64,000 nucleotides of DNA from Alphaproteobacteria bacterium (GTDB lineage Bacteria; Pseudomonadota; Alphaproteobacteria; MPNO01; UBA830). The stretch covers positions 32,001-96,000 of the forward strand of contig OZ219790.1 of assembly GCA_964291215.2 (NCBI GenBank), read 5' to 3'. Below the pieces are notes generated by a model that was not told the DNA's origin, did not search any database, and saw only the letters and a program-made list of their open reading frames with translations. Positions 1 through 64,000 of the stretch are shown here, one piece after another. Numbering within the stretch: the stretch's first letter is position 1; the number at the start of each line of letters is the position of its first letter. The position numbers and the translations under genes were made by a program.

Positions 1-1618
1 CGTTGCCGGCCCCGCCGTAGATCTCGTCATCGCCCCAGCTGCCGTCCAGGGTGTCGTCGCCGGCCCCGCCGTGGAGGATATCGTCGCCCCAGCTACCTTT
101 CAGGGTATCGTCGCCGGCCCCGCCGTGGAGGATATCGTCGCCCCAGCTACCTTTCAGGGTATCGTCGCCGGCATAGCCGTAGATGCATGCGTCCTCCCAG
201 AAGCCTCTCAGGGTGTCGGCGCCGCTGGTGCCGTGGAGAGTGACGACGCAGTCGTGAATGCCGTCGCTGAAGATGTTCCCGATATCGAGAGGGTTGCCGC
301 CGTCGTTGTCGTCATCCCTATCGTCCTCAACGTCGAGCGGACCATCGCCCGAAATGCCCGGGACCGTGTCCCCGCCGCCGTCATTGTTGGCATTCGGGTT
401 GCCGCCGTCGTTGTCGTCATCCCTATCGTCCTCAACGTCGAGCGGACCATCGCCCGAAATGCCCGGGACCGTGTCCCCGCCGCCGTCATTGTTGGCATTC
501 GGGTCGCCGCCGTCATTGTTGGCATTCGGGTCGCCGCCGTCGTTGTTGGCATTCGGATCGCCGCCGTCGTTGTCGCTCGTACTGGCGCCGTACACGACCG
601 TTTCACTGCCGCCAGCAGGCAGGATGAAGTCGTTCGCATCCAGGCTGTCTGCCGACACGCCCGACAGCGTGATGGTATCGCCGGCGTTGCCGTAGCGAAT
701 GACGGTATCGGCGCCGTCCTGCTCGATGACCAGCGCCTCGAACCCGCCGGTCACGCCATCAAGGCGGATCTCGTCGCCCGCCCCGAAATCGGTGATCGTG
801 TCGGCGCCGTCTCCTGCCTCGAACACGAAGGTGTCGTCGCCGCGGCCACCCGTCAGCGTATCGTCGCCCGCGCCGCCGATCAGCGTGTCGGAGCCCTTGC
901 CGCCCCTCAGCGTATCGTCGCCCGCGCCGCCTTTCAGCGTGTCGGAGCCCTTGCCGCCCCGAAGGGTGTCGCCGCCATCACCACCTGTCAGCGTGTCATC
1001 ATCCATGCCGCCCTTCAGGGTGATCCCGTCGCTGCCGCCCGTCTGCGTGCTCTCGCCGGGGCCCTTCGGCGCATCGCCGGACGTGCCGTCCGGCGGCGCA
1101 CTCTGTGCAAGAGCGTCCTCGTCGCCATCTTCTGGCGGAACCGTCTCCACGGGCAGAAACCGGAAGTCGTCCGCGCCCAGGGAGGTCGCCGTCACGTACT
1201 CCAGCGTGATCTTGTCGCCATCACCGTAGCGGATGACGGTATTGGAGCCTTCCTGCTCGATCACCAGATCCCCGAAACCGCCGGGCACGCCGGCGATCTC
1301 GATGATGTCGCCGGCCTCGAAACCGGTGATGCGGTCGGCGCCGTCCCCGACCGCGAACACGAAGGTGTCCGCCCCCATGCCGCCATAGAGGTAGTCGTTG
1401 CCTCGGCCGCCGGTCAGCGTGTCGTCGCCCTGACCGCCGAACAGGCTGTCGATGCCGTCACCCCCCTCGAGCGTGTCGTCCCCGTTGCCGCCATACAGCG
1501 TGTCGACACCGCCGCCGCCGGACAGCGTGTCGTCGCCAAGGCCGCCATCCAGCGTGTCATCGCCGATACCACCCGTCAGTGTGTCGTCGCCGGCCCCGCC
1601 GGTTTGCTCGATAGCCAT
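1..1618 (-). CDS. RTX/hemolysin-type Ca-binding repeat protein, 5' part; runs off the window, at least 539 aa
   Basis: Manual reverse translation from ATG 1618 (GGGAG RBS upstream) gives MAIEQTGGAGDDTLTGGIGDDTLDGGLGDDTLSGGGGVDTLYGGNGDD..., with many GGxGxDxL nonapeptides and two ...DTFVF.GDGAD.IT.F...DF modules. It is absent from the ORF track because there is no stop in the window; + ORF 71..2104 is its antisense shadow. Confidence 0.93.
   Translation of the reverse strand, partial: MAIEQTGGAGDDTLTGGIGDDTLDGGLGDDTLSGGGGVDTLYGGNGDDTLEGGDGIDSLFGGQGDDTLTGGRGNDYLYGGMGADTFVFAVGDGADRITGFEAGDIIEIAGVPGGFGDLVIEQEGSNTVIRYGDGDKITLEYVTATSLGADDFRFLPVETVPPEDGDEDALAQSAPPDGTSGDAPKGPGESTQTGGSDGITLKGGMDDDTLTGGDGGDTLRGGKGSDTLKGGAGDDTLRGGKGSDTLIGGAGDDTLTGGRGDDTFVFEAGDGADTITDFGAGDEIRLDGVTGGFEALVIEQDGADTVIRYGNAGDTITLSGVSADSLDANDFILPAGGSETVVYGASTSDNDGGDPNANNDGGDPNANNDGGDPNANNDGGGDTVPGISGDGPLDVEDDRDDDNDGGNPNANNDGGGDTVPGISGDGPLDVEDDRDDDNDGGNPLDIGNIFSDGIHDCVVTLHGTSGADTLRGFWEDACIYGYAGDDTLKGSWGDDILHGGAGDDTLKGSWGDDILHGGAGDDTLDGSWGDDEIYGGAGN
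291..572. repeat. Intragenic tandem repeats: 105-bp unit x2 plus 27-bp units (DPNANNDGG) x3-4
   Basis: Directly visible duplications, in frame within the RTX gene. Confidence 0.9.
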
Positions 1619-1652
1619 TGCAATACACTCCCGATTTCTTTCAAGGTGGTAC

Positions 1653-1681
1653 ATTCTACCCCCCCCCCCCCCCATCATCAA
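1653..1681 (-). promoter_or_regulatory. Sigma70-type promoter of the RTX gene with a G15 tract in the spacer
   Basis: Minus strand reads TTGATG-AT-G15-TAGAAT: exactly 17-bp spacer, about 35 bp upstream of the ATG. Confidence 0.72.
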
Positions 1682-1789
1682 GCAAGTCGAGAAATTTTTT
1701 TGCCTGTTCGACCGCAGGAGATGGTGGGCGGTCTTGTGTTCCGGCGTGTTCGGTTGTCCGGCTGCCGGGGTCCGGCGCACTTGACTGGC

Positions 1790-2026
1790 AGCAGGCGCGA
1801 CAGCGTTCCGCGCCGCCTCACGTTCCAACCCGCATCGTCCATGCTCTCAAGTTCGCCCGGGTGCGGCGGGTTCTACATCGGACCGACGCGATCGCCAGCA
1901 ACATCGTTCATGGTCATCGCTCCCTTTCTGTCAGCGACAGTCGATCAGGTCCACGGCCTCGCCGTCCTCGAAGCGGAACACCACGCGCCATTTGTCGGAA
2001 ACGCTACACTGGCCCGTACGGCCGCT
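1790..2026 (-). pseudogene. Degenerate higA/higB remnant, homologous to 8767-9040
   Basis: Long near-identical blocks shared with the intact higBA (e.g. agtcgatcaggtccacggcctcgccgtcctcgaagcggaacaccacgcgcca), with internal deletions. Confidence 0.85.
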
Positions 2027-2036
2027 GACGTTACAG

Positions 2037-2291
2037 GCCGGGCAAATGACGCTGCCGATGAACGGGACAGCGTACATTGCACCATTCCCTCGTGCTTCCT
2101 GTAGCGCCGCCCGGAAGCCGCGCGGCGGTTCGCAGGATTGTCTCTGCAAGTGCGCGGCGGGCGCTGCCGCTCAAGCGCCGCTCGGGCTGAATGCCGATGA
2201 CACAACGGCTTGCATCGCCCGACGGGTTGAGCGGTCAGGAAGCGCGATTGCAACACTCTTCTCGGCGTGGTGGTTTTCACACCCGACGCGC
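2037..2291 (+). repeat. Conserved non-coding element, copy 1 (copy 2 at about 9323-9575), upstream of the recombinase ORF
   Basis: Colinear high-identity match to copy 2; nested stems ccgctcaa/ttgagcgg (2167-2174/2227-2234) and tcgggc/gcccga (2182-2187/2217-2222). Confidence 0.85.
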
Positions 2292-2469
2292 CAAGGGCGC
2301 AAATCCCGCCAGCGCCCGCCATCGCATGAACGGGCAGAAACCCCTGTGACGACAGGGCCTTATGGCCCGTCCCGTCCCGCACCGCCGCGCGGCTTCCCCG
2401 ACGAAACGCCGCCGCGGCTGCTTCCTGCATTACCGCTCAGCCGCGCGGCCCGAACAGGGAGCCGCGATC

Positions 2470-4845
2470 ATGGCCGAAAGGTCCACCTTCGCCCGGCGCG
2501 TCCGCGCCGCCAAACCCCGAACAACGGGGTACGAAATCCGCGACGATGTCGTGAGCGGACTCGCGCTGACGATCCAGCCTACCGGAGTCCGGACCTTCTT
2601 CCTCGCCCGCATGGTGCGCGGGCGCAGGCGCTACGCCACCATCGGCAGCGCCGAGGCCATCCCAGAGGCGCGGCGCGAGGCCCGCAGGCTCATCGCCAGC
2701 TATCCGGCGAAGACGGACAACGGACCCCGCACGCCGGGACACCCGATGGACGCCTTCGCCGCCGAGTTCCTCGACCGGCAGGCCCGGCACTGGAAGCCCT
2801 GGACCCTGGAGACCAACGCCTGCATGGTCCGCAACCATATCCTGCCCGCCTTCGGTCATATGACCGTGGACGCCATCACGGTCGAACAGGTTCGGGACTG
2901 GTTCGCCTCCCTGAGCGACCGGCCCGGCATCGCCAACCGCGCCATGCCGGTGCTGTCCATGATGATGCGCATGGCCGAGCTCTGGGGATACCGCGCCCAT
3001 AACTCAAATCCCTGCAGTAACACCAGGCGATACCGGATGCAGGCGAAGGAGCGGTTCCTGACCGCCGACGAGATGGCCCGGCTCAACGCCGTGCTGACCC
3101 GCGACGAGTTCTGGTGCCCGCATATCGTCGCCGTCATTCGTTTGCTGATGCTGACCGGCTGCCGCTTCAGCGAGATCGCCTCCCTCGAATGGGACTGGAT
3201 CAGGGACAAGCGCATCCACCTTCCCGACTCGAAATCCGGGCCGCGCACGGTCTGGCTGTCGGACGCCGCGCGCGCCGTCATCGACGCCATCCCCCGATAT
3301 AGCGCGGATTGCCCCTATCTCTTTCCCGCCCGTCCGCCGACGCGGCCCATCGACAACATTGCCTTCCGGTGGGACCGCATCCGCAACGAGGCCGGATTGC
3401 CCGGACTGCGCCTTCATGACCTGCGGCATACGTGGGCCTCGGTCGCCGCCATGAACGACGTGGACATGGTGACCGTCGCCAGGCTGCTCGGTCACGCCCT
3501 GGTCGAGACCACCGAACGCTACGTCCATCTCTCCGACCAATCCGTCGCCGACGCCGCCGACCGGGTATCGAACCGCATCCATGCGGCCCTGGCCGGAAGG
3601 GAGGAAGGAAGCGGGCGGGCGCCCTGCGTCCGACCCAGGCTGACATCCATCCCAAGGGAGCCCTCGGCCATGTCCACATTTGACCTCACGCCGCGCCTTG
3701 CCCGCGAGGCCAGGTCCAACGGCAAGGACACCATCCTGTTCGACAGGACGCTCGCCGGTTTCGGGCTGCGTATCCATCCCTCGGGCCGCAAGGTCTGGAT
3801 CGTCCAGGCCCGCATCGAGGGGCGGAGCCGCCGTATCGTCATTGCCCGGCACGGCGAGATGGAGTTGGCCCAAGCCCGCCGCCGCGCCCGCGACATGCTC
3901 GCGCGCATCCGTGCGGGCGAGAACCCGGCCGACGACATCCGAAGTGAAAGGGAGACCCCGACCTTCCGGCAGTTCGCGAACGAGTATCTGCGGCGCTGCG
4001 AACCGCTCTGGAAGCCCTCCGGGCGCAGGACAGTGCGCATCTATCTCAAGGCCCGCATCCTGCCCGCTTTCGGCGGCATGCCGGTGGACCGTGTCGGACC
4101 CGAGGATGTCGCCGCGTGGTTCGACGCGGCGAGCAGGGACAAGCCCGGCGCGGCCAATCGCGCCTTCGAGATATTGCGCGCGATGATGTTCCGGGCCGAG
4201 GAATGGGGATTGCGCGAACGCGGCTCAAACCCCTGTCTCGGCATCGCCAGGAACCCGGCGAAGAAGGTTGCCCGGTTCCTCGACGCGGAAGAGCTGGCCC
4301 GGCTCGGGCGCGCGCTCGACGACCACCAGGACCGATGGCCCGAGGCCGTCGCCGCCATCCGCCTGCTGGCGCTTACCGGCTGCCGCCGCAGCGAGGTGCT
4401 CAACCTGCGCTGGCGCAACATTGGCGCGGACGCCTTGAACCTCGGCGATTCGAAAACCGGCCCGCGCGCCGTGCCGCTCGGCGAGGCCGCGCGGGCGCTC
4501 ATCGAGGCGCTGCCCGGCCTCCGCGACCAGGACGCGTTCCTGTTCCCGCGCCATGCCGAAGGCCGGGGCGCCAGCAGCCTCGCGACCTGCTGGCGCACGG
4601 TCTGCGAGGATGTCAGGCTCGGCAGGGTCCGCCTGCACGACCTGCGCCACACCGCAGCGAGCCACGCCGTCATGGCGGGCGAAAACCTGCCCCTGGTCGG
4701 CAAGCTGCTCGGCCACCGCAGGCATCGTACGACGGCAGGCTACGCCCACCTCGCCGATACCCATCTCGTCGAGGCGGCGGAAAAAGTCGGGAACATCATT
4801 GCGCAGGCGATGGCTTACAGCCATCGTTCGCAATCCTTGTCGTAA
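2470..4845 (+). CDS. Two tandem tyrosine recombinases (arm-binding + catalytic domain each) in one reading frame; the second unit has its own RBS and ATG at 3670
   Basis: Unit 1: GCRFSE, SKSG, HDLRH, LGH, TERY. Unit 2: GCRRSE, SKTG, HDLRH, LGH, TAGY. AGGGAG precedes both ATGs. Confidence 0.9.
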   Translation: MAERSTFARRVRAAKPRTTGYEIRDDVVSGLALTIQPTGVRTFFLARMVRGRRRYATIGSAEAIPEARREARRLIASYPAKTDNGPRTPGHPMDAFAAEFLDRQARHWKPWTLETNACMVRNHILPAFGHMTVDAITVEQVRDWFASLSDRPGIANRAMPVLSMMMRMAELWGYRAHNSNPCSNTRRYRMQAKERFLTADEMARLNAVLTRDEFWCPHIVAVIRLLMLTGCRFSEIASLEWDWIRDKRIHLPDSKSGPRTVWLSDAARAVIDAIPRYSADCPYLFPARPPTRPIDNIAFRWDRIRNEAGLPGLRLHDLRHTWASVAAMNDVDMVTVARLLGHALVETTERYVHLSDQSVADAADRVSNRIHAALAGREEGSGRAPCVRPRLTSIPREPSAMSTFDLTPRLAREARSNGKDTILFDRTLAGFGLRIHPSGRKVWIVQARIEGRSRRIVIARHGEMELAQARRRARDMLARIRAGENPADDIRSERETPTFRQFANEYLRRCEPLWKPSGRRTVRIYLKARILPAFGGMPVDRVGPEDVAAWFDAASRDKPGAANRAFEILRAMMFRAEEWGLRERGSNPCLGIARNPAKKVARFLDAEELARLGRALDDHQDRWPEAVAAIRLLALTGCRRSEVLNLRWRNIGADALNLGDSKTGPRAVPLGEAARALIEALPGLRDQDAFLFPRHAEGRGASSLATCWRTVCEDVRLGRVRLHDLRHTAASHAVMAGENLPLVGKLLGHRRHRTTAGYAHLADTHLVEAAEKVGNIIAQAMAYSHRSQSLS

Positions 4846-4890
4846 AGTCATGAAACTGTGTCCTGATCTACACGTTATGATACATTCGTC

Positions 4891-5703
4891 TTACCGAGGC
4901 AAGTCATAATACCAATTCACGTTCTGGGAGCTAACCATAACAACCCGATCCCAGAAGTCGAAATCCTGATCCCGGACAAACGACAATTCATGCTCCGAAA
5001 GCATCTGCATTGGCGCGAGGCAAACGTGGTCAACGAGAATAAGCCACCAGCTTTCATATGCTCCAATCTTTTTCTGTTCGCGAATTTTTTTCGACTTTTC
5101 ACGAATTATGTTTTGGGCGCTTATTTTCATTTCGTCAGCTACGATAATACCTTTCCCATCCGACACATTTGACACGAAGAACTTTTCCGGGCTATGAGGA
5201 ACCTCTGTCAGATCAAGGCAAATGCCGCATTCCAGACAGAGATGAGGATACCCAATCTCATCCAAACTTTGTTCGGCGTGCCTGCTGGAATCGAAGTGCC
5301 TTGCCCACATGCCTTTAATCACACTGTCGTCATATGGCTTCAAGAGTGGCTCCAGCGCATCCGATATTTGGGTTTTAACTGTCCTGCGATTTGGTAGCCG
5401 CACGGAGAAGTCGTACTCGCAATCGATGTTCCAACTCCGTCCTTCATTTCCGGGTGACCCAAGTTGCTCAATTGTTTTTTTGATCTGATCTGTCAGCGGT
5501 ATCCGTACCTCCTCTTCTCCCTTGGAATGGTTGTCAGAGCCACCGTTTATCCTTTGGTTTAGCCGAGTCACTTCCACCGCCAATTTCCCATCCACAACGA
5601 AATCAGGCGGATTGTTGCACTGCTTCCGAATATCACCGTATCCTTGGGCTTTCAACCACTTCTGGGCAATGACTTCATCGTCGTTTTGGCGCTGCCTGCT
5701 CAT
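4891..5703 (-). CDS. Low-GC hypothetical protein (270 aa), possible PD-(D/E)xK-like nuclease
   Basis: Starts MSRQRQNDDEV; motif PPDFVVDGKLAVEVTRL; visibly AT-richer than its flanks. Confidence 0.6.
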   Translation of the reverse strand: MSRQRQNDDEVIAQKWLKAQGYGDIRKQCNNPPDFVVDGKLAVEVTRLNQRINGGSDNHSKGEEEVRIPLTDQIKKTIEQLGSPGNEGRSWNIDCEYDFSVRLPNRRTVKTQISDALEPLLKPYDDSVIKGMWARHFDSSRHAEQSLDEIGYPHLCLECGICLDLTEVPHSPEKFFVSNVSDGKGIIVADEMKISAQNIIREKSKKIREQKKIGAYESWWLILVDHVCLAPMQMLSEHELSFVRDQDFDFWDRVVMVSSQNVNWYYDLPR

Positions 5704-5737
5704 TTCAAACTCCGTATTGCGGCCTGTTTTGCCCAAG

Positions 5738-8566
5738 TCACCTTGAGGCTGATCCGCGCACCCGATGCCTGGAGCGTCGTTTCGGTTGCCGGCGCATGAC
5801 AGTATCCAGAGGCACGCGCATGCTCTCATACAGCATGAACAGGTGCTCGACGCGTTCGCGCTCGGAGGAGAACCGCCTCTGCCGGTATAGCCGGTCCACC
5901 GCTCGGTCGAGGCGCGTGTGGGCGCGGCGGAGGGTTGGAGGCATGAGATCGGGGTCGTAGATGTCCGCCAGGGTTGCGTCCGGGTGGGCGGCACGGGCGT
6001 CGAGGACGGCCTGGGCCAGCGGCTCCAGATTCGACAACAGGTCCGCCTCGCCGGAAGCGAAGCCGGGCGGGGTCGGGAAGGTGTTATAGACGAGACCGAT
6101 GGAATAACGGTAATCGCTCTTGAGCCGCCCACCGACATGGCGCAACCATGCCATGTGCATCGCCGAGGTGAGCAGTGCGAAGTCGGTCAGGGTCGCGTTT
6201 TCCAGAACGCGGACGAGGTTGCTGGGAATCGTTGGAGGCTCCAGCCAGCCGATGGGCGCGTATTCTCGCCGCTCCGAACTGACCTCGGGGATCACCAGGA
6301 ACGGCGAGGTGGGGATGACGTTGACATGGTAGAGCGTCGGTGTCGTCGCGAGTTTGCGTGTCGGCGCGCTCTTGCTGGCCTCGCGGTAGGAGCGAACGGC
6401 AGCGATCCGCTTACGGACGCGCGGCAACTGCGCCAGCACCCCGGGCGATGTGTCTTGCAAGGCCAGAATCCACCGCTCGCCGCCTTGCAGATACTCGCGA
6501 GCGCCGACATAGGGGCGCAAATATGGCGCGGCGTCCGGTTCCGCTTCCAATAGTTCGGCGCGTTCCGCCGCGTCGAAGATGTAGTTGCCGCCGTCAATGG
6601 GCTTGGAGCCGATGATCAGTCGTCCCATCCCGTTGATCGGCGCGCTTTCCTCCCGCACCACCAGATGCGGGTCCGACAGCCCGCCCGCATCGAACAGATA
6701 GGGTGACAGCGCCCCGTGGCGGCTTTCCTCCGGGTCGCCGCTGATGTCGGGATAGCTGAACAGGCGCTTTTCGGCCGGCGCGTCCTCCCGGCGGTCGAGG
6801 CCGAGGATGACGACATGCACATGCGCCCTGCCGCGCGCATCCGATCCCCATGCGAAGGTCCGGTGCGCGAACGCAATCTCCAGCTTGCCGCGCCCGAACA
6901 GCACCGGCCATAGCTGCGCGACCTGCTCGCCCTGGGTGATCGAGTTGGTCGCGACGAAGCCGACCCGGGCTTCGCCGCCCTGCACATACTTCCCTGCCTT
7001 GATGAACCATGCGGCGACATAATCGAGCGTGCCGCCGCTCTTGCCGAGGGCCGCGACCCCGCGCACCTGCGCACGCTGATCCGGCGTCTGGTACTTCGCG
7101 CCGACGAACGGCGGATTGCCCAGCACGAACGAACACTCGCCCGGCGGCAGCAATTCGGACCAGTCGGTTTCCAGCGCGTCGCCGTGGACGATCTGCGGCG
7201 ACTTCTCGAGCGGGATACGCGCGTAGCTCCGGCCGAACTCCAGACTCAGCCGGTTGTTCATGATGTGGTCCATCATCCACAACGCGGTCTCCGCGATCCG
7301 GGTCGGGAACTCGCCAAGCTCGATCCCGTGAAACTGGTCCACCTCCACCACCGACTGCCATGCGGTGTCGAGCACTGCCTGCCCGGTCGCCGCCGTCGCC
7401 TCCCGAATCTCGCGAATGACCTCGATTTCCAGCAGCCGCAATTCCCGGTAGGCGATGATGAGGAAGTTGCCGCAGCCGCACGCCGGGTCGAAAAACGTCA
7501 GGCGGCCGAGCTTCGCCTGGAACTGGCGCAGCGCCGCGAGGCGGCCCCGGCGCGCTTTCACCCGCCCGAACTCCGCGCGCAGGTCGTCCATGAACAGCGG
7601 CTCCATCACCTTGAGGATGTTCTTCTCGGTCGTGTAGTGCGCCCCTTGGGCGCGGCGCTCCGCCGGGTCCATCACCGACTGGAACAGCGCACCGAAGATC
7701 GCGGGAGAGATGTTCGACCAGTCGAAGCGGCAGGCGTCCAGCAACGCCCCGCGCATCGCCGTGTCGAACGAGAAGGTCCGCAGATGCCCCTCGAACAGGT
7801 CGCCGTTGACATAGGGAAAACGCGCCAGGTCCTCGTCGAGCGTCGCAGCGCGCTCGTCCTCCGGCGTATCGAGCACCTCGAACAGTTGCGCGAGCCACGG
7901 TCCGAGATCGGCCCCGTCCTCGCCGGTGCGCGTTTCGATGAAGTCGAGGAAGATGTCGCGCGGCTCGAACACCCCGGTGTCGTCGGCGAACATGCAAAAC
8001 ACTACCCGCACAAGGAAGCGTTCCAGATCGTGGCCCCCGTGTCCGGCACCGGCGAGCGCGTCGTGCAGCCGCCCGACCAGCTCGGCGGCTTCGATGTTCG
8101 CCGGGTCCTGGTCCCGGAACGTCCGGCGCTGCACGCCCAGGATGAAGCCGAACGACTCGACATGCGCGGGCAGGTCCGCCAGCGGGAAGACAACGGTCCC
8201 CCGCTCGTCGAGATCATGAAGCTCGAAGGTCCGGAAGTCGCTCACCAGGATGAAGCGCGGGCGCTCGCGGTCCGGCAGCGCGTCGAAATACTCCCCGGCC
8301 TGTTCGTACGCTCTCCGGAGATCGCGCCCGGCGCTCTTCTGCTCGACGATGAGCACGCCCGGCCAGAACAGGTCGATGAAGCCCGAACGGTTGTCCAGCT
8401 TGGAGACGTGCTGCTCGTAGCGCGCGACGTTGCGCCGCCGCACGCCGAACACGTCGAAGAAGGCGTTGTAGAAGCTCTGCGTCTCGCCCTTCTCATAGGC
8501 CGCATCGCACCACTCTTCGGCGAAGGCCGCCGCCCGCGCCCGCACCTCGTTCCACGACAGACGCAT
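5738..8566 (-). CDS. MmeI-like type IIL/IIG restriction-modification enzyme (N6-adenine MTase with N-terminal nuclease)
   Basis: MRLSWNEVRARAAAFAEEW start, IDLFWPG..EQKS nuclease motif, FDPACGCGNF, GNPPF; 942 aa. Confidence 0.9.
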   Translation of the reverse strand: MRLSWNEVRARAAAFAEEWCDAAYEKGETQSFYNAFFDVFGVRRRNVARYEQHVSKLDNRSGFIDLFWPGVLIVEQKSAGRDLRRAYEQAGEYFDALPDRERPRFILVSDFRTFELHDLDERGTVVFPLADLPAHVESFGFILGVQRRTFRDQDPANIEAAELVGRLHDALAGAGHGGHDLERFLVRVVFCMFADDTGVFEPRDIFLDFIETRTGEDGADLGPWLAQLFEVLDTPEDERAATLDEDLARFPYVNGDLFEGHLRTFSFDTAMRGALLDACRFDWSNISPAIFGALFQSVMDPAERRAQGAHYTTEKNILKVMEPLFMDDLRAEFGRVKARRGRLAALRQFQAKLGRLTFFDPACGCGNFLIIAYRELRLLEIEVIREIREATAATGQAVLDTAWQSVVEVDQFHGIELGEFPTRIAETALWMMDHIMNNRLSLEFGRSYARIPLEKSPQIVHGDALETDWSELLPPGECSFVLGNPPFVGAKYQTPDQRAQVRGVAALGKSGGTLDYVAAWFIKAGKYVQGGEARVGFVATNSITQGEQVAQLWPVLFGRGKLEIAFAHRTFAWGSDARGRAHVHVVILGLDRREDAPAEKRLFSYPDISGDPEESRHGALSPYLFDAGGLSDPHLVVREESAPINGMGRLIIGSKPIDGGNYIFDAAERAELLEAEPDAAPYLRPYVGAREYLQGGERWILALQDTSPGVLAQLPRVRKRIAAVRSYREASKSAPTRKLATTPTLYHVNVIPTSPFLVIPEVSSERREYAPIGWLEPPTIPSNLVRVLENATLTDFALLTSAMHMAWLRHVGGRLKSDYRYSIGLVYNTFPTPPGFASGEADLLSNLEPLAQAVLDARAAHPDATLADIYDPDLMPPTLRRAHTRLDRAVDRLYRQRRFSSERERVEHLFMLYESMRVPLDTVMRRQPKRRSRHRVRGSASR

Positions 8567-8603
8567 CAGTCAGACCCGACCGCACCGACGGCGGAAGCCT
8601 CGA

Positions 8604-8927
8604 TCATGCGTACAACGCACCCGCACGCCGTCCGGCGGCAACCCGGTCCCGGCGCGCCTGTGCAAGCTCGTAGCTCGCCTGCATCCGCATCCAGTGTTCG
8701 GCGGTTCCCCAGCCGATATCCTCCAGCGCCAGCGCCATTTTGGCCGACACCCCCGCCTTGCCGTTCAGCAGGCGCGACAGCGTTCCGCGCTCGCAACCGA
8801 GCCGAGCCGCCGTACCGGTCACGTTCCAGCCCACATCGTCCATGCTCTCGCGGATCAGTTCGCCCAGGTGCGGCGGGTTCCGCATCGGACCGACGCGCTC
8901 GTTTTCAATGTCGTTCATGGTCAGCAC
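8604..8927 (-). CDS. higA: HigA-family antitoxin (HTH)
   Basis: MRNPPHLGELIRE...LSRLLNGKAGVSAKMALAL...W.RMQASYEL. Confidence 0.9.
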   Translation of the reverse strand: MLTMNDIENERVGPMRNPPHLGELIRESMDDVGWNVTGTAARLGCERGTLSRLLNGKAGVSAKMALALEDIGWGTAEHWMRMQASYELAQARRDRVAAGRRAGALYA

Positions 8928-8936
8928 CCCATTCGG

Positions 8937-9203
8937 TCAGTGATAGTCGATCAGGTCCACGGCCTCGCCGTCCTCGAAGCGGAACACCACGCGCCAGTTG
9001 CCCGAGACGCGGACGCTCCACTGGCCCGCACGACCGCCCTTCAGGGGATGCAGCCGGAAGCCCGGCGCGTCGGCGCTGCCCGGATGCGTTGCCTCTTGCA
9101 GCCGAAACAGGATGCGCTTCAGTCGTGGCGCGAGAGTAGCAGGCACCCGTACGGGATTGTCCCGCTCGTGCAGCGCCCGCAATCCCTTGTGCCTGATCTT
9201 CAT
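8937..9203 (-). CDS. higB: HigB/RelE-family toxin
   Basis: RHKGL...PGFRLHPLKG...WSVRVSGNWRVVFRFEDG...DYH; lies upstream of higA. Confidence 0.9.
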   Translation of the reverse strand: MKIRHKGLRALHERDNPVRVPATLAPRLKRILFRLQEATHPGSADAPGFRLHPLKGGRAGQWSVRVSGNWRVVFRFEDGEAVDLIDYH

Positions 9204-9208
9204 GATTG

Positions 9209-9237
9209 ACTATGGCGCGCCACGCCACGCGCCGCAA
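9209..9237 (-). promoter_or_regulatory. Putative higBA promoter with a palindromic operator; near-leaderless transcript
   Basis: TTGCGG-N17-CATAGT ends 5 nt before the ATG; inverted repeat ggcgcg-N8-cgcgcc spans the spacer. Confidence 0.5.
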
Positions 9238-9362
9238 GCATCCGCCGCGTCGTCGCGTTCAGCGGCAATGCTGCGGAGCGGTAGCGGGAGCGTCCGGGCC
9301 CGCACCACCGCCGACGGCGCAGACCGGGCGAATGACGCTACCGATGAACGGGACTTCGCGCA

Positions 9363-9391
9363 TTGCATCGTTCCCTCGTGCTTCCTATAGT
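9363..9391 (+). promoter_or_regulatory. Sigma70-type promoter inside the conserved non-coding repeat
   Basis: TTGCAT-N17-TATAGT; the copy-1 counterpart TTGCAC-N17-TGTAGC at 2077-2105 is degenerate. Confidence 0.6.
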
Positions 9392-9397
9392 GCCGCT

Positions 9398-9575
9398 TGG
9401 AAGCCGCGCGGCGGTTCGCAGGACTGTCTTCGCAAGTGCGCGGCGGGCGCTGTCGCTCAAGCGCCGCTCGGGCTGAATGCCGGTGGCACAACGGCTTGCA
9501 TGGCCCGACGGGTTGAGCGGTCAGGAAGCGCGATTGGAACGCCCTTCGGCGCGGTGGTTCACACACCCGACGCGC
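9398..9575 (+). ncRNA. Candidate structured ncRNA or leader (copy 2)
   Basis: Stems gccgcgc/gcgcggc (9403-9409/9438-9444), cgctcaa/ttgagcg (9454-9460/9513-9519), tcgggc/gcccga (9468-9473/9503-9508) and gcgcg/cgcgc (9549-9553/9571-9575), directly downstream of a promoter. Confidence 0.4.
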
Positions 9576-10240
9576 TGCACACGACGCTGGCGACGCTGAT
9601 CACCCGGCGCTGCGGCGCAGACCAGGTCTTCCCGGTCAAGGGCGCCCGAAACCTTCGACGGCATCGACCGGGAGACGGATGCCAGCGGCCGCTTCAGGGA
9701 GGCAAGGCCCGCCTCGAGCAGCGCTCGATACGTGCCGCTCGAGGACCTGATCAACTACCCCGGCCAGACCGCCCGCATGCTACCGCAAGCCGCCGGGAAA
9801 GAGCGCCAGCGGCGCAGCGAGCGGCAACGACTGCACCGGTACATCATCACCTCGATCGATGCGCAACACGCGTCGCCAGAGGAACTGCTGCGGCCGCGGG
9901 CTGTGGAAAACATGAACCACCGAGACTGCGTCTTCGGCGAGGACGCCTGCCTGACCCGCAAACCGCGCCAGCCTCGACAACATCGCGCTCGCGGTGATCT
10001 TCGCCAACCGACGCGAGAGCCTTGCCGAAACACGGCAGCGGCTCGACCGCCGGGAAGCCGTCGCAGCCCTGAGCGCCAATGGTGTCCGGCCGATTCCCGG
10101 ACGCCGCCCACAACCCGCCCACATCCCGAAAACAACCCGCCCACGCGCCGCCGGCGACGACCGCGGACGGCTCCGAAGCCGGAAAACCCGGCACGCCGTG
10201 AAACCTCCGGACAGCAGAAGACAGCAAAATTGAATGCAGC
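9568..10240 (+). mobile_element. ISAs1-family transposase remnant
   Basis: Frameshifted fragments [16 protein letters not shown] and [19 protein letters not shown]; right boundary approximate. Confidence 0.7.
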
Positions 10241-10319
10241 GTGGGAAAGGCATGCGGCGCGTTGCGTCCGCGTTGCCGGCGATATATGTCTTTGGATCGG
10301 CAACGGACGAAAGACAGAG

Positions 10320-10835
10320 ATGGCGGAACAATACAGCAAGGCCTTTCCGGTCTCCTGGGACCAGCTTCATCGCGATGCAAAGGCGCTCGCCTGGCGCCTG
10401 ACGGCGGGTGCGGAACCCTGGCGCTGCGTCGTTGCAGTCACCCGCGGCGGTCTAGTACCGGCCGCAATCGTCGCCAGGGAGCTTGAGGTTCGCATGATCG
10501 ACACCATCTGCGTGTCCTCGTACGACCATCAGGATCACGGGGCACTGCAGCTTCTCAAGGGTATCGAGGACACCGAGCGGGGACGCAACATCCTGATCGT
10601 CGACGACCTTGTTGATACAGGACAAACCGCCCGGATCGTGCGCAACCTGCTGCCCGAGGCGCACTTTGCAACCGTCTACGCCAAGCCCGAGGGCCGTCCG
10701 ATGGTTGACACCTTCATCACCGAAGTCAGCCAGGACACCTGGATTTTCTTCCCCTGGGACACTGAGTTGCGCTTCGTCGAACCCATTGCGAAGCAGCCGC
10801 CGGGAACGGAGCCGGTGGCCGGCGCAGCCGGTTAG
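10320..10835 (+). CDS. gpt: Xanthine-guanine phosphoribosyltransferase
   Basis: [44 protein letters not shown]. Confidence 0.95.
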
Positions 10836-10874
10836 CGGATTTCGCCTCCGATCGCTGGCGACCGGACCTCGCCT

Positions 10875-11807
10875 TCAATAGCCGCGCCCGCGGTCGACCC
10901 CGCCGGGCATTGATTCTCCGGCAAGGATCTGCGTTATGCTTCCGGCCAGGATCGAGCCGGCCTCTTCCGGCAGCGCCCAGGCGGCGGCATGGGGAAAGAG
11001 CGTGATTCCCGGGTGTTGCCAGAAGGGGTGGTCTCCGGGAAGCGGTTCCTCGCGGAAGACATCGAGCGTGGCATGGGACAGTTGTCCGCTGTCGAGGGCA
11101 TCGAGGAGATCCGCCTCGACAACATGCCTGCCCCGACCTGCGTTGATGAGCGTCGCACCCCGCGGCATCGCGCCCAGCAGAGTGGCGTCGATAATGTCTT
11201 CGGTCTCCGCCGTCAGCGGCAGCAAGCAGACAAGGATCTCGCTCCGTTCGACCAGCGGGAACAGGTCTTGATCGCCTGTGTACGTCCCAATTCCCTCGAT
11301 CGACTTGGGCGAAGCCGACCATCCGGATACCCGGAAGCCGAGATTGTGCAGTGTTTCGGCGCAGGCGCGCCCGAGATATCCGAGACCGAGAATCCCGACC
11401 CTGCGGCTCGGGGCCAGTGGCTGGTGCAACAGGTTCCATTGCCGACGCGATTGCTGGAGGCGGTATGCCGCTTCCTGCCGGTGATGGCGCAGCACCTCCA
11501 TGGTCACGAACTCGACCATCGCCGACCGAAGTCCCGGATCGATCAGCCGGACGACCGGAACTTCGTGTGGGAGCCCGGGATCGCGAAGCACATGCTCGAC
11601 ACCGGCGCCGAGCGAAAGGACCGCCCTGAGTCGGGGAAACGTCGCGAGGATACCCGGTGGCGGCTGCCAGACCACGGCTATGTCGATGTCTTCCGCCGGT
11701 CCCGTATCGCGAGGCCAGACCCGGAACTCGAGTTCCGGAAGCTCGGCCTCGAGCGCAACCTTCCAGCCTTCCGGATCTTCGCCGCGGCAGATGATGATGA
11801 CCGCCAT
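10875..11807 (-). CDS. ghrA: Glyoxylate/hydroxypyruvate reductase A-like D-2-hydroxyacid dehydrogenase
   Basis: SLGAGVEH, GILGLGYLG, LINAGRG, LDVFREEPLP, RGRGY end. Confidence 0.88.
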   Translation of the reverse strand: MAVIIICRGEDPEGWKVALEAELPELEFRVWPRDTGPAEDIDIAVVWQPPPGILATFPRLRAVLSLGAGVEHVLRDPGLPHEVPVVRLIDPGLRSAMVEFVTMEVLRHHRQEAAYRLQQSRRQWNLLHQPLAPSRRVGILGLGYLGRACAETLHNLGFRVSGWSASPKSIEGIGTYTGDQDLFPLVERSEILVCLLPLTAETEDIIDATLLGAMPRGATLINAGRGRHVVEADLLDALDSGQLSHATLDVFREEPLPGDHPFWQHPGITLFPHAAAWALPEEAGSILAGSITQILAGESMPGGVDRGRGY

Positions 11808-11893
11808 GCATCCAGTCTCCCGTCCTCGCAATTTGATATGCGTCCATTTTGGCGTTAATCCATGCCCGGGTCAGCAAGGGTGGGGGCAAGGCG

Positions 11894-12694
11894 GTGAAGG
11901 TCGGAATCGCTGGTTTTGGAACGATCGGACGGTCGATAGCCGCAGCTCTCGGGCGTGGCATCGAGGGCATGGAGCTTGCCGCCGTCTGTTCCGGGGACGA
12001 TGACCGAGCGCGCCGAGCCATGGCGGGACTCTGCGATCCGGTGCCGGTCGTCGAACCGGCAGCGCTTGCCGCGCGCTGCGACATCATCGTCGAGTGTGCG
12101 CCGAAGGCGGCCTTCCGATCGATTGCCGAGCCCGCGCTCGGGACCGGGCGGATCTTGGTGACGGTAAGCGCCGCCGCGATTCTCGAAAACCCCGAAATGG
12201 TCGAACTCGCCACGACGAACAGGGCGCAGATCATTCTTGCTACCGGCGCGCTCCTCGGCCTTGACGCCGTGCGCGCGGCGGCCGAGGGCGAGATCCACGA
12301 GGTGCGCATGATCACCCGCAAGCCGCCCGACTCGCTCGAGGGCGCGCCCTATCTGCTGGAAAACGGCGTATCGCTCGAAACTCTTCAGGAACCGCTGAGG
12401 GTCTTCGAGGGTTCGGCGCGCGAGGGCGCCCGCGGCTTTCCGGCCAACGTCAATGTGGCGGCGGCTCTCGGCCTTGCCGGGGTGGGGCCCGACCGGACCC
12501 GCCTCGAGATCTGGGCTGATCCCGCGCTCGATCGCAACACTCATCAGATCGAGGTCGACGCCGACACCGCGCGGTTCTCGCTGAAGATCGAGAACGTACC
12601 GACGGTCGAGAATCCGAAGACCGGAAAAATCACGGCCCTGAGCGTCATCGCTGCGCTGAGGGCGCTTACCGCGCCGCTTCGGGCGGGAAGCTGA
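11894..12694 (+). CDS. nadX: L-aspartate dehydrogenase
   Basis: GIAGFGTIG, TGALLGLD, FPANVNVAA, NPKTG. Confidence 0.9.
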   Translation: MKVGIAGFGTIGRSIAAALGRGIEGMELAAVCSGDDDRARRAMAGLCDPVPVVEPAALAARCDIIVECAPKAAFRSIAEPALGTGRILVTVSAAAILENPEMVELATTNRAQIILATGALLGLDAVRAAAEGEIHEVRMITRKPPDSLEGAPYLLENGVSLETLQEPLRVFEGSAREGARGFPANVNVAAALGLAGVGPDRTRLEIWADPALDRNTHQIEVDADTARFSLKIENVPTVENPKTGKITALSVIAALRALTAPLRAGS

Positions 12695-12719
12695 AACCTC
12701 CGCGGGAGCGCGAAACGAC

Positions 12720-13610
12720 ATGGAATACAAGACTCTCAAATGGGAACTCAGGGACAACCCTCAACGGCCCGGGGAACAGTCCATCGGGCTGCTTACATTC
12801 AACCGCCCAGAGTTCCTGAATGCGGTCGATGTCCGCATGCGGGTCGAACTCGATGTGCTCTGCGATGAAATCACCCACAACTCCAACCTCAAGGTCATCG
12901 TTGTCACTGGCGAGGGCAGGGCGTTTTCCGCTGGCGGCGACCTCAAGACCGAGGCCGGGCCGCTCGGCGCCGGTGAAGAGGATTTCGATTTTGGCAGCTT
13001 CGGCGCCTACCGGGATCTCGCCAGCTACTTCTTCAACGACCTCCGCCATCAGGTGCTGCAGCGCGCTTTCCGCAAGTTCGAGGACTTGCCCTGCATCGTG
13101 ATCGCCGCCATCAATGGGCCCGCGGTCGGAATCGGCCTTGAAATCTGCACACTCTGCGACCTGCGCTTTGCGTCGGACAGGGCACGGATGGGTGAGGTCG
13201 CGGTGCCGGCGGGATTCCTCCCCGAATCGGGGGGAGCGCGGAACCTTCCGAAACTGGTGGGCGTCGGCAAGGCCCTCGATCTGATCCTCACCGGGCGCAT
13301 CATCGATGCCGAAGAGGCGCTCGATATCGGTCTCGTCGAACGGATCTTCCCGCATGACGACCTGCTCCGCGGGACTTTCGCCTATGCTGGCGAGATCGCC
13401 TCCAACCCCTATCTCTCGGTGCGCTACGCCAAGGATCTGGTCAAGATGTACTGGAACCATAACCGCACCGACGAGGGTTGGGCGCGCGAATTCGCGGCGA
13501 TCCAGGAGATCACGCGCACCGGGGACTGCGTCGAGGGCATCCGCGCCTTCCTCGAGAAACGTCCGCCCCGTTACCGCGGTCCTCTCTATGGAGGCGAAAC
13601 GGATACATGA
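12720..13610 (+). CDS. Enoyl-CoA hydratase/isomerase family protein
   Basis: AFSAGGD, IAAINGPAVGIG, EGIRAFLEKR. Confidence 0.92.
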   Translation: MEYKTLKWELRDNPQRPGEQSIGLLTFNRPEFLNAVDVRMRVELDVLCDEITHNSNLKVIVVTGEGRAFSAGGDLKTEAGPLGAGEEDFDFGSFGAYRDLASYFFNDLRHQVLQRAFRKFEDLPCIVIAAINGPAVGIGLEICTLCDLRFASDRARMGEVAVPAGFLPESGGARNLPKLVGVGKALDLILTGRIIDAEEALDIGLVERIFPHDDLLRGTFAYAGEIASNPYLSVRYAKDLVKMYWNHNRTDEGWAREFAAIQEITRTGDCVEGIRAFLEKRPPRYRGPLYGGETDT

Positions 13611-15184
13611 CTCCGCCTCTCCCGGATCCGCCGCCAGGCTACCGGGCGATCCCGCCGCGTCTGAATATCGCCCGGGAAGCCGTCGGGAACATTGACACAA
13701 GATCTCTCGGGGACCGGACCGCCTTCGTCTGGGACGGCGGTCGGCTGAGTTATCGGGATCTCGAGGCCAGGGTCGACCGCCTCGGCCACGGGCTTGCGGC
13801 GTGCGGAATCGTGCGCGACATGCCCGTGCTCGTCATCATGCACAACTGCCACGAGTTCGCGGAGGCGGTGCTCGCGCTGTTCAAGCTCGGGGCCGTACCG
13901 GTTCTCGTCAACTCGCTCTCCGGAGCCGAGGAGCTCCGCTATGTCGCCGATCATTCGGAAGCCGCCGCTGCAATCGTCGTTGCCGGCCGCGCTGACACGT
14001 TGCAGGCCGCAGGGTGCAGTCTTCCGAGTGGCGTGGTCGTGGTACGCGGTACCCCAGCCGGTGGCGCCGTTGCATACGAGGCGCTCGTCGGGGGCGCTCC
14101 GGGAGCCTCTCTCGCCACTGCCGACACGGCAGCGGACGAGCCGGCGTTCATCGTCTACACCTCGGGGACTACTGGCCGGCCCAAGGGCATCGTCCATGCC
14201 CACCGCTGGATCGCTGCGCTCGGCGATTCCAACCGCTACCGCGTCCCGGTCGAAAGCGACGATCGTGCGCTCGCTACCGGCGAATGGAGCTTCATCAGCG
14301 CGCTCGGCCACAACGTCCTGTTTCCGCTCCGGAACGGCGTCACTGGCGTGATCCTCGAGGAGCGCCCCACGCCGGAGAATGTCCTCGCGGCCGTGGACCG
14401 GCACCGGGTGACGTTGCTTTACTCGGTAGCTACCGTCTACCGGCGCATCCTCGCCATTGACGATGTCGAGCGGCAGTACGACCTGTCCTCTCTTCGCGGC
14501 TGCAACGCTACCGGCGAGGCGCTCGAGGCAGCGACCTGGCAGGATTTCCGCGACCGGATCGGTTGCGACATCTGGGAGCATTACGGCCTTTCGGAAATGC
14601 AGATGGTGATGGGACAGGGCCCCCTGCTGCCCGTGCGGCCGGGATCCGTCGGCATCCCGATGCCGGGAACCATGGCTGCCGTCATGGACGACGATTACCG
14701 GCGCGTGGCCGACGGCGAGATCGGACACCTCCTCATCGCCTCCGACAATCCCGGCTTCTTTCTCGGCTACCACAGGGACCCTGAGAAGACGAGCGAAGTC
14801 GTCCGTGATGGCTGGTACCACACCGGAGATCTCGCCTTCCGCGATGCCGACGGCTTCTTCTGGATCGCCGGGCGCAGTGACGATTGCTTCAAGAGCCGCG
14901 GGATCCTGATCTCCCCCTACGAAGTCGAAAACGTGCTCCGCCAGTATCCCGGAATCGCGGAGGCCTGCGTGGTGCCGCTGGCCGACGGCGAGATCGGCAA
15001 CCGGATTCGTGCCGTGTGCGTGCTCCGTCAGAGCCACGCGCACCGGCGCGGGCTTGCCGACGATGTCAGGTCGCATGTCCGCGGTCGCATCGCACCCTAC
15101 AAGGTGCCGCATGTCGTGGAATTCGTCGATTCGCTCCCGAAGAGCGTCGTCGGCAAGATCCTGCGCCGGGAGCTGGCGTCCTGA
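13607..15184 (+). CDS. Acyl/aryl-CoA ligase (AMP-binding)
   Basis: YTSGTTGRPKG, HYGLSE, YHTGD, PKSVVGKI; ATGA overlap with the upstream gene. Confidence 0.92.
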   Translation: MTPPLPDPPPGYRAIPPRLNIAREAVGNIDTRSLGDRTAFVWDGGRLSYRDLEARVDRLGHGLAACGIVRDMPVLVIMHNCHEFAEAVLALFKLGAVPVLVNSLSGAEELRYVADHSEAAAAIVVAGRADTLQAAGCSLPSGVVVVRGTPAGGAVAYEALVGGAPGASLATADTAADEPAFIVYTSGTTGRPKGIVHAHRWIAALGDSNRYRVPVESDDRALATGEWSFISALGHNVLFPLRNGVTGVILEERPTPENVLAAVDRHRVTLLYSVATVYRRILAIDDVERQYDLSSLRGCNATGEALEAATWQDFRDRIGCDIWEHYGLSEMQMVMGQGPLLPVRPGSVGIPMPGTMAAVMDDDYRRVADGEIGHLLIASDNPGFFLGYHRDPEKTSEVVRDGWYHTGDLAFRDADGFFWIAGRSDDCFKSRGILISPYEVENVLRQYPGIAEACVVPLADGEIGNRIRAVCVLRQSHAHRRGLADDVRSHVRGRIAPYKVPHVVEFVDSLPKSVVGKILRRELAS

Positions 15185-16389
15185 CAGATCCTCCACAGCC
15201 GCGCACAGGCTGGCTGTTCTTGTCGGCCCTGGTCCTGATCACGCTGATCGGGCCCCTCGCCGTGCATATGTACATTCCGATCATGCCGACGATCCAGGCC
15301 GCGTTCGCGGTGTCGACGGAACTTGCGACCCTGAGCTTCAGCATGGTCCTGTTCGTTATGGCCTTCGGCACGCTCCTTTATGGCGGAGCGTCGGACCGGT
15401 TCGGCCGTCGTCCCGTGCTCCTTGCCGGGCTGTCGCTGTTCGTCGGTGGCTCGTTCGTGTGCGCCGTCGCCTGGAGTTTCGATATTCTCCTTCTCGGCCG
15501 CTTTTTGCAGGCGCTCGCGGCTGGTTGCGGCGTAGTACTGGCACGCGCGATCGCACGCGACGTCTACGGCCCCGAGAAGCTCGCCCAAGTCATCGCCTAC
15601 CTTACCGCGGCCTACGTGCTCGGGCCGACCCTCGCACCGCCGGCAGGGGGGTTCGTTTCCGACCTCTTCGGCTGGCACGGGGTCTTCGCCGGCGCGTCCG
15701 CGATGTCCCTGCTCGTGGTTCTCGCTGCCGTGCTGGTCATCCGTGAAACCCATCATGCGAGACGGGCGGCGCGGCGCCCGCTCGCCCAGTTCGGCGATTA
15801 TCGCCTGCTGGCCCGTAATCCGGTCTTTGTCGGCTATGCCTTCGCGCCCGCGATGACTTCAGGTTCGTTTTTTGCGCTGGCAGCCTACGCGTCCTATCTC
15901 ATGTCGGATCATTATCACGGATCGGCAGGCGAATACGGCCTTTACTTCATGTTGCTGACGGTCGGCTTCATGGCCGGAAACTTCATCTGCGGGCGCCTCG
16001 GCAGCCGTGTGCGCAGTGGCGACACGGTGTTGTTCGGCACTGCATCCGGGATCGCCGCCTCGCTGCTCCTCGCTGTTTTCGTCAGCCTCTTCCCGGCGGA
16101 GCCCTTGGCGCTGTTCGTCCCCGGGTTCTTCATCGGGGTCGGGCAGGGCCTGGCGATGCCCCACGCCCAGGCGATCGCGATCAATTCCGAACCCAAACTG
16201 ACCGGAACTGCCTCAGGTGCCGTGATGTGCCTTCATTTCCTGCTTGCGGCTATCGCCTCGCTCGGGATTTCGACCTTTTATGACGGAACATTCTTGCCGC
16301 TCTTGGTGGTACTTCTGGGGCTCACGGTTCTTTCGCTGTTCTCGGCGCTGTTCGGGTACGTGCACGCGCGCCGCCGGAGCGTCGCCTGA
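15181..16389 (+). CDS. Bcr/CflA-type MFS efflux transporter (start approximate)
   Basis: SDRFGRRPVLL, ARAIARDVY; about 12 hydrophobic segments. Confidence 0.88.
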   Translation: MTDPPQPRTGWLFLSALVLITLIGPLAVHMYIPIMPTIQAAFAVSTELATLSFSMVLFVMAFGTLLYGGASDRFGRRPVLLAGLSLFVGGSFVCAVAWSFDILLLGRFLQALAAGCGVVLARAIARDVYGPEKLAQVIAYLTAAYVLGPTLAPPAGGFVSDLFGWHGVFAGASAMSLLVVLAAVLVIRETHHARRAARRPLAQFGDYRLLARNPVFVGYAFAPAMTSGSFFALAAYASYLMSDHYHGSAGEYGLYFMLLTVGFMAGNFICGRLGSRVRSGDTVLFGTASGIAASLLLAVFVSLFPAEPLALFVPGFFIGVGQGLAMPHAQAIAINSEPKLTGTASGAVMCLHFLLAAIASLGISTFYDGTFLPLLVVLLGLTVLSLFSALFGYVHARRRSVA

Positions 16390-16406
16390 CGGCAGCAGTC
16401 CGGCCT

Positions 16407-17372
16407 TCAGGTGCGGTCGAAGACCGCTCCGTGCCGACCCAGCGCTTTGAGAGCTTCCAGGAGAGGTTCCCGGACCAGGATGTCGTCCTGCGTCACTGCG
16501 GGAAGGTCGGGATAAAGCTCGCCATAGAGCGTCAGCTGCCGCGCCCAGTGCGTCTCGGTCATTTCTCCGTTCACGGCGAAGGCGCCCGAGTCATGCTCCC
16601 ATTTCCAGATGGCGCGCAGCTGGTCTTCAGGTATCTCGACCGTCATGTGCGCCTCATAGACTCCGCGAAAGGTCGAAAACTCGTCATTGAGTGCACGCGA
16701 CGCACGCAACAGGCCGCAGACGAGGCCCGCAACCGTGTCGGGCCGCTGGCTTATGAAGGACTCGCGCGCTCCGAGCACACCATGCGGCTGGACCGGGACG
16801 AGCTCGCCGAGCGCTGCCGAATCGAGAAGGCAGTGAATGCGGTCGCCGTGAGAGAGCTCGAGAAACGCGGCCTCCTCGACGCGGATGAGGGAGGCGTCGA
16901 CTTCGCCTTCGAGGAGGAGGGCAATGCGTTCTGGCGGCGGGCCGGCGACACGCCATGAAATCCGCTCCTCGTCAATGCCGAGAGCGCGCACCACGAGCCG
17001 CGCCATGTGATGGCTGAGCGCATTGGTCCCGTCAATTGCCCATGCGGCGCCGGCGAGGTCGTCCGTCGATTCGATACCGATGCGAGTGACGAGATTCTGA
17101 GCAAGCCCCCGCGCCATGGAGACGAAGGCGCGGACCGGATTTCCCCCGGAGCGGCAGCGGATAAGCGGACCGAGCCCGCCATAGGAGACGTCGACGCTGC
17201 CGTCGCAGACGGCGTTGATGGCCGCGACTCCGCCATGGACCGGAGTCCAGCGGACATCGAGCCCCTCGTCGGCCCAGCATCCGAGCGTCGTCGCAGCTGC
17301 GCAGGCGAGGTCGTCTATTCCGAAGGTGGGGCCGGAGCCGGCGGCGAGGCATACCGTGTCCCTGTCAGCCAT
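16407..17372 (-). CDS. NitT/TauT (SsuA/NMT1-like) substrate-binding protein
   Basis: EGLDV...GGVAAINAVCDGSVDVS...ERIALLLEGEVDA. Confidence 0.7.
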   Translation of the reverse strand: MADRDTVCLAAGSGPTFGIDDLACAAATTLGCWADEGLDVRWTPVHGGVAAINAVCDGSVDVSYGGLGPLIRCRSGGNPVRAFVSMARGLAQNLVTRIGIESTDDLAGAAWAIDGTNALSHHMARLVVRALGIDEERISWRVAGPPPERIALLLEGEVDASLIRVEEAAFLELSHGDRIHCLLDSAALGELVPVQPHGVLGARESFISQRPDTVAGLVCGLLRASRALNDEFSTFRGVYEAHMTVEIPEDQLRAIWKWEHDSGAFAVNGEMTETHWARQLTLYGELYPDLPAVTQDDILVREPLLEALKALGRHGAVFDRT

Positions 17373-17850
17373 TGTCGGGTCCTTCCTGTTCCAAGGCGGC
17401 GCGGCGGCGCACGAAATGGAGGCTGGTGAGTGTCATGACGATTTCATCCCTCTGGTTGTAGGTGTCATAGCGTATGCGCACTGCGTCGTGCCCGCGCGCA
17501 CCGCGCGCCGGCGAGACCTCGATCACATGGGCCAGTACACGGAGCGTGTCGCCGGCCCGTACCGGCAGTTTCCAGCGCAGGCTGTCGACCCCCGGCGAGC
17601 CCATGCCGCTGGTGGCGAGTACTCCGGTGCGAGCGAACAGTCCGAAGGTTACCGCCGCCGTCTGATAGCCGGGAGCGATGAGGGCGCCGAAGCTGGTCTC
17701 TCTGGCGGCCACCGGGTCGGTGTGATAGGGGAGCGGCGCATAGCGCTGTCCGAATGCGATGATCTCCTCTTCGCCAAGGGTGCAGCTGTCCGTCTCGTAG
17801 ACTTGGCCTTCCTCGAAATCCTCGAAGAACAGCAGTTGTACGACCTTCAT
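17365..17850 (-). CDS. MaoC-family dehydratase
   Basis: FFEDFEEG, PYHTDP, FGALIAPG, LRWKLPVRAGDTL. Confidence 0.88.
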   Translation of the reverse strand: MKVVQLLFFEDFEEGQVYETDSCTLGEEEIIAFGQRYAPLPYHTDPVAARETSFGALIAPGYQTAAVTFGLFARTGVLATSGMGSPGVDSLRWKLPVRAGDTLRVLAHVIEVSPARGARGHDAVRIRYDTYNQRDEIVMTLTSLHFVRRRAALEQEGPDNG

Positions 17851-17910
17851 TCCCGTTTTTCCTCCGGTACCTGCGGCGGACGCTTCCGCTCCGTCGAAAC
17901 GCGGTCAGTC

Positions 17911-20900
17911 TTAAGCGGGCATCTCCGGCAGCGAACTCTCCGTCCCTATCGCTGCGAGTTCCGCGGCAAGATCGAGAACGCCTCCCAGACGATCTTGCGG
18001 CCGTGCCCACTCGGCGCGGTAGACCAGCGTATTGTCGGGCCGGATCCGACATCGTCCCTTCCCGTCGCTGACGAAGCCGAGCAGACCCTGGAGATTGGCG
18101 ACCGTATTGTCATGGAACGCGATTGTCGCTCCCTTGGGACCGGCGTCCAGCCTTTCGATGCCGGCGCGCCGGCAGGCCCGCTTGACGGCTACGACCTGAA
18201 GCAGGTTCTCGACCTCTTCGGGCAGGGCGCCGAAGCGGTCGATCAGTTCGGCCGCAAATCCCTCCTGCTCGCGAGCGTCGGCAATTCCGGCCATCCGCCG
18301 GTAGAGGCCGAGCCGCACGTCGAGATCCGCCACATATTGATCCGGTATGAGCACGGGAATACCGAGATTGATGGTCGGACTCCAGTCCCGGTCGGCGAAA
18401 TCGTCGCCTCCGCGAGCCGTCGCGACCGCCTCTTCCAGCATGTGCTGATAGAGCTCTACGCCGATTTCCCTGATGTGCCCCGATTGCTGGTCGCCGAGCA
18501 GGTTGCCGGCGCCGCGAATATCGAGATCGTAACTCGCAAGCCGGAAGCCTGCGCCGAGCGTATCGAGTGCCTGCATCGCTTCCAGGCGCTTCAGGGCGGC
18601 TTCTGTCAGCCTTCGCTTCGCCGGCAACAGCATGTAGCAATAGGCGCGAAGCCGGGAGCGTCCGATGCGGCCGCGCAGCTGATAGAGCTGGGCCAGCCCG
18701 TACATGTCCGCGCGATGGACGATCATCGTGTTGGCGGTCGGTATGTCGAGGCCCGATTCGACGATTTGGGTCGACAGGAGAAGGTTCACCGACTGGTCAT
18801 AGAAGGACGACATCACGTCTTCCAGCTGGTCAGACGGCATGCGCCCGTGGGCGATCGCGACATCGATTTCCGGCACCAGTTCCTTCAGTTCCGCCGCAAC
18901 CTCCTTCAGGTCCGATATCCGCGGGCAGACATAGAATGTCTGCCCGCCCCTGAAATGCTCGCGCATGATGGCTTCACGGATCATCACCGGGTCGTAGGGG
19001 GCGACGAAGGTACGGACGGCGAGCCGGTCGACGGGCGGCGTGCCGATGACGCTCATGTCACGGACCCCGGTCAGCGCCATCTGCAGGGTTCTCGGGATCG
19101 GCGTTGCCGAGAGCGTCAGCACGTGGACATTGGTCTTGAGGCGTTTCAGCGCCTCCTTCTGCCTGACCCCGAAGCGCTGTTCCTCGTCAACGACGATGAG
19201 ACCGAGATTGCGAAAACGAACAGAGTTCCCCAGGAGCGCGTGGGTGCCGATCACGACATCTATCCGACCATCCGCGAGGTCATGCCGGACCCCCCGCGCC
19301 TCCGGTTCGGCCATCAATCGGGAAAGCTGGGCGACGCTGATCGCCGTACCCTCGAAACGCTTGCTGAAGGTCGCGAAATGCTGGCGGCAGAGAAGCGTCG
19401 TCGGCGCGATGACCGCCACCTGCGCGCCGGACATCGCCGTCGCGAAGGCCGCCCGGAGCGCAACCTCGGTCTTGCCGAAGCCGACATCACCGCAGATCAC
19501 GCGGTCCATCGGCTTCCCGGAGCAGAGATCACCGAGCGCGTCTTCTATGGCCTCGATCTGGTCCTCGGTCTCGTCATAGGCGAAGCCTGCCGCGAACTGG
19601 CGGGTCATCTCGACGCCGGCGTCGAACACCGGAGCCGCCTTCACCGTCCGCTCTGCGGCGATCGTGATCAACTCGCCGGCAATTTCCCGCAAGCGTTCCT
19701 TCATCCTCGCCTTGCGCGCCTGCCAGGCCTGGCTTCCGAGGCGGTCGAGGGGCATCGTGGCATCGCCCGATCCGTATCGCGACAGCACGTCAATGTTCTC
19801 GACCGGAAGATAGAGCTTGGTGTTGCCGGCATAGGTAATGCGCAGGCAGTCATGAGGGGCGCCCGCGATGTCGAGGGTTTCCAGGCCCCCGTAACAGCCT
19901 ATGCCGTGCTCGATATGCACGACGAGATCGCCTTCCGAGATCTCGGAGATATCGGCGATGAACTGTTCCGTGCGCGCGCGCTTGCGGTCCGCACGCACGA
20001 TGCGTTCGCCAAGAACGTCCTGTTCGGTCAGCAGCGACAGCGCATCACCCCTGAAACCATGTTCGACGGGCAGCACCGTCAGCGCCACCGCTGCGGCCGG
20101 AAGGGCTGCAACTTCGCTCCAGCTGTCGACGCGGCAGAGGCCGCCGATTCCGCACTTCTCCAGGAGTTGGCCCAGGCGCTCGCAGGAACCCTGAGAAAGT
20201 CCCGCGATCACGAGCCGCCGCCCCTTCCTGATCTCGCGTTTCGCATAGGCGGCGAGCATGCCGTGCGGGCCGAGCCTTTCGGTGTCCGGTGCCGCCTGCG
20301 GCCCGTCCGCTCGGGCGAGGCTGAAGTCAGGCACGCGCAATCCACCGCAGGCAACGCTCTCCGTGTAGAGCGACATCGCAACCCCTTCCGGAGCGTTCAG
20401 CGGGCTGAACTGGCCGACCATGCGATCGGCAAGCACCCGCTCGAACTCGGCTGCGTCGAGATGAAGCAATTCGGGCCGCAACGGACGGTAGGGGGCGGTT
20501 TCCGCCATCACCCGTGAGGTTCGCGATTCGAGATAGGTCATCCGCGCGTCGAAATACTCGGTGATCGTTTCGAGCCTGGTATCCCGCAGCTGTTCGGTCT
20601 CATGGTCGAGCGTGACGGAGGCATCGGGGAGGTAGTCGAACAGTGTTTCCAGCCGCGTATGGAACAGCGGCAGCCAGTGTTCGATCCCGATCTGCCGCCG
20701 CCCCTCGCTGACGGCGACATAGAGCGGATCGTCGGCCACGTCGCCGAAACAGTCCCGGTATCCCGCGCGGAAACGCTGGATCGCCTCGGGATCCAGAAGC
20801 ACTTCGCTTGCGGGCCGGAGGTCCAAGCCGTCAAGGGCTGCGCCCGTGGTTCGTTGCGAGTGCGCGTCAAATGCGCGAATGGCCTGAAGATCGTCGCCGA

Positions 20901-21468
20901 AGAAGTCGAGCCGGAGCGGCAAATCCGCGCCCGGTGGAAATAGGTCGACAATGCCGCCGCGCACGGCAAACTCGCCGGGTTCGCGCACCGTTCCGGCACG
21001 CTCGAAGCCATTGCGCGCGAAGAAACTGTAGAGATCATCGTGCGCGACCGGAGTTCCGGTTTGCAGCTGCATCACCGAACCGTCGATCGTCTCGCGTGCG
21101 GGAAGGCGCTGCAGGATTGCATTTACCGAGGTGATGACCACCAGCGGTCGCGCCGGCACCGGGCGGGGGGCGGCGAGCGCCGCAAGCGTGGCGATGCGAC
21201 GCGCCACGACCTCCCGGTTCGGCGACACGCGGTCATAGGGGAGACAGTCCCACGCCGGAAAGAGCAGCACGTCAATATCCGGCGCAAAGAAGCGAAGCGC
21301 CACGGCCAGTGCATCCATGCGCCCGGCATCGCGCGCGATGTGGAGGTGGCGCCGGTGGCCGCCGACTTCCGCAAGCCGCTCCGCAAGCACCACGGCATCG
21401 TAACCCTCGGGCGCTCCGGCGAGCAGGAAGCGACCCCTCGCGGGAAAGAGTTCTCTGTTTTCAGGCAA
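17911..21468 (-). CDS. mfd: Transcription-repair coupling factor
   Basis: FPAWDCLPYDRVSP, CGDVGFGKTEVA, DEEQRFG, QLRGRIGR. Confidence 0.97.
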   Translation of the reverse strand: MPENRELFPARGRFLLAGAPEGYDAVVLAERLAEVGGHRRHLHIARDAGRMDALAVALRFFAPDIDVLLFPAWDCLPYDRVSPNREVVARRIATLAALAAPRPVPARPLVVITSVNAILQRLPARETIDGSVMQLQTGTPVAHDDLYSFFARNGFERAGTVREPGEFAVRGGIVDLFPPGADLPLRLDFFGDDLQAIRAFDAHSQRTTGAALDGLDLRPASEVLLDPEAIQRFRAGYRDCFGDVADDPLYVAVSEGRRQIGIEHWLPLFHTRLETLFDYLPDASVTLDHETEQLRDTRLETITEYFDARMTYLESRTSRVMAETAPYRPLRPELLHLDAAEFERVLADRMVGQFSPLNAPEGVAMSLYTESVACGGLRVPDFSLARADGPQAAPDTERLGPHGMLAAYAKREIRKGRRLVIAGLSQGSCERLGQLLEKCGIGGLCRVDSWSEVAALPAAAVALTVLPVEHGFRGDALSLLTEQDVLGERIVRADRKRARTEQFIADISEISEGDLVVHIEHGIGCYGGLETLDIAGAPHDCLRITYAGNTKLYLPVENIDVLSRYGSGDATMPLDRLGSQAWQARKARMKERLREIAGELITIAAERTVKAAPVFDAGVEMTRQFAAGFAYDETEDQIEAIEDALGDLCSGKPMDRVICGDVGFGKTEVALRAAFATAMSGAQVAVIAPTTLLCRQHFATFSKRFEGTAISVAQLSRLMAEPEARGVRHDLADGRIDVVIGTHALLGNSVRFRNLGLIVVDEEQRFGVRQKEALKRLKTNVHVLTLSATPIPRTLQMALTGVRDMSVIGTPPVDRLAVRTFVAPYDPVMIREAIMREHFRGGQTFYVCPRISDLKEVAAELKELVPEIDVAIAHGRMPSDQLEDVMSSFYDQSVNLLLSTQIVESGLDIPTANTMIVHRADMYGLAQLYQLRGRIGRSRLRAYCYMLLPAKRRLTEAALKRLEAMQALDTLGAGFRLASYDLDIRGAGNLLGDQQSGHIREIGVELYQHMLEEAVATARGGDDFADRDWSPTINLGIPVLIPDQYVADLDVRLGLYRRMAGIADAREQEGFAAELIDRFGALPEEVENLLQVVAVKRACRRAGIERLDAGPKGATIAFHDNTVANLQGLLGFVSDGKGRCRIRPDNTLVYRAEWARPQDRLGGVLDLAAELAAIGTESSLPEMPA

Positions 21469-21736
21469 TGTCTTGAAGGGTTTTTCTGAAGTTCTTCAGC
21501 ATGTGGAGGACATCATTGTCGAAACGCGGCGGTGGCGGTGCGATGTCGGCCACCCAGCCAAGCACATCCTGATCGTTCTGATCCAGCAGGGCCTCGAACC
21601 TGGCAAGCTGTTTGCCATTCATCCCGTCAAGGAAACCGGCAGCGAAGCCGCCAATGACCAGGTCGCTTTCCCTGGTGCCTCGCCTGAGGCTGCGGAACCG
21701 CAGCTTCCGGCGCAGCCTTTCAAGCGGTTCAGCCAT
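21461..21736 (-). CDS. sdhE: Succinate dehydrogenase assembly factor 2
   Basis: RRKLRFRSLRRGTRESDL; conserved position next to mfd and recG. Confidence 0.9.
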   Translation of the reverse strand: MAEPLERLRRKLRFRSLRRGTRESDLVIGGFAAGFLDGMNGKQLARFEALLDQNDQDVLGWVADIAPPPPRFDNDVLHMLKNFRKTLQDIA

Positions 21737-21856
21737 CGCCCCTCTGCCGGATTAGAAGCTATAATAGCAGGAAGGCCGGAAGCAGGGGAATCGTCGTTCT
21801 GCACCGGCGAGCGACGGGTTTCCGCGTCGATATCGCAACGGAATACCGGCCTTCGG

Positions 21857-23932
21857 ATGCGCCCTCAGATACTGTTTTCCTTGTTCAAGCCGGTCACCCG
21901 CCTCAAGGGGGTGGGGCCGCGTACTGCAAAACTTCTCGAAAACGTCGCCGGATCCCAGGTTCTCGACCTCCTCTGGCACCTGCCCGCCGGCATGGTCGAC
22001 CGCCGCCACGCTCCGCGCGTCGCAGACGCCGCACCCGGCACGGTGACAACGCTCACCGTTGTCGTCGGCGCCCACCAGCCGCCGCGCGAACGCCACCTGC
22101 CGTACCTGATCGACTGCCGCGACGATAGCGGTGAACTGGTGCTCGTGTTCTTCAACGGTCGGGACAGGCATCTGCTGGAGGAGCTGCCCCCGGGCGAGGT
22201 CCGGGTGGTCAGCGGAAAGATCGAGTCCTTCCGCGGCAAGCTCCAGATGACCCATCCGGACCGTATCGGAACCTTCGGGGAACTCGAGAGCATCCGCCGG
22301 ATCGAGCCCGTCTATCCGATGACAGCGGGCCTCGCGGCGGGTGTGTTGCGCCGCGCCCTCGATGCCGCGCTCGCAGAGGCACCGGATCTGCCCGAATGGC
22401 ACGATGCAGCATGGAAGAAACAGCGCCGATGGCCAGCTTGGAGGGAGGCGCTCAGGATAGCGCATGAACCGCGGACGGAAAGCGATCTCGCTCCGGACGG
22501 TGCGGTGCGGGAACGTCTTGCCTATGACGAACTTCTTGCCAACCAGCTCGCCCTGCTGCTCGTGCGCGCGCGCCAGCGGCCGGGGCGGAGGATTGCGGGC
22601 GACGGTTCGCTGCGCCGCCGCCTGATCGCGGAACTTCCTTTCAGACTTACCCCGTCCCAGGAGCAGGCGATCGGCGAGATCGGCGACGACATGGCGTCCG
22701 GCGCGCGCATGCTCCGTCTGCTGCAAGGCGACGTCGGTAGCGGAAAGACCCTGGTTGCCCTGATCGCCATGTTGGCTGCGGTGGAAGAGGGCGTCCAGGC
22801 CGCTCTCATGGTACCGACGGAACTCCTTGCCCGTCAGCACCATGCCACCATCGCCCCGCTGCTCGAGCCGCTCGATGTTCCCGCCGTGCTGCTGGCGGGA
22901 CGGAACGCCGGCGTTGGGAACGAGAAGATGCGTATAGCACTCTCTTCCGGCGCCTCGAAGATTACGATCGGAACCCATGCGTTGATCCAGAAGAGCGTGA
23001 GCTTTCACGATCTCGCGCTTGTCGTCGTCGACGAGCAACACCGCTTCGGCGTGCACCAGAGGCTTGCGCTTGCCGACAAGGGCACCGCCCCCGATGTCCT
23101 GGTGGTCACTGCGACACCGATTCCGCGAAGCCTTCTCATGACGGCCTATGGCGACTTGGCGGTTTCCCGGCTGACCGAGAAACCGGCTGGACGCCGGCGC
23201 GTCGAGACACGTGTCCTGCCGCTGTCGCGCCTTGATGGCGTGATCGCGCGTCTCGGAGACGCCATCGCCCGCGGAACCCGCGCCTATTGGGTCTGCCCAC
23301 TGGTTGAAGCCTCCGAGAAGACGGACCTTGCGGCAGCCACCGAACGACATGCGGCGCTCGCGAAACGCTTGGGCGCGCGCGTCGGCCTCCTCCATGGCCG
23401 CCTCGACAGCGTGCAGAAGGAGGCCGTGATGGCCGAGTTCGCGGCCGGCAGGATCGATATCCTGGTCTCGACAACCGTGATCGAGGTCGGCATAGACATT
23501 CCCGAGGCGACGATCATGGTCATCGAACACGCCGAGCGTTTCGGCCTCGCGCAGTTGCACCAGCTGCGGGGAAGGGTAGGGCGTGGCGAGGCCGGATCGA
23601 CATGCCTCCTCCTCTATGGCCGGTCGCCGGGACGCATGGCCGAGGCCCGTCTTCGCACGCTTCGGGACATCGATGACGGCCTTGTGATCGCGGAGAAGGA
23701 CCTTGCGTTGAGGGGCGCCGGCGAGGTGCTCGGAAACCGCCAGAGCGGGCTCCCCCGTTTCCGCATCGCCGATCCCGCCGTCCACGGCGACCTGGTCGCC
23801 GCTGCCCGTGATGACGCGCGCCTGATTCTTGAACGCGACCCGGAACTGGATTCCGAAAGGGGCCAGGCGCTGCGCATCCTGCTCTATCTCTTTGAGCGGG
23901 ATGCTGTCGTGAAGAACGTGCTTTCGGGATGA
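21857..23932 (+). CDS. recG: ATP-dependent DNA helicase RecG
   Basis: LQGDVGSGKT, DEQHRFG, QLHQLRGRVGRG. Confidence 0.97.
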   Translation: MRPQILFSLFKPVTRLKGVGPRTAKLLENVAGSQVLDLLWHLPAGMVDRRHAPRVADAAPGTVTTLTVVVGAHQPPRERHLPYLIDCRDDSGELVLVFFNGRDRHLLEELPPGEVRVVSGKIESFRGKLQMTHPDRIGTFGELESIRRIEPVYPMTAGLAAGVLRRALDAALAEAPDLPEWHDAAWKKQRRWPAWREALRIAHEPRTESDLAPDGAVRERLAYDELLANQLALLLVRARQRPGRRIAGDGSLRRRLIAELPFRLTPSQEQAIGEIGDDMASGARMLRLLQGDVGSGKTLVALIAMLAAVEEGVQAALMVPTELLARQHHATIAPLLEPLDVPAVLLAGRNAGVGNEKMRIALSSGASKITIGTHALIQKSVSFHDLALVVVDEQHRFGVHQRLALADKGTAPDVLVVTATPIPRSLLMTAYGDLAVSRLTEKPAGRRRVETRVLPLSRLDGVIARLGDAIARGTRAYWVCPLVEASEKTDLAAATERHAALAKRLGARVGLLHGRLDSVQKEAVMAEFAAGRIDILVSTTVIEVGIDIPEATIMVIEHAERFGLAQLHQLRGRVGRGEAGSTCLLLYGRSPGRMAEARLRTLRDIDDGLVIAEKDLALRGAGEVLGNRQSGLPRFRIADPAVHGDLVAAARDDARLILERDPELDSERGQALRILLYLFERDAVVKNVLSG

Positions 23933-24723
23933 ATTGCCCGGTCAGGCCGCTTTTCCCGGGGATCACCGCCATCCTCGATGCTCGGCCTGGCATCTGCGGT
24001 CACGATCGTCTTCAGGTCTCCCGATGCAGCGGCAACTCTCTTGACTTCCTTGACTTCCCGAGAACGGCGGTCGGGCGGGGTCACGATGCCGCCCGAAATC
24101 ACCATCTTGATGCCTTCCTCGACAGTCATATCGAGAACGACAAGCTCCCTTCGTGGCAGAAAGAGCAGATAACCCGAGGTCGGGTTCGGCGTCGTCGGCA
24201 GAAATACGTTCACAACATCGTCTTCGGTCAGGTTCTGCACCTCTCCCTCGGTCTGCCCGGTGATGAAGCCGAGGGCCCAACTGCCGCGCCGCGGATATTC
24301 GAACAGCACAACCTGCCGAAAGGCGTTCGATTGCTGTTGCAGGATTGTCTCGATGATCTGCTTTATTGCGCCGTAGATGTTGCGGACGACCGGCATCCGG
24401 GCGAGGACGGATTCGCTGATTCTCGTCCACAGACGTCCGAGCAGGCCGGCGGTGGCCCAGCCAACAAAGGTCAGGAAGAGGATTACGATGACGAGACCCA
24501 GCCCCGGAATGGCGAAGGGCAGGTAGTTTTCCGGGTTGTAGGCGTCGGGCAGCAGTGGCGTGATTTTCGAATCGACCCAGCGGATCAGCAGCCACGAGAT
24601 GTAGAACGTGATTACGATCGGCGCGGTGACGAGCACCCCGGCAAGAAAGTACCCGCGCAAGTGGCCGCCGAAATGGCCCCTTCTATGGTGACCGCCGTCC
24701 CGGTGTTGCGGCTGATCGCTCAT
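23884..24723 (-). CDS. DUF502 membrane protein
   Basis: VFLPTTPNPTSGYL. Confidence 0.9.
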   Translation of the reverse strand: MSDQPQHRDGGHHRRGHFGGHLRGYFLAGVLVTAPIVITFYISWLLIRWVDSKITPLLPDAYNPENYLPFAIPGLGLVIVILFLTFVGWATAGLLGRLWTRISESVLARMPVVRNIYGAIKQIIETILQQQSNAFRQVVLFEYPRRGSWALGFITGQTEGEVQNLTEDDVVNVFLPTTPNPTSGYLLFLPRRELVVLDMTVEEGIKMVISGGIVTPPDRRSREVKEVKRVAAASGDLKTIVTADARPSIEDGGDPREKRPDRAIHPESTFFTTASRSKR

Positions 24724-24780
24724 CTGGCTTCCCTTCCTCCGACCGCCTCCTCCGGGGGAGAGGCCGGGCAGGCCCCGAGA

Positions 24781-25428
24781 TTATTCGGCGCTCGCAGTCA
24801 GCGCGTCACGGTTGGCGAGGTCGAACAGCTTGGCGATGACTTCCGGTGCCTGGGCCCCCGAAATAGCATATCTGCGGTTGATGATGAAACTCGGTACGCC
24901 GTTGATCCCGAGTCTTCGCGCCAGGTCATCCTCGGCGACAATCTTGTCACTGTCGCGGCCGCTTTCGAGGAATTCCAGAACCTCTTCGCGGTCGAGGCCC
25001 GCGCTTTCTCCGATCCCGGCGAGCTCGGCCCTGTCGCCGATGTCCCGCCCGACTGAGAAATAGGCATGGAACAGCGCCTCGACAACCCGCGTCTGCAGGT
25101 CGAAAGCGGCGGCGAACCGAATGAGACGATGTGAATTCAATGTGTTTGGAATTCTGTTTATACGATTGAAATGGAATTCTATTCCTTCTTTATGCCCGGC
25201 CTCTTCGAGGGTCTGGAAAAGCGGGCGGGCCTTGTCCTTGCTGCCGAATTTGCAGACCGTGTAGAGATCTCGCTCCATGCCGGCCTCCGACATGTCCGGA
25301 TTGAGCTGGAAGGCCCGCCACCCGACCCGAAGATCATCCTGCGGGGACAGTTCGAGCGCGCGGCTGAAGCGCCGCTTGCCCACGTAACACCACGGGCAGA
25401 TGGTATCGATGACGATGTCGACGATCAT
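24781..25428 (-). CDS. DsbA/FrnE-family oxidoreductase
   Basis: DTICPWCYVGKRR, GINGVP, ISGAQ. Confidence 0.92.
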   Translation of the reverse strand: MIVDIVIDTICPWCYVGKRRFSRALELSPQDDLRVGWRAFQLNPDMSEAGMERDLYTVCKFGSKDKARPLFQTLEEAGHKEGIEFHFNRINRIPNTLNSHRLIRFAAAFDLQTRVVEALFHAYFSVGRDIGDRAELAGIGESAGLDREEVLEFLESGRDSDKIVAEDDLARRLGINGVPSFIINRRYAISGAQAPEVIAKLFDLANRDALTASAE

Positions 25429-25444
25429 CCCCGCCTCGCAGCTT

Positions 25445-26446
25445 TCATCGCCCTCCGGCGCCGTCCGGCGTACTGGCCTCGAGGTAGTGAAGCCCGAACA
25501 GATTTTCGGAATCGGTCCAGCATTTGCGGAATGCGAACCCGGCGCGGGTGCAAAGCCGCCGGAACTGCTGAATTGTGAACTTGTACGAGTTCTCGGTATG
25601 TATGTATTCGCCGGCATTGAAGAAGAACTCATTCGGGCCCACGGACGCACTTTGGTCGCGCTTGCTGATCAAACGCATTTCTATCTTGCCGTCCTTTTCG
25701 AGATAAGGGGCGTGATGGTCGAAACCGTCGACATCAAAGCTGCCGTCAAGTTCAGCGTTGATGCGATTGAGCAGGTTGAGATTGAATTTGGCCGTGACGC
25801 CGTCGGTATCGTTGTAGGCCGCATAGAGCGTGTCCGGGTTCTTCTTGAGGTCGGTCCCGATCAGGAGGCCGCCGTCGCCCCCGAGCATCGTCCTGATGCG
25901 CCGCAGCAGGGCGAGTGATTCCTCCGGATGGAAATTGCCTATCGTCGAACCGGGAAAGAAAGCGACGCGCTGCGCCCCGGGCCGGTTTTCCGGATTGGGG
26001 ATGTCGAACTTGCGGGTGAAGTCCGCGCACACCGCAAGTACGGACACCTCTGGATAGTCGCGCGCCAGGGCTTCGGCGCTTTCGACAAGGAACTCTCTCG
26101 AGATGTCGACAGCTGTGTACTGCGCAAGGTCCGGGATGGCATCGAGCAGCATCCTGATCTTGATGCTCGCGCCGCTCCCAAGCTCGATGAGATGGGCTCC
26201 GGGGCCGATCAGGCGGGAAATGTGTTCGGCATTGTCCCTGAGAAGCCCGATTTCAGTGCGGGTCGGATAGTAGGCGTCAAGCTCGCAGATCCGATCAAAA
26301 AGCCGCGAACCGCGTTCGTCGTAGAAGAACTTGCAGGGCAGGCTTTTGGGACTGTCGGAAAGGCCGGAGATCACCGCGGACTCGAAATCATCGATCCGGT
26401 GATCGCAATCAATGACCTGAACTGCACTTTGAGAATTGTTATACAA
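25445..26446 (-). CDS. egtD: L-histidine N-alpha-methyltransferase (ergothioneine biosynthesis)
   Basis: KSLPCKFFYDERGS, YYPTRTE, FFPGSTIGNF, IHTENSYKF. Confidence 0.95.
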   Translation of the reverse strand: MYNNSQSAVQVIDCDHRIDDFESAVISGLSDSPKSLPCKFFYDERGSRLFDRICELDAYYPTRTEIGLLRDNAEHISRLIGPGAHLIELGSGASIKIRMLLDAIPDLAQYTAVDISREFLVESAEALARDYPEVSVLAVCADFTRKFDIPNPENRPGAQRVAFFPGSTIGNFHPEESLALLRRIRTMLGGDGGLLIGTDLKKNPDTLYAAYNDTDGVTAKFNLNLLNRINAELDGSFDVDGFDHHAPYLEKDGKIEMRLISKRDQSASVGPNEFFFNAGEYIHTENSYKFTIQQFRRLCTRAGFAFRKCWTDSENLFGLHYLEASTPDGAGGR

Positions 26447-26933
26447 ACCGTTGTTTCCCTGATAGTTTCAACCTTTAGAGTGCCGAGTTTTCGATATGTC
26501 GAAGAGAGTGCGAACGCGGTTTCGCCGTTATCCCCTCCTGACGGGGCCGTGCTGCAGCAGCTTAGGCGGTAGCAAAAGACATGACAACCGCCCGCCTTGC
26601 AACAGGGCTTCTCCACGGCGAATGACCGCTGAACGGGGCACAAATTTCCGCATTCTTGCCAGGTTTTCCGGCTGCGGCGACCCGTGGACGGCCCCGCGGC
26701 CAGAAAACCCGGCAGGCTGTGCAACCTCGCTCCATCAGCAGTCGGCAAGATCGAATGCAGCGTGGGAAAGTCCTGCTCCACGGCGAACCCGTAACTCTCT
26801 GGCACCGCAGTCGACAGCCTTTTTCGGGCCAATGAGGGTTTGTCCGTTGCCGCAAACGGTGCGCGCGTCCCGTGATCATGATGACGCGCGCGGTCTCCGG
26901 GCTCGTGGCCGACTTCCGGCCGGTTCTTTCGCC

Positions 26934-28160
26934 TCAGCCTCCGTATCTGCTGCGGGCGGTGACAAATGTCAGGCAGGCGGCGGCCACGAACAGGCCGCAG
27001 ATCCAGAACACCCAGCTGCCGTTGAACGTGTCCATGGCGAAGCCGAGAATCAGTGGAATGAGGGCGCCTCCCAGGTTCGAGCCGGTGGACGCGAAACCCA
27101 TGACCTTGCCCATGGAACCTGGCGGAGTTACGGAACGCAGCAGCAGATCCCGCGACGGGATCAGCAGCCCGATCAGGTATCCAGATGCTGCGAGGAGCAG
27201 GGCAAGGGCGATTCCGCTGACGTTCTGCCATCCCAGGAACCAGATGATCGCAGCCGCGGGCACCAGCGTCGCGAGCGCGGTGGTGATTCGCGGCCCGAAC
27301 CGGTCGGCCACGAAGCCGCCGGAGAGAATCCCGAGAACGGATCCGATGGTGAACGTGGTCAGTGCTGTCGCAGCAATGATTGCTGGCGTGCCGTAAAGAT
27401 CGCCGAGCGCCGCCACGAGGAAGCTCCGGATGCCCCCGTTTCCCATTTGGTGCAGCACGAAATAGAGGAAGCACATCAGCACGGGCACCGACAGGAGCAG
27501 GCGCAGACCGCTTGTCGTCGACATCTTCGGCGTCGGAGATTGGGTCGCGGCGTTATCGCCGGTATCGCTGTCGCGGAGCGCGGCACTCTGGGTGAGCAGG
27601 AAGAGCGCCGCCACGAGACCGATGATCCCGATCAGCAGAAAGGCCGCCCGCCAGTGCCACAGCGCGGCAATCCCGGTCATGAACACTGGCGCCACAGCGA
27701 AGCCGATGTAGCCGGTAGCCGAGTGAATGGAAAAGGCGCGGCCCATCCGGCTCTCGCTGACCCGTGACGACAGGATGGCGTAATCTGCGGGATGGAAGAC
27801 AGTGTGACCGATGCCGGCGAGGGCGGCGAGAACAAGGAGTTGCCAGTAGGCGGTCGCCAACCCGAACAGGCCGATCGCCACGGCCTCGAGCGCGAGTCCG
27901 CCGATCAGGACCGACCGCGCACCCACACGGTCGACAATGAAACCGACCGGCGTCTGCACGATGAAGGTGGCGGTCGCAAACACCGTGGTCACGAGGGCGA
28001 TCCTCGTATAGGCGAGATCGCCGGACAGGCCGAACGCCTGAATCAGAATCAGGTACATTGGCGGGATCACCTGCCAGTAGGCATGACTCATCAGGTGCGG
28101 AAAACACACCAGGCTGATAATCCGTGCATCGCGGCCGAAGGCACCCGAAATCTGCGTCAA
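26934..28160 (-). CDS. MFS transporter
   Basis: IVDRVGAR, FHPADYAILS; about 12 hydrophobic segments. Confidence 0.9.
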   Translation of the reverse strand: MTQISGAFGRDARIISLVCFPHLMSHAYWQVIPPMYLILIQAFGLSGDLAYTRIALVTTVFATATFIVQTPVGFIVDRVGARSVLIGGLALEAVAIGLFGLATAYWQLLVLAALAGIGHTVFHPADYAILSSRVSESRMGRAFSIHSATGYIGFAVAPVFMTGIAALWHWRAAFLLIGIIGLVAALFLLTQSAALRDSDTGDNAATQSPTPKMSTTSGLRLLLSVPVLMCFLYFVLHQMGNGGIRSFLVAALGDLYGTPAIIAATALTTFTIGSVLGILSGGFVADRFGPRITTALATLVPAAAIIWFLGWQNVSGIALALLLAASGYLIGLLIPSRDLLLRSVTPPGSMGKVMGFASTGSNLGGALIPLILGFAMDTFNGSWVFWICGLFVAAACLTFVTARSRYGG

Positions 28161-28332
28161 CTGCTTACCTTTCCGTCTGTGCTGACAGGATAACCGGAAC
28201 CGTCAAAAGCCCGCAATGCGCGTTTCGCTGTCTTGCCCGGGCAGTGCGGTATTTCCCGGCTGCCGTTTGCAGTGTAATTTGTTCGCGCACGGATCGAACT
28301 CGGGAACCGCGGGTCACAAAGGGGATAACACC

Positions 28333-29085
28333 ATGGCTACAAACAAGTACGGCAAGGAGGCCGCCGAAGGCGTGATTGCGCTGCGCGAGGCATGGCACAC
28401 GAAGGATCATCCATTTTACATGGACTTCTTCCACGGCAAAATTGGTCTTGAGCCCATGGCCAGGCTGATGGCTCAGCACTATCAGCATGTCAGGCGGGTG
28501 TTGCCGAGCCTTGGAATCCTCTATTACAAGGGTCCGCCGGAAGCCCGCGAATTCGTGCTCGAGAACCTGGCTGAAGAAGAGGGGATGATTGCCGGACCGG
28601 GAGAGGACCGGGAGCCCCATGACCACATGGAACTGATATTCCGTTTCTGCAGAGCGGCGGGAATGACTGATGAAGAGGTTAAGGCAACCGAACAGCTCCC
28701 CGCGTGGCGAGCCCGCTCCTATTTCTATCTCAACACGGTGCAGGACATGCCGATCGGCGTGGTCCTGGCGATGCAGAGCACGCAGGAAGGGCAGCAGCCG
28801 GCGATTAACGGCGAGCGGACGCTGCCAGCGTTCGAGAAATACCATGGCTATGGCCCCGGCGCGCCCGAGATCGAGTTCTTCACCGAACATCACGTTGCCG
28901 ACGCTGACCATTCGAGCCGTCAGCTCCAGCTGGTCGAGGAACTGATCACCTCTCCGGAACTGCGCGACCAGGCGCTTGAAGTGGCCGAGACCCAGGTCAA
29001 GACACGCTGGGCCGGAATGAACGACATCTACCGGACGGCGGTCCTCGGAGAACGCGATCCGCTGCCGGCGGCGGTTGCCGCCTGA
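28333..29085 (+). CDS. Heme-oxygenase-like superfamily (PqqC/CADD/TenA-like) iron-containing redox enzyme
   Basis: HPFY, ENLAEEEG...HDH, QEGQ, FFTEHHVADADH (diiron-type ligand pattern). Confidence 0.78.
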   Translation: MATNKYGKEAAEGVIALREAWHTKDHPFYMDFFHGKIGLEPMARLMAQHYQHVRRVLPSLGILYYKGPPEAREFVLENLAEEEGMIAGPGEDREPHDHMELIFRFCRAAGMTDEEVKATEQLPAWRARSYFYLNTVQDMPIGVVLAMQSTQEGQQPAINGERTLPAFEKYHGYGPGAPEIEFFTEHHVADADHSSRQLQLVEELITSPELRDQALEVAETQVKTRWAGMNDIYRTAVLGERDPLPAAVAA

Positions 29086-29112
29086 GCGCCGGGCGCCCGA
29101 CCGGGCGTTCTG

Positions 29113-30066
29113 TCAGCCGTCGAGATAGAGGAGCGTTTCCGGCATGGTGCCGCCGGCGGGGAAACCGCCGTCGGTCGTGGAAGCGCGCTCCAGATCTATC
29201 CTCGTGATGTCGCCGTTGGCGAGCGCGACGAGCGCGTGGCGCCCATCGGGTTCGGGAAGAGCATGGAACGGTTCCGCGGGCACCTCGACCACCCTTCGGG
29301 ATGTCAGGTCGCCGCTATCGAGCAGTTCCACGTAGCCGCGGTCGCCCGGCTCGTCGTAGGTCGTCACGATCAGCAGCCGACCGTCGCCGCTGTTGAACGG
29401 CCAGCCCGGCACGCCGGCAAGAGGGACCGACTGCACTACCTCCCGGGACGACAGTTCGACAACATGGAGCAGCGGCCGGTGAAAATCTCCGACATAGAGC
29501 TTCGTGCCGTCGGCTGACACGCGAATCGCCTGCGCCCCGACCGGCACCGGAATGCGGCCGACAATCCGCCGCGCTGCTACGTCAACCTCGACAACGACAG
29601 GATATTCCTTGGCCGAAAACCACACGGTAGCGCCGTCGGGCGACGCCGCGAGAAAATGCCCGGGAACCTCAAGCCAGATCGAGTGCTCGATCTCCCGGCT
29701 CACGGGATCAATGACAAGAACGCAGCGGTTGTGGTCGACCGTCACCCAGATGCAGCCTGCGGGATCGGTCATCATCGCGTGTGGCCCGCGATAGAGGCCG
29801 AGATCCACATGCCCGTCAAACGCCATGTTTTCCAGATCGACGACGCCGAGCCGGTTGTCCGGTGTGTTGAGGCCGTAATCCCTGTCCCCATAGAGCGAGA
29901 CGAATGCGTGCTTGCGGTCTGCGGTTAGCGCGATCTCGTGGGGCTTGGCGACATCCTTTTCTCCGACCGGGACGACGGCCAGCGTCTCACCGTTCGTCGC
30001 GTCGAATGCGGTCAGGCTGACGTTTTCCTTGACCGTGGCAAGGATGATTCCGGGGCCTTCGCTCAT
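29113..30066 (-). CDS. YncE/YVTN-like beta-propeller protein
   Basis: Repeated blades: VPVG..PHEIALT, LAASPDG, IRVSADGTKLYV. Confidence 0.78.
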   Translation of the reverse strand: MSEGPGIILATVKENVSLTAFDATNGETLAVVPVGEKDVAKPHEIALTADRKHAFVSLYGDRDYGLNTPDNRLGVVDLENMAFDGHVDLGLYRGPHAMMTDPAGCIWVTVDHNRCVLVIDPVSREIEHSIWLEVPGHFLAASPDGATVWFSAKEYPVVVEVDVAARRIVGRIPVPVGAQAIRVSADGTKLYVGDFHRPLLHVVELSSREVVQSVPLAGVPGWPFNSGDGRLLIVTTYDEPGDRGYVELLDSGDLTSRRVVEVPAEPFHALPEPDGRHALVALANGDITRIDLERASTTDGGFPAGGTMPETLLYLDG

Positions 30067-30097
30067 GGTGATACCTCCCGCCGTCGATCTCGGGGAG

Positions 30098-30187
30098 TGG
30101 CGGATGGGGTGGGATTCGAACCCACGAGACGCGCAAACGCCTGCTGGTTTTCAAGACCAGTGCCTTCAACCGCTCGGCCACCCATCC
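30098..30187 (-). tRNA. tRNA-Ser(TGA), 90 nt, CCA encoded
   Basis: GGATGGGTGGCCGAGCGGTTGAAGGCACTGGTCT-TGA-AAACCAG, long variable arm, GGTTCGAATCCC...CCGCCA. Confidence 0.97.
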
Positions 30188-30337
30188 TGCGGCGGAGGAC
30201 TCCTAGCAGATGTCGGGCAGTGGCGGAACCCAAGAATATTCGGGGAAGCCAGGCTCGTCTTGCTGATCACCGACCCCGTTCATGACGTTCGGGCACGATG
30301 ATTCCGCGGTCCCTGACGGTTATCGGAGCGGCACTTT

Positions 30338-31837
30338 CTATCCCATCGTGCCCGGGAGCCACGTCGCGAGGCCCGGAACCGCGACCAGAGTCGCGATCAG
30401 CAGTACTTCGGCCACGACGAAGGGCAGAACACCGGAGTAGATTCGCGACAGCGGCACGTCGGGCGCCATGCCCTTGATGATGAAGACGTTCATTCCGACC
30501 GGCGGAGTGATCAGCCCGAGCTCGACCACCATGACGACGATGACGCCGAACCAGATCGGGTCAAACCCGAGCTGCAGCACGATCGGGAAGAAAATCGGGA
30601 TCGTCAGCAGGATCATCGCGAGCGAGTCGAGCGCGCAGCCCAGAAGCAGGTAGATCAGCAGGATTACCGCGATCGTCAGAAGCGGCCCGGCACCCAGACC
30701 GCCCACCCAACCGCCCAGCGCATCCGCAAGCCCGCCCAGAGTGAGAAACTTGTTCAGGAGAATGGCGCCGATCAGGATCGTGAAGATCATCGCCGTGGTC
30801 CGGGTCGTCTCAAGCAGACAGGAACCCAGCCGCTTCCCGGCGAAGATCCCGAGCCAGATATAGATCGCATGGGCGGCGAGGATTCCGGCATAGGCGAGAT
30901 ATCCGACCCAGCCGGGCCAACCCGTGGGCTCGACGCCCGTCGACAGGTTGATGACCACGGCGACGAGCAACACCAGCAGCGAGGCGACGAGCAGCAGATT
31001 TGCCCCACGCAACAGCCGTTTGCGGTGCACCGGCGCGTCGCGGGTCCAGGTGTTGACCGCGAGATCGAATGCCCCCATTGCGCCGATCCCGGCGGCTTCG
31101 GTCGGCGTAAACGCGCCGGTATAGATGCCGCCCATCACCAGGACGAACAGCACGATGGTCGCCCATACATCCCTGATCGCGGCCAGTTTCCTGCGCGTCG
31201 AGGCCCGTTCGCCCGGTGGACCCATCTCGGCGTTGCGGTGCGCGATGATCGATACCGTCGCCATGAAGACGATTACGGTCAGAATGCCGGGGATGATGCC
31301 CGCGGCGAAAAGCTGGCCGATATCCGACTCGGTCAGGATGCCGTAGAGCACCAGGATGACGCTCGGCGGGATCAGGATCCCGATGGTGCCGCCGGCGGCA
31401 ATCGCACCCGTCGCCAGCCGCTCGTCGTAGCGGTACCGGCGCATCTCGGGCAGCGCGACCTGGCTCATCGTCGCCGCCGTGGCGAGACTGGACCCGCAGA
31501 TCGCGGCGAACGCTCCGCAGCCGCCGATCGTCGCGAGCGCCAGACCGCCGCGCCGGTGCCCCAGCCACGTGTTGCACGACCTGTAGAGGTTCTTCGACAG
31601 CCCGGAGCCGGTGGCGAAGAAACCCATCAGGACGAACAACGGGACCACGCTCAGTTCGTTGGTGATCACCGTTTCATAGACGGTAAGTCCGAGCAGCGAC
31701 AGCGACGGCCCCACGCCGATCAGCAGGACCGCGCCGACGGTGCCGATCGCACCCATCGCGAAGCCGATCGGCATGCCCATGGCGAGCAGCACGAACATCG
31801 CGGCGAGGCCAACGAGGTTCAGGACGATGGGGTCCAT
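30338..31837 (-). CDS. dctM: TRAP transporter large permease
   Basis: CGSSLATAA, GILIPPS, FTPTEAA, GLITPPVGMN. Confidence 0.93.
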   Translation of the reverse strand: MDPIVLNLVGLAAMFVLLAMGMPIGFAMGAIGTVGAVLLIGVGPSLSLLGLTVYETVITNELSVVPLFVLMGFFATGSGLSKNLYRSCNTWLGHRRGGLALATIGGCGAFAAICGSSLATAATMSQVALPEMRRYRYDERLATGAIAAGGTIGILIPPSVILVLYGILTESDIGQLFAAGIIPGILTVIVFMATVSIIAHRNAEMGPPGERASTRRKLAAIRDVWATIVLFVLVMGGIYTGAFTPTEAAGIGAMGAFDLAVNTWTRDAPVHRKRLLRGANLLLVASLLVLLVAVVINLSTGVEPTGWPGWVGYLAYAGILAAHAIYIWLGIFAGKRLGSCLLETTRTTAMIFTILIGAILLNKFLTLGGLADALGGWVGGLGAGPLLTIAVILLIYLLLGCALDSLAMILLTIPIFFPIVLQLGFDPIWFGVIVVMVVELGLITPPVGMNVFIIKGMAPDVPLSRIYSGVLPFVVAEVLLIATLVAVPGLATWLPGTMG

Positions 31838-31858
31838 CGCGGGCGAGCGGAGTCCGGA

Positions 31859-32407
31859 TCAGCCGGCGTTGACGCCGGCCGGAGGATCGGGCTCGGCCGG
31901 AGCCTCCAGCCCGGCGGCGATACGGATCGCCCGGAGCCACTGGATTGCGAGCGCGGCAAGCATGACCAGCGAGCACAGCACCATGACCGTGGTCACGGGC
32001 CATAGCGGTATTTCCCAGATCTGGGTCAGGTCGCCCTTGCCGCGCTGAGCCGCCGCCTGCTCGCCCAGACGCCAGCAGATCAACGCTACGAAAACGAGCG
32101 ACACCGCATAGGTAACCCCGTCGAACGCCGCTCGCCAGCGTGGCGGGAGGTGGGAGATGACGATGTCGACCCGGGTGTGGCCGCGCAGAAAGGTGGTCAG
32201 GCCGATTGCCAGAAAGACCGTCAGCCCCATGATCAGTTCGGTGACCTCGACCTTGGCCGAAATCGGTGCGGACAGCAGCTCCCGGCCCAGTACGTCGACG
32301 AACGTAAGGAGCGCCATCAGTCCGAGCATCACCGCACCGAGCCAGGCGAGGCGGGACGAGGCCCGTCCGGTCAGTGCGGCAAACCGGCCCGGCGAGGGTC
32401 CGGTCAC
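31859..32407 (-). CDS. dctQ: TRAP transporter small permease
   Basis: DVLGRE, GHTRVD; 4 TM segments. Confidence 0.9.
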   Translation of the reverse strand: MTGPSPGRFAALTGRASSRLAWLGAVMLGLMALLTFVDVLGRELLSAPISAKVEVTELIMGLTVFLAIGLTTFLRGHTRVDIVISHLPPRWRAAFDGVTYAVSLVFVALICWRLGEQAAAQRGKGDLTQIWEIPLWPVTTVMVLCSLVMLAALAIQWLRAIRIAAGLEAPAEPDPPAGVNAG

Positions 32408-32433
32408 GAAACCGGCGCCATTGCGGACGACGG

Positions 32434-33447
32434 CTAGCGGATGGACTTTACCGTGGCCTTCAGATCGGCCAGCAGCGCCTCGCCGTCATAACCTGCCTTG
32501 TTCATCTTGGCGAGATACTCGGCGACGATCTTGTCGGTCCTCGCCGACCACTTCTTGAACTCCGCGGGCGTGATCTGTTCGATCGTGTTGCCATTGTCCT
32601 CGGCGATCTTCTTCCCGATCTTGTCGCCCGCGTCCCAGTGCTTCCCGATCAGCTTGGCACCGGCGCGGCCTCCCGCTTTGTTCAGCGCGTCCTGCGCGTT
32701 CTTGCTCAGCGAAGCCCATTTCTTCTTGTTCATCGTCAGAAAGAAGGGAACCGTGTACAGTCCGCCGGGCACCTGGAGGTGATGCGTGACGAGTTTCTCC
32801 AGGCGGAACCCCCTGATCGCCTCGAACGGGAAGAACGCGCCCGCGGTGGTTCCGCGGAGCAGGCTTTCATGCGCCTTGGTCGCCGGCATCGCGACCGGAA
32901 CCGCGCCCAGCTGCTTGGCGAGAAAGATGCCGCCCCCACCAACCCGGAGCTTCACCCCCTGGAGGTCTTCGAGCGTGGCGACCCTCTTCTTGGTGTGGAG
33001 TATGCCCGGCCCGTGAACCCATACCGTGAGCAGGTGGGTGTCCGCGAACTCCTTCGCGGCCAGGCCATTCTTCTCGTACCACATCCAGGCGGCCTGACTG
33101 CCCAGCTCGGCGCTCGGCGACAGGAAGGGCATCTCCCACAGGCGCAGCGCGACGAAACGGCCCGGGGTATAGGCGGGCACGCCCCAGGCGACATCGCGTA
33201 TGCCGTTGACCGCGAGGTCGTACTGCCCGGGCGGCTTGGCGAGCGCCGTCTTGTCGACCGTCAGCTTCAGCGTCCCGCCGGATGCCTTTTCTGCCGAGGC
33301 GGCCCAATCGGCGAGCGTGTTGGTCATGTGATGTACCGACGGCACCCAGTTGGCGATCCGAACGGTTTCCGCCTGGGCCGTAACCGATCCGAAGGCGGTC
33401 GCGGCGACGAGGGCCCCGGCGGCGAGATATTTTAACGTTCCAGACAT
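32434..33447 (-). CDS. dctP: TRAP substrate-binding protein
   Basis: Signal peptide, YTPGRF, DLQGVKLRVGG. Confidence 0.92.
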   Translation of the reverse strand: MSGTLKYLAAGALVAATAFGSVTAQAETVRIANWVPSVHHMTNTLADWAASAEKASGGTLKLTVDKTALAKPPGQYDLAVNGIRDVAWGVPAYTPGRFVALRLWEMPFLSPSAELGSQAAWMWYEKNGLAAKEFADTHLLTVWVHGPGILHTKKRVATLEDLQGVKLRVGGGGIFLAKQLGAVPVAMPATKAHESLLRGTTAGAFFPFEAIRGFRLEKLVTHHLQVPGGLYTVPFFLTMNKKKWASLSKNAQDALNKAGGRAGAKLIGKHWDAGDKIGKKIAEDNGNTIEQITPAEFKKWSARTDKIVAEYLAKMNKAGYDGEALLADLKATVKSIR

Positions 33448-33490
33448 GACGACTCCCTTCATTCGTTGAGATTCGATTTGCGCGTCCCCG

Positions 33491-34588
33491 TCATGACAGC
33501 CGAATGTGTTCGGCCGTGTTCGAAAGCCTGACGCCGCGGCGCCAATGCAGCGCGTGGGCGGTAGGCGGCCTCAAACCGTCATCTGCGAGCCAGAGGCGCC
33601 ACAGCAGTCGCTTCCGCTCCTGCTCCGGCCAGTCCTCGTATTCGTTTCGGGTGTGCAGTATGACGAAGTTGTTGAGAAACTGGATGTCGCCGACCTCGAA
33701 ATCGAGTTCGTAACGGTTTTCCTCCGCGAGATCCTCGGCCACGCGCAAGGCCTCGTGCTGCATGTCGGTCAGAGGCGTCGTCCCGGGCAGGTCGTGGCCC
33801 TTCAGGATGTGCGCCGGCCCGAACGAGGTGCACAGATAGCCATCCAGGAAATTGAACACCGGACTCTCGTAGTAGGCCGATTCCCCGGCGTCGACCTCGC
33901 CGTGCTTGGACCAGCAGAAGGGCTTCGTCAGCATCGGTACGAGATCGGGCCGGCGCGCCAGCAGGTCGTTGTAGACCGCGACCGAACTCGCGATCTTGGA
34001 CGTGCCTCCCGACTTCGAGGGGCGCAGGCACAACAGCCCGACGACGGTGCATTGGTCGCAGTGATAATCCATCGTCGCGCGCGTCTGATAACCCCGCACC
34101 TCCGGATCCCGGTAGTCCTTGCCCAGGTCCGTCACGTGCCCGATCAGATCGCCTTGCGGGTTGTTCGACAAGGGTTTGCCGAGCTGCCGCCCAATCGCCC
34201 AGTAGGCGATCGCCACATCGATGGGCTCCATGTTCCCGACCGGCAGGCCGCGCAGCATGATCACGCCGGCACCGTCTTTAAGCTCCCGGCGGATGTGGGG
34301 GAGCCTGTCCGCGAACCGGCCGAGGTCGAAGGCATCCGGGGGAATGTCGATGAGTCTGTCGGGGTCTTCTCCGACGACCGCCCTGGCCGTGCGGCACATC
34401 GCGAACAGCCCCTCGATCTCCCCGTCATCCAGATGCAGGAACCACCCGGTTCGCTCGGCCAGCTCGCTACCCCGCCATTCGGACGGGTCCGAGACCGGCT
34501 GTCCGAGCCGGGCGACGCCTCGTCGCCTTTCTATCTGGCCCTGCATGATTTCCGCGTCTCCGAGCATGGGTATTTCGAAAGATGCCAT
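33491..34588 (-). CDS. TauD/TfdA-family Fe/2OG dioxygenase (start uncertain)
   Basis: YHCD, GDIQFLNN..ILHTR, RLLWRLWL. Confidence 0.88.
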   Translation of the reverse strand: MASFEIPMLGDAEIMQGQIERRRGVARLGQPVSDPSEWRGSELAERTGWFLHLDDGEIEGLFAMCRTARAVVGEDPDRLIDIPPDAFDLGRFADRLPHIRRELKDGAGVIMLRGLPVGNMEPIDVAIAYWAIGRQLGKPLSNNPQGDLIGHVTDLGKDYRDPEVRGYQTRATMDYHCDQCTVVGLLCLRPSKSGGTSKIASSVAVYNDLLARRPDLVPMLTKPFCWSKHGEVDAGESAYYESPVFNFLDGYLCTSFGPAHILKGHDLPGTTPLTDMQHEALRVAEDLAEENRYELDFEVGDIQFLNNFVILHTRNEYEDWPEQERKRLLWRLWLADDGLRPPTAHALHWRRGVRLSNTAEHIRLS

Positions 34589-34706
34589 ATAATATTTCGT
34601 TGTCCGGGCCGAGTCAAATTCGCGAGATATCTTGCGACAAGTCATCAAGAAAAACCATTCTGTTTGAACCACATGACGAATGACGGCCTAAAATAATACA
34701 TCCCCA

Positions 34707-34894
34707 CTTCCAGTCTGAAGTGCAACATCCGGCCCTCATCTCCGTTCGGGCTACGCCCTCACTGCGATGAGGGCCGGATGTTGCACAAATTTTCCCCCTC
34801 TGCCCCTCTCGATTCCGCCTGGGAACAGCTTCAGTTCCTTCAACATCGAGTTTATGCAACGCCTTTGTCGGCTTCAAGCCACTATTTCGTCGTC
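34707..34894 (-). mobile_element. Right end of an IS30-family element, with a large hairpin
   Basis: Reverse-complement match to about 50035-50158; terminal tgaagtgcaaca as at 46085; hairpin tgcaacatccggccctcatc...gatgagggccggatgttgca. Confidence 0.7.
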
Positions 34895-35770
34895 TGTCGC
34901 TAACAAGCGATATGTCCGGTGGATGTAACATGCGATCTGTCCGGTTCAGATGCTTCAAAAATGAGGAAGCCGATGAAAGAGTGTTACAGGAATTACGGAT
35001 TATGAAGTTTGAAGAGTTGTATTCACGAAGGCGGGCGAAGCAGTTGAGCCAGTAGCAGGCCGCCGAGATTCTTGGTGTATCGGTGCGTCGCTGGGAGGAG
35101 AGGCGGAAGGAGCGGAAGGTCTTTATGGCAAGCGCCTTGGCCGTCTGGCTGGCAACCGCGTTCCGGTCGATACAGTGACGGAGGTTCTGGAGTTGTTCGA
35201 CACCCGGGACTACACGGCCAGGCATTTCCACGAGAAGCTGGTCAAGGACCACGGGTTCACGCACAGCTACAACTGGGTGCGCCTGACGCTTCAGGCCAAC
35301 GGCCGGACCAGAGCGGGTGCGCATCGCCGCAAGCGTGCTCCGGGCGGGCATGATGGTGCGGCTCCACTCACGAATGGGCGCCCGGACAGTCGTGGGATCT
35401 GACCATGCCACCAGCGAGATCTGCTCGGCCTTCTTCGTCCCCGAAGAGGGCACGATGAGCACCTTTCAGCGCATCCAGGTTGAGGCCAAGGTTCTGTTCG
35501 CTTTACGCCGATCGGGGGTCGCACACACGCCGGAAGCCGGCGGCAAGGTCGACAAGGACAAGCTGACCCAGGTGGGCCGGGCGCTCCGCATTGAACTGAT
35601 TCCCGCCTATTCGCCTGAGGGCCGCTCGGAGCGCATGTTCGGCACACTGCAGAAGCGTCTGCCGCAGGAATTGCGTACACAGGGCATCGAGACGATGGAC
35701 GAAGCCAATCTCTTTCTCAAGGATGTCTTCCTGCCCGATCACAACACCCGGTTCATGTGCAAGCCGGAAG
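34895..35770 (+). mobile_element. ISNCY (IS1202-like) transposase remnant
   Basis: TGT terminus; MKFEELY..AAEILGVSV, IPAYSPEGRSERMFGTLQKRLPQELR; stops and frameshifts. Confidence 0.75.
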
Positions 35771-37457
35771 GTATCTACTCACCCCTAGTTGGTTTCTGAT
35801 TGGTCGTAGTGCTCGTTGATGATGTCTGCGGCTTTTCCGTCGAGGACGATCTGGGTTGCGACGTGATGATTGTAGCCGAGTGCCGCCATGGAGGTGAGGT
35901 AGCTTGAGCCCCGGCACCATGCTTTTGCGTGGAGCGGGTAACTGCTCACCCCCTGGTTCCGGCTTGATGTCGGGGTAGAGCAACGAACGGGTTTTCGTGG
36001 AGATTTGACACTGCAGGCCGATTCGTTTAGTGGTGGTAATCGAGAACGACGGGGACCGCCAGTGGGCTACTTTGGATCGAAGGCGACGAGCGGGCTGTGC
36101 CAGCTGCTTCCGGGGCTCCAGCCCCCGCATGATCTGTATGTGGAAACGCATCTCGGAGGCGGCGCGCTGATGAAGCGCAAGGCCGGGTGATGGCGACGGG
36201 CGGCGCGCGAGGAGTTCGAAGCGGCCAAGGCGCTGCGTGCGGCCGGCAAGGTGCCGAAAGAGGCCGTGATCCGCGTCTTCGTCATCCTGCTCGACATCCT
36301 CATCGTCGTCCTTCTGGAGAAGACCACGCACGAGCCGGAACTCCGGTCTGCCGCCGTCACAGACGGACAAGAGCGTGCCGGGAGCAAGGGCCCGAAGCCA
36401 AACCGGCAGATGGGCGACAACCTGCGCAAGACTATCGTCGAGGAGACGGTCGCGGCCTGCGACGCCTGCGGCGCCGACATCGACGGCCCCGTCGATCGGG
36501 AGCGCCGCGTCCTCTATGACATCGTGTTCGAGGTCGTCGAGCGCCGCGTCGACGTCGAGGAATGCCCGAAGTGCAAGGCCCGAACCAAGGGCCGGTTCCC
36601 CGACAACATCCCGTGCAGTACGGCATCGACATCCAAGCCCTCGTCATCAACCTGCTGGTCGCCCAGATGCTGTCCCTGCGCCGTCGCGCTCGTGCAGGCG
36701 ATCTCCGGCATCAAGCTCTCCGAGGCCTCGGCTATGCTTTCACGATGTGTCATGGGAGGAGGCCGCCGTGGCGCACCTCCTGCAACGCCCGATGTCGATG
36801 ATTTCGGATCAACAGTAAGTGGCTCCATGTCGTGGGACCCTGACGTGCAAGTTCCCGCACCGCAAGCGCGGGCAAGAGATCGGCCCGTGCTACAAGGGCG
36901 TCCTGGGCCTCGTACATGGGCCAGTGTAGCCACCAGTTGTGCGGCAGCCACCTGCTGCGCGAACTGACCTTTGTCGTCGAGGCTACCGCTGGGCGCGACT
37001 GATGAAGAGCCTGCTCCGCGAGGTCTGCCACAAGATCAACAAGAGCGCATCCAAGACCCTGAACGACGCCGGGCGCAAGCGCTACCGCACCATCAGGGCG
37101 CCAGGGAACTGCCCGATATCCCGCCGCCGCCGAAAGGAAAACGTGGACGCAAGTCCGACGCGCACAACCTGCACGAACGTCTCGTGAAACACGAAAACCT
37201 GCGCTTCACAGACGACCCCGATGTCAGCTTCACCAACAATGCCGGAGAACAGAAGATCAGGATGGCAAAGGTCAAGGTGTCCGGATGCTTCCGCTCCACG
37301 CAAAAGTATGGTGCCGGGGCTCAAGCTACCTCACCTCCATGGCCGCACTCGGCTACAATCATCACGTCGCAACCCAGATCGCCCTTGACGGAAAAGTCGC
37401 AGACATCATCAACGAGCACTACGACCAATCAGAACCCAACTAGGGGTGAGTAGATAC
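35771..37457 (+). mobile_element. Degenerate IS66-family element (35938-37457) preceded by an inverted right-end fragment (35771-35937)
   Basis: IRs GTAACTGCTCACCCC / GGGGTGAGTAGATAC; HQLCGSHLLREL and SFTNNAGEQKIRMAKVK.SGCFR; Dam-like passenger fragment. Confidence 0.85.
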
Positions 37458-37803
37458 AATTTATTTTAGCGAGAACCCTTACCTGAACCGGCGGAGACGC
37501 CCCTGTGGTGAGCTCCGTGGAGCTTTGGCTGCACATGCGGCCTTGACGGAACAGAGTTCCGGCCAGCCAAGCCGCGCCAGTGACTTGGCATAACGGCAAA
37601 GTCGAATGTCTACTCTTGTGCCGGCAATCGCCTGTGCAACTCAAGCCCTTGCATAAGAATCGTGTTGGCATGGTTGAAATTCTCAGGCTACCCCTGAAGC
37701 TGGTACGCCCATTTCTCGCCGTGAAAAAGATTACTCCGAAAACGGTAGGCGATGATGAGCAAAGCTGCCGCGATCTCAAAATGCTCCGCAGCGTCATTCC
37801 CTA

Positions 37804-39064
37804 GTAGTCTAACATTATTGGATTGACGGATATAGTGACTTCAGTTTCGTCCGGGCATCCTTCGTCGTGAAACGCCAGTCGACAGTGACATCGGCCGCAT
37901 TGCGGCGCTCGACCCACGCCATGGTCTCCCGCAGCATGGTGTCGCGGTCGGGAATGCGTCGCCGAAGGCATTGCCGCGACAGCGCACCGATCTCGATCTC
38001 GGCCATGTTGAGCCAGCTTCCGTGCTTCGGCGTATAGCGAAACTCGAACCGCTTTCGCACCCGCCTCCTCGGGCTCGAAGGCTTCATACAGCGACTGTGC
38101 GTGTTCAGATTGTCCAGCAAGATCTTCCTGTCGGGGGAATGGTCGTCGGCAAGCTCCTGGATGAAGTGCGCCCAGTCCCGCGACGGTCGGTGACTTTCAC
38201 CGTGCGCCAGTTCTCGTTGGGCGCAAAGGCCATGAAGAGGTTGGCCGTGCCGTTGCGCTCATATTCATAGTCGACCACCTCCGGCTGACCGGGGGATGCG
38301 GGTTTCCTGCTGCCGGCTGGTCTCAGCACCTCGTCCCTGGCAAAGTCCCGCTGATAAATGTCAAGCACATCCTCCATCGCCGCCACGAGCTGTGCGCTCC
38401 GGTGCGGTGGAATGCACCAGTACTGCTTCAGCCACGGCTTGATCTCCTTTTTTTTAGCGTCTTCCTGACCGTCTCTTCCGAAATGCTCTCGACGATCTCC
38501 ACCAGACGGCCGGCAAGCAGCGTCCACAGCCCTCGGGCGGGGACGAGCAGGCCAGAGCGACCAGCTTCGCCTCCATCGCCCCGTCCAGCCGTTTCGGCCG
38601 ACGGTTCACCTGCTCCTTGCGGCTGAGGGCGGCGTCCAACCCCTCCAGGACGCAGCGCTTGCGCAAACGCTCGACCGTCGCCGTGCCGATGCCCAGCCCT
38701 TGCGCAATGTCGGCATCGACAGACCGAGCGCCGTCGCGCCCCTCGTCGGCCAACATCAGGATTTGTGCCCGGCGCCGACGCCAGGCGGCCCCGGTGCCGT
38801 CGACGATCGCCTTCAGATCCTGGCGCTTCTGCGCTGAAAGGGTCACGCGGTAGAGCTTCCTGCCCCGAGAGTTGGCCATATGCGCCGCTCCTGTCATTGC
38901 GCCGAAGACCTGCGGGCATGCCCGTTGTCCGGACCTGCACATGGGGCTGCGGCTGCCTGCCTGTTCGGCATCTGCCCGTGTGGATGGCACTGTCCGGATT
39001 CCAACGAACGCCGACACGGAAATACTACCCACAAAAAACCATCAATACAATGCCGGTGGACTAC
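37804..39064 (-). mobile_element. IS630-family element with TA duplication
   Basis: TA at 37802-37803 and 39065-39066; YTPKHGSWLNMAEIE; A-run slippery site near 38450. Confidence 0.9.
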
Positions 39065-39135
39065 TAGAACCTTTCGTGCGAGAGTAGGTTGGTCGCCGTT
39101 CCGGAGGTTGAGATGATCGAAATGATAGGTAAATG

Positions 39136-40635
39136 GTATCTACTCACCCCTTGTTGGGTTCTGATTCATAGTGCTCGTTGATGATGTCTGCGGCTTTTCC
39201 GTCGAGGGCGATCTGGGTGGCGACGAGTGGGTTGTAGCCGAGTGCGGCCATGGAGGTGAGGTAGCTTGAGCCCCGGCACCATGCTTTTGCGTGGAGCGGA
39301 AGCATCCGGACACCTTGACCTTTGCCATCCTGATTTTCTATTCTCCGGCATTGTTGGTGAAGCTGACGTTGGGGTCGTCTGTGAAGCGCAGGTTTTCGTG
39401 TTTCACGAGACGTTCGTGCAGGTTGTGCGCGTCGGACTTGCGTCCACGTTTTCCTTTCGTCGGGATGTCGGGCAGTTCCCTGGCGCCCTGATGGTGCGGT
39501 AGCGCTTGCGCCCGGCGTCGTTCAGGGTTTTTGGATGCGCTCTTGTTGACCTTGTGGCAGACCTCGCGAAGCAGGCTCTTCATCAGTCGCGCGGTAGCCT
39601 CGACGACAAAGGTCAGTTCGCGCAGCAGGTGGCTGCCGCACAACTGGTGGCTACACTGGCCCATGTACGAGGCCCAGGACGCCCTTGTAGCACGGGCCGA
39701 TCTCTTGCCCGCGCTTGCGGTGCGGGAACTTGCACGTCAGGGTCCCACGACATGGAGCCACTTACTGTTGATCCGAAATCGTCGACATCGGGCGTTGCAG
39801 GAGGTGCGCCACGGCGGCCTCCTCCCATGACGCATCGTGAAAGCATAGCCGAGGCAGGTTGCCTCGGAGAGCTTGATGCCGGAGATCGCCTGCACGAACG
39901 CGACGGCACGGCGCAGGGATAGCATCTGGGCGACCAGCAGGTTGATGACGAGGGCCTGGATGCCGTACTGCACGGGATGTTGTCGGGGAACCGGCCCTTG
40001 CACTTCGGGCATTCCTCGGCGCGGCGCTCGACGACCTCGAACACGATGTCATAGAGGACGCGGCGCTCCCGATCGACGGGGCCGTCGATGTCAGCGCCGC
40101 AGGCGTCGCAGGCCGCAACTGTTTCCTCGACGATGGTCTTGCGCAGGTTGTCGCCCATCTGCCGGTTCGGCTTCGGGCCCTTGCCGTTGCTTCCGGCACG
40201 CTCTTGTCCGTCTGTGACGGCGGCAGACCGGAGTTCCGGCTCGTGCGTGGTCTTCTCCAGAAGGACGACGATGAGGATGTCGAGCAGGATGACGAGGACG
40301 CGGATCACGGCCTCTTCCGCCACCTTGCCGGCAGCGCCGCGGTCTTGGCCGCTTCGAACTCCTCGCGCGCCGCCCGTCGCCATCACCCGGCCTTGCGCTT
40401 CATCAGCGCGCCGCCTCCGAGATGCGTTTCCACATACAGATCATGCGGAGGCTGGAGCCCCGGAAGCAGCTGGCACAGCCCGCTCGTCGCCTTCGATCCA
40501 AAGTAGCCCACTGGCGGTCCCCGTCGTTCTCGATGACCACCACTAAGCGAATCGGCATGCAGTGTCAAATCTCCACGAAACCCCGTTTGTTGCTCTACCC
40601 CGACATCAAGCCGGAACCAGGGGGTGAGCAGTTAC
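39136..40635 (-). mobile_element. Degenerate IS66-family element with 8-bp TSD GGTAAATG
   Basis: TSD at 39128-39135 and 40636-40643; same IRs as the other copies. Confidence 0.92.
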
Positions 40636-40886
40636 GGTAAATGTACCGTCGCGATAGTACCTGTTCCAGAAGTGCGCCAACTGTGGTTCGAACGATTTCT
40701 CGGTGATCAGATGGACATCTGCCCACTGTCGCGCGATCGCGACAATGGCAGCTACATCGCCGCGTTTGTTAAGCGCCTCGGATTCGAACAGGCTCCACAG
40801 AAACGAGAAATGCTTGACAGCTTCTCGCTCTTCCTGAGAAAGTGCGGGAAAATCCGGCGCATACCTTTCAAGCCAATCCATCGGGG

Positions 40887-43538
40887 TCATTGCAGCCAGT
40901 CGATCTTGTCCTGGCGCTGCTTGATGTCTTCGACCCAGCTCCGCAGCGTCGTGATCTCATTCTGAACGGCGTCGGGTTTCGGCAGCGGCGGATTAAGGGC
41001 ATCCGCCGAACTGTGCAACAGCGTCGAACAACGCCCGTATGCCTGGCGCATCCCGGTACAGTCATCCATCATCAACGTCGTGACCTTGGCCAAACCTTTG
41101 GTCTCCACTTTGTTCGACAGGCGCTTGATGACCGGCCCGACAGCTTCCTCGACGGCACGCTCCCAAGTCCAGCGCAAGCGTTTTTGCAGCGCGTCCACCG
41201 TTCTTTCCCATTTGTCGTGATCGCCGTTCTCATACAGGCCCTTCTCATTATCGAGCTGCTTCTGCATGCCCTCAATAACCTTCTCGATCGGCTGGGCACG
41301 CGCGGGCGGGTCCTGCTGGACAAATCCAACGTAATCGTCGGTCCGGGTGACAGAGCGAAAAGCCACATGAGTACCCTTGTCGCGGCATGCTTGGTCGAGC
41401 AGGAAGAGGAAGGCGATATCGTGCGTCAGCACGATGATCTGCCGGTGTTTCCCTTCGTCGGCCAGCCGTTCCGCTACCGCATCGCGGTGCATGTGATCAA
41501 GCGACGATACCGGGTCGTCGAACACGATCGCGGAGCGACTTTCGGTCGTCGCGAGTTCGGCCAGGAACGCCGCCAGCGCGACGCAACGATGTTCCCCCTC
41601 GCTCAGAATCTCGCCGACACGGGCGTCCGGCTTGCGGATCAGGCTGACACGAAAATGCGGAACGCCATAACTCGTCTTCTCCTTGCGCAGCTCGATCGCC
41701 AGCCCGGCGACGCCGAACTTGTCGATCTCTTTCGAGAACTGGGCGCGCAGCGCGTTTGTGACGAGCTGCTCGGCGAGCTCACCGCTCTTTGTCGTGATCC
41801 GGTTCGTCGTGGTGTCTTTCGACACGGCATCGAGCACGGCGCGCTTCTTCCGGCGACCAATCTCTGCGATGACATCTTCCTGTATCACTACCAGCCATTC
41901 GCGGTCGGCCAACTCTTCGAACTCTGCGCGCATCTGCTTATGTTCTTCGGACTCGTCCTCCGCACGCAACGCGCTGATTCGTGCCAATAGAGCGGCGCTG
42001 TGCACTGCGATAAGTTCGGAGGGCCACGCCTCGGCCACCGGAAGCGGATCGGCTTCGTCCCCCTTCGTGTGATTGCGTAGGATCTCGCGCAGCCGGCACT
42101 TCAGCGTGACGGCAGCCCGGCGGACAGACACCGCAAGCTCACCATCGTTTAACTCGTCGCGGACGAAGGCGACAGCCGCCGGAATATCGCCGGCTGGGAC
42201 ATCGGAATCGACCAGTTTATCCAACGCGGCGCGGTACGCCGCTGCGGCTTGTTCTTCCCTCCGCTTGGTTTCGTCCTTCACGAAACCCTCGAAACGCGCA
42301 AGCCGGTCAGCCGCTTCTTCGTCGAGTTCCTGCTGGCACAGCACGCAGTGCGCACCGTCCACAGTCACAGGAAACGGCCTATCCGGGTATGCCTGCTGCT
42401 CCGAATAGCTTCGCGCCGCCTCCCAGAGCCCGCGCCACACATCGGAGCCGACATCCGGTAGCGGCTCATCGGCGAAGAGGTCACCGGCGGCAGCCATGGC
42501 GGTGGCCTGTGCCGTTCGGTGCGCCTGATACAACGCCGTAAGGCGGCTGGCTTGTGCGTCACTAACCGCCGTGTGTAAAGCCTCAAACGCCGTATTGACC
42601 GCGTCGAGCCGGTTCTTCAGTGCCTCGACTTGGCGCACCACCTTGGCAGGGTCGGTGCCCAGGTCGGTTTTCAGCGTGCCAAGCCGCACCTTCTCCTTCT
42701 CGTCGAGCGTCGCTAGGTCGCGAACGTCCTGTTCCTTCGTTTCACCGTTGAGTCCCGTGATCAACTTGCCGACCGTCGTATTGTCATGGCATTCCGGCTT
42801 CGTGATCGCCTCGGGAGTCTGATGTTTTAGTTCGCGGAGTTCCGCGGTGATGCGCCTCTTGATTATCTGGCAGGCTTCGGCGAGTCGCTCTAACACGCGC
42901 ATCGGGAACGGCGTATAGGCGACATCGTTCAGCTCATCGACATGCACGTTGGCGGTGCGACTATCGAACACGCTGATCGAGGATAAGAGCGGATCGCCAG
43001 GGTCGTCCGCTGTCCAGTTCTCGCTCTTGTTGTGCCCATTGGCGCTGAAGTCGATTACTGCCCTTTGTTGCTCAGTCTTCGTTGCGTAGATATTCGGCAG
43101 TATTAGGTCGCCCTTCGGTGGCGTGCGGGCCCGGCAGACCTTCTTCAGAACACGCGCGTAACCGGACTTGCCCGACCCGTTATCACCGTACACGACCGTC
43201 AACCCGGCTTTGTCGAAGGTTAGGCGTTCGCCGGCTTTCAGTGCATTGATGTTTTCGGCGTCATGAATGGCCCGAAGATTGACGGCAGTTGTGGCCACCT
43301 GGGGATCGGGGATGTGTTCGGCGGCGATGGGAACGCTGCCTTTGCCGTTGCTCTTGCATAGAGCCGTTAGCTCGTCCAGGTCAGCATCTTCCAGCATGTC
43401 CTTCGTGCATAGGCGGCGCAGTGCATCGCGCTGCCATGCCGGGCAGTCTTTCGACTAGGCCAAGATATCGGCCAGGGCTAGGGCCTCGCTGGCGATCTCT
43501 TTCTGCTGATTTTCTAAGTCTTCGGCTATGTCAGCCAT
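40887..43538 (-). pseudogene. RloC/AAA_13-like SMC-type ABC ATPase with zinc hook; nonsense TAG at codon 28 (836-aa ORF remains from 43397)
   Basis: GDNGSGKS, CVLC hook within a coiled coil, LSEGE, IVFDDPVSSLD, LTHD; upstream frame reads MADIAEDL...ILA*SKDCPAWQRDALRRL. Confidence 0.85.
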
Positions 43539-43613
43539 TTCCAATCAACCTGTTTCGAGTTATTGCACGCCCTGAGCTGTCCTGGTGTGCCGCGCTGGCA
43601 TCGCTTGGAACCC

Positions 43614-43865
43614 CTAGATCGCTTTGATCTCCTCAAAATCTTCCGCAGTCTTTTCTAGAATTCGCTGAAAGCATTCGTCACAAACCCGCTTGGCTGTAGA
43701 ATAGGCGCTGCCTAGTTTCGGGATCGATATACAGGTATCTCCGGCGGCGAACAGGGCATGACATCGTGAGCACTTGCTTTGCCGCTGCACGGGTACGCGC
43801 TTGGGTCTGCCATTCGCTCCGCCGATTAATGACGGCACAGGCCCTCTAGGCTTCCTTCTGTTCAT
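43614..43865 (-). CDS. Small basic Cys-rich (Zn-finger-like) protein, 83 aa
   Basis: CSRC...C...CDEC; overlaps the 3' end of the helicase gene by 20 nt. Confidence 0.75.
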   Translation of the reverse strand: MNRRKPRGPVPSLIGGANGRPKRVPVQRQSKCSRCHALFAAGDTCISIPKLGSAYSTAKRVCDECFQRILEKTAEDFEEIKAI

Positions 43866-45876
43866 ATTCCGCTTTCGCTTTGTGCACGCGCCGGACGAGC
43901 GTTTGGAGCAGGTCATCAAGGTTGTCCAAAACCTGTCTGAACTCCTCAGTACTCGCCTGAGCCCGCTCTTTACCGAGGCGCTTGTTGATTTCGTGATTGA
44001 CCATCATTAGAGCCGATACGTAGTTTTTATTCCCGGTAGTATTCAGGGACTGGTACTTGTAGGTCAGCTCGGTCCCCGTCATTGAGAGCTCGACATGATT
44101 GAGCAGGAGCTTCGCCAAGCGTTGCGCCTGTTCGTAAAGTCGTTTTTTCGCTTCTTCCCATTCGCGCTGCGGTTGGATCAGGAACGGCTCTGATGGAGCA
44201 CGTTTTCGGACGGCTACGCCTCGCGCTTTCTTGACCATTTCCTCGGCCTGGTCGGGGTCGAGGCCGAAAAGCTTCAGGCGGTCCCGAAAATCCTCGATGA
44301 TTTGCTGATCCTCGACGGTGGTGAAATCTTCCTCCCACAGCGATTCGACGATCTCACCATGAACGACGAGCCGTTCCTCGGCGGTCAGCCTCGCCGAACC
44401 GTCGAGTACCGACTTCGGCACTTCGGGTTCGTCGCCGCCGATGACCTTGTCCCAGAAGGCCTGGTCGTCATTTTCAAATTGTTTGAATTCCTTCAGGCGC
44501 TCATCGAGATTCATACCGAGATGCGTCACGATATGGCCGACATTATCGGGATGCATCGGGTCGTTCTGAACGACGACGCGCATGATCCTGCCGACGAACT
44601 GGACGTATGGCGCCAAAGTCCTGAACGGCCGGAAGATTGATGCGACGCTCAGCTTCGGGTGGTCGAAGCCCTCACCCAGCATCTGGACCTGGACGATGCA
44701 ATCCAGCGTTCCGTTCTGAAGCGCGTTGAGGATCGCCGCTTGTTCGTTGTCATTCTGTTTGCTGTGAATGACATCCGCGTTGAATCCGCGCTCCTGGTAC
44801 AACGACCGGATTTCCCGCGCATGGTTGATCGAGCACGCCACTGCGATCAGTTGATGGCGCGTTCCGCTTTGCCGCAGCTCCTCCAGCTTCTCCAGACTGC
44901 TATCGACGATGTGCTGGTTACAGGGACGCGCAAGCGCGACGCCGCGGCTGAACCAGTCTTCTTCCTTGAGTTTGAGAACCTCGTCGAGACTGTAGGTACG
45001 GCCGCGCTCGTCGCGAAATCCCAGTTCGATTTCCGAGGGTACGACATAACTCGCCTTCAGGCGCTTGATGTAACCTTTCAGCGTGGCGCTCCTAAACGAG
45101 TACCGATAGACCAGTTCGCCATCGATTTCCTGGCGGTCGCTCCGAAAGGGCGTGGCCGTCAGGTGAATGACCTTGGCAGACGGAAAGCGGTCGATGACCT
45201 TTTGCCAGCTTGCGGCTGTGCTGTGGTGGGCCTCGTCGACGATGATCATGTCGAAAAAGTCGTCAGGAAACTGTGTGAGCCATTTGTCGACGTTGGTAGC
45301 AAGCTGCTGGATATTTGTGATGACGATGTGGGATTTGGTTGCGACCGAGATGTTGCCGGTCTCCAGCGTGCAGGCCAGCGGTCCCGCGACCATCTGGTCT
45401 TTGCTAAGCACAGCCGTTTTACGCCAGAAGCATTTCTGGCGGTTAGTTATGTCCATCGCGTCGTAAAGGCCGTTTTTGATCGTCAGGTTGGGCGCGATGA
45501 CGATAACGCGTCCCTCGGCGAGACCTAGGGGAAGCAGGGCGGCTAGACCGGTCTTGCCGCAGCCGACAGGAATCTGAAGGATCGCCTTGTTCTTACCGGT
45601 GCGGAAGAATTCATAGGTGCGCAGATAGCCGTCGTGCTGTGGCTCCCGCAGGAACGCGTTGCCTTCGATGTCGAAATCAAGATTGACGAAGAAGGATTCC
45701 AGAGGCTGCTTTGTGCGAACCCAGGCATCCAGCCCTGCCTTCTCGAAAACCCACTTCTTGCCAATTTTCCGGGCCGGGATGCGCCCCTCGCGCGCAAGTG
45801 TATAGAGCGCGGTCTTACCCATACCCAAATAGGCTGCCGTTTCGTCGAGGGAGAGCCACCCAGCATTCGATTCCAT
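43846..45876 (-). CDS. Excisionase-type HTH fused to an SF2 DEAH (ResIII-like) helicase
   Basis: WLSLDETAAYLGMGKTALYTLAREGRIPARKIGKKWVF; PVGCGKT, DEAHH, TATP, QFVGRIMR. Confidence 0.9.
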   Translation of the reverse strand: MESNAGWLSLDETAAYLGMGKTALYTLAREGRIPARKIGKKWVFEKAGLDAWVRTKQPLESFFVNLDFDIEGNAFLREPQHDGYLRTYEFFRTGKNKAILQIPVGCGKTGLAALLPLGLAEGRVIVIAPNLTIKNGLYDAMDITNRQKCFWRKTAVLSKDQMVAGPLACTLETGNISVATKSHIVITNIQQLATNVDKWLTQFPDDFFDMIIVDEAHHSTAASWQKVIDRFPSAKVIHLTATPFRSDRQEIDGELVYRYSFRSATLKGYIKRLKASYVVPSEIELGFRDERGRTYSLDEVLKLKEEDWFSRGVALARPCNQHIVDSSLEKLEELRQSGTRHQLIAVACSINHAREIRSLYQERGFNADVIHSKQNDNEQAAILNALQNGTLDCIVQVQMLGEGFDHPKLSVASIFRPFRTLAPYVQFVGRIMRVVVQNDPMHPDNVGHIVTHLGMNLDERLKEFKQFENDDQAFWDKVIGGDEPEVPKSVLDGSARLTAEERLVVHGEIVESLWEEDFTTVEDQQIIEDFRDRLKLFGLDPDQAEEMVKKARGVAVRKRAPSEPFLIQPQREWEEAKKRLYEQAQRLAKLLLNHVELSMTGTELTYKYQSLNTTGNKNYVSALMMVNHEINKRLGKERAQASTEEFRQVLDNLDDLLQTLVRRVHKAKAEYEQKEA

Positions 45877-46679
45877 AGCTGTTCCTTATAGTATTTGATG
45901 CTGTATGATAGCAAATGAAAGGTCCTGATACAAGGGCTTCAGGCCGACGGAAGTTTGCCGCCAAGTCAATACAGGAATCCTGGCTTCTGGACCGGCTCCA
46001 GGCTCGCCCGCTCTATTGCGCACGACTTGAAAACCTGGTACCGCCGTGACCCGGGTTAGGCGGGACATGTCCCCCGTTCCATAGTGAAGTGCAACACATG
46101 ATGGGCTGTGGCCATGTGTTTTTAGACGCATGATGTTGCGGAGCGGTAGCGGCGAGAGTTCCTGTACAAGATGAAGGGAGCTTGTTCATGTCCAAAGGCT
46201 ACCGTCACCTACGAAGAGCGATGCCAGATTGAGGCAGAAGAGCGGTCTTTCACAAGGTACGATTGCTCGGCAGCTGGGCCGTGACCGATCAACAATTTTC
46301 CGGGAGATCAAGCGCAACACCGGGGGACGGAGTTACCGTCACAAGCAGGCGCAAAGGATGGCAGAAACGCGCCGCAGGGCCGCCTCGTCTGTTTCTTGGC
46401 GGTTGACGCCTCGGGTTGAGGCTCAGAAAAAGCTGCGGGAGGGCCGTGGGTCGGCAACGGATCCATGATCGCATTCATGAAGATCGGAGAGCCGGGGGCG
46501 TCTTGTGGAAGAAGCTTCGGCGGCGCGGCAAGAAGCCGAACTGGAAGGGCGGATGCCATTCCGGCCGGGTGGACATTTCCGAGGGAAATTATATACCAAA
46601 CTCCCATTTTTCCTTGACGCACCGGGCGTAATCCGCCATGATGAGGATAGGGCGAAACACGCCATAAGAGGTTGTTCCG

Positions 46680-47671
46680 ATGGTCAAAAAGGCACCCGGC
46701 AAAGCGTTCCGCAAGGGCATCAGCGTGAAGCGGCTGATGACCATGTTCCCGGACGACGAGAAGGCGCGGGAGTGGTTCGAGTCGCACATGTGGCCGGAGG
46801 GTCCGTTCTGCCCGCACTGCGGGTCCTACGATGTGCAGCACCCGATCGGGCACAAGACGATGACGCACCGCTGCCGGTCCTGCCCGAAGCGGCCGCAGTT
46901 CAGCCTGAGGACCGGCTCGGTCATGGAGGGCTCGAAGCTCGGCTACCGGGATTGGGCGATTGCGCTCTACCTCGTCATGACGAACCTCAAGGGCGTTTCG
47001 TCCATGCGCTTGCATCGTGAGCTGGAGATTACGCAGAAGAGCGCGTGGCATCTGGCGCACCGGCTCCGCAAGGCGCTGGAAAACGGAGAGGTTCCGATGT
47101 TCCTCGGCCCCGCAGAAGCCGACGAAACTTTCATCGGCGGAAAGCGTAAGAACATGTCGAACGCGAAGCGCAAGGCACTGGCGGAGGCTGGTGCCGGACG
47201 CGGGACGGTTGGGAAAGCCGCCGTGGCGGGCGTGAAGGACCGGGACACGAACCAGGTAGCCGCATGGAGGGAACCGACGCCAGCGCGCTCCAGTCCTTCG
47301 TGCGGGAGCACGTAGCGCCCGGCGCGACCCTCTATACCGATGAAGCGCCTGCCTACGCTGGAATGCCCGAATATGCCCACGAGGCGGTGAAGTACTCGGC
47401 CAAGGAGTTCGTGCGGGGCATGGCCTCAACGAATGGCATGGAGAGCTTCTGGGCAGGCCTCAAGCGCAGCTTTGTCGGGACCTTCCACAAGTTCAGCGAG
47501 AAGCATCTCGACCTCTATGTTGCCGAGGCGGCGGGCCGGCACAACATCCGGCCCCTGGACACCGAGGACATGATGGGGCGCACCGCCGCCGGCATGAGAG
47601 GCAAGCGGCTGCGGTATCAGGACCTCATCGCAGACAAGGGCCTGCCGTCCGGCGCAAGGCCAGTCGCATGA
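46680..47671 (+). pseudogene. IS1595 transposase, frameshifted near 47265
   Basis: CPHCGS..CRSC zinc ribbon, EADETFIGG, LYTDE, TNGMESFWAGLKR split over two frames. Confidence 0.9.
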
Positions 47672-48084
47672 GAGCCGGGTGGGTGACGGCACGGGCGAAC
47701 TGCTCCGTTGACGATTGCCTCAACTCCATCATCAAGCGGGTGAAGGACGATGTAGCCGAGTTCAACCGGCTCCCGACGCACAAGAGAGGCAGCCATGAGT
47801 TTCGGGCTGCGTTTGCGGACGGCGAACTGGTCGTCCGCCGCATCGAGTTGGTGAAGGACTATCGTGGCACACACGAAGTGGATGCCGACGACGGCAAGGA
47901 TGTGGTCGTCGTCCGGCGGTCGGATGAAGCCATTACCGCCTGCCGCTCGGGGAAGCTGCATTTGACGATCGTTCCGCAATGGAACCCCGAACGGCAGGAA
48001 TGCGACCTGCAAATCGACGAAGCGACATATCCGCTCTGGCAGATCAGCGAGCGTATTCTCGGCGAGTTTCTGTTCGACCGCTGA
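47668..48084 (+). CDS. Hypothetical passenger protein, 138 aa
   Basis: ATGA overlap with the transposase stop; protein-like composition. Confidence 0.7.
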   Translation: MRAGWVTARANCSVDDCLNSIIKRVKDDVAEFNRLPTHKRGSHEFRAAFADGELVVRRIELVKDYRGTHEVDADDGKDVVVVRRSDEAITACRSGKLHLTIVPQWNPERQECDLQIDEATYPLWQISERILGEFLFDR

Positions 48085-48091
48085 CCGGTGC

Positions 48092-48514
48092 CTATGCCCT
48101 GCGCTGGGCGTCTATCTCAAGCTGAAGCCGATTGATGAACGGCCGCACTGCGCCCTTCGGCACGTTCTTGATCTGCCGTGCAGCGAAGCCATCGTTGATG
48201 ATGATCTTGCCGAAGATGAGGCCAGTCTCCCCGGAGACGCCGTTGACCCTGTCGAGGGGTATCGAGGACTCCTTGAGGCCCCACAGCATTCCCTTGTCGA
48301 GGAAGAGCACCCGACGATCCGTCAGGGCGATCAGCCATGTGTTCCCGTCCAAGATGCCTGATGCGAAGCCAAGCACCTGCTCATCGTCCGTCAGGAGCTG
48401 CGGCAGATGCTTCAACTCCTTTTTGGTCCCGAACCCATCATCGCCGGACTCTCTGGCGATCTCCTTGAATTTCTGCTCAAGCTCCTGTTTCGATGCTCGC
48501 TTGAAATCGAACAT
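48092..48514 (-). CDS. Bacterial PH-domain (YokE/bPH_3-like) passenger protein
   Basis: KKELKHLPQLLTDDEQVL...LIALTDRRVLFLDKGMLWG...IPLDRVNGVS; GGAGGG RBS. Confidence 0.8.
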   Translation of the reverse strand: MFDFKRASKQELEQKFKEIARESGDDGFGTKKELKHLPQLLTDDEQVLGFASGILDGNTWLIALTDRRVLFLDKGMLWGLKESSIPLDRVNGVSGETGLIFGKIIINDGFAARQIKNVPKGAVRPFINRLQLEIDAQRRA

Positions 48515-48801
48515 TCCGCCCTCCCTCCGCTATCGCACTGGTTCCCGGCGCCACCGGCTGGCGTCGGGCCGTTGTCAACACTGCACACGAAGTGAGAGTC
48601 CCACCTATTCGCCAGGCGGCGGGTGATCGGCCCGCTGCCGGGTTCAGGCTGTTCTATTCGGTGGGCGACCCGGCAGAGCGGGCGCGCACAGTGTTGACGG
48701 GGATACGATAGCAGGGGGTTTTTTCTGTTCCTATCCCTTGCATCACCGGCCAAAAACGGGCAGGCTGCCAGCCTGATCCCGCGAGCGGTGAGGCAAGGAA
48801 T

Positions 48802-48975
48802 ATGACGGCGCGCCAAGAGGTTCGATTGAAGTCTAACCGCTACCAGCCGACGAAGGCGGAAATCGAGGAAGTGTTCACGCCGCCGCGCAAGGCCGACGGG
48901 ACCGAATACAAGGTCGGCGAGGCGGTGCGGACGCTCATGCGCCCCGTGAAGGTGGTAGAAGACCCGGAAGCCTGA
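48802..48975 (+). CDS. Small passenger protein, 57 aa (below the ORF-track cutoff)
   Basis: AAGGAA RBS; MTARQEVRLKSNRYQPTKAEIEEVFTPPRKADGTEYKVGEAVRTLMRPVKVVEDPEA. Confidence 0.6.
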   Translation: MTARQEVRLKSNRYQPTKAEIEEVFTPPRKADGTEYKVGEAVRTLMRPVKVVEDPEA

Positions 48976-50158
48976 AAGCGCAACGCCCCGCAGGTTGGGG
49001 GACCGACGCGGGGCGCTACTGGACTTAGGAACATCCGGGAGGTTCGACCAACCTAACCGGGAGCTTCCGCCATGGCAAGCAACATCACTGCTTCGGATAC
49101 AGAGATTCCAGATCGACAAGCAGGTGCGCGCGTCCGTGAATTGATGTCGAAAGCAACTGGTGAAGCGCTCGAAGAGCTTGAGACTGCTTTTCCTCAGTTG
49201 AGAATGGCGGCCGAGCGGCGCATATCAGTTCCAAGATATACCCGGCCTCATCAAGGACAGTCTCGGCAGAGAATGCGTCCTCTGCCGGACGAGCTTCAGC
49301 CCTACGCAACGCTACGGCAATGCACACGGTGAATGCCCTGATCTGATCTCCGTCATGCGCTTCCTCCATGCCTTGGCGGCCCGTTGACGGCGCAACCGGC
49401 TGGCGCTACATGGAGCGGCAGACGGGGCACGGCCGGCCTCGGCTCGCAGGTTCAACAACGCCCCGGTGTTCCAAGCACCGGGGCGTTGGCGTTCTAGGCT
49501 ATGGTGCGGAAACGGTCAAGCGAAAGTGGGACTTTGGTATATAATTCCCTTTCCGAGCGCCCTGCGGAGGCAAAGGAACGGATCGGCGACCGGGAGCCAT
49601 CATCGGCAAAGCTCACAGTGGAGCTGTCGTGTCGCTCGTGCCACGAAATACACCTTGCCGGGTGGACAGAAAGACACGGTCGGTTCGGTCATGATCCGCC
49701 TGCTCGGTTCTGGTGCGCTATTGGTCCACACAATCACAACGGCAAGGAGTTCGCAGACCACAGGCGTGTCGCACTTGACGCAGATTTCTTCTTCGCCTTT
49801 CCATTCCTGGGAGCGCGGCTTGAATGAGCACACCAACGGCCTGGTGCGGGAGTACTTCCCGAAGGGCACGGACTTTCGCGCGATATGCAACGAAGATGTT
49901 CAGAAGGTACAGGATCGGCTCAACACTCGGAAAGTCCCGGGATCGCCGACGGAGGTAATGTTCGACCTTGAAGTGAAACCGCCCTGACCATCTGCGTTCC
50001 GTAGCCGCACGTGCAGCAGGGTCCATGCCGCGCGACGGCGAAATAGTGGCTTGAAGCCGACAAAGGCGTTGCATAAGCTCGATGTTGAAGGAACTGAAGC
50101 TGTTCCCAGGCGGAATCGAGAGGGGCAGAGGGGGAAAATTTGTGCAACATCCGGCCCC

Positions 50159-50835
50159 TGATGAAATACCTGATCCTGGATGCGCGCTACGAAAAAGCCC
50201 GCCATGACGGCGTTGTGCGCGATGTCGCAGTGTCTCGGCCATCGGAATAGGGGCTGCAGGCACGTTCTGGGGCTCTCTGTGGCGCTCTCCGAGGCCGAGG
50301 TCCATTGGAGAGCCTTCCTGGAAAGCTTGCTAGCCCTGCATGGTACGACCTTCATCGTCTCGGATACCGGGCTGAAAGCAGCACGACGCGCGGTGCTGGG
50401 CGCGGCGACGTGGCAGCGCTGCCAGTTCCACCTGGCGCAAAACGCCGTGCACCGAACAACGACATCAGGAAACGCATTGGAAAACAGCTCGGAGCCACGC
50501 CTCCTCACTCCAAACCGCCGAGGTTGAACTGGCCGCCCTCGTGGCCAGCGACAAGCATCCAGGCTTCCTGGCTGGAAAACAATGCGGGGCTCGCTGTCTT
50601 CACCTTGCCCGATGCTCACCGCAAGCGCATGCGAACCTCGAACGGCATCGAGCGACCGATCCAGCAAGAGCTCAAGCGGCGCACCTCCAAAGTCAGGGTC
50701 TTTCCGAACCTCGCCTCGTTGGAGCGCCTCTCAACCGCAGTCCTCGTCGAGGAAAAATGGGAAACCGAAACCAAGATCAAATGGGAACAGCTCGATCAGC
50801 TTCACGACAATTTTTAGACATCAGGTTGCGTAATC
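50159..50835 (+). mobile_element. IS256-family transposase 3' remnant
   Basis: YLILDARYEK, WQRCQFHLAQNA, RMRTSNGIERPIQQELKRRT. Confidence 0.85.
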
Positions 50836-51478
50836 ACATTCCGAAGAGCTGCACGGACCGTGCGCCGCTTCAGCGTCTCGGCGTATCCGTGGACGAAAGG
50901 CTCGTCACCGTCGCTACCGTGACGGCATTCCAGCCCGGATGGGCCGATTCGTGCAGCGGCACCGATAATGTTCTCACGGAGGACCAATCCTGTTTCTTCG
51001 CGGTCCACATGGTACGCAACTGCCGGAAAAGCGTCCGGGCAGGATCATTGACGAAAGGCACCTTCGCCAGCACCTCCGGGCGTCGTGCGGCGGGAGGCGC
51101 GGCACCGGCCATGTCTCCATAAGCGCCAGAACAGACCGTGCTTCGGTCGCGGTCACACGGCACTGCGATTCGATTGCAAACTGTCCGGCTATGGAGCAGG
51201 ATTGGATGATCGTCCACCGGCATTGTGCCCATGGAGGCGGCGAGGCAAGAAAGGGCCGGAGAGGCAGAGCATGGCTAGGGGAACACCCACACGACGATTC
51301 CACGCTGCCAATCCAGCGGCGACCGGCGAGATTTTTCGGTCTGCGTCGCGCTGCAATCGTGCCGCCAAGGCTCAATGAGACCTTCTCGGCGCGAAAAATT
51401 GCGATCAAGGGGCGATCTGTGATGACGCGAGCCCCAACGCACTCGGATTTCGCGTCTCGGAATCAGCATGGGATCGCC

Positions 51479-52945
51479 GTGGGAACACCCAGGAAACAGC
51501 AAGGCGGCGCGACGACCGGGCGCGGCTCAATGGAGGCGGCGGAATACAAGCATGTCGTCCTCGGTCTGATCTTCCTGAAATACATCTCCGACGCCTTCGA
51601 GGAGCGCCATGCGGCGGTGTTGGCCGAATGGGGCGCGGACGCCGCCGAGGACCGGGATGAGTATGCGGCCGAGAACATCTTCTGGGTGCCGCCGGAAGCC
51701 CGCTGGGAGCATCTGAAGGCGCAGGCGCGGCAGCCGGCTGTGGGCCAGGCGATGGCGGCGGTTGAGCGGGAAAATCCCGCGCTCGAAACTGTGCTGCCGA
51801 AGGACTATGCCCGCCCCGCCCTCAACAAGCAATGGCTCCGCCAGCTCATCGACATGGTCGGCAACATCCGGGTGGGCGATGCGGCGGCGCGCTCGCGCGA
51901 TGTGTTGGGCCGGGTCTACGAGTATTTCCTGTCCCGGTTCGCGAACGCCGAGGGCAAGAAGGGCGGCGAGTTCTACACTCCGCGCTGCGTCGTCCGGCTG
52001 CTGGTCGAGATGCTGGAGCCGTACCGGGGGCGGGTTTACGACCCGTGCTGCGGCTCGTCCGACATGTTCGTGCAATCGGTCGAATTCATCCGCGCCCACG
52101 CCACCGGCAATGGCGGCCGGATGCGCGGCGACATTTCCATCTGGGGCCAGGAATCCAACTACACGACATGGCGACTGGCAAAGATGAACCTCGCCATCCG
52201 CGGCATCGAGGGCCGCATCGCCCATGGCGACAGCTTCCATAACGACCGCCACCCCGACCTCAAGGCCGACTTCATCCTTGCCAATCCGCCGTTCAACGTG
52301 AAGGACTGGGGCGGCGAGCGTCTGGTCGACGACAGGCGCTGGCAATACGGGACCCCGCCGCCGCGCAACGCCAACTTCGCCTGGGTGCAGCACATGGTCC
52401 ACCATATGGCGCCCGGCGGCACGGCAGGGATCGTGCTTGCCAACGGTTCCATGTCGTCGGCCCAGTCGGGCGAGGGCGAGATCCGCCGCAACCTGGTCGA
52501 GGCCGGCCTCGTGGACTGCATGGTCGCCCTGCCGGGCCAGCCCTTCTACTCGACGCAGATTCCGGCCTGCCTGTGGTTCCTGACGCGGGACCGCGGCAAC
52601 GGCCGGTTCCGCGACCGGCGCGACGAAATCCTGTTCGTCGATGCCCGCGCGCTGGGGCGCATGGCGGACCGCACCCACCGCGAGTTGACGGACGAGGACA
52701 TCGCCCGCATCGTCGGCGCCTACCACGCTTGGCGCGGCGCGGCGCTGGCCGAGGTGCGCCAGCACGGCCATGTACTCACCCCCGGCCGCTATGTCGGCGC
52801 GCCGCCGCAGGAGGACGACGGCGAACCCTTCGAGAACAGGATGAGGCGCCTCGCTGCGCAGCTGCGCGAGCAGCAGGCCGAGGGGGCGCGGCTGGACGCG
52901 GCGATCGAGAAGAACCTCCAGGCGCTGGGGTTCAGGGGGAATTGA
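51479..52945 (+). pseudogene. hsdM: Type I R-M methyltransferase subunit with in-frame deletions
   Basis: [30 protein letters not shown]; motif I reads [10 protein letters not shown] instead of GSGGMF, and the N-terminal LW..AD.L segment is missing. Confidence 0.8.
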
Positions 52946-54060
52946 TGCCGCCCGTCCGCTACCATGCTGGCCGCTTCCCGCCCGAAGACCGGATCGACTG
53001 GCGCAAACTGATCCCCCATATCGGCCCCGCGGCCGCGGCGCTGGCGCGTTACGACGGGGTACTGGCGGTGGTTCCGAATCCCAGAGTTCTGCTCGCGCCG
53101 CTGAGCACTCGAGAGGCGGTACTCTCGTCGCGAATCGAGGGAACCCGGGCCACGATGGGCGAAGTGCTGCAATTCGAGGCCGGCCGGCCGGCCGATTCGC
53201 CGACGCACCACGACGACATTCACGAAGTGCTCAACTACCGCGCCGCCATGCGCCAGGCAGAAGAGGCGCTGGAGACGCTGCCACTCTCCCAAAGGGTTAT
53301 TCGGGAGGCGCACGCAGTATTGCTGCGCGGCGTGCGGGGCCAAGGGAAGTCGCCCGGCACATACCGGCGGGTCTCCAACTGGATCGGCCCGCCCGGCTGC
53401 ACCGTGGACGAAGCGCGGTTCGTGCCGGTCGAGGCAGACAGGCTCCTCGAAGCCATGGACGCATGGGAACGCCACCTCCATGCGGAAACGCCCGACAGGC
53501 TGGTGCAACTGGCTGTCCTTCACGCCGAATTCGAGGCCCTGCACCCCTTCCTCGACGGCAATGGACGCCTCGGACGTATGCTCGTGCCGTTGTTCCTGTG
53601 GCAGGCCAACCAGATCCGTGCGCCCATGTTCTACATCAGCGCCTACTTCGAGGCGCACCGCGACGCCTACTACGACGGCCTGCTCACCGTGTCCCGCGAC
53701 GACGACTGGACGGGTTGGTGCCGGTTCTTCCTCAAAGCCGTCAAGCTACAGGCCGAGGACAATCTGGCTAGGGCGCAAGGGATTGTCGAACTCTACGACA
53801 CGATGAAGGGTCGTGTGGTCGGCCTGACCCGGTCCCAGTACGCCATCTTCGCTCTGGACTGGATCTTCGGACAGCCGATCTTCCAAAGCACCGACTTCGT
53901 GTCCCAGTCGGCGATCCCGGCCCCCACGGCGCGGCGGATTCTCAACCTCTTGCGTGAAGCCGGCATCCTCGAGACCATCATCGAAGGCCGGGGCCGTCGC
54001 GCCGCTGTTCTAGCGTTTCCCGAACTATTGAATATCGTGGAGGGTGGGAAGGAGTTTTGA
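52945..54060 (+). CDS. Fic-domain protein
   Basis: [12 protein letters not shown] catalytic motif; SSRIEG inhibitory motif. Confidence 0.93.
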
Positions 54061-54184
54061 GACTTGCCTGTGCCACACAACGGTTGTTGAGTCTCATTAT
54101 CTTGCTAAAATTGATCGGCAAATCGGCTTGCTGCTCATGGATGAGCCGCAACGGGCCTGGGCGCCGGAGACCGAGCGGCGGGAC

Positions 54185-54610
54185 ATGAGCATCGATACGA
54201 CTTTCCTGCGGCGCTGCATCGGTGCGCTGGAAACTGTCTTCCGCGAGATCGGGAAGCATCGCGCGGCGGACGACTTCATGTACGACATCTATCGCGCCGC
54301 CTGCGTGAAGGAGTTCGAGTTGGTGCTGGAGCAGAGCGGCAAGCTGTTGCGCAAGCGGCTTGCCGGTTTCTTCGCCAGCAACAGGCAGGCCGACCGGCTT
54401 GTCTTCAAGGACCTGTTCCGTCATGCCGCCCGGCACGGACTGATCGGAGCCGCCGCGGCGAAACGCTGGCTCGGCTATCGCGACAACCGCAACGATACCG
54501 CGCACGACTACGGCAAAAGCTTCGCCGAGGCCACGCTGAGGCTATTGCCCGACTTTATCGCCGATGCCCGGACGCTGGCGGGGAGACGTGATCGAGGCGG
54601 CGCCGGATGA
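54185..54610 (+). CDS. HEPN / HI0074-family nucleotidyltransferase substrate-binding protein
   Basis: KEFELVLEQSGKLL, KDLFR, RNDTAHDY. Confidence 0.85.
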   Translation: MSIDTTFLRRCIGALETVFREIGKHRAADDFMYDIYRAACVKEFELVLEQSGKLLRKRLAGFFASNRQADRLVFKDLFRHAARHGLIGAAAAKRWLGYRDNRNDTAHDYGKSFAEATLRLLPDFIADARTLAGRRDRGGAG

Positions 54611-54747
54611 CTGACCGGCTGCATCTCCAGCCACAGCATCGCAAAGTGCTGAAAACGCTGTTGCGGAAGCATGGGCCCGATGTGGAGGCGTAGGCCTATG
54701 GCATCCGCATCAACGGGCAGTCATGACAGCAGCGACCTCGCTCTAGT

Positions 54748-56471
54748 CTGAAGTTCCAGAGCCGATCAGACGTAAGTACTTGATAGAAATGACATTCGAT
54801 ACATTTCAGCGGTCTGGGTACACTATGGCTTCACGCCCAGGAGCTTGAAAGCCCTTCTCTGGAGCGGCGTGGGCCGTGTGGTGACCGGGAAGGGTTCGGC
54901 GCCCGCAAGGCGGGGCGCCACGGTGTTGCGGGTGGCAAGATCGCCGATGAGGGTGCGGAAGCTGTGCCCCCTCCGGGCGTCCTTTTCGTGGCCGCCTTGG
55001 CCCGGGCGCTCGCCGAGACTTCTGCCGGCGCCACGACGGACGGCCGCCTTCGGCATCCTCGTCGTCGAACAGCATGGGCTTCAGTCGCATGTGCCATTCG
55101 ATGTAGTAGGCGAGCATGCACAGGAAGACGCGGACTCGGGGTGCGGTGGTAGACGGGGCGCACCTTCAGGTCCTTGAGGCTGCGGAAGGTCCGTTCCACG
55201 GAGCTCAACCGCTTGTAGGTCCGCACCGTGCCGGGACCGTCGAGCTCGCTCTGCGGCAGGCGGATCACGTAGAGGAGCTGGGCCTCGGCGGCGATGGCAG
55301 CCGCATCGCGCCCATAGGTGAAGACCCCCTCGTCGTCGATGGACCACGTGAAATGCTTGGCCATCCTGCCGATGACCTTCCGCTCCCCGATCTTCCCGGC
55401 GCCCTTGAGACGGCGCTGGTCTCGCCGTGTCGCTGCGGCAATCGGTGCGAGCAGGGCCTCGGTGGCCTCGAGCAGTTCCTGGCGCTTCCGGTCCTCGGCC
55501 AGCAGCGGGTTGCGGCAGAGGCGCTCGCCGGGATACGCATCGCTGGTGATCTCCACCAAGTCCCTCTCGTCGAAGAGCGACATCTCGACATCGCCGGCCT
55601 CCACCAGGGAACGGATACCCCTCAAGGCGCTGGCCCGCAGGCTTCACCTCCTCGCGGGCCTCGGTCAGCATCCCCCACCAGCACCACCTTCGCCAGGGAG
55701 AACCGCTCCTGCAGCGTGGTGATCTGCGAGGACAGCGTCGCCGGGTGTTGCCGGGGAACACCGACACCCGTCCCGGTCGCACAGAAGGCCGACTGCAGCT
55801 TGCCCTTCTTGCCATCCCGGGAATGACCTCGCCTGGCCAAGGGGCACCCCTCCATCCACACGGAAGTCAGGAGCACCAGGCAGCCTTCTTCGAGGTGCCG
55901 CCAGGGGATCCTCTCCTGACGTTCCAGGAGCCGTAGAGGGCGTCCTCGTCCATCTCCGCATCGAGGAGCTCGCCCAGAGTGCTGACCGCTGTGGCCATCC
56001 CCCTGGCCAGCTTCGAGGCGGGCTCGAGGATGCGTGCCACGATCATGGCGAGAACCTGATCGCGCTCGGGAGAAGGCTTCGGGTCGATCCGCCGGTCCAG
56101 TTTCTTCAGGGTTCCCAGCACCGCGGCCACATGGGGTAGGGAGCGGACGAGGCGTCGTCGAGACCTGCGGTTCCTCCCTTGAGCAGAATGCGCAATCCCT
56201 CGATGAGAGCGGGCTTGGAAAGGTTGGCGAGGGTGCGCTTCTTGACTGCTCCGGCTTTGCGCTAGGACTCGCGGAGCAGGATGGCGGGCGGGGACGAGCG
56301 CTTGGGGACGGATTCGATATACATGGCTACTGCATATAGGCGCAAGATCCATGGATGTCAAGCACCGAAAACCGTATTACATGGGTACATTCTGACGCAC
56401 GAAAAATCCGACAAACCACGCTGCATCAATGACTTGACGTGCATTTCAGCCGGAATTTTCTGGAACTTCTG
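54748..56471 (-). mobile_element. Degenerate IS1634-family element; 6-bp TSD TCTAGT
   Basis: IR gaagttccaga; MYIESVPKRSSPPAILLRES; RGHSRDGKKGKLQ; TSD at 54742-54747 and 56472-56477. Confidence 0.88.
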
Positions 56472-56475
56472 TCTA

Positions 56476-57357
56476 GTGTTATGTCAGCAATGATATGTCG
56501 TACATTTGGCGCTGGACTGTCCGTTCATTCGGGATGGAGGTCGGAGTATGAAACGCTACGTGGTGACCTTGGACGAACGGGCAGAACTTTCGGAGATCAC
56601 GACCAAGGGCTCGCACCTGTCGCAAAAGGTGATCAACGCCCTGCTTAACTGCGACGAGGGCGCGTTCAATGAATGCCAGATGACCGGGAAGGTCATTGCC
56701 GGGATTCTGCGCATCAGCATGCGCAAAGTAGACCGGGTGAAGAAGCGTTTCGTGGAAGAGGGGCTGGAGGCGGTATTGGGTGGCCGGCGCCGTCCTACCT
56801 ATATGCGAAAAGCCGACGGCACCTTCGAGGCGCGTGGCCCTGAGTTGTGGCGAACCGCCCGAGGGACACGCGCAATGGTCGTTGCGGCTGCTGGCCGACC
56901 GCGTTGTCGAGCTTGGTTACGCCGTGTCACACGAGATGGTGCGGCGTGTTCTAAAAAAAATTGCCTCAAGCCATGGCAGCGGGTGGGTGATTCCTCCTCA
57001 AGGGAACGCCGACATCGCCGGGCGCTACCAGGATGCCACCACCATCACCCTGGTGATGGACAATCTCAACACTCCCCGGTGCCTTCTATGAGGCCTACCC
57101 GCCGGACGAGGCCTTGTGGGACCGCTTCGAGTTCGTCTGCACCCCCAAGCACGGCAGTTGGCTGAACGTGGTGGAACTCAACGTCATGATCCGCCAGTGC
57201 CTGAACCGCCGCATCGACTGCATCGAGGTGCTACGCCGGGAAGTCGCCGCCTGGCAGGCGACCGCATTCAGGCCAAGGTGGATTGGCAGTTCACCACCGA
57301 CGATGCCCGCGTGAAACTCAAACGCCTTTATCCAACATTTGACGAAGCACAAGACAC
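56476..57357 (+). mobile_element. IS630-family element, internally deleted; TA duplication
   Basis: MKRYVVTL, TPKHGSWLNV; inserted in the right TSD of IS1634. Confidence 0.85.
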
Positions 57358-57557
57358 TAGTGCTGCGGGGGCCGGGATTGAAGGAAATTCCGGCGGACAA
57401 CATGGCAGACTTCGAGGAGGCGGTGTGGAAATCGACCATTCCCTTCTTGGTAGAGGCCCGCGACTGGTCCCGCCAGCCGAAGCAGTTCCACCGAGAGATT
57501 GAGCGGGCCCATGTAGTGCTGACCAAATCTCCGGCCTTCGCCAAGCATTGGCTTAAG

Positions 57558-59331
57558 CCGAAGTTCCAGAGCCGATCAGACGTAAGGGTTTGTCACCAAA
57601 TGATCGAATCCGTGTATCTACTCACCCCTAGTCCGAAGTTCCAGAAGATTCCGGTTGAAATGCACGTCAAGTCATTGATGTAGCGTGGTTTATCGGATTT
57701 TTCGTGCGTCAGATTGTACCCATGTAATATTATGTTGGATGCTTGACATCCATGGATCTGCCGCCTATAGTCATGTATATCGAATCCATCCCCAACCGCT
57801 CGTCCCCGCCCGCCATCCTGCTCCGCGAGTCCTGCCGCGAAGCCGGAACGGTCAAGAAGCGCACCCTCGCCAACCTTTCCAAGTGGTCGCCCGCTCTCAT
57901 CGAGGGATTGCGCATTCTGCTCAAGGGAGGAACCGCAGGTCTCGACGACGCCTCTTCCGCTCTCTTCCCCATGTCGCCGCGGTGCTGGGAACCCTGAAGA
58001 AACTGGACCGGCGGATCGACCCGAAGCCTTCTCCCGAGCGCGATCAGGTTCTCGCCATGATCGTGGCACGCATCCTTGAGCCCGCCTCGAAGCTGGCCAA
58101 GGGGCTGGCGACAGCGGTCAGCGCCTTGGGTGAGATGCGGAGTTGGACGAGAATGCCCTCTACGGCTCCTGGAACGTCAGGAGAGGATCCCCTGGCGGCA
58201 CCTCGAAGAGGGCTGCCTGGTGCTCCTGACTTCCGTGTGGATGGAGGGAAGAGCATGCCCCTTGGCCCAACGGGGTCATTCCCGGGATGGCAAGAAGGGC
58301 AAGCTGCAGTCGGCCTTCTGTGCGACCGGGACGGGTGTCGGTGCGGGTGTTCCCCGGCAACACCCGGCCACGGTGTCCTCACAGATCGCCACGCTGCGGG
58401 AGCGGTTCTCCTTTGCGAAGGTGGTGGGGGACCGGGGGACCGAGGCCCGCGAGGAGGTCAAGCCTGCGGGCCAGCGCCTTGAGGGGCATCCGTTCACTGG
58501 TGGAGGCCGGCGACGATGTCGCTCTTCGACGAGAGGGACCTTGTGGAGATCATCAGCAATGCGTATCCCGGCGAACGCCTCTGCCGCAACCCCCTGCTGG
58601 ATCGGGCTCGCAAGCGCCAGGAACTGCTCGAGGCCACCGAGGCTCGCACCGATTGCCGCAGCGACACGGCGCGACAAGCGCCGCCTCAAGGGTGCCGGGA
58701 AGATCGGGGAGCGGAAGGTCATCGGCAGGATGGCGAAGCACTTCACGTGGTCCATCGACGATGACGGTGTCTTCACCTATGGGCGCGATGAGGCTGCGAT
58801 CGCTGCCGAGGCTCCTCTACGTGGTCCGCCTGCCGCAGAGCGAGCTCGACGGTCCCGCGCGCCTACAAGCGGCTGAGCTCCGTGGAACGGGCCTTCCGCA
58901 GCCTCAAGGACCTGAAGGTCCGTCCCGTCTACCCGAACCCCGAGTCCGCGTCTTCCTGTGCATGCTCGCCTACTACGTCGAATGGCACATGCGACTGAAG
59001 CCCATGCTGTTCGACGACGAGGATGCCGAAGGCGGCCGTCCGTCGTGGCGCCGGCAGAAGTCTCGGCGAGCGCCCGGGCCAAGGCGACAACGAAGAGGAC
59101 GCCCGGAGGGGGCACAGCTTCCGCACCCTCATCGGCGATCTTGCCACCCGCAACACCGTGGCGCCCCGCCTTGCGGGCGCCGAACCCTTCCAGGTCACCA
59201 CATGGCCCACGCCGCTCCAGAGAAGGGCATTCAAGCTCCTGGGCGTGAAGCCATAGTGTACCGAGACCGCTGAAATGTATCGAATGTCATTTCTATCAGA
59301 TACTTAGGACTGATCGGCTCTGGAACTTCGG
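57558..59331 (+). mobile_element. Second IS1634 copy (57633-59331), preceded by short IS1634 and IS66 end stubs
   Basis: IRs ccgaagttccaga / tctggaacttcgg; near-identical inverted copy of 54748-56471. Confidence 0.85.
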
Positions 59332-59335
59332 GCTA

Positions 59336-60046
59336 GTGTCTTGTCATTCATAAAATGTCGAATAAATACGTTTGAGTTTCACGCGGGCATCGTCGGTGGT
59401 GAACTGCCAATCCACCTTGGCCTGGATGCGGTCGCCTGCCAGGCGGCAACTTCCCGGCGTAGCACCTCGATGCAGTCGATGCGGCGGTTCAGGCGGATCA
59501 TGACGTTGAGTTCCACCACGTTCAGCCAACTGCCGTGCTTGGGGGTGTAGACGAACTCGAAGCGGTCCCACAAGGCCTTGGCCTCGTCCGGCGGGTAGGC
59601 CTCATAGAAGGCGCCGGGGAGTGTTGAGATTGGCCATCACCAGGGTGATGGTGGTGGCGTCCTAGTAGCGCTCGGCGATGTCGGCCAGGAACTGCGCCCA
59701 GTCGATCTTGCGCTCGGTTACCTTGGTCATGCGCTTGCCGGCCAGGGGTTCCGTGAAGACGTTGCAGGTACCGCAACGTCGATACTCGTAGTCGTTACGT
59801 GCTGACCGTCCCGGCGCCATGGCGATCGGTTGCCGTGTCTCGCCGGTCGGGGCGTTTCGTCCATGCAGACCACGGGGAAGGCGGCGGGGCGGCGATAGAC
59901 ATCGAGCACCTTTTCCATCGCTGCGGCGAAGTCGGCGTTCCCTTGAGGAGGAATTACCCACCCAACCCGCTGCCATGGCTTGAGGCAGTTTTTTTTAGAA
60001 CACGCCGCACCGTCTCGTGTGACACGGTATCAATGTAACCAAGCTC
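59336..60046 (-). mobile_element. IS630 3' half
   Basis: MEKVLDVY, VVCMDE, NDYEYRRCGTCN, YTPKHGSWLN. Confidence 0.82.
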
Positions 60047-61566
60047 GTATCTACTCACCCCTAATTGGGTTCTGATTGGTCGTAGTGCTCGTTGATGATG
60101 TCTGCGGCTTTTCCGTCGAGGGCGATCTGGGTGGCAACGAGTGGGTTGTAGCCGAGTGCGGCCATGGAGGTGAGGTAGCTTGAGCCCCGGCACCATACTT
60201 TTGCGTGGAGCGGAAGCATCCGGACACCTTGACCTTTGCCATCCTGATCTTCTGTTCTCCGGCATTGTTGGTGAAGCTGACATCGGGGTCGTCTGTGAAG
60301 CGCAGGTTTTCGTGTTTCACGAGACGTTCGTGCAGGTTGTGCGCGTCGGACTTGCGTCCACGTTTTCCTTTCGGCGGCGGCGGGATATCGGGCAGTTCCC
60401 TGGCGCCCTGATGGTGCGGTAGCGCTTGCGCCCGGCGTCGTTCAGGGTCTTGGATGCGCTCTTGTTGATCTTGTGGCAGGGAGCAGGCTCTTCATCAGTC
60501 GCGCGGTAGCCTCGACGACAAAGGTCAGTTCGCGCAGCAGGTGGCTGCCGCACAACTGGTGGCTACACTGGCCCATGTACGAGGCCCAGGACGCCCTTGT
60601 AGCACGGGCCGATCTCTTGCCCGCGCTTGCGGTGCGGGAACTTGCACGTCAGGGTCCCACGACATGGAGCCACTTACTGTTGATCCGAAATCATCGACAT
60701 CGGGCGTTGCAGGAGGTGCGCCACGGCGGCCTCCTCCCATGACACATCGTGAAAGCATAGCCGAGGCAGGTTGCCTCGGAGAGCTTGATGCCGGAGATCG
60801 CCTGCACGAGCGCGACGGCGCAGGGACAGCATCTGGGCGACCAGCAGGTTGATGACGAGGGCTTGGATGTCGATGCCGTACTGCACGGGATGTTGTCGGG
60901 GAACCGGCCCTTGGTTCGGGCCTTGCACTTCGGGCATTCCTTGATCTCGGCGCGGCGCTCGACGACCTCGAACACGATGTCGTGCGGCGCTCCCGATCGA
61001 CGGGGGCGTCGATGTCGGCGCCGCAGGCGTCGCAGGCCGCGACCGTCTCCTCGACGATAGTCTTGCGCAGGTTGTCGCCCATCTGCCGGTTCGGCTTCGG
61101 GCCCTTGCCGTTGCTCCCGGCACGCTCTCGTCCTTGTCCGTCTGTGACGGCGACAGACCGGAGTTCCGGCTCGTGCGTGGTCTTCTCCAGAAGGACGACG
61201 ATGAGGATGTCGAGCAGGATGACGAAGACGCGGATCACGGCCTCTTCCGCCACCTTGCCGGCCGCACGCAGCGCCTTGGCCGCTTCGAACTCCTCGCGCG
61301 CCGCCCGTCGCCATCACCCGGCCTTGCGCTTCATCAGCGCGCCGCCTCCGAGATGCGTTTTCACATACAGATCATGCGGGGGCCGGAGCCCCGGAAGCAG
61401 CTGGCACAGCCCGCTCGTCGCCTTCGATCCAAAGTAGCCCACTGGCGGTCCCCGTCGTTCTCGATTACCACCACTAAACGAATCGGCCTGCAGTGTCAAA
61501 TCTCCACGAAAACCCGTTCGTTGCTCTACCCCGACATCAAGCCGGAACCAGGGGGTGAGCAGTTAC
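60047..61566 (-). mobile_element. Third full-length degenerate IS66 copy, followed by an inverted right-part fragment (61567-61841)
   Basis: Both IRs present; near-identical to 35938-37457. Confidence 0.88.
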
Positions 61567-61841
61567 CCTGCACGAACGTCTCGTGAAACACGAAAACCTG
61601 CGCTTCACAGACGACCCCAACGTCAGCTTCACCAACAATGCCGGAGAACAGAAGATCAGGATGGCAAAGGTCAAGGTGTCCGGATGCTTCCGCTCCACGC
61701 AAAAGCATGGTGCCGGGGCTCAAGCTACCTCACCTCCATGGCCGCACTCGGCTACAGCCCACTCGTCGCCACCCAGATCGCCCTCGACGGAAAAGCCGCA
61801 GACATCATCAACGAGCACTACGACCAATCAGAACCCAACTA

Positions 61842-62534
61842 GTGTTATGTCAGCAATGATATGTCGTACATTTGGTACTAGACTGTCCGTCCATTCGGGA
61901 TGGAGGTCGGAGTATGAAACGCTACGTGGTGACCCTGGACGAACGGGCAGAACTTTCGGAGATCACGACCAAGGGCTCGCACCTGTCGCAAAAGGTAATC
62001 AACGCCCTGATCCTGCTTAACTGCGACGAGGGCGCGTTCAATGAATGCCAGATGACCGGGAAGGTCATTGCTGAGATTCTGCGCATCAGCATGCGCAAGG
62101 TAGACCGGGTGAAAAAGCGTTTCGAGGGGCTGGAGGCGGCATTGGGTGGCCGGCAAGGACGCCGTCCTACCTACATGCGAAAAGCCGACGGCACCTTCGA
62201 GGCGCGTGGCCCTGAGTTGTGGTGAACCGCCTGAGGGTTACGCGCAATGGTCGTTGCGGCTGCTGGCCGACCGCGTTGTCGAGCTTGGGTATCTGCTCAC
62301 CCCTAGTTGGGTTCTGATTGGTCGTGGTGCTCGTTGATGATGTCTGCGGCTTTTCCGTCGAGGGCGATCTGGGTGGCGACGAGTGGGTTGTAGCCGAGTG
62401 CGGCCATGGAGGTGAGGTAGCTTGAGCCCCGGCACCATGCTTTTGCGTGGAGCGGAAGCATCCGGACACCTTGAGCTTGACCTTTGCCATCCTGATCTTC
62501 TGTTCTCCGGCATTGTTGGTGAAGCTGACGTCGG
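61842..62534. mobile_element. IS630 5' half (+, 61842-62288) joined to an IS66 right-end fragment (-, 62289-62534)
   Basis: Matches 56476 onward up to gagcttgg, then the IR gtatctgctcacccc. Confidence 0.82.
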
Positions 62535-62852
62535 GTGCGCCAGGCAAACTGGTGGAATGTGGCCGGGTGCAAGTCCCGGCAGGAAGAGAGGCTAATTTCT
62601 CCGTGAACCATGCGTCGTGAGGCGAAGCGTTGGGGAGCGGCAGGTCAGGCTATTGAGCCACGAGATGCTTTGAAACCGGAGTGCCGAGGTCGTGGCCGAA
62701 GGCAACGAGCCGCGTTGGTGAGGGGGGCTCCGCGGGGTCCGAAAACCATGGCCGAAGCAGGGACCTGGGAGGTCTTGCCCCTCTGTCGTAGAGGGGCCGC
62801 AGAGGAAATTCCGTAAGCGGATGATGAACGAGAAGTCAGATTCGGCCATAGT
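62535..62852 (+). ncRNA. Group II intron 5' part (outer intron, domain I), interrupted
   Basis: GTGCG 5' end where IS66 homology stops; gggtgcaagtccc; acctgggagg; gatgatgaacgagaagtcagattcggccatagt (typical domain I elements). Confidence 0.72.
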
Positions 62853-64000
62853 GTGTGCTGGGCAGCGCCCAGATCAGGTGGGTTCAAGTCCCACTGGCGC
62901 TCGGGTAAGGGGCGCCATATCCAAAAGCGGGGGTAATTCCTCGCTGGCCGGGGTGAGCGAATAAGCGACGCCCTAAACGGGCACGAAGTTGGAAACGACG
63001 GAAACTGCCAAGGGAAGAGCTAAGTTGGTTCACTGTCGAGAGACAACCGGAGGGCAGGGTGTCCACCGTGAGGTGGAATCTGAAGGGCCTGCGGAGAAGT
63101 ACCGGGCCGTAATCGAGGGCCCATGATGAATCGGTCGGCCAAAGACGGGGTAAGGTCGAGCCGGCACTATGGCGGCGAAGGCGTTCTTACTCACCCGTCG
63201 CACCAAGGTGTTTGCGAACGGCGGAAGATCTGGACGTGACCCCAGGAGGGCTCGTCGTGTTCCCGGGTGGCACCGGGATAACGGCCCCTATAAGCCGAGA
63301 GGCGAACTGGGAAAGGATGCGCGGCGAGCAATCGGACAACCGAATAGTACCACAAGCCCGGCGAAAGCCGGGTGACCGCGCGAGCGGCGACCGGGTGGGT
63401 CGGGGAAGGCGGTTGGCAGAGGTGGTTGGTGAGAGACGGTGAAGGAGCGAGTAAGGATCATGACGCGGACAAGTTCCATGAGCCCGGACGTCATGGGCCG
63501 AGGAGACTGGTTCACTAGCTCAACCTGACGGGAGAAAGGAAGGTCCACTCACTGAAGGTGTACAAGCGGAAGAATCTTGAGGTGGCCTGGGAGAAGGTCA
63601 AGCGCAACCGCGGTGCCGGTGGCGTGGATGGAGAGGACCTGGCGGCGTTCGAGGCATCGCTTGATGCGAATCTCGATCGCTTGCACCGAGAGTTGCGGGA
63701 CGGTGATTACGTACCGCAGCCGGTTCTCCAACGCCTGATACCCAAGGCGGGCCAGCCGGGGAAGCTACGTCCTCTTGGCATCCCGACGATTTACGATCGG
63801 GTGTGTCAGCAGGCGCTGCTGAACCGGCTGGAGCCGATCTTCGAGCCGATTTTCGATGATGCCAACTTCGGTATCGGCAAGGGAGGTCCGCCCGCACTAC
63901 GCAAGATATGGAAGGAGAGGGCCGGGAGTGGGTTGTTGACGCGGATTTTTCTTCGGATCCGTGGGCCACGCGAAGCTTCTTGAGCTTGTGAACCAGCGCG
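62853..64000 (+). mobile_element. Second (inner) group II intron with RT ORF; runs off the window
   Basis: GTGTG 5' end, gggttcaagtccc, gaactggga, aatagtacc..ggcgaaagcc; EBS motifs pair with the upstream flank. Confidence 0.8.
63530..64000 (+). pseudogene. ltrA: Group II intron reverse transcriptase/maturase N-terminus, frameshifted
   Basis: AWEKVKRNRGAGGVDG, IPKAGQPGKLRPLGIPTIYDRVCQQAL..LEPIFE; frame lost after ANFG. Confidence 0.9.

Follow-up and report, generated by a model that had tools for sequence, protein, structure and literature searches.

A non-coding repeat in an alphaproteobacterial genome is the integrase-distal end of a two-integrase element and mimics a MOB_F transfer origin

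The window, that is, the whole stretch of 64,000 nucleotides of alphaproteobacterial DNA that was analysed, harbours a complete two-integrase integrative element of 7.3 kb on the forward strand (2278..9574), in the order core, left arm, intA, intB, cargo, right arm and core. Each boundary is formed by a 13-bp core matching CACACC-NN-ACGC(A/G), and this layout, a direct-repeat core at both ends with the integrases at one of them, is shared with 23 of 42 related loci. The left-end arm (2291..2469, + strand) has no promoter match and carries GCGGCTTCC-type repeats. It is followed by intA (from 2470) and intB (from 3670), which occupy 2470..4845 on the + strand and code for integrases that each combine an Arm-DNA-bind_3 with a Phage_integrase domain, are 38% identical to one another and both retain the full catalytic motifs. 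In the window these genes form one open reading frame of 791 aa, fused by a 7-nt deletion near 3618, where the relatives have two overlapping frames; the 7 extra letters are present at the fusion point in the contig of one run. The cargo, identified with Pfam and encoded on the - strand, comprises an MmeI-type type IIL restriction-methylase (5738..8566) and a higA-higB pair (8604..9203; higA 8604-8927, higB 8937-9203), the latter divergent from the arm promoter. The right-end arm on the attR side (9297..9574, + strand), the feature of interest here, completes the element.

The element stands in tandem with a second one, which begins outside the window near genome position C1:~26160 and whose own right-end arm (2011..2290, + strand; copy 1 of the repeat) ends in the shared core at 2278-2290. 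An RTX nonapeptide-repeat protein is encoded among the cargo of this upstream element (window 1-1618, minus strand; cf. L031:7591-9618). The tandem pair interrupts an ISAs1-like repeat, the right half of the target being a transposase remnant at 9568..10000 (+ strand), and the two flanks are contiguous in 34 other, uninterrupted copies in the genome; the ISAs1 family match of an uninterrupted copy (E 5.6e-14) lies below the cut-off. Such remnants are abundant (window 9568-10000 and 34 other sites in the genome) and most of them share a 12-nt deletion at the target site, which may be the reason that only the window copy was hit. The target is a secondary, non-oriT site, and no tRNA or tmRNA gene that could serve as target occurs within 20 kb around the tandem. 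Besides the rejoining ISAs1-like flanks, an empty origin (L191) carries the arm families that flank L111 and L113. No circle junction was seen among the joints listed in the contigs of three runs of one study. Elsewhere in the window, 35770-40635 and 54743-62619 contain several long direct and inverted repeats of 95-100% identity, probably multicopy IS fragments.

The first-pass annotation had described the feature as a promoter-driven, structured non-coding element that is present twice and placed directly upstream of tandem tyrosine recombinases. The two copies are indeed colinear (2011-2261 and 9297-9547, 88% identity over 251 nt, with further similarity to about 2290 and 9574), and the higBA copy adjoining copy 1 does contain deletions. 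The position upstream of the recombinases holds only for copy 1; downstream of the focal copy lie the ISAs1-like remnant and a gene for a phosphoribosyltransferase. A link to the tandem recombinases is supported; the placement was misread, the feature being the integrase-distal end of the element. Nor is the repeat a one-off duplication, as nine copies are present in the genome (eight of these listed with an end at a core match) and matches occur in 14 of 61 and 19 of 78 related genomes, the latter being genomes of the order. A recent local duplication was ruled out as well, since the two copies terminate two different elements. In total 79 arm homologues were collected, a pattern scan of metagenomes added 43 further arm loci, and the copies have a sharp 3' end at CACACC-NN-ACGC(A/G). 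No open frame is common to all of the 40 copies tested, and a small coding sequence within the arm was rejected, with stops in every frame in at least 17 of the 40. The segment 9297-9574 is the right end, or attR arm, of the 7.3-kb element.

Relatives of intA (68-93% identity in the best segment) were found at 42 loci in metagenome-assembled genomes of Alphaproteobacteria, Binatia, Acidobacteria, Nitrospirales and Gammaproteobacteria; the genomes and copies are related, and all family counts given here overstate independence. At 23 of these loci an arm on the same strand follows the integrases at a distance of 3-11 kb and ends in a second core, whereas a full copy directly upstream of the integrases occurs at one of the 42 loci and weak relatives at three. 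Several of the remaining 19 loci are short contigs, and L102 and L119 end beyond the fetched flank. Minimal elements of 2,938 bp, made up of two integrases and the right arm, are present at five loci; in the two of these with genes called, the only genes are the two directly overlapping integrases, and no excisionase was seen in the minimal elements. Copies of 4.6 kb that are 99.9% identical occur at two sites of one genome, and many insertions are situated in non-oriT host DNA. In 16 of 23 elements the two ends agree at core positions 6-9, and in the other 7 they do not, which indicates that overlap mismatches are tolerated. The 99.9%-identical pair L099 and L100 (genome G078) has the overlaps CC on the left and TG on the right and TG on the left and CG on the right, respectively, as if the left overlap of the donor (L100, TG) had come to lie at the new right end (L099, TG) in an SE- or Tn916-like manner, although this is one pair and segregation of a heteroduplex would fit too. 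At L087 (7274-9555) and L090 (7292-9645) a second integrase pair is found on the arm side of the core, reading away from it and accompanied by its own divergent arm family, in which the arm promoter is missing.

The promoter noted at first, TTGCAT (9363-9368) and TATAGT (9386-9391) with a spacer of 17 nt, is present in the focal copy (9363..9391, + strand) and is predicted to be of sigma70 type; it is directed toward the core, that is, out of the integrated element. Its counterpart in copy 1, TTGCAC-N17-TGTAGC, has a weaker -10 box. Of the 79 homologues, 70 have TTG at -35, 57 have TANANT at -10 and 77 have the 17-nt spacer without gaps; a consensus promoter scan did not include TTGCAT-N17-TATAGT in its list. 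Scored with a matrix trained on the arm itself, left arms show no promoter match (best score 7.7 among 24, against a median of about 18), and the arms of native transfer-origin junctions score poorly too (best 6.9 among 12). Transcription is predicted to start about 165 nt before the core. A conserved inverted repeat, GCTTCC-N13-GGAAGC, surrounds the -10 box in an operator-like layout (window 9380-9404), and its hexamer is found again at -36, +114 and +144 from the core. The suggestion of a cis-acting leader holds in part, the arm being a leader of intAB only once it has been joined to a left end, in a circle or a tandem.

A folded single-stranded DNA site similar to integron attC had also been proposed for this region. 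Integron attC sites carry RYYYAAC and GTTRRRY boxes on one long hairpin and are served by the integrase IntI. Such an identity was rejected, the core here being CACACC-NN-ACGC and the integron integrase model reaching 26-28 bits against a cut-off of 265; the idea holds in spirit, as the match is instead to a relaxase nic within an oriT. The attR core, CACACCCGACGCG (9562..9574, + strand), is nic-like on its bottom strand, with a predicted nick between 9563 and 9562. Throughout the genome the core forms a modular junction at which several left- and right-side sequence families occur in different pairings. The divergent arm families, of which there are at least five, have three features in common: the core, palindrome A some 10 nt ahead of it and, 108 nt upstream of the core, a motif (CGCTCAAGCGCCGC; 9454..9467, + strand) that also occurs in native transfer-origin arms and is found in 11 of 13 TrwC-linked junction loci. 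Palindrome A (CGCC-N4-GGCG; 9540..9551, + strand) has a stem of at least 4 in 30 of 33 non-redundant arms, against 13 in shuffles and 7, 15 and 13 of 33 in control windows, and the stem sequence varies by arm family with pairing kept (ACGCC/GGCGT, ACTCC/GGAGT and ACCCC/GGGGT). Palindrome B (GCGCC-AAG-GGCGC; 2288..2300, + strand), at the start of the left arm and overlapping the end of the core, is the equivalent of the relaxase-binding hairpin of MOB_F origins; a stem of at least 4 is present in 25 of 26 left-arm variants against 6.3 in shuffles and in 21 of 46 unclustered right flanks against 10.6, the test sets for both palindromes containing kin. The hairpin was rejected as a requirement of the host target, palindrome A showing no enrichment in 11 non-arm left flanks (4/11 against 3.2).

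The resemblance to characterised MOB_F origins extends to details of sequence and spacing. The F oriT is described in excerpts of PMC3074121 as hairpin-TGCGTGGGGTGT^GGT with a second palindrome about 9 nt past the nick, and the reverse complement of the CC variant of the core equals the F nic given there, TGCGTGGGGTGT^G (13/13). For R388, excerpts of PMC4814116 give GCGCACCGAAAGGTGCGTATTGTCT/ with 8 nt from hairpin arm to nick; palindrome B shares the R388 stem GCACC/GGTGC and lies at the same 8-nt distance. Nic consensus and hairpin are both complete at window 2278-2300, and at 9562-9574 the hairpin is absent. The junction of the focal copy, which occupies a secondary site and has no palindrome B, is therefore probably not a working origin. 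Beyond the core, homology to the arms of native origins next to TrwC relaxases covers the final ~115 bp of the arm.

In five genomes checked, trwC matches number 8, 13, 5, 12 and 17. Viewed from the arm, TrwC is encoded within 25 kb downstream on the opposite strand at 10 of 35 right ends, where 0.79 would be expected, and is absent from this interval at the other 25. Viewed from the relaxase, 13 of 20 other TrwC loci have the core with palindrome B in one orientation and 2 of 20 in the opposite one, against a background of 0.026 per 20 kb; the junctions at these 13 loci lie mostly 3.5-6 kb from the start of trwC, and 7 of the 20 loci have no junction in the expected orientation. Association and orientation thus agree with a MOB_F oriT, but in the source genome TrwC is found nearby at none of the nine right ends and at 2 of 11 native-type arms. 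At most native junctions the arm side carries ssb-like and SLOG-like genes that point toward the core, and trwC lies across the junction, mostly with a small gene that we read as RHH-like and that gave no NCBIfam hit. A recurrent MOB_F element with this arrangement (L184-L200; also L048, G000:C1:820001-840000) has ssb, toprim and SLOG genes directed at its nic junction, the small RHH-like gene and trwC across it, and defence cargo between, with 5-17 trwC matches per genome.

Taken together, sequence comparison establishes the boundaries of the element, its mobility as a unit, the nic-like core, the homology of ~115 bp to origin arms and the conserved promoter. The arm is probably a replacement copy of the leading arm of a MOB_F origin, combined with a promoter from which intA-intB would be expressed after joining of the ends. 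The element would insert at a MOB_F nic and replace the origin arm it displaces, with the dissimilar halves of the core bound one by IntA and the other by IntB, and strand exchange taking place just beside the nick; the latter is suggested by the left junction in the window, which keeps host bases through the nick position, and junctions made by a relaxase were rejected on the same ground. Insertion into a native origin would leave an origin-like order of arm, nic and hairpin on both sides. Excision would join promoter, arm, nic, hairpin and intAB, an arrangement already seen at the tandem junction (2011-2470). The predicted circle would express the integrases, and a helper TrwC could nick and transfer it although the element has no relaxase of its own.

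It is unlikely, if less so than the other alternatives, that the feature is an ordinary attR arm with a circle promoter, in which integrase and accessory sites are combined with an outward promoter, the oriT likeness is left over from capture at the target and the arm does not serve to mobilise the circle. Such an arm would suit two integrases that both have arm-binding domains, the GCGGCTTCC-type repeats at fixed places in both arms, the many insertions outside origins and the lack of palindrome A enrichment in non-arm flanks, and the streptococcal IME_oriT likewise target a nic and yet use their own relaxase (excerpts of PMC7563843). It leaves unaccounted for that both palindromes and the -108 motif are retained in the element as in native origins, and that, although no relaxase is encoded, the integrase occurs with 68-93% identity (best segment) in several phyla and classes.

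The RNA structure envisaged in the first-pass annotation, three stem-loop domains around a long central hairpin, fared poorly. The stems are no better than those of shuffled sequence in either copy (z 0.25 and -0.54) or over 37 copies (mean -0.49); z is near 0 on both strands of the arm, and the bottom strand folded as DNA likewise does not exceed shuffles (z -0.36). The central hairpin was not recovered by RNAalifold on the 37 copies (covariation term -0.67) and shows no covariation. The three-domain structure has a covariation score of 0.137 against 0.135 in shuffles, 156 of 500 of which score as high. A tree-aware G-test over 79 copies, with core and flank columns included, gave no significant pair (best E 11), and the variable loops do not covary with core or flank columns; this test, with a tree null, is our own implementation, conservative and of low power, and the mean identity of the arm set, ~80%, limits the power of covariation. 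The feature has no match in Rfam; the sole hit of a scan of 1-12000 at E<=1, to mir-598, was dismissed as a chance match far from it. No terminator was called at the feature.

One signal goes the other way. The 5' segment of the predicted transcript (9399..9444, + strand) contains a possible helix, P1 (9403-9409 with 9438-9444), which is 96.6% paired and for which parsimony counts 17 transitions that keep a G.U pair against 5 that break it, with equal background rates, a bias that a pure DNA site does not predict and that is lacking in the central helices and in palindrome A; seven helices including P1 were tested, and the two halves of P1 double as direct repeats of a near-palindromic motif. 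The first ~17 nt of the same segment are an inverted copy of left-arm 2377-2398, and in 19 of 19 elements the best inverted match of the arm's 5' end falls at left-arm +99/+100 (13-20 of 22 matches; one compensatory case, L096), which may reflect a protein site or RNA pairing. Given the ~80% identity and the P1 bias, the arm may have a modest RNA role. It is nevertheless quite improbable that a discrete sRNA of ~165 nt runs from the promoter to an end near palindrome A and the core and acts in recombination or mobilisation, as the sgm-sRNA of SGI1 does (excerpts of PMC9299015), or that, within the junction transcript, pairing between its 5' end and the left arm switches intA translation: the conserved promoter, the near-fixed length in 79 copies, the P1 bias, the 17-nt complement in the left arm and the SGI1 precedent would suit such an RNA, whereas the folding, covariation and terminator results and the dual nature of the P1 halves count against it. 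A bridge-RNA-like guide, with variable loops that pair with target DNA and program the recombinase, is barely credible, for although the minimal elements are IS-like with a non-coding right end and the arm contains a 7-nt copy of the core (CCCGACG), the recombinases are arm-domain tyrosine integrases and not of IS110 type, the core that is targeted is fixed, core and flank columns show no covariation with any internal column, and the CTGC-core group has a divergent arm in which no corresponding change is seen. The feature is hence a real element end with an unusual, oriT-mimicking design and not a supported non-coding RNA; the hairpins that matter would be the DNA palindromes at the core, and the proposed three-stem-loop RNA would be mostly the leader of the junction transcript.

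Building on the arm as a replacement for the displaced origin arm, a broader picture can be offered tentatively, held at somewhat below even confidence. It depicts a cross-phylum group of relaxase-less two-integrase parasites whose attachment site is a MOB_F transfer origin, whose insertion beside the nick would give the host a working origin by way of their own leading arm, and whose excision would assemble origin, promoter and integrase leader at once, possibly with a circle-specific end-to-end RNA pairing that gates integrase translation. If true, attP and oriT would be the same 40 bp, and excision would turn on integrase expression and transferability together. Insertion need not kill the origin of the helper, which would be the tRNA-repair trick applied to oriT. 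This would provide a concrete route for the spread of relaxase-less defence islands and account for the defence arrays found in tandem next to TrwC genes in these genomes, and it would describe a two-integrase system of 2.9 kb with a short, mismatch-tolerant target. As a discovery of a non-coding RNA the result is negative, the proposed RNA structure being unsupported.

No description of this two-integrase family, or of an attP that coincides with a MOB_F nic, was found in the literature covered, which was incomplete and did not extend to preprint supplements. IS110 elements, reportedly small and with a non-coding end, whose promoter is of importance in the circular form, are similar in outline; unlike them, the element described here has recombinases for which Pfam and NCBIfam give tyrosine integrases only, a fixed target and no covarying guide loops. 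The PIMEs and the SGI1 sRNA (PMC9299015) are more distant analogues. SE, GInt, RIT and MTnPi elements also have two tyrosine recombinases at one end, and unlike overlap bases are tolerated, as in 7 of 23 elements here (PMC10214605, PMC5704250). The SE operon intA-tfp-intB-srap is not found, as neither tfp nor srap lies between the integrases or follows them and the 2,938-bp elements contain no other ORF, and SE have only been reported in Gammaproteobacteria (PMC10214605), while MTnPi prefer AT-rich sites (PMC5704250). Tandem accretion at att sites is known (PMC5704250).

The promoter has its closest parallel in ICEKp1, ICEclc and ICEEc1, in which int is transcribed, once the ends have joined, from a sigma70 promoter at the end distal to the integrase, the int-proximal flank having none (PMC13023037). 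In ICEKp1 transcription starts 15 bp from the 5' end and tRNA genes are targeted (PMC13023037), whereas here a nic is targeted and the predicted start lies ~165 nt ahead of the core. The iOriTs combine an integrase with an oriT, have neither relaxase nor mating pore and carry defence genes near the origin; most of these islands, from six nosocomial species, have one integrase (82%) (bioRxiv 10.64898/2026.01.13.699239). The gene content of the minimal elements fits this group, with an origin function predicted from sequence, but here the origin is divided between the att ends, and its position is that of the recombination core. With the MOB_F oriT of F and R388 (PMC3074121, PMC4814116) the site shares the order hairpin-TGCGT-NN-GGTGT^G, the 8 nt between hairpin and nick, a second palindrome ~10 nt past the nick and TrwC on the hairpin side; it differs in doubling as an integrase core, in a trwC that reads toward the origin and in that nicking is predicted. 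The IME_oriT of Firmicutes are likewise tyrosine-integrase elements that insert at the oriT nic of another element and also at secondary sites, and can be multicopy; they target MOB_T origins, have a relaxase of their own and appear to disrupt the host oriT (PMC7563843, PMC5704250). The element described here shares the integration into a conjugative nic and, in place of the single integrase and Rep_trans/MobT relaxase of the IME_oriT, has two integrases, no relaxase in its minimal form, a MOB_F nic match and a copy of the origin arm that it displaces.

Follow-up and report, generated by a model that had tools for sequence, protein, structure and literature searches.

Do four neighbouring genes on one strand make up a single defence system? 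This is the question raised by the locus described here. In the window, by which we mean the whole 64,000-nt stretch of DNA that was analysed, a helicase, a zinc-finger protein, an ABC ATPase and a HEPN-like gene follow one another on the minus strand (37610..45876). A preliminary description took them for one system, in which the helicase would act as sensor and the RNase encoded by the last gene as effector. Its account of the layout was largely accurate, but it overlooked two in-frame TAG stops, one in the ATPase and one in the HEPN-like gene. All four genes lie on the minus strand and have a GC content of 0.53–0.61 (GC3 0.56–0.73), below the 0.63–0.65 (GC3 0.77–0.87) of four host genes. 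Both reported overlaps were found, one of 20 nt between the helicase and the zinc finger and an ATGA overlap of the ATPase and the last gene at 40887-40890. Zinc finger and ATPase do not overlap, and are separated by a gap of 75 nt. Since the terminator scan listed no minus-strand terminator between the two halves of the run, the four genes are possibly co-transcribed here; no RNA runs were listed among the matching runs. Any such shared transcription would reflect local accretion and no conserved system.

Our results make it probable that the locus is a mosaic of two modules that travel separately. The first is an intact helicase–zinc-finger cassette (43581-45918), for which self-regulation is likely, as is recognition of DNA ends that are broken or foreign. 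The second consists of a stop-interrupted RloC-like ATPase with an occasional, now destroyed, predicted HEPN partner. The cluster is mosaic and half-dead, and in the source genome only the first module is intact. The case for this module is built on a fixed two-gene unit, SF2 motifs, four cysteines, an upstream motif, and neighbourhoods rich in mobile and defence genes. Any defence role of these parts is a predicted one.

The first gene of the cassette (43846..45876, minus strand) is intact and encodes a DEAH helicase of 676 aa, in which Pfam recognises HTH_17 followed by the SF2 domains ResIII and Helicase_C. Walker A G105-K108, D214-E215-x-H217 and Q426/G429-R430/R433 were invariant in 65 helicase sequences, and RadD and XPB are the nearest solved relatives. 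No PADLOC or NCBIfam family matched over the full length. All matches were partial, the best in PADLOC having an E-value of 8e-18, and the NCBIfam helicase models stayed far under their cut-offs; no Pfam family reached its cut-off in the C-terminal 200 aa. The ResIII + Helicase_C core with its DEAH box is shared with RadD (YejH)/XPB, Hachiman, PsyrTA and PbeA, and the last three, which are defence pairs, also have a small coupled partner and a defence-island setting. In contrast to all of these, the helicase described here carries an N-terminal excisionase-type HTH, and in contrast to the defence pairs its partner is an 83-aa zinc finger, not a nuclease. In PADLOC 2.0, the combination of full-length HMM and partner genes was not found for Hachiman, Pbe, PsyrTA, DISARM or type IV RE.

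A motif upstream of the helicase (45906..45918, minus strand), derived from 14 aligned sequences (13 of the 76 related loci and the window), recurred with at most two mismatches in 69 of the 76 loci, compared with none of 76 control segments. No site was listed in this region by a scan for the sigma-70 consensus. The motif is likely a promoter/operator for the N-terminal HTH, which would repress its own promoter. The earlier suggestion of a self-regulating HTH-helicase is favoured, and we consider it likely.

The second gene (43614..43865, minus strand) is also intact. Its 83-aa product has four conserved cysteines and is predicted to fold as a treble clef (model pLDDT 88.7), of which the best fold match is weakly PARP-1-like. 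In Foldseek, PARP-1 zinc fingers took nine of the top ten rows (prob 0.72–0.96, TMq 0.49–0.55), with weak E-values of 0.28 or above. In VIA, 3odc reached a Z of 4.6 (rmsd 4.0, 62 aligned), on a par with RING (4.4) and C1 (4.3), and the sequence profile placed FYVE slightly ahead of PARP-1 (E 0.0009 vs 0.003). The finger did not reach the cut-off of Pfam PF00645 (3 of 67 members, best E 0.13), and a distant partner, P0121, was also under it with an E-value of 0.009. PADLOC gave no match to the finger, and the Atlas placed it in unnamed clusters only. The likeness to the zinc finger of PARP-1 and DNA ligase III (zf-PARP) consists of the best fold match in Foldseek and VIA together with weak profile links. 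The finger differs from zf-PARP in being stand-alone and bacterial, and its scores tie with RING, C1 and FYVE. Moreover, the metal set of zf-PARP is Cys-Cys-His-Cys, as against four cysteines in the finger.

Helicase and zinc finger form an intact, widely spread, cross-phylum pair that has no name. Among the related helicase loci, found by close-match patterns with one genome per species, the finger was present in 76 of 76 (74 by tblastn, the other two by profile), and the overlap was exactly 20 nt in 55 of the 74. It was likewise present in all five plasmid loci that were opened, and a mobilisable plasmid of 5.9 kb carries the pair as cargo. DNA likeness to one locus, L001 (91%), spans 45918 down to 43581, ending 43 nt before the start of the ATPase. 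The pair has no fixed third gene: opposite-frame ORFs aside, the commonest neighbour families occurred at 11 of 77 loci at most. A co-oriented gene followed the finger within 120 nt at 18 of 64 loci and an equally close convergent gene at 12 of 64, which gives no clear landing-pad signal, and an orientation bias of this kind was rejected. We found no published description of the pair or of the four-gene set in titles, abstract openings and part of the text of PMC13069673. The definitions of the PDC models by Payne (2024) may be relevant to PDC-S06 and to those multi-gene PDCs that include helicases. The preliminary description could not assign the combination to a named system; the pair matches none, and the ATPase is catalogued as PDC-S06 (E 2e-191).

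The pair is likely a DNA-break-sensing defence module. At a threshold of E ≤ 1e-10, PADLOC matched 23 of 124 of its neighbours, among which kin are not independent, versus 1 of 109 control ORFs (Fisher p 4e-6); these controls were chromosomal and came from 11 genomes of one class, so that the enrichment may be a general trait of mobile DNA. The matching neighbours include methyltransferases and generic helicases. The earlier view of the locus as defence-type cargo is favoured. We give slightly less than an even chance to a mechanism in which the PARP-like finger would bind nicks or ends of phage or plasmid DNA that enters the cell and load or gate the RadD/XPB-like motor there, stalling this DNA without a dedicated nuclease. 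An alternative explanation, which we consider unlikely although a serious contender, is that the pair is not defensive and serves the mobile element, for instance by end repair or processing in transfer, integration or replication restart. RadD and XPB are repair motors, Pfam shows no nuclease or toxin domain in the pair, and integrase-, recombinase-, TraG- and ArdC-like neighbours (labels assigned partly by reading the sequences) are frequent. However, a fixed transfer or replication partner is lacking among the neighbour families, and both the defence-type neighbours and the small plasmid on which the pair is cargo argue against this alternative. The helicase–zinc-finger pair is the only live candidate for a new system here.

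The second module begins with an RloC-like ABC ATPase gene (40887..43538, minus strand). Its frame of 883 codons starts at 43538, ends at 40887, and contains an in-frame TAG at codon 28 (43455-43457), where all 107 relatives with a residue at this position have W. The open frame after the stop, from 43397, encodes 836 aa, and without read-through of the stop the ATPase lacks the 47 conserved residues at its N-terminus. It matched PDC-S06 (PDLC04891) in PADLOC over profile positions 12–857 of 858 (E 2.4e-191), and AAA_13 and SMC_N were above the Pfam cut-off. Walker A (G121, G123-K124-S125) was invariant in 112 of 112 sequences with a residue there, C398 and C401 of the CVLC hook, set in a coiled coil judged from sequence, in 129 of 129, and LSEGE and T705-H706 of THD in 132 of 132. 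The C-terminal R789, E793 and H842 (R789-x3-E793-x48-H842) were each found in 132 of 132 sequences, mostly close relatives and including two rows of the same fragment; the tails of homologues of 29–35% identity keep this triad.

These features resemble RloC (Davidov & Kaufmann, 2008, PMC2610378; Klaiman, 2012, PMC3458546) in the ABC motifs, the coiled coil with a CXXC hook, the C-terminal triad, and the occurrence as lone mobile cargo without RM linkage. In part of the text of PMC2610378, the triad is given as Arg-X3-Glu-X36-52-His and the length as 658–897 aa, ranges that include X48 and 883. A table in that part of the text has PA14 as the sole strain with two RloC orthologues, and part of PMC11878078 reports two PDC-S06 in PA14 by PADLOC. 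The gene described here differs from RloC in that Leu precedes the triad His, where Ser is usual, in its codon-28 stop, and in the separate HEPN gene that follows; the likeness is one of motifs. As the intact frame of RloC is absent, this copy is a broken or N-truncated member. PrrC is similar in that its ABC ATPase part is fused to an anticodon nuclease domain of the R-x3-E...H type. However, PrrC is short, lacks a zinc-hook coiled coil and is always tied to a type I RM locus, whereas here the hook is present and the nearest hsdM (51191) is separate, at a distance of over 5 kb. The PADLOC match to PrrC was weak and partial (E 3e-5).

The ATPase is RloC-like, a predicted tRNA cutter, and since it carries its own R-x3-E-x48-H triad it likely needs no separate effector. 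The preliminary comparison with RloC on account of the CVLC hook gains from the invariant cysteines and triad, and the triad also agrees with the second HEPN-type site predicted in the ATPase tail. By analogy with RloC, DNA ends and ATP would release a hook-held switch, after which the C-terminal domain would cut tRNA anticodons and stop translation in the infected cell. The ATPase occurs in 161 plasmid records, in 3 of 41 relatives and in 7 of 401 genomes of the class (with the source genome counted); close-match patterns confirmed none in viral contigs.

The HEPN-like gene lies in three minus-strand pieces. A 5′ piece (40636..40890, codons 1–85) ends in the duplication of a degraded IS66-type element of 1500 nt (39136..40635, minus strand). 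A middle piece (39065..39135) lies between this element and a degraded IS630-type element inserted at TA (37804..39066, no strand assigned), and the 3′ piece (37610..37803) contains RFRSNLFH (R128-x4-H133) and a premature TAG (37688-37690). Both IS family names are those of the preliminary description. The 8-bp duplication GGTAAATG flanks IS66 at 39128-39135 and 40636-40643, and the gene rejoins in frame once both elements are removed, as had been proposed. A contig of run X2, whose study code differs from that of the best-matching run, X1, skips exactly 1263 and 1508 nt and thus has an IS-free last gene. The proposed length of 169 aa did not stand, because the TAG follows 143 codons: the rebuilt protein has 143 aa, with the stop at codon 144, and reaches 169 aa only by read-through. 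Intact relatives have 167–169 aa, with Q at this site in 107 of 108 and a sense codon in the X2 contig. Broken by two IS and a stop, the gene cannot make its catalytic piece here.

Two explanations of the stops in the ATPase and HEPN genes were rejected. Contigs of X1 match the window unchanged across both, which argues against assembly error, although X1 is possibly the source sample and hence not independent. TAG recoding was rejected because a recoded codon would have to give W at one site and Q at the other, and because TAG also serves as the final stop of the HEPN gene.

R128, H133 and E36 were present in 108 of 108 HEPN sequences, which favours the earlier HEPN-like designation; the Ex3[KR] form was not found, position 40 being L, M or V. 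In VIA, the model of an intact relative, P0001 (pLDDT 90.5), matched 1wwp, which we take to be HEPN-like, at Z 6.0 (rmsd 3.0, 91 aligned), within the tool's stated background, followed by 8xdj at 5.2 (3.2, 91), 2hsb at 5.2 (3.7, 93) and 7ae2 at 5.1 (4.8, 100), tied with unrelated bundles. Foldseek gave no match at E ≤ 0.001 for this model or the finger. Neither Pfam nor the HEPN models of PADLOC matched three intact relatives, the PDB gave no match by sequence, and the Atlas had unnamed clusters only, with named HEPN clusters at 0.75–0.76 as leads. The all-helical 169-aa domain, R128-x4-H133, the upstream E36 and the several HEPN entries among the top fold matches resemble stand-alone HEPN RNases (Rx4-6H; Anantharaman, 2013, PMC3710099; HEC-08, Payne, 2024, 10.1101/2024.01.29.577857), from which the gene differs in its varying neighbours and in having no Pfam or PADLOC HEPN match. 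No MNT antitoxin was seen at the HEPN loci opened. The gene is a predicted RNase of an unnamed family, and before its destruction would have supplied a second RNase as an add-on.

Outside the window, HEPN and ATPase were found directly coupled only on a single plasmid and in a single relative that is near-identical. The Pannonibacter plasmid p.BB_2 has the same ATGA overlap (identity 72% for the ATPase, 48% for HEPN), as does an X2 contig, and this recurrence makes the pairing more than chance. Possibly, the two genes form a subtype in a subclade of close ATPases, either an RloC variant with two RNases or a sensor and effector of the Lamassu/PARIS kind. We regard this as doubtful. Besides the shared ATGA coupling, L137 has the ATPase, a GIY-YIG-like gene and HEPN in this order, and P0042 (HEPN) and P0162 (ATPase) are both on contigs of 5352, possibly the same one. 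Yet the HEPN of p.BB_2 is much less similar than its ATPase, four ATPases of ~50% identity stand without HEPN, and the ATPase is missing from 79 of 80 HEPN loci, the remaining one having an intervening gene; the commonest upstream neighbour of HEPN is GIY-YIG-like (seven loci in one cluster, and L137). HEPN was detected in 10 of 72,556 plasmid records, so that at least 151 of the ATPase records are without a detected HEPN, and one of five opened had it. No HEPN occurred in the ~1.5-kb flanks of other genomes' ATPases (3/41 and 7/401 samples; some flanks end at a contig edge). Conversely, 4 of 401 genomes of the phylum, the source genome among them, contained HEPN, and the 1.5-kb flanks in the three others had no ATPase.

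That HTH-helicase and zinc finger sense DNA while the ATPase activates a separate HEPN RNase, all as one abortive-infection system, is very improbable. The common orientation, low GC, short gaps, absence of a listed terminator, plausible response of both modules to DNA ends, 18 co-oriented followers of the finger, and helicase, ATPase and intact HEPN pieces in X2 speak for it; given these pieces, the full set of four may exist in a near-identical relative. Against it, ATPase and HEPN were each near 0 of 76 helicase loci (tblastn and profile; 61 of 76 with at least 3.5 kb downstream), the convergent followers were equally close, the ATPase carries a catalytic triad of its own, the intact pair stands beside two broken downstream genes, and no X2 contig bridges both modules. 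Zinc finger and helicase core were absent from all 80 HEPN loci, and with them the four-gene set. The co-occurrence on which the one-system reading had been made to depend has failed, and the set as a conserved unit is largely refuted.

A bolder version of the mosaic would make the pair a new bacterial immune module that is nuclease-free: a stand-alone finger of the PARP-1 type would sense breaks and load a motor resembling XPB/RadD onto the ends of invading DNA. The self-repressed promoter of the pair would also drive whatever effector lands downstream, here a DNA-end-activated RloC-like tRNase and a second HEPN RNase, together a coordinated DNA-break alarm cluster. We put this forward as speculation that is rather unlikely to be right in full.

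The claim of a four-gene system does not stand, and half of what it covers is a catalogued RloC-like gene in a decaying copy; the remainder is testable. The sequence evidence that these PDC-S06 proteins are RloC-type tRNases tells users of defence annotations what this label likely means, and the HEPN family, so far unmodelled, comprises at least 350 clusters. The helicase–zinc-finger pair, small, strictly conserved and cross-phylum, matched nothing in the libraries searched. Should its finger sense breaks as those of PARP-1 do, a eukaryotic-style damage sensor would be tied to bacterial immunity.

The locus is best described as a fixed helicase-finger pair (module 1) adjoining a usually solitary ABC ATPase with an occasional HEPN-like follower (module 2), because of how these genes co-occur at helicase, HEPN and plasmid loci elsewhere. 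All four genes lie on the minus strand: the helicase (43846–45876), the zinc finger (43614–43865, overlapping the helicase by 20 nt), the ATPase (frame start 43538, end 40887) and the HEPN-like last gene, which starts at 40890 in an ATGA overlap with the ATPase. The GC and GC3 of all four are below those of four host genes. To this extent our results agree with the preliminary description, which had read the stretch 37610..45876 as a single candidate four-gene defence operon.

A helicase search of species-representative genomes gave 84 matches, and the best 80 of these yielded 76 loci with flanks of up to 8 kb, from records titled, among others, Proteobacteria, Acidobacteria, Bacteroidota, Planctomycetota, Chloroflexota and Patescibacteria. 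In this set the finger followed the helicase at 74 of the 76 loci by tblastn and at the other two by profile, with the same 20-nt overlap in 55 of the 74. An upstream motif of the cassette, drawn from 13 of these same loci plus the window, occurred at 69/76 loci versus 0/76 control segments. The ATPase and the HEPN-like gene were found at none of the 76 loci by tblastn or profile, 61 of which had enough room for them. DNA likeness of the window to the closest helicase locus spans 45918–43581 and ends short of the ATPase. The finger was also present at all five plasmid helicase loci opened, at helicase identities down to 32%.

From the other side, among the best 80 of 194 confirmed metagenome HEPN loci, many on short contigs, the finger was found at none, the helicase gave one match, to its HTH part alone, and the ATPase occurred once (L137), with a GIY-YIG-like gene in between. 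Among plasmids, the ATPase matched 161 records and the HEPN-like gene 10; in the records opened (five ATPase, three HEPN, one common to both), the two were coupled only on the Pannonibacter plasmid p.BB_2, with the same ATGA overlap. Possibly, the HEPN relative P0042 and the ATPase relative P0162 form another coupled pair, as both list a longest contig of 5352. Sequencing run X2, from a different study than run X1, also contains helicase pieces; no X2 contig spans both modules, and X2, as a near-identical relative, does not count as independent. Hence, a four-gene system is not supported, and separation of the genes in other genomes, which the preliminary description had itself named as evidence against its proposal, is what the helicase loci show.

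Module 2 is not intact. The last gene is interrupted by two elements that we take, following the earlier assignment, to be IS66-type and IS630-type. Its frame is restored by excising the 1500-nt IS66-type element plus one GGTAAATG copy, and the IS630-type element at TA. This earlier reconstruction holds at its joints, since a 1444-nt X2 contig that runs on into the ATPase end lacks both elements and is joined exactly as rebuilt, and database relatives are 167–169 aa long; but a TAG at 37688–37690, after 143 codons, was overlooked. The position is Q in 107 of 108 relatives and a sense codon in X2. The last gene is dead in this genome. Also overlooked was a TAG at codon 28 of the ATPase, where all 107 relatives having a residue carry W. 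The open frame left after it starts at 43397, without the conserved N-terminal helix (W35, Q36, D38, A39; 105–107 of 107).

The ATPase is of an already known kind. It matches PADLOC candidate family PDC-S06 end to end (E 2e-191); PDC systems are presented as untested candidates (10.1101/2024.01.29.577857). RloC proteins, 658–897 aa long, are defined by their ABC motifs together with a CXXC hook and, at the C-terminal end, the triad Arg-X3-Glu-X36-52-His (Davidov and Kaufmann, PMC2610378). The family of the present ATPase shares the hook and an Arg-X3-Glu-X48-His triad: in 132 homologues (119 from the search plus 13 rows from loci, of which two are one and the same fragment) the triad residues R789, E793 and H842 never vary and their spacing is 48, and C398/C401 are invariant wherever present. 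The tail motif RCSTLLH, previously noted as a possible second HEPN-like site, indeed contains the triad His H842, and its Arg R836 is kept in 126/132. Strain PA14 is credited with two PDC-S06 (PMC11878078) and two RloC orthologues (PMC2610378), and these equal counts are suggestive of a link between the labels. In RloC, the hook silences the protein itself and a DNA-dependent ATPase turns it on; RloC is frequently mobile as lone cargo (PMC3458546), and PMC3710099 places its nuclease domain among the HEPN domains. By analogy, we infer that the window ATPase would have worked like RloC, without need for a separate effector. A distant second fragment of the family (29–30%), also with an internal TAG, lies in the same genome at G000:C1:406885-407988 (L080).

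The last gene has at least 350 relatives, and R128-x4-H133 and E36 are invariant in the 108 aligned. The family model is confidently all-helical, with HEPN entries (we take 1wwp to be one) among the top VIA rows at Z 5–6 only, level with unrelated bundles. Foldseek with this model gave no match, no Pfam model matches the family, and PADLOC returned one weak, unrelated match only. It is likely an HEPN RNase of an unmodelled family, new within a known kind. Its commonest upstream neighbour, at 7 of the 80 loci (best 80 of 194), is one cluster of 167–181-aa proteins with a Cys-rich tail (L090, L099, L107, L117, L120, L138, L142); the same tail occurs at L137:1887-2396. An annotated GIY-YIG gene has the same position on plasmid pSinA (L164:5459-6501). 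Possibly, GIY-YIG and HEPN form an unnamed pair.

The surroundings are rich in insertion sequences. The window is IS-riddled from 34700 to 64000, a stretch that includes a type I hsdM-like methyltransferase (51191–52945) and a bacterial PH-domain gene (48092–48514); on the left, ~4.5 kb separate a tRNA-Ser (30098–30187) from the first IS remnants. A second IS66-type copy (35938–37457) is inverted relative to that at 39136–40635, and its two flanks do not match each other, which suggests that sequence immediately past the HEPN gene was rearranged or deleted. Across the whole genome, about 180 stretches of at least 600 nt match the IS66-type element and 74 match the IS630-type one. Each of the best copies differs by 29–91 gaps, and contigs of X1, possibly the source sample, show indel variants among copies. 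Such gap-rich copies suggest either that the genome is at an early stage of decay and drifts through small deletions, or that the assembly of its repeats is noisy.

The helicase-finger pair is intact, and a literature search at title and abstract level, together with passages of PMC13069673, gave no published description of it. The helicase combines HTH_17, ResIII and Helicase_C domains, its SF2 motifs are invariant and its closest solved relatives are RadD/XPB; no named family in PADLOC or NCBIfam fits. The finger has four conserved cysteines, and its family is made up of small proteins that stand alone (127 profile matches at E<=0.001). With its model (pLDDT 88.7), PARP-1 fingers fill nine of the top ten Foldseek rows, none significant by E-value, and VIA places PARP-1 finger 2 at the top (Z 4.6), level with RING and C1 domains. 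The finger profile reaches a five-zf-PARP protein (E 3e-5), and against the PDB FYVE scores slightly better than PARP-1. Because of these ties and E-values, break sensing by the finger may be taken as a lead, not a result. Its four cysteines also differ from the Cys-Cys-His-Cys set of PARP-1 fingers.

Seven loci (L016, L019, L020, L021, L038, L041, L045) carry a conserved co-oriented ORF of 150–160 aa after the pair, without a PADLOC match in the six scanned, possibly an optional third gene. Distant HTH-less helicases (32–37% identity) at L178, a 5.9-kb mobilisable Klebsiella plasmid, and L181 keep an overlapping 75–77-aa finger in which fewer of the canonical cysteines are present; near-identical helicases also turn up on small plasmids of Salmonella and Klebsiella.

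Tentatively, at somewhat less than even chances, module 1 would be a unit for DNA conflict that represses its own expression and has no nuclease: the finger would detect nicks or DNA ends, and the motor would stall invading DNA or strip it. An alternative explanation, which we judge less likely, is that it serves its mobile element. As neighbours we took the nearest ORF of 150–900 aa to the left and to the right of the cassette, leaving out six near-duplicate loci and two without a tblastn finger match; as controls, we took 109 ORFs under the same length limits from 11 genomes, at 20 fixed positions on the chromosomes. PADLOC matches at E<=1e-10 were found for 23/124 neighbours versus 1/109 controls, a control that cannot part defence from general mobile DNA. 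Module 2, for its part, likely was an abortive tRNase of the RloC type, supplemented by an HEPN RNase; the module has decayed amid heavy genome-wide IS expansion.
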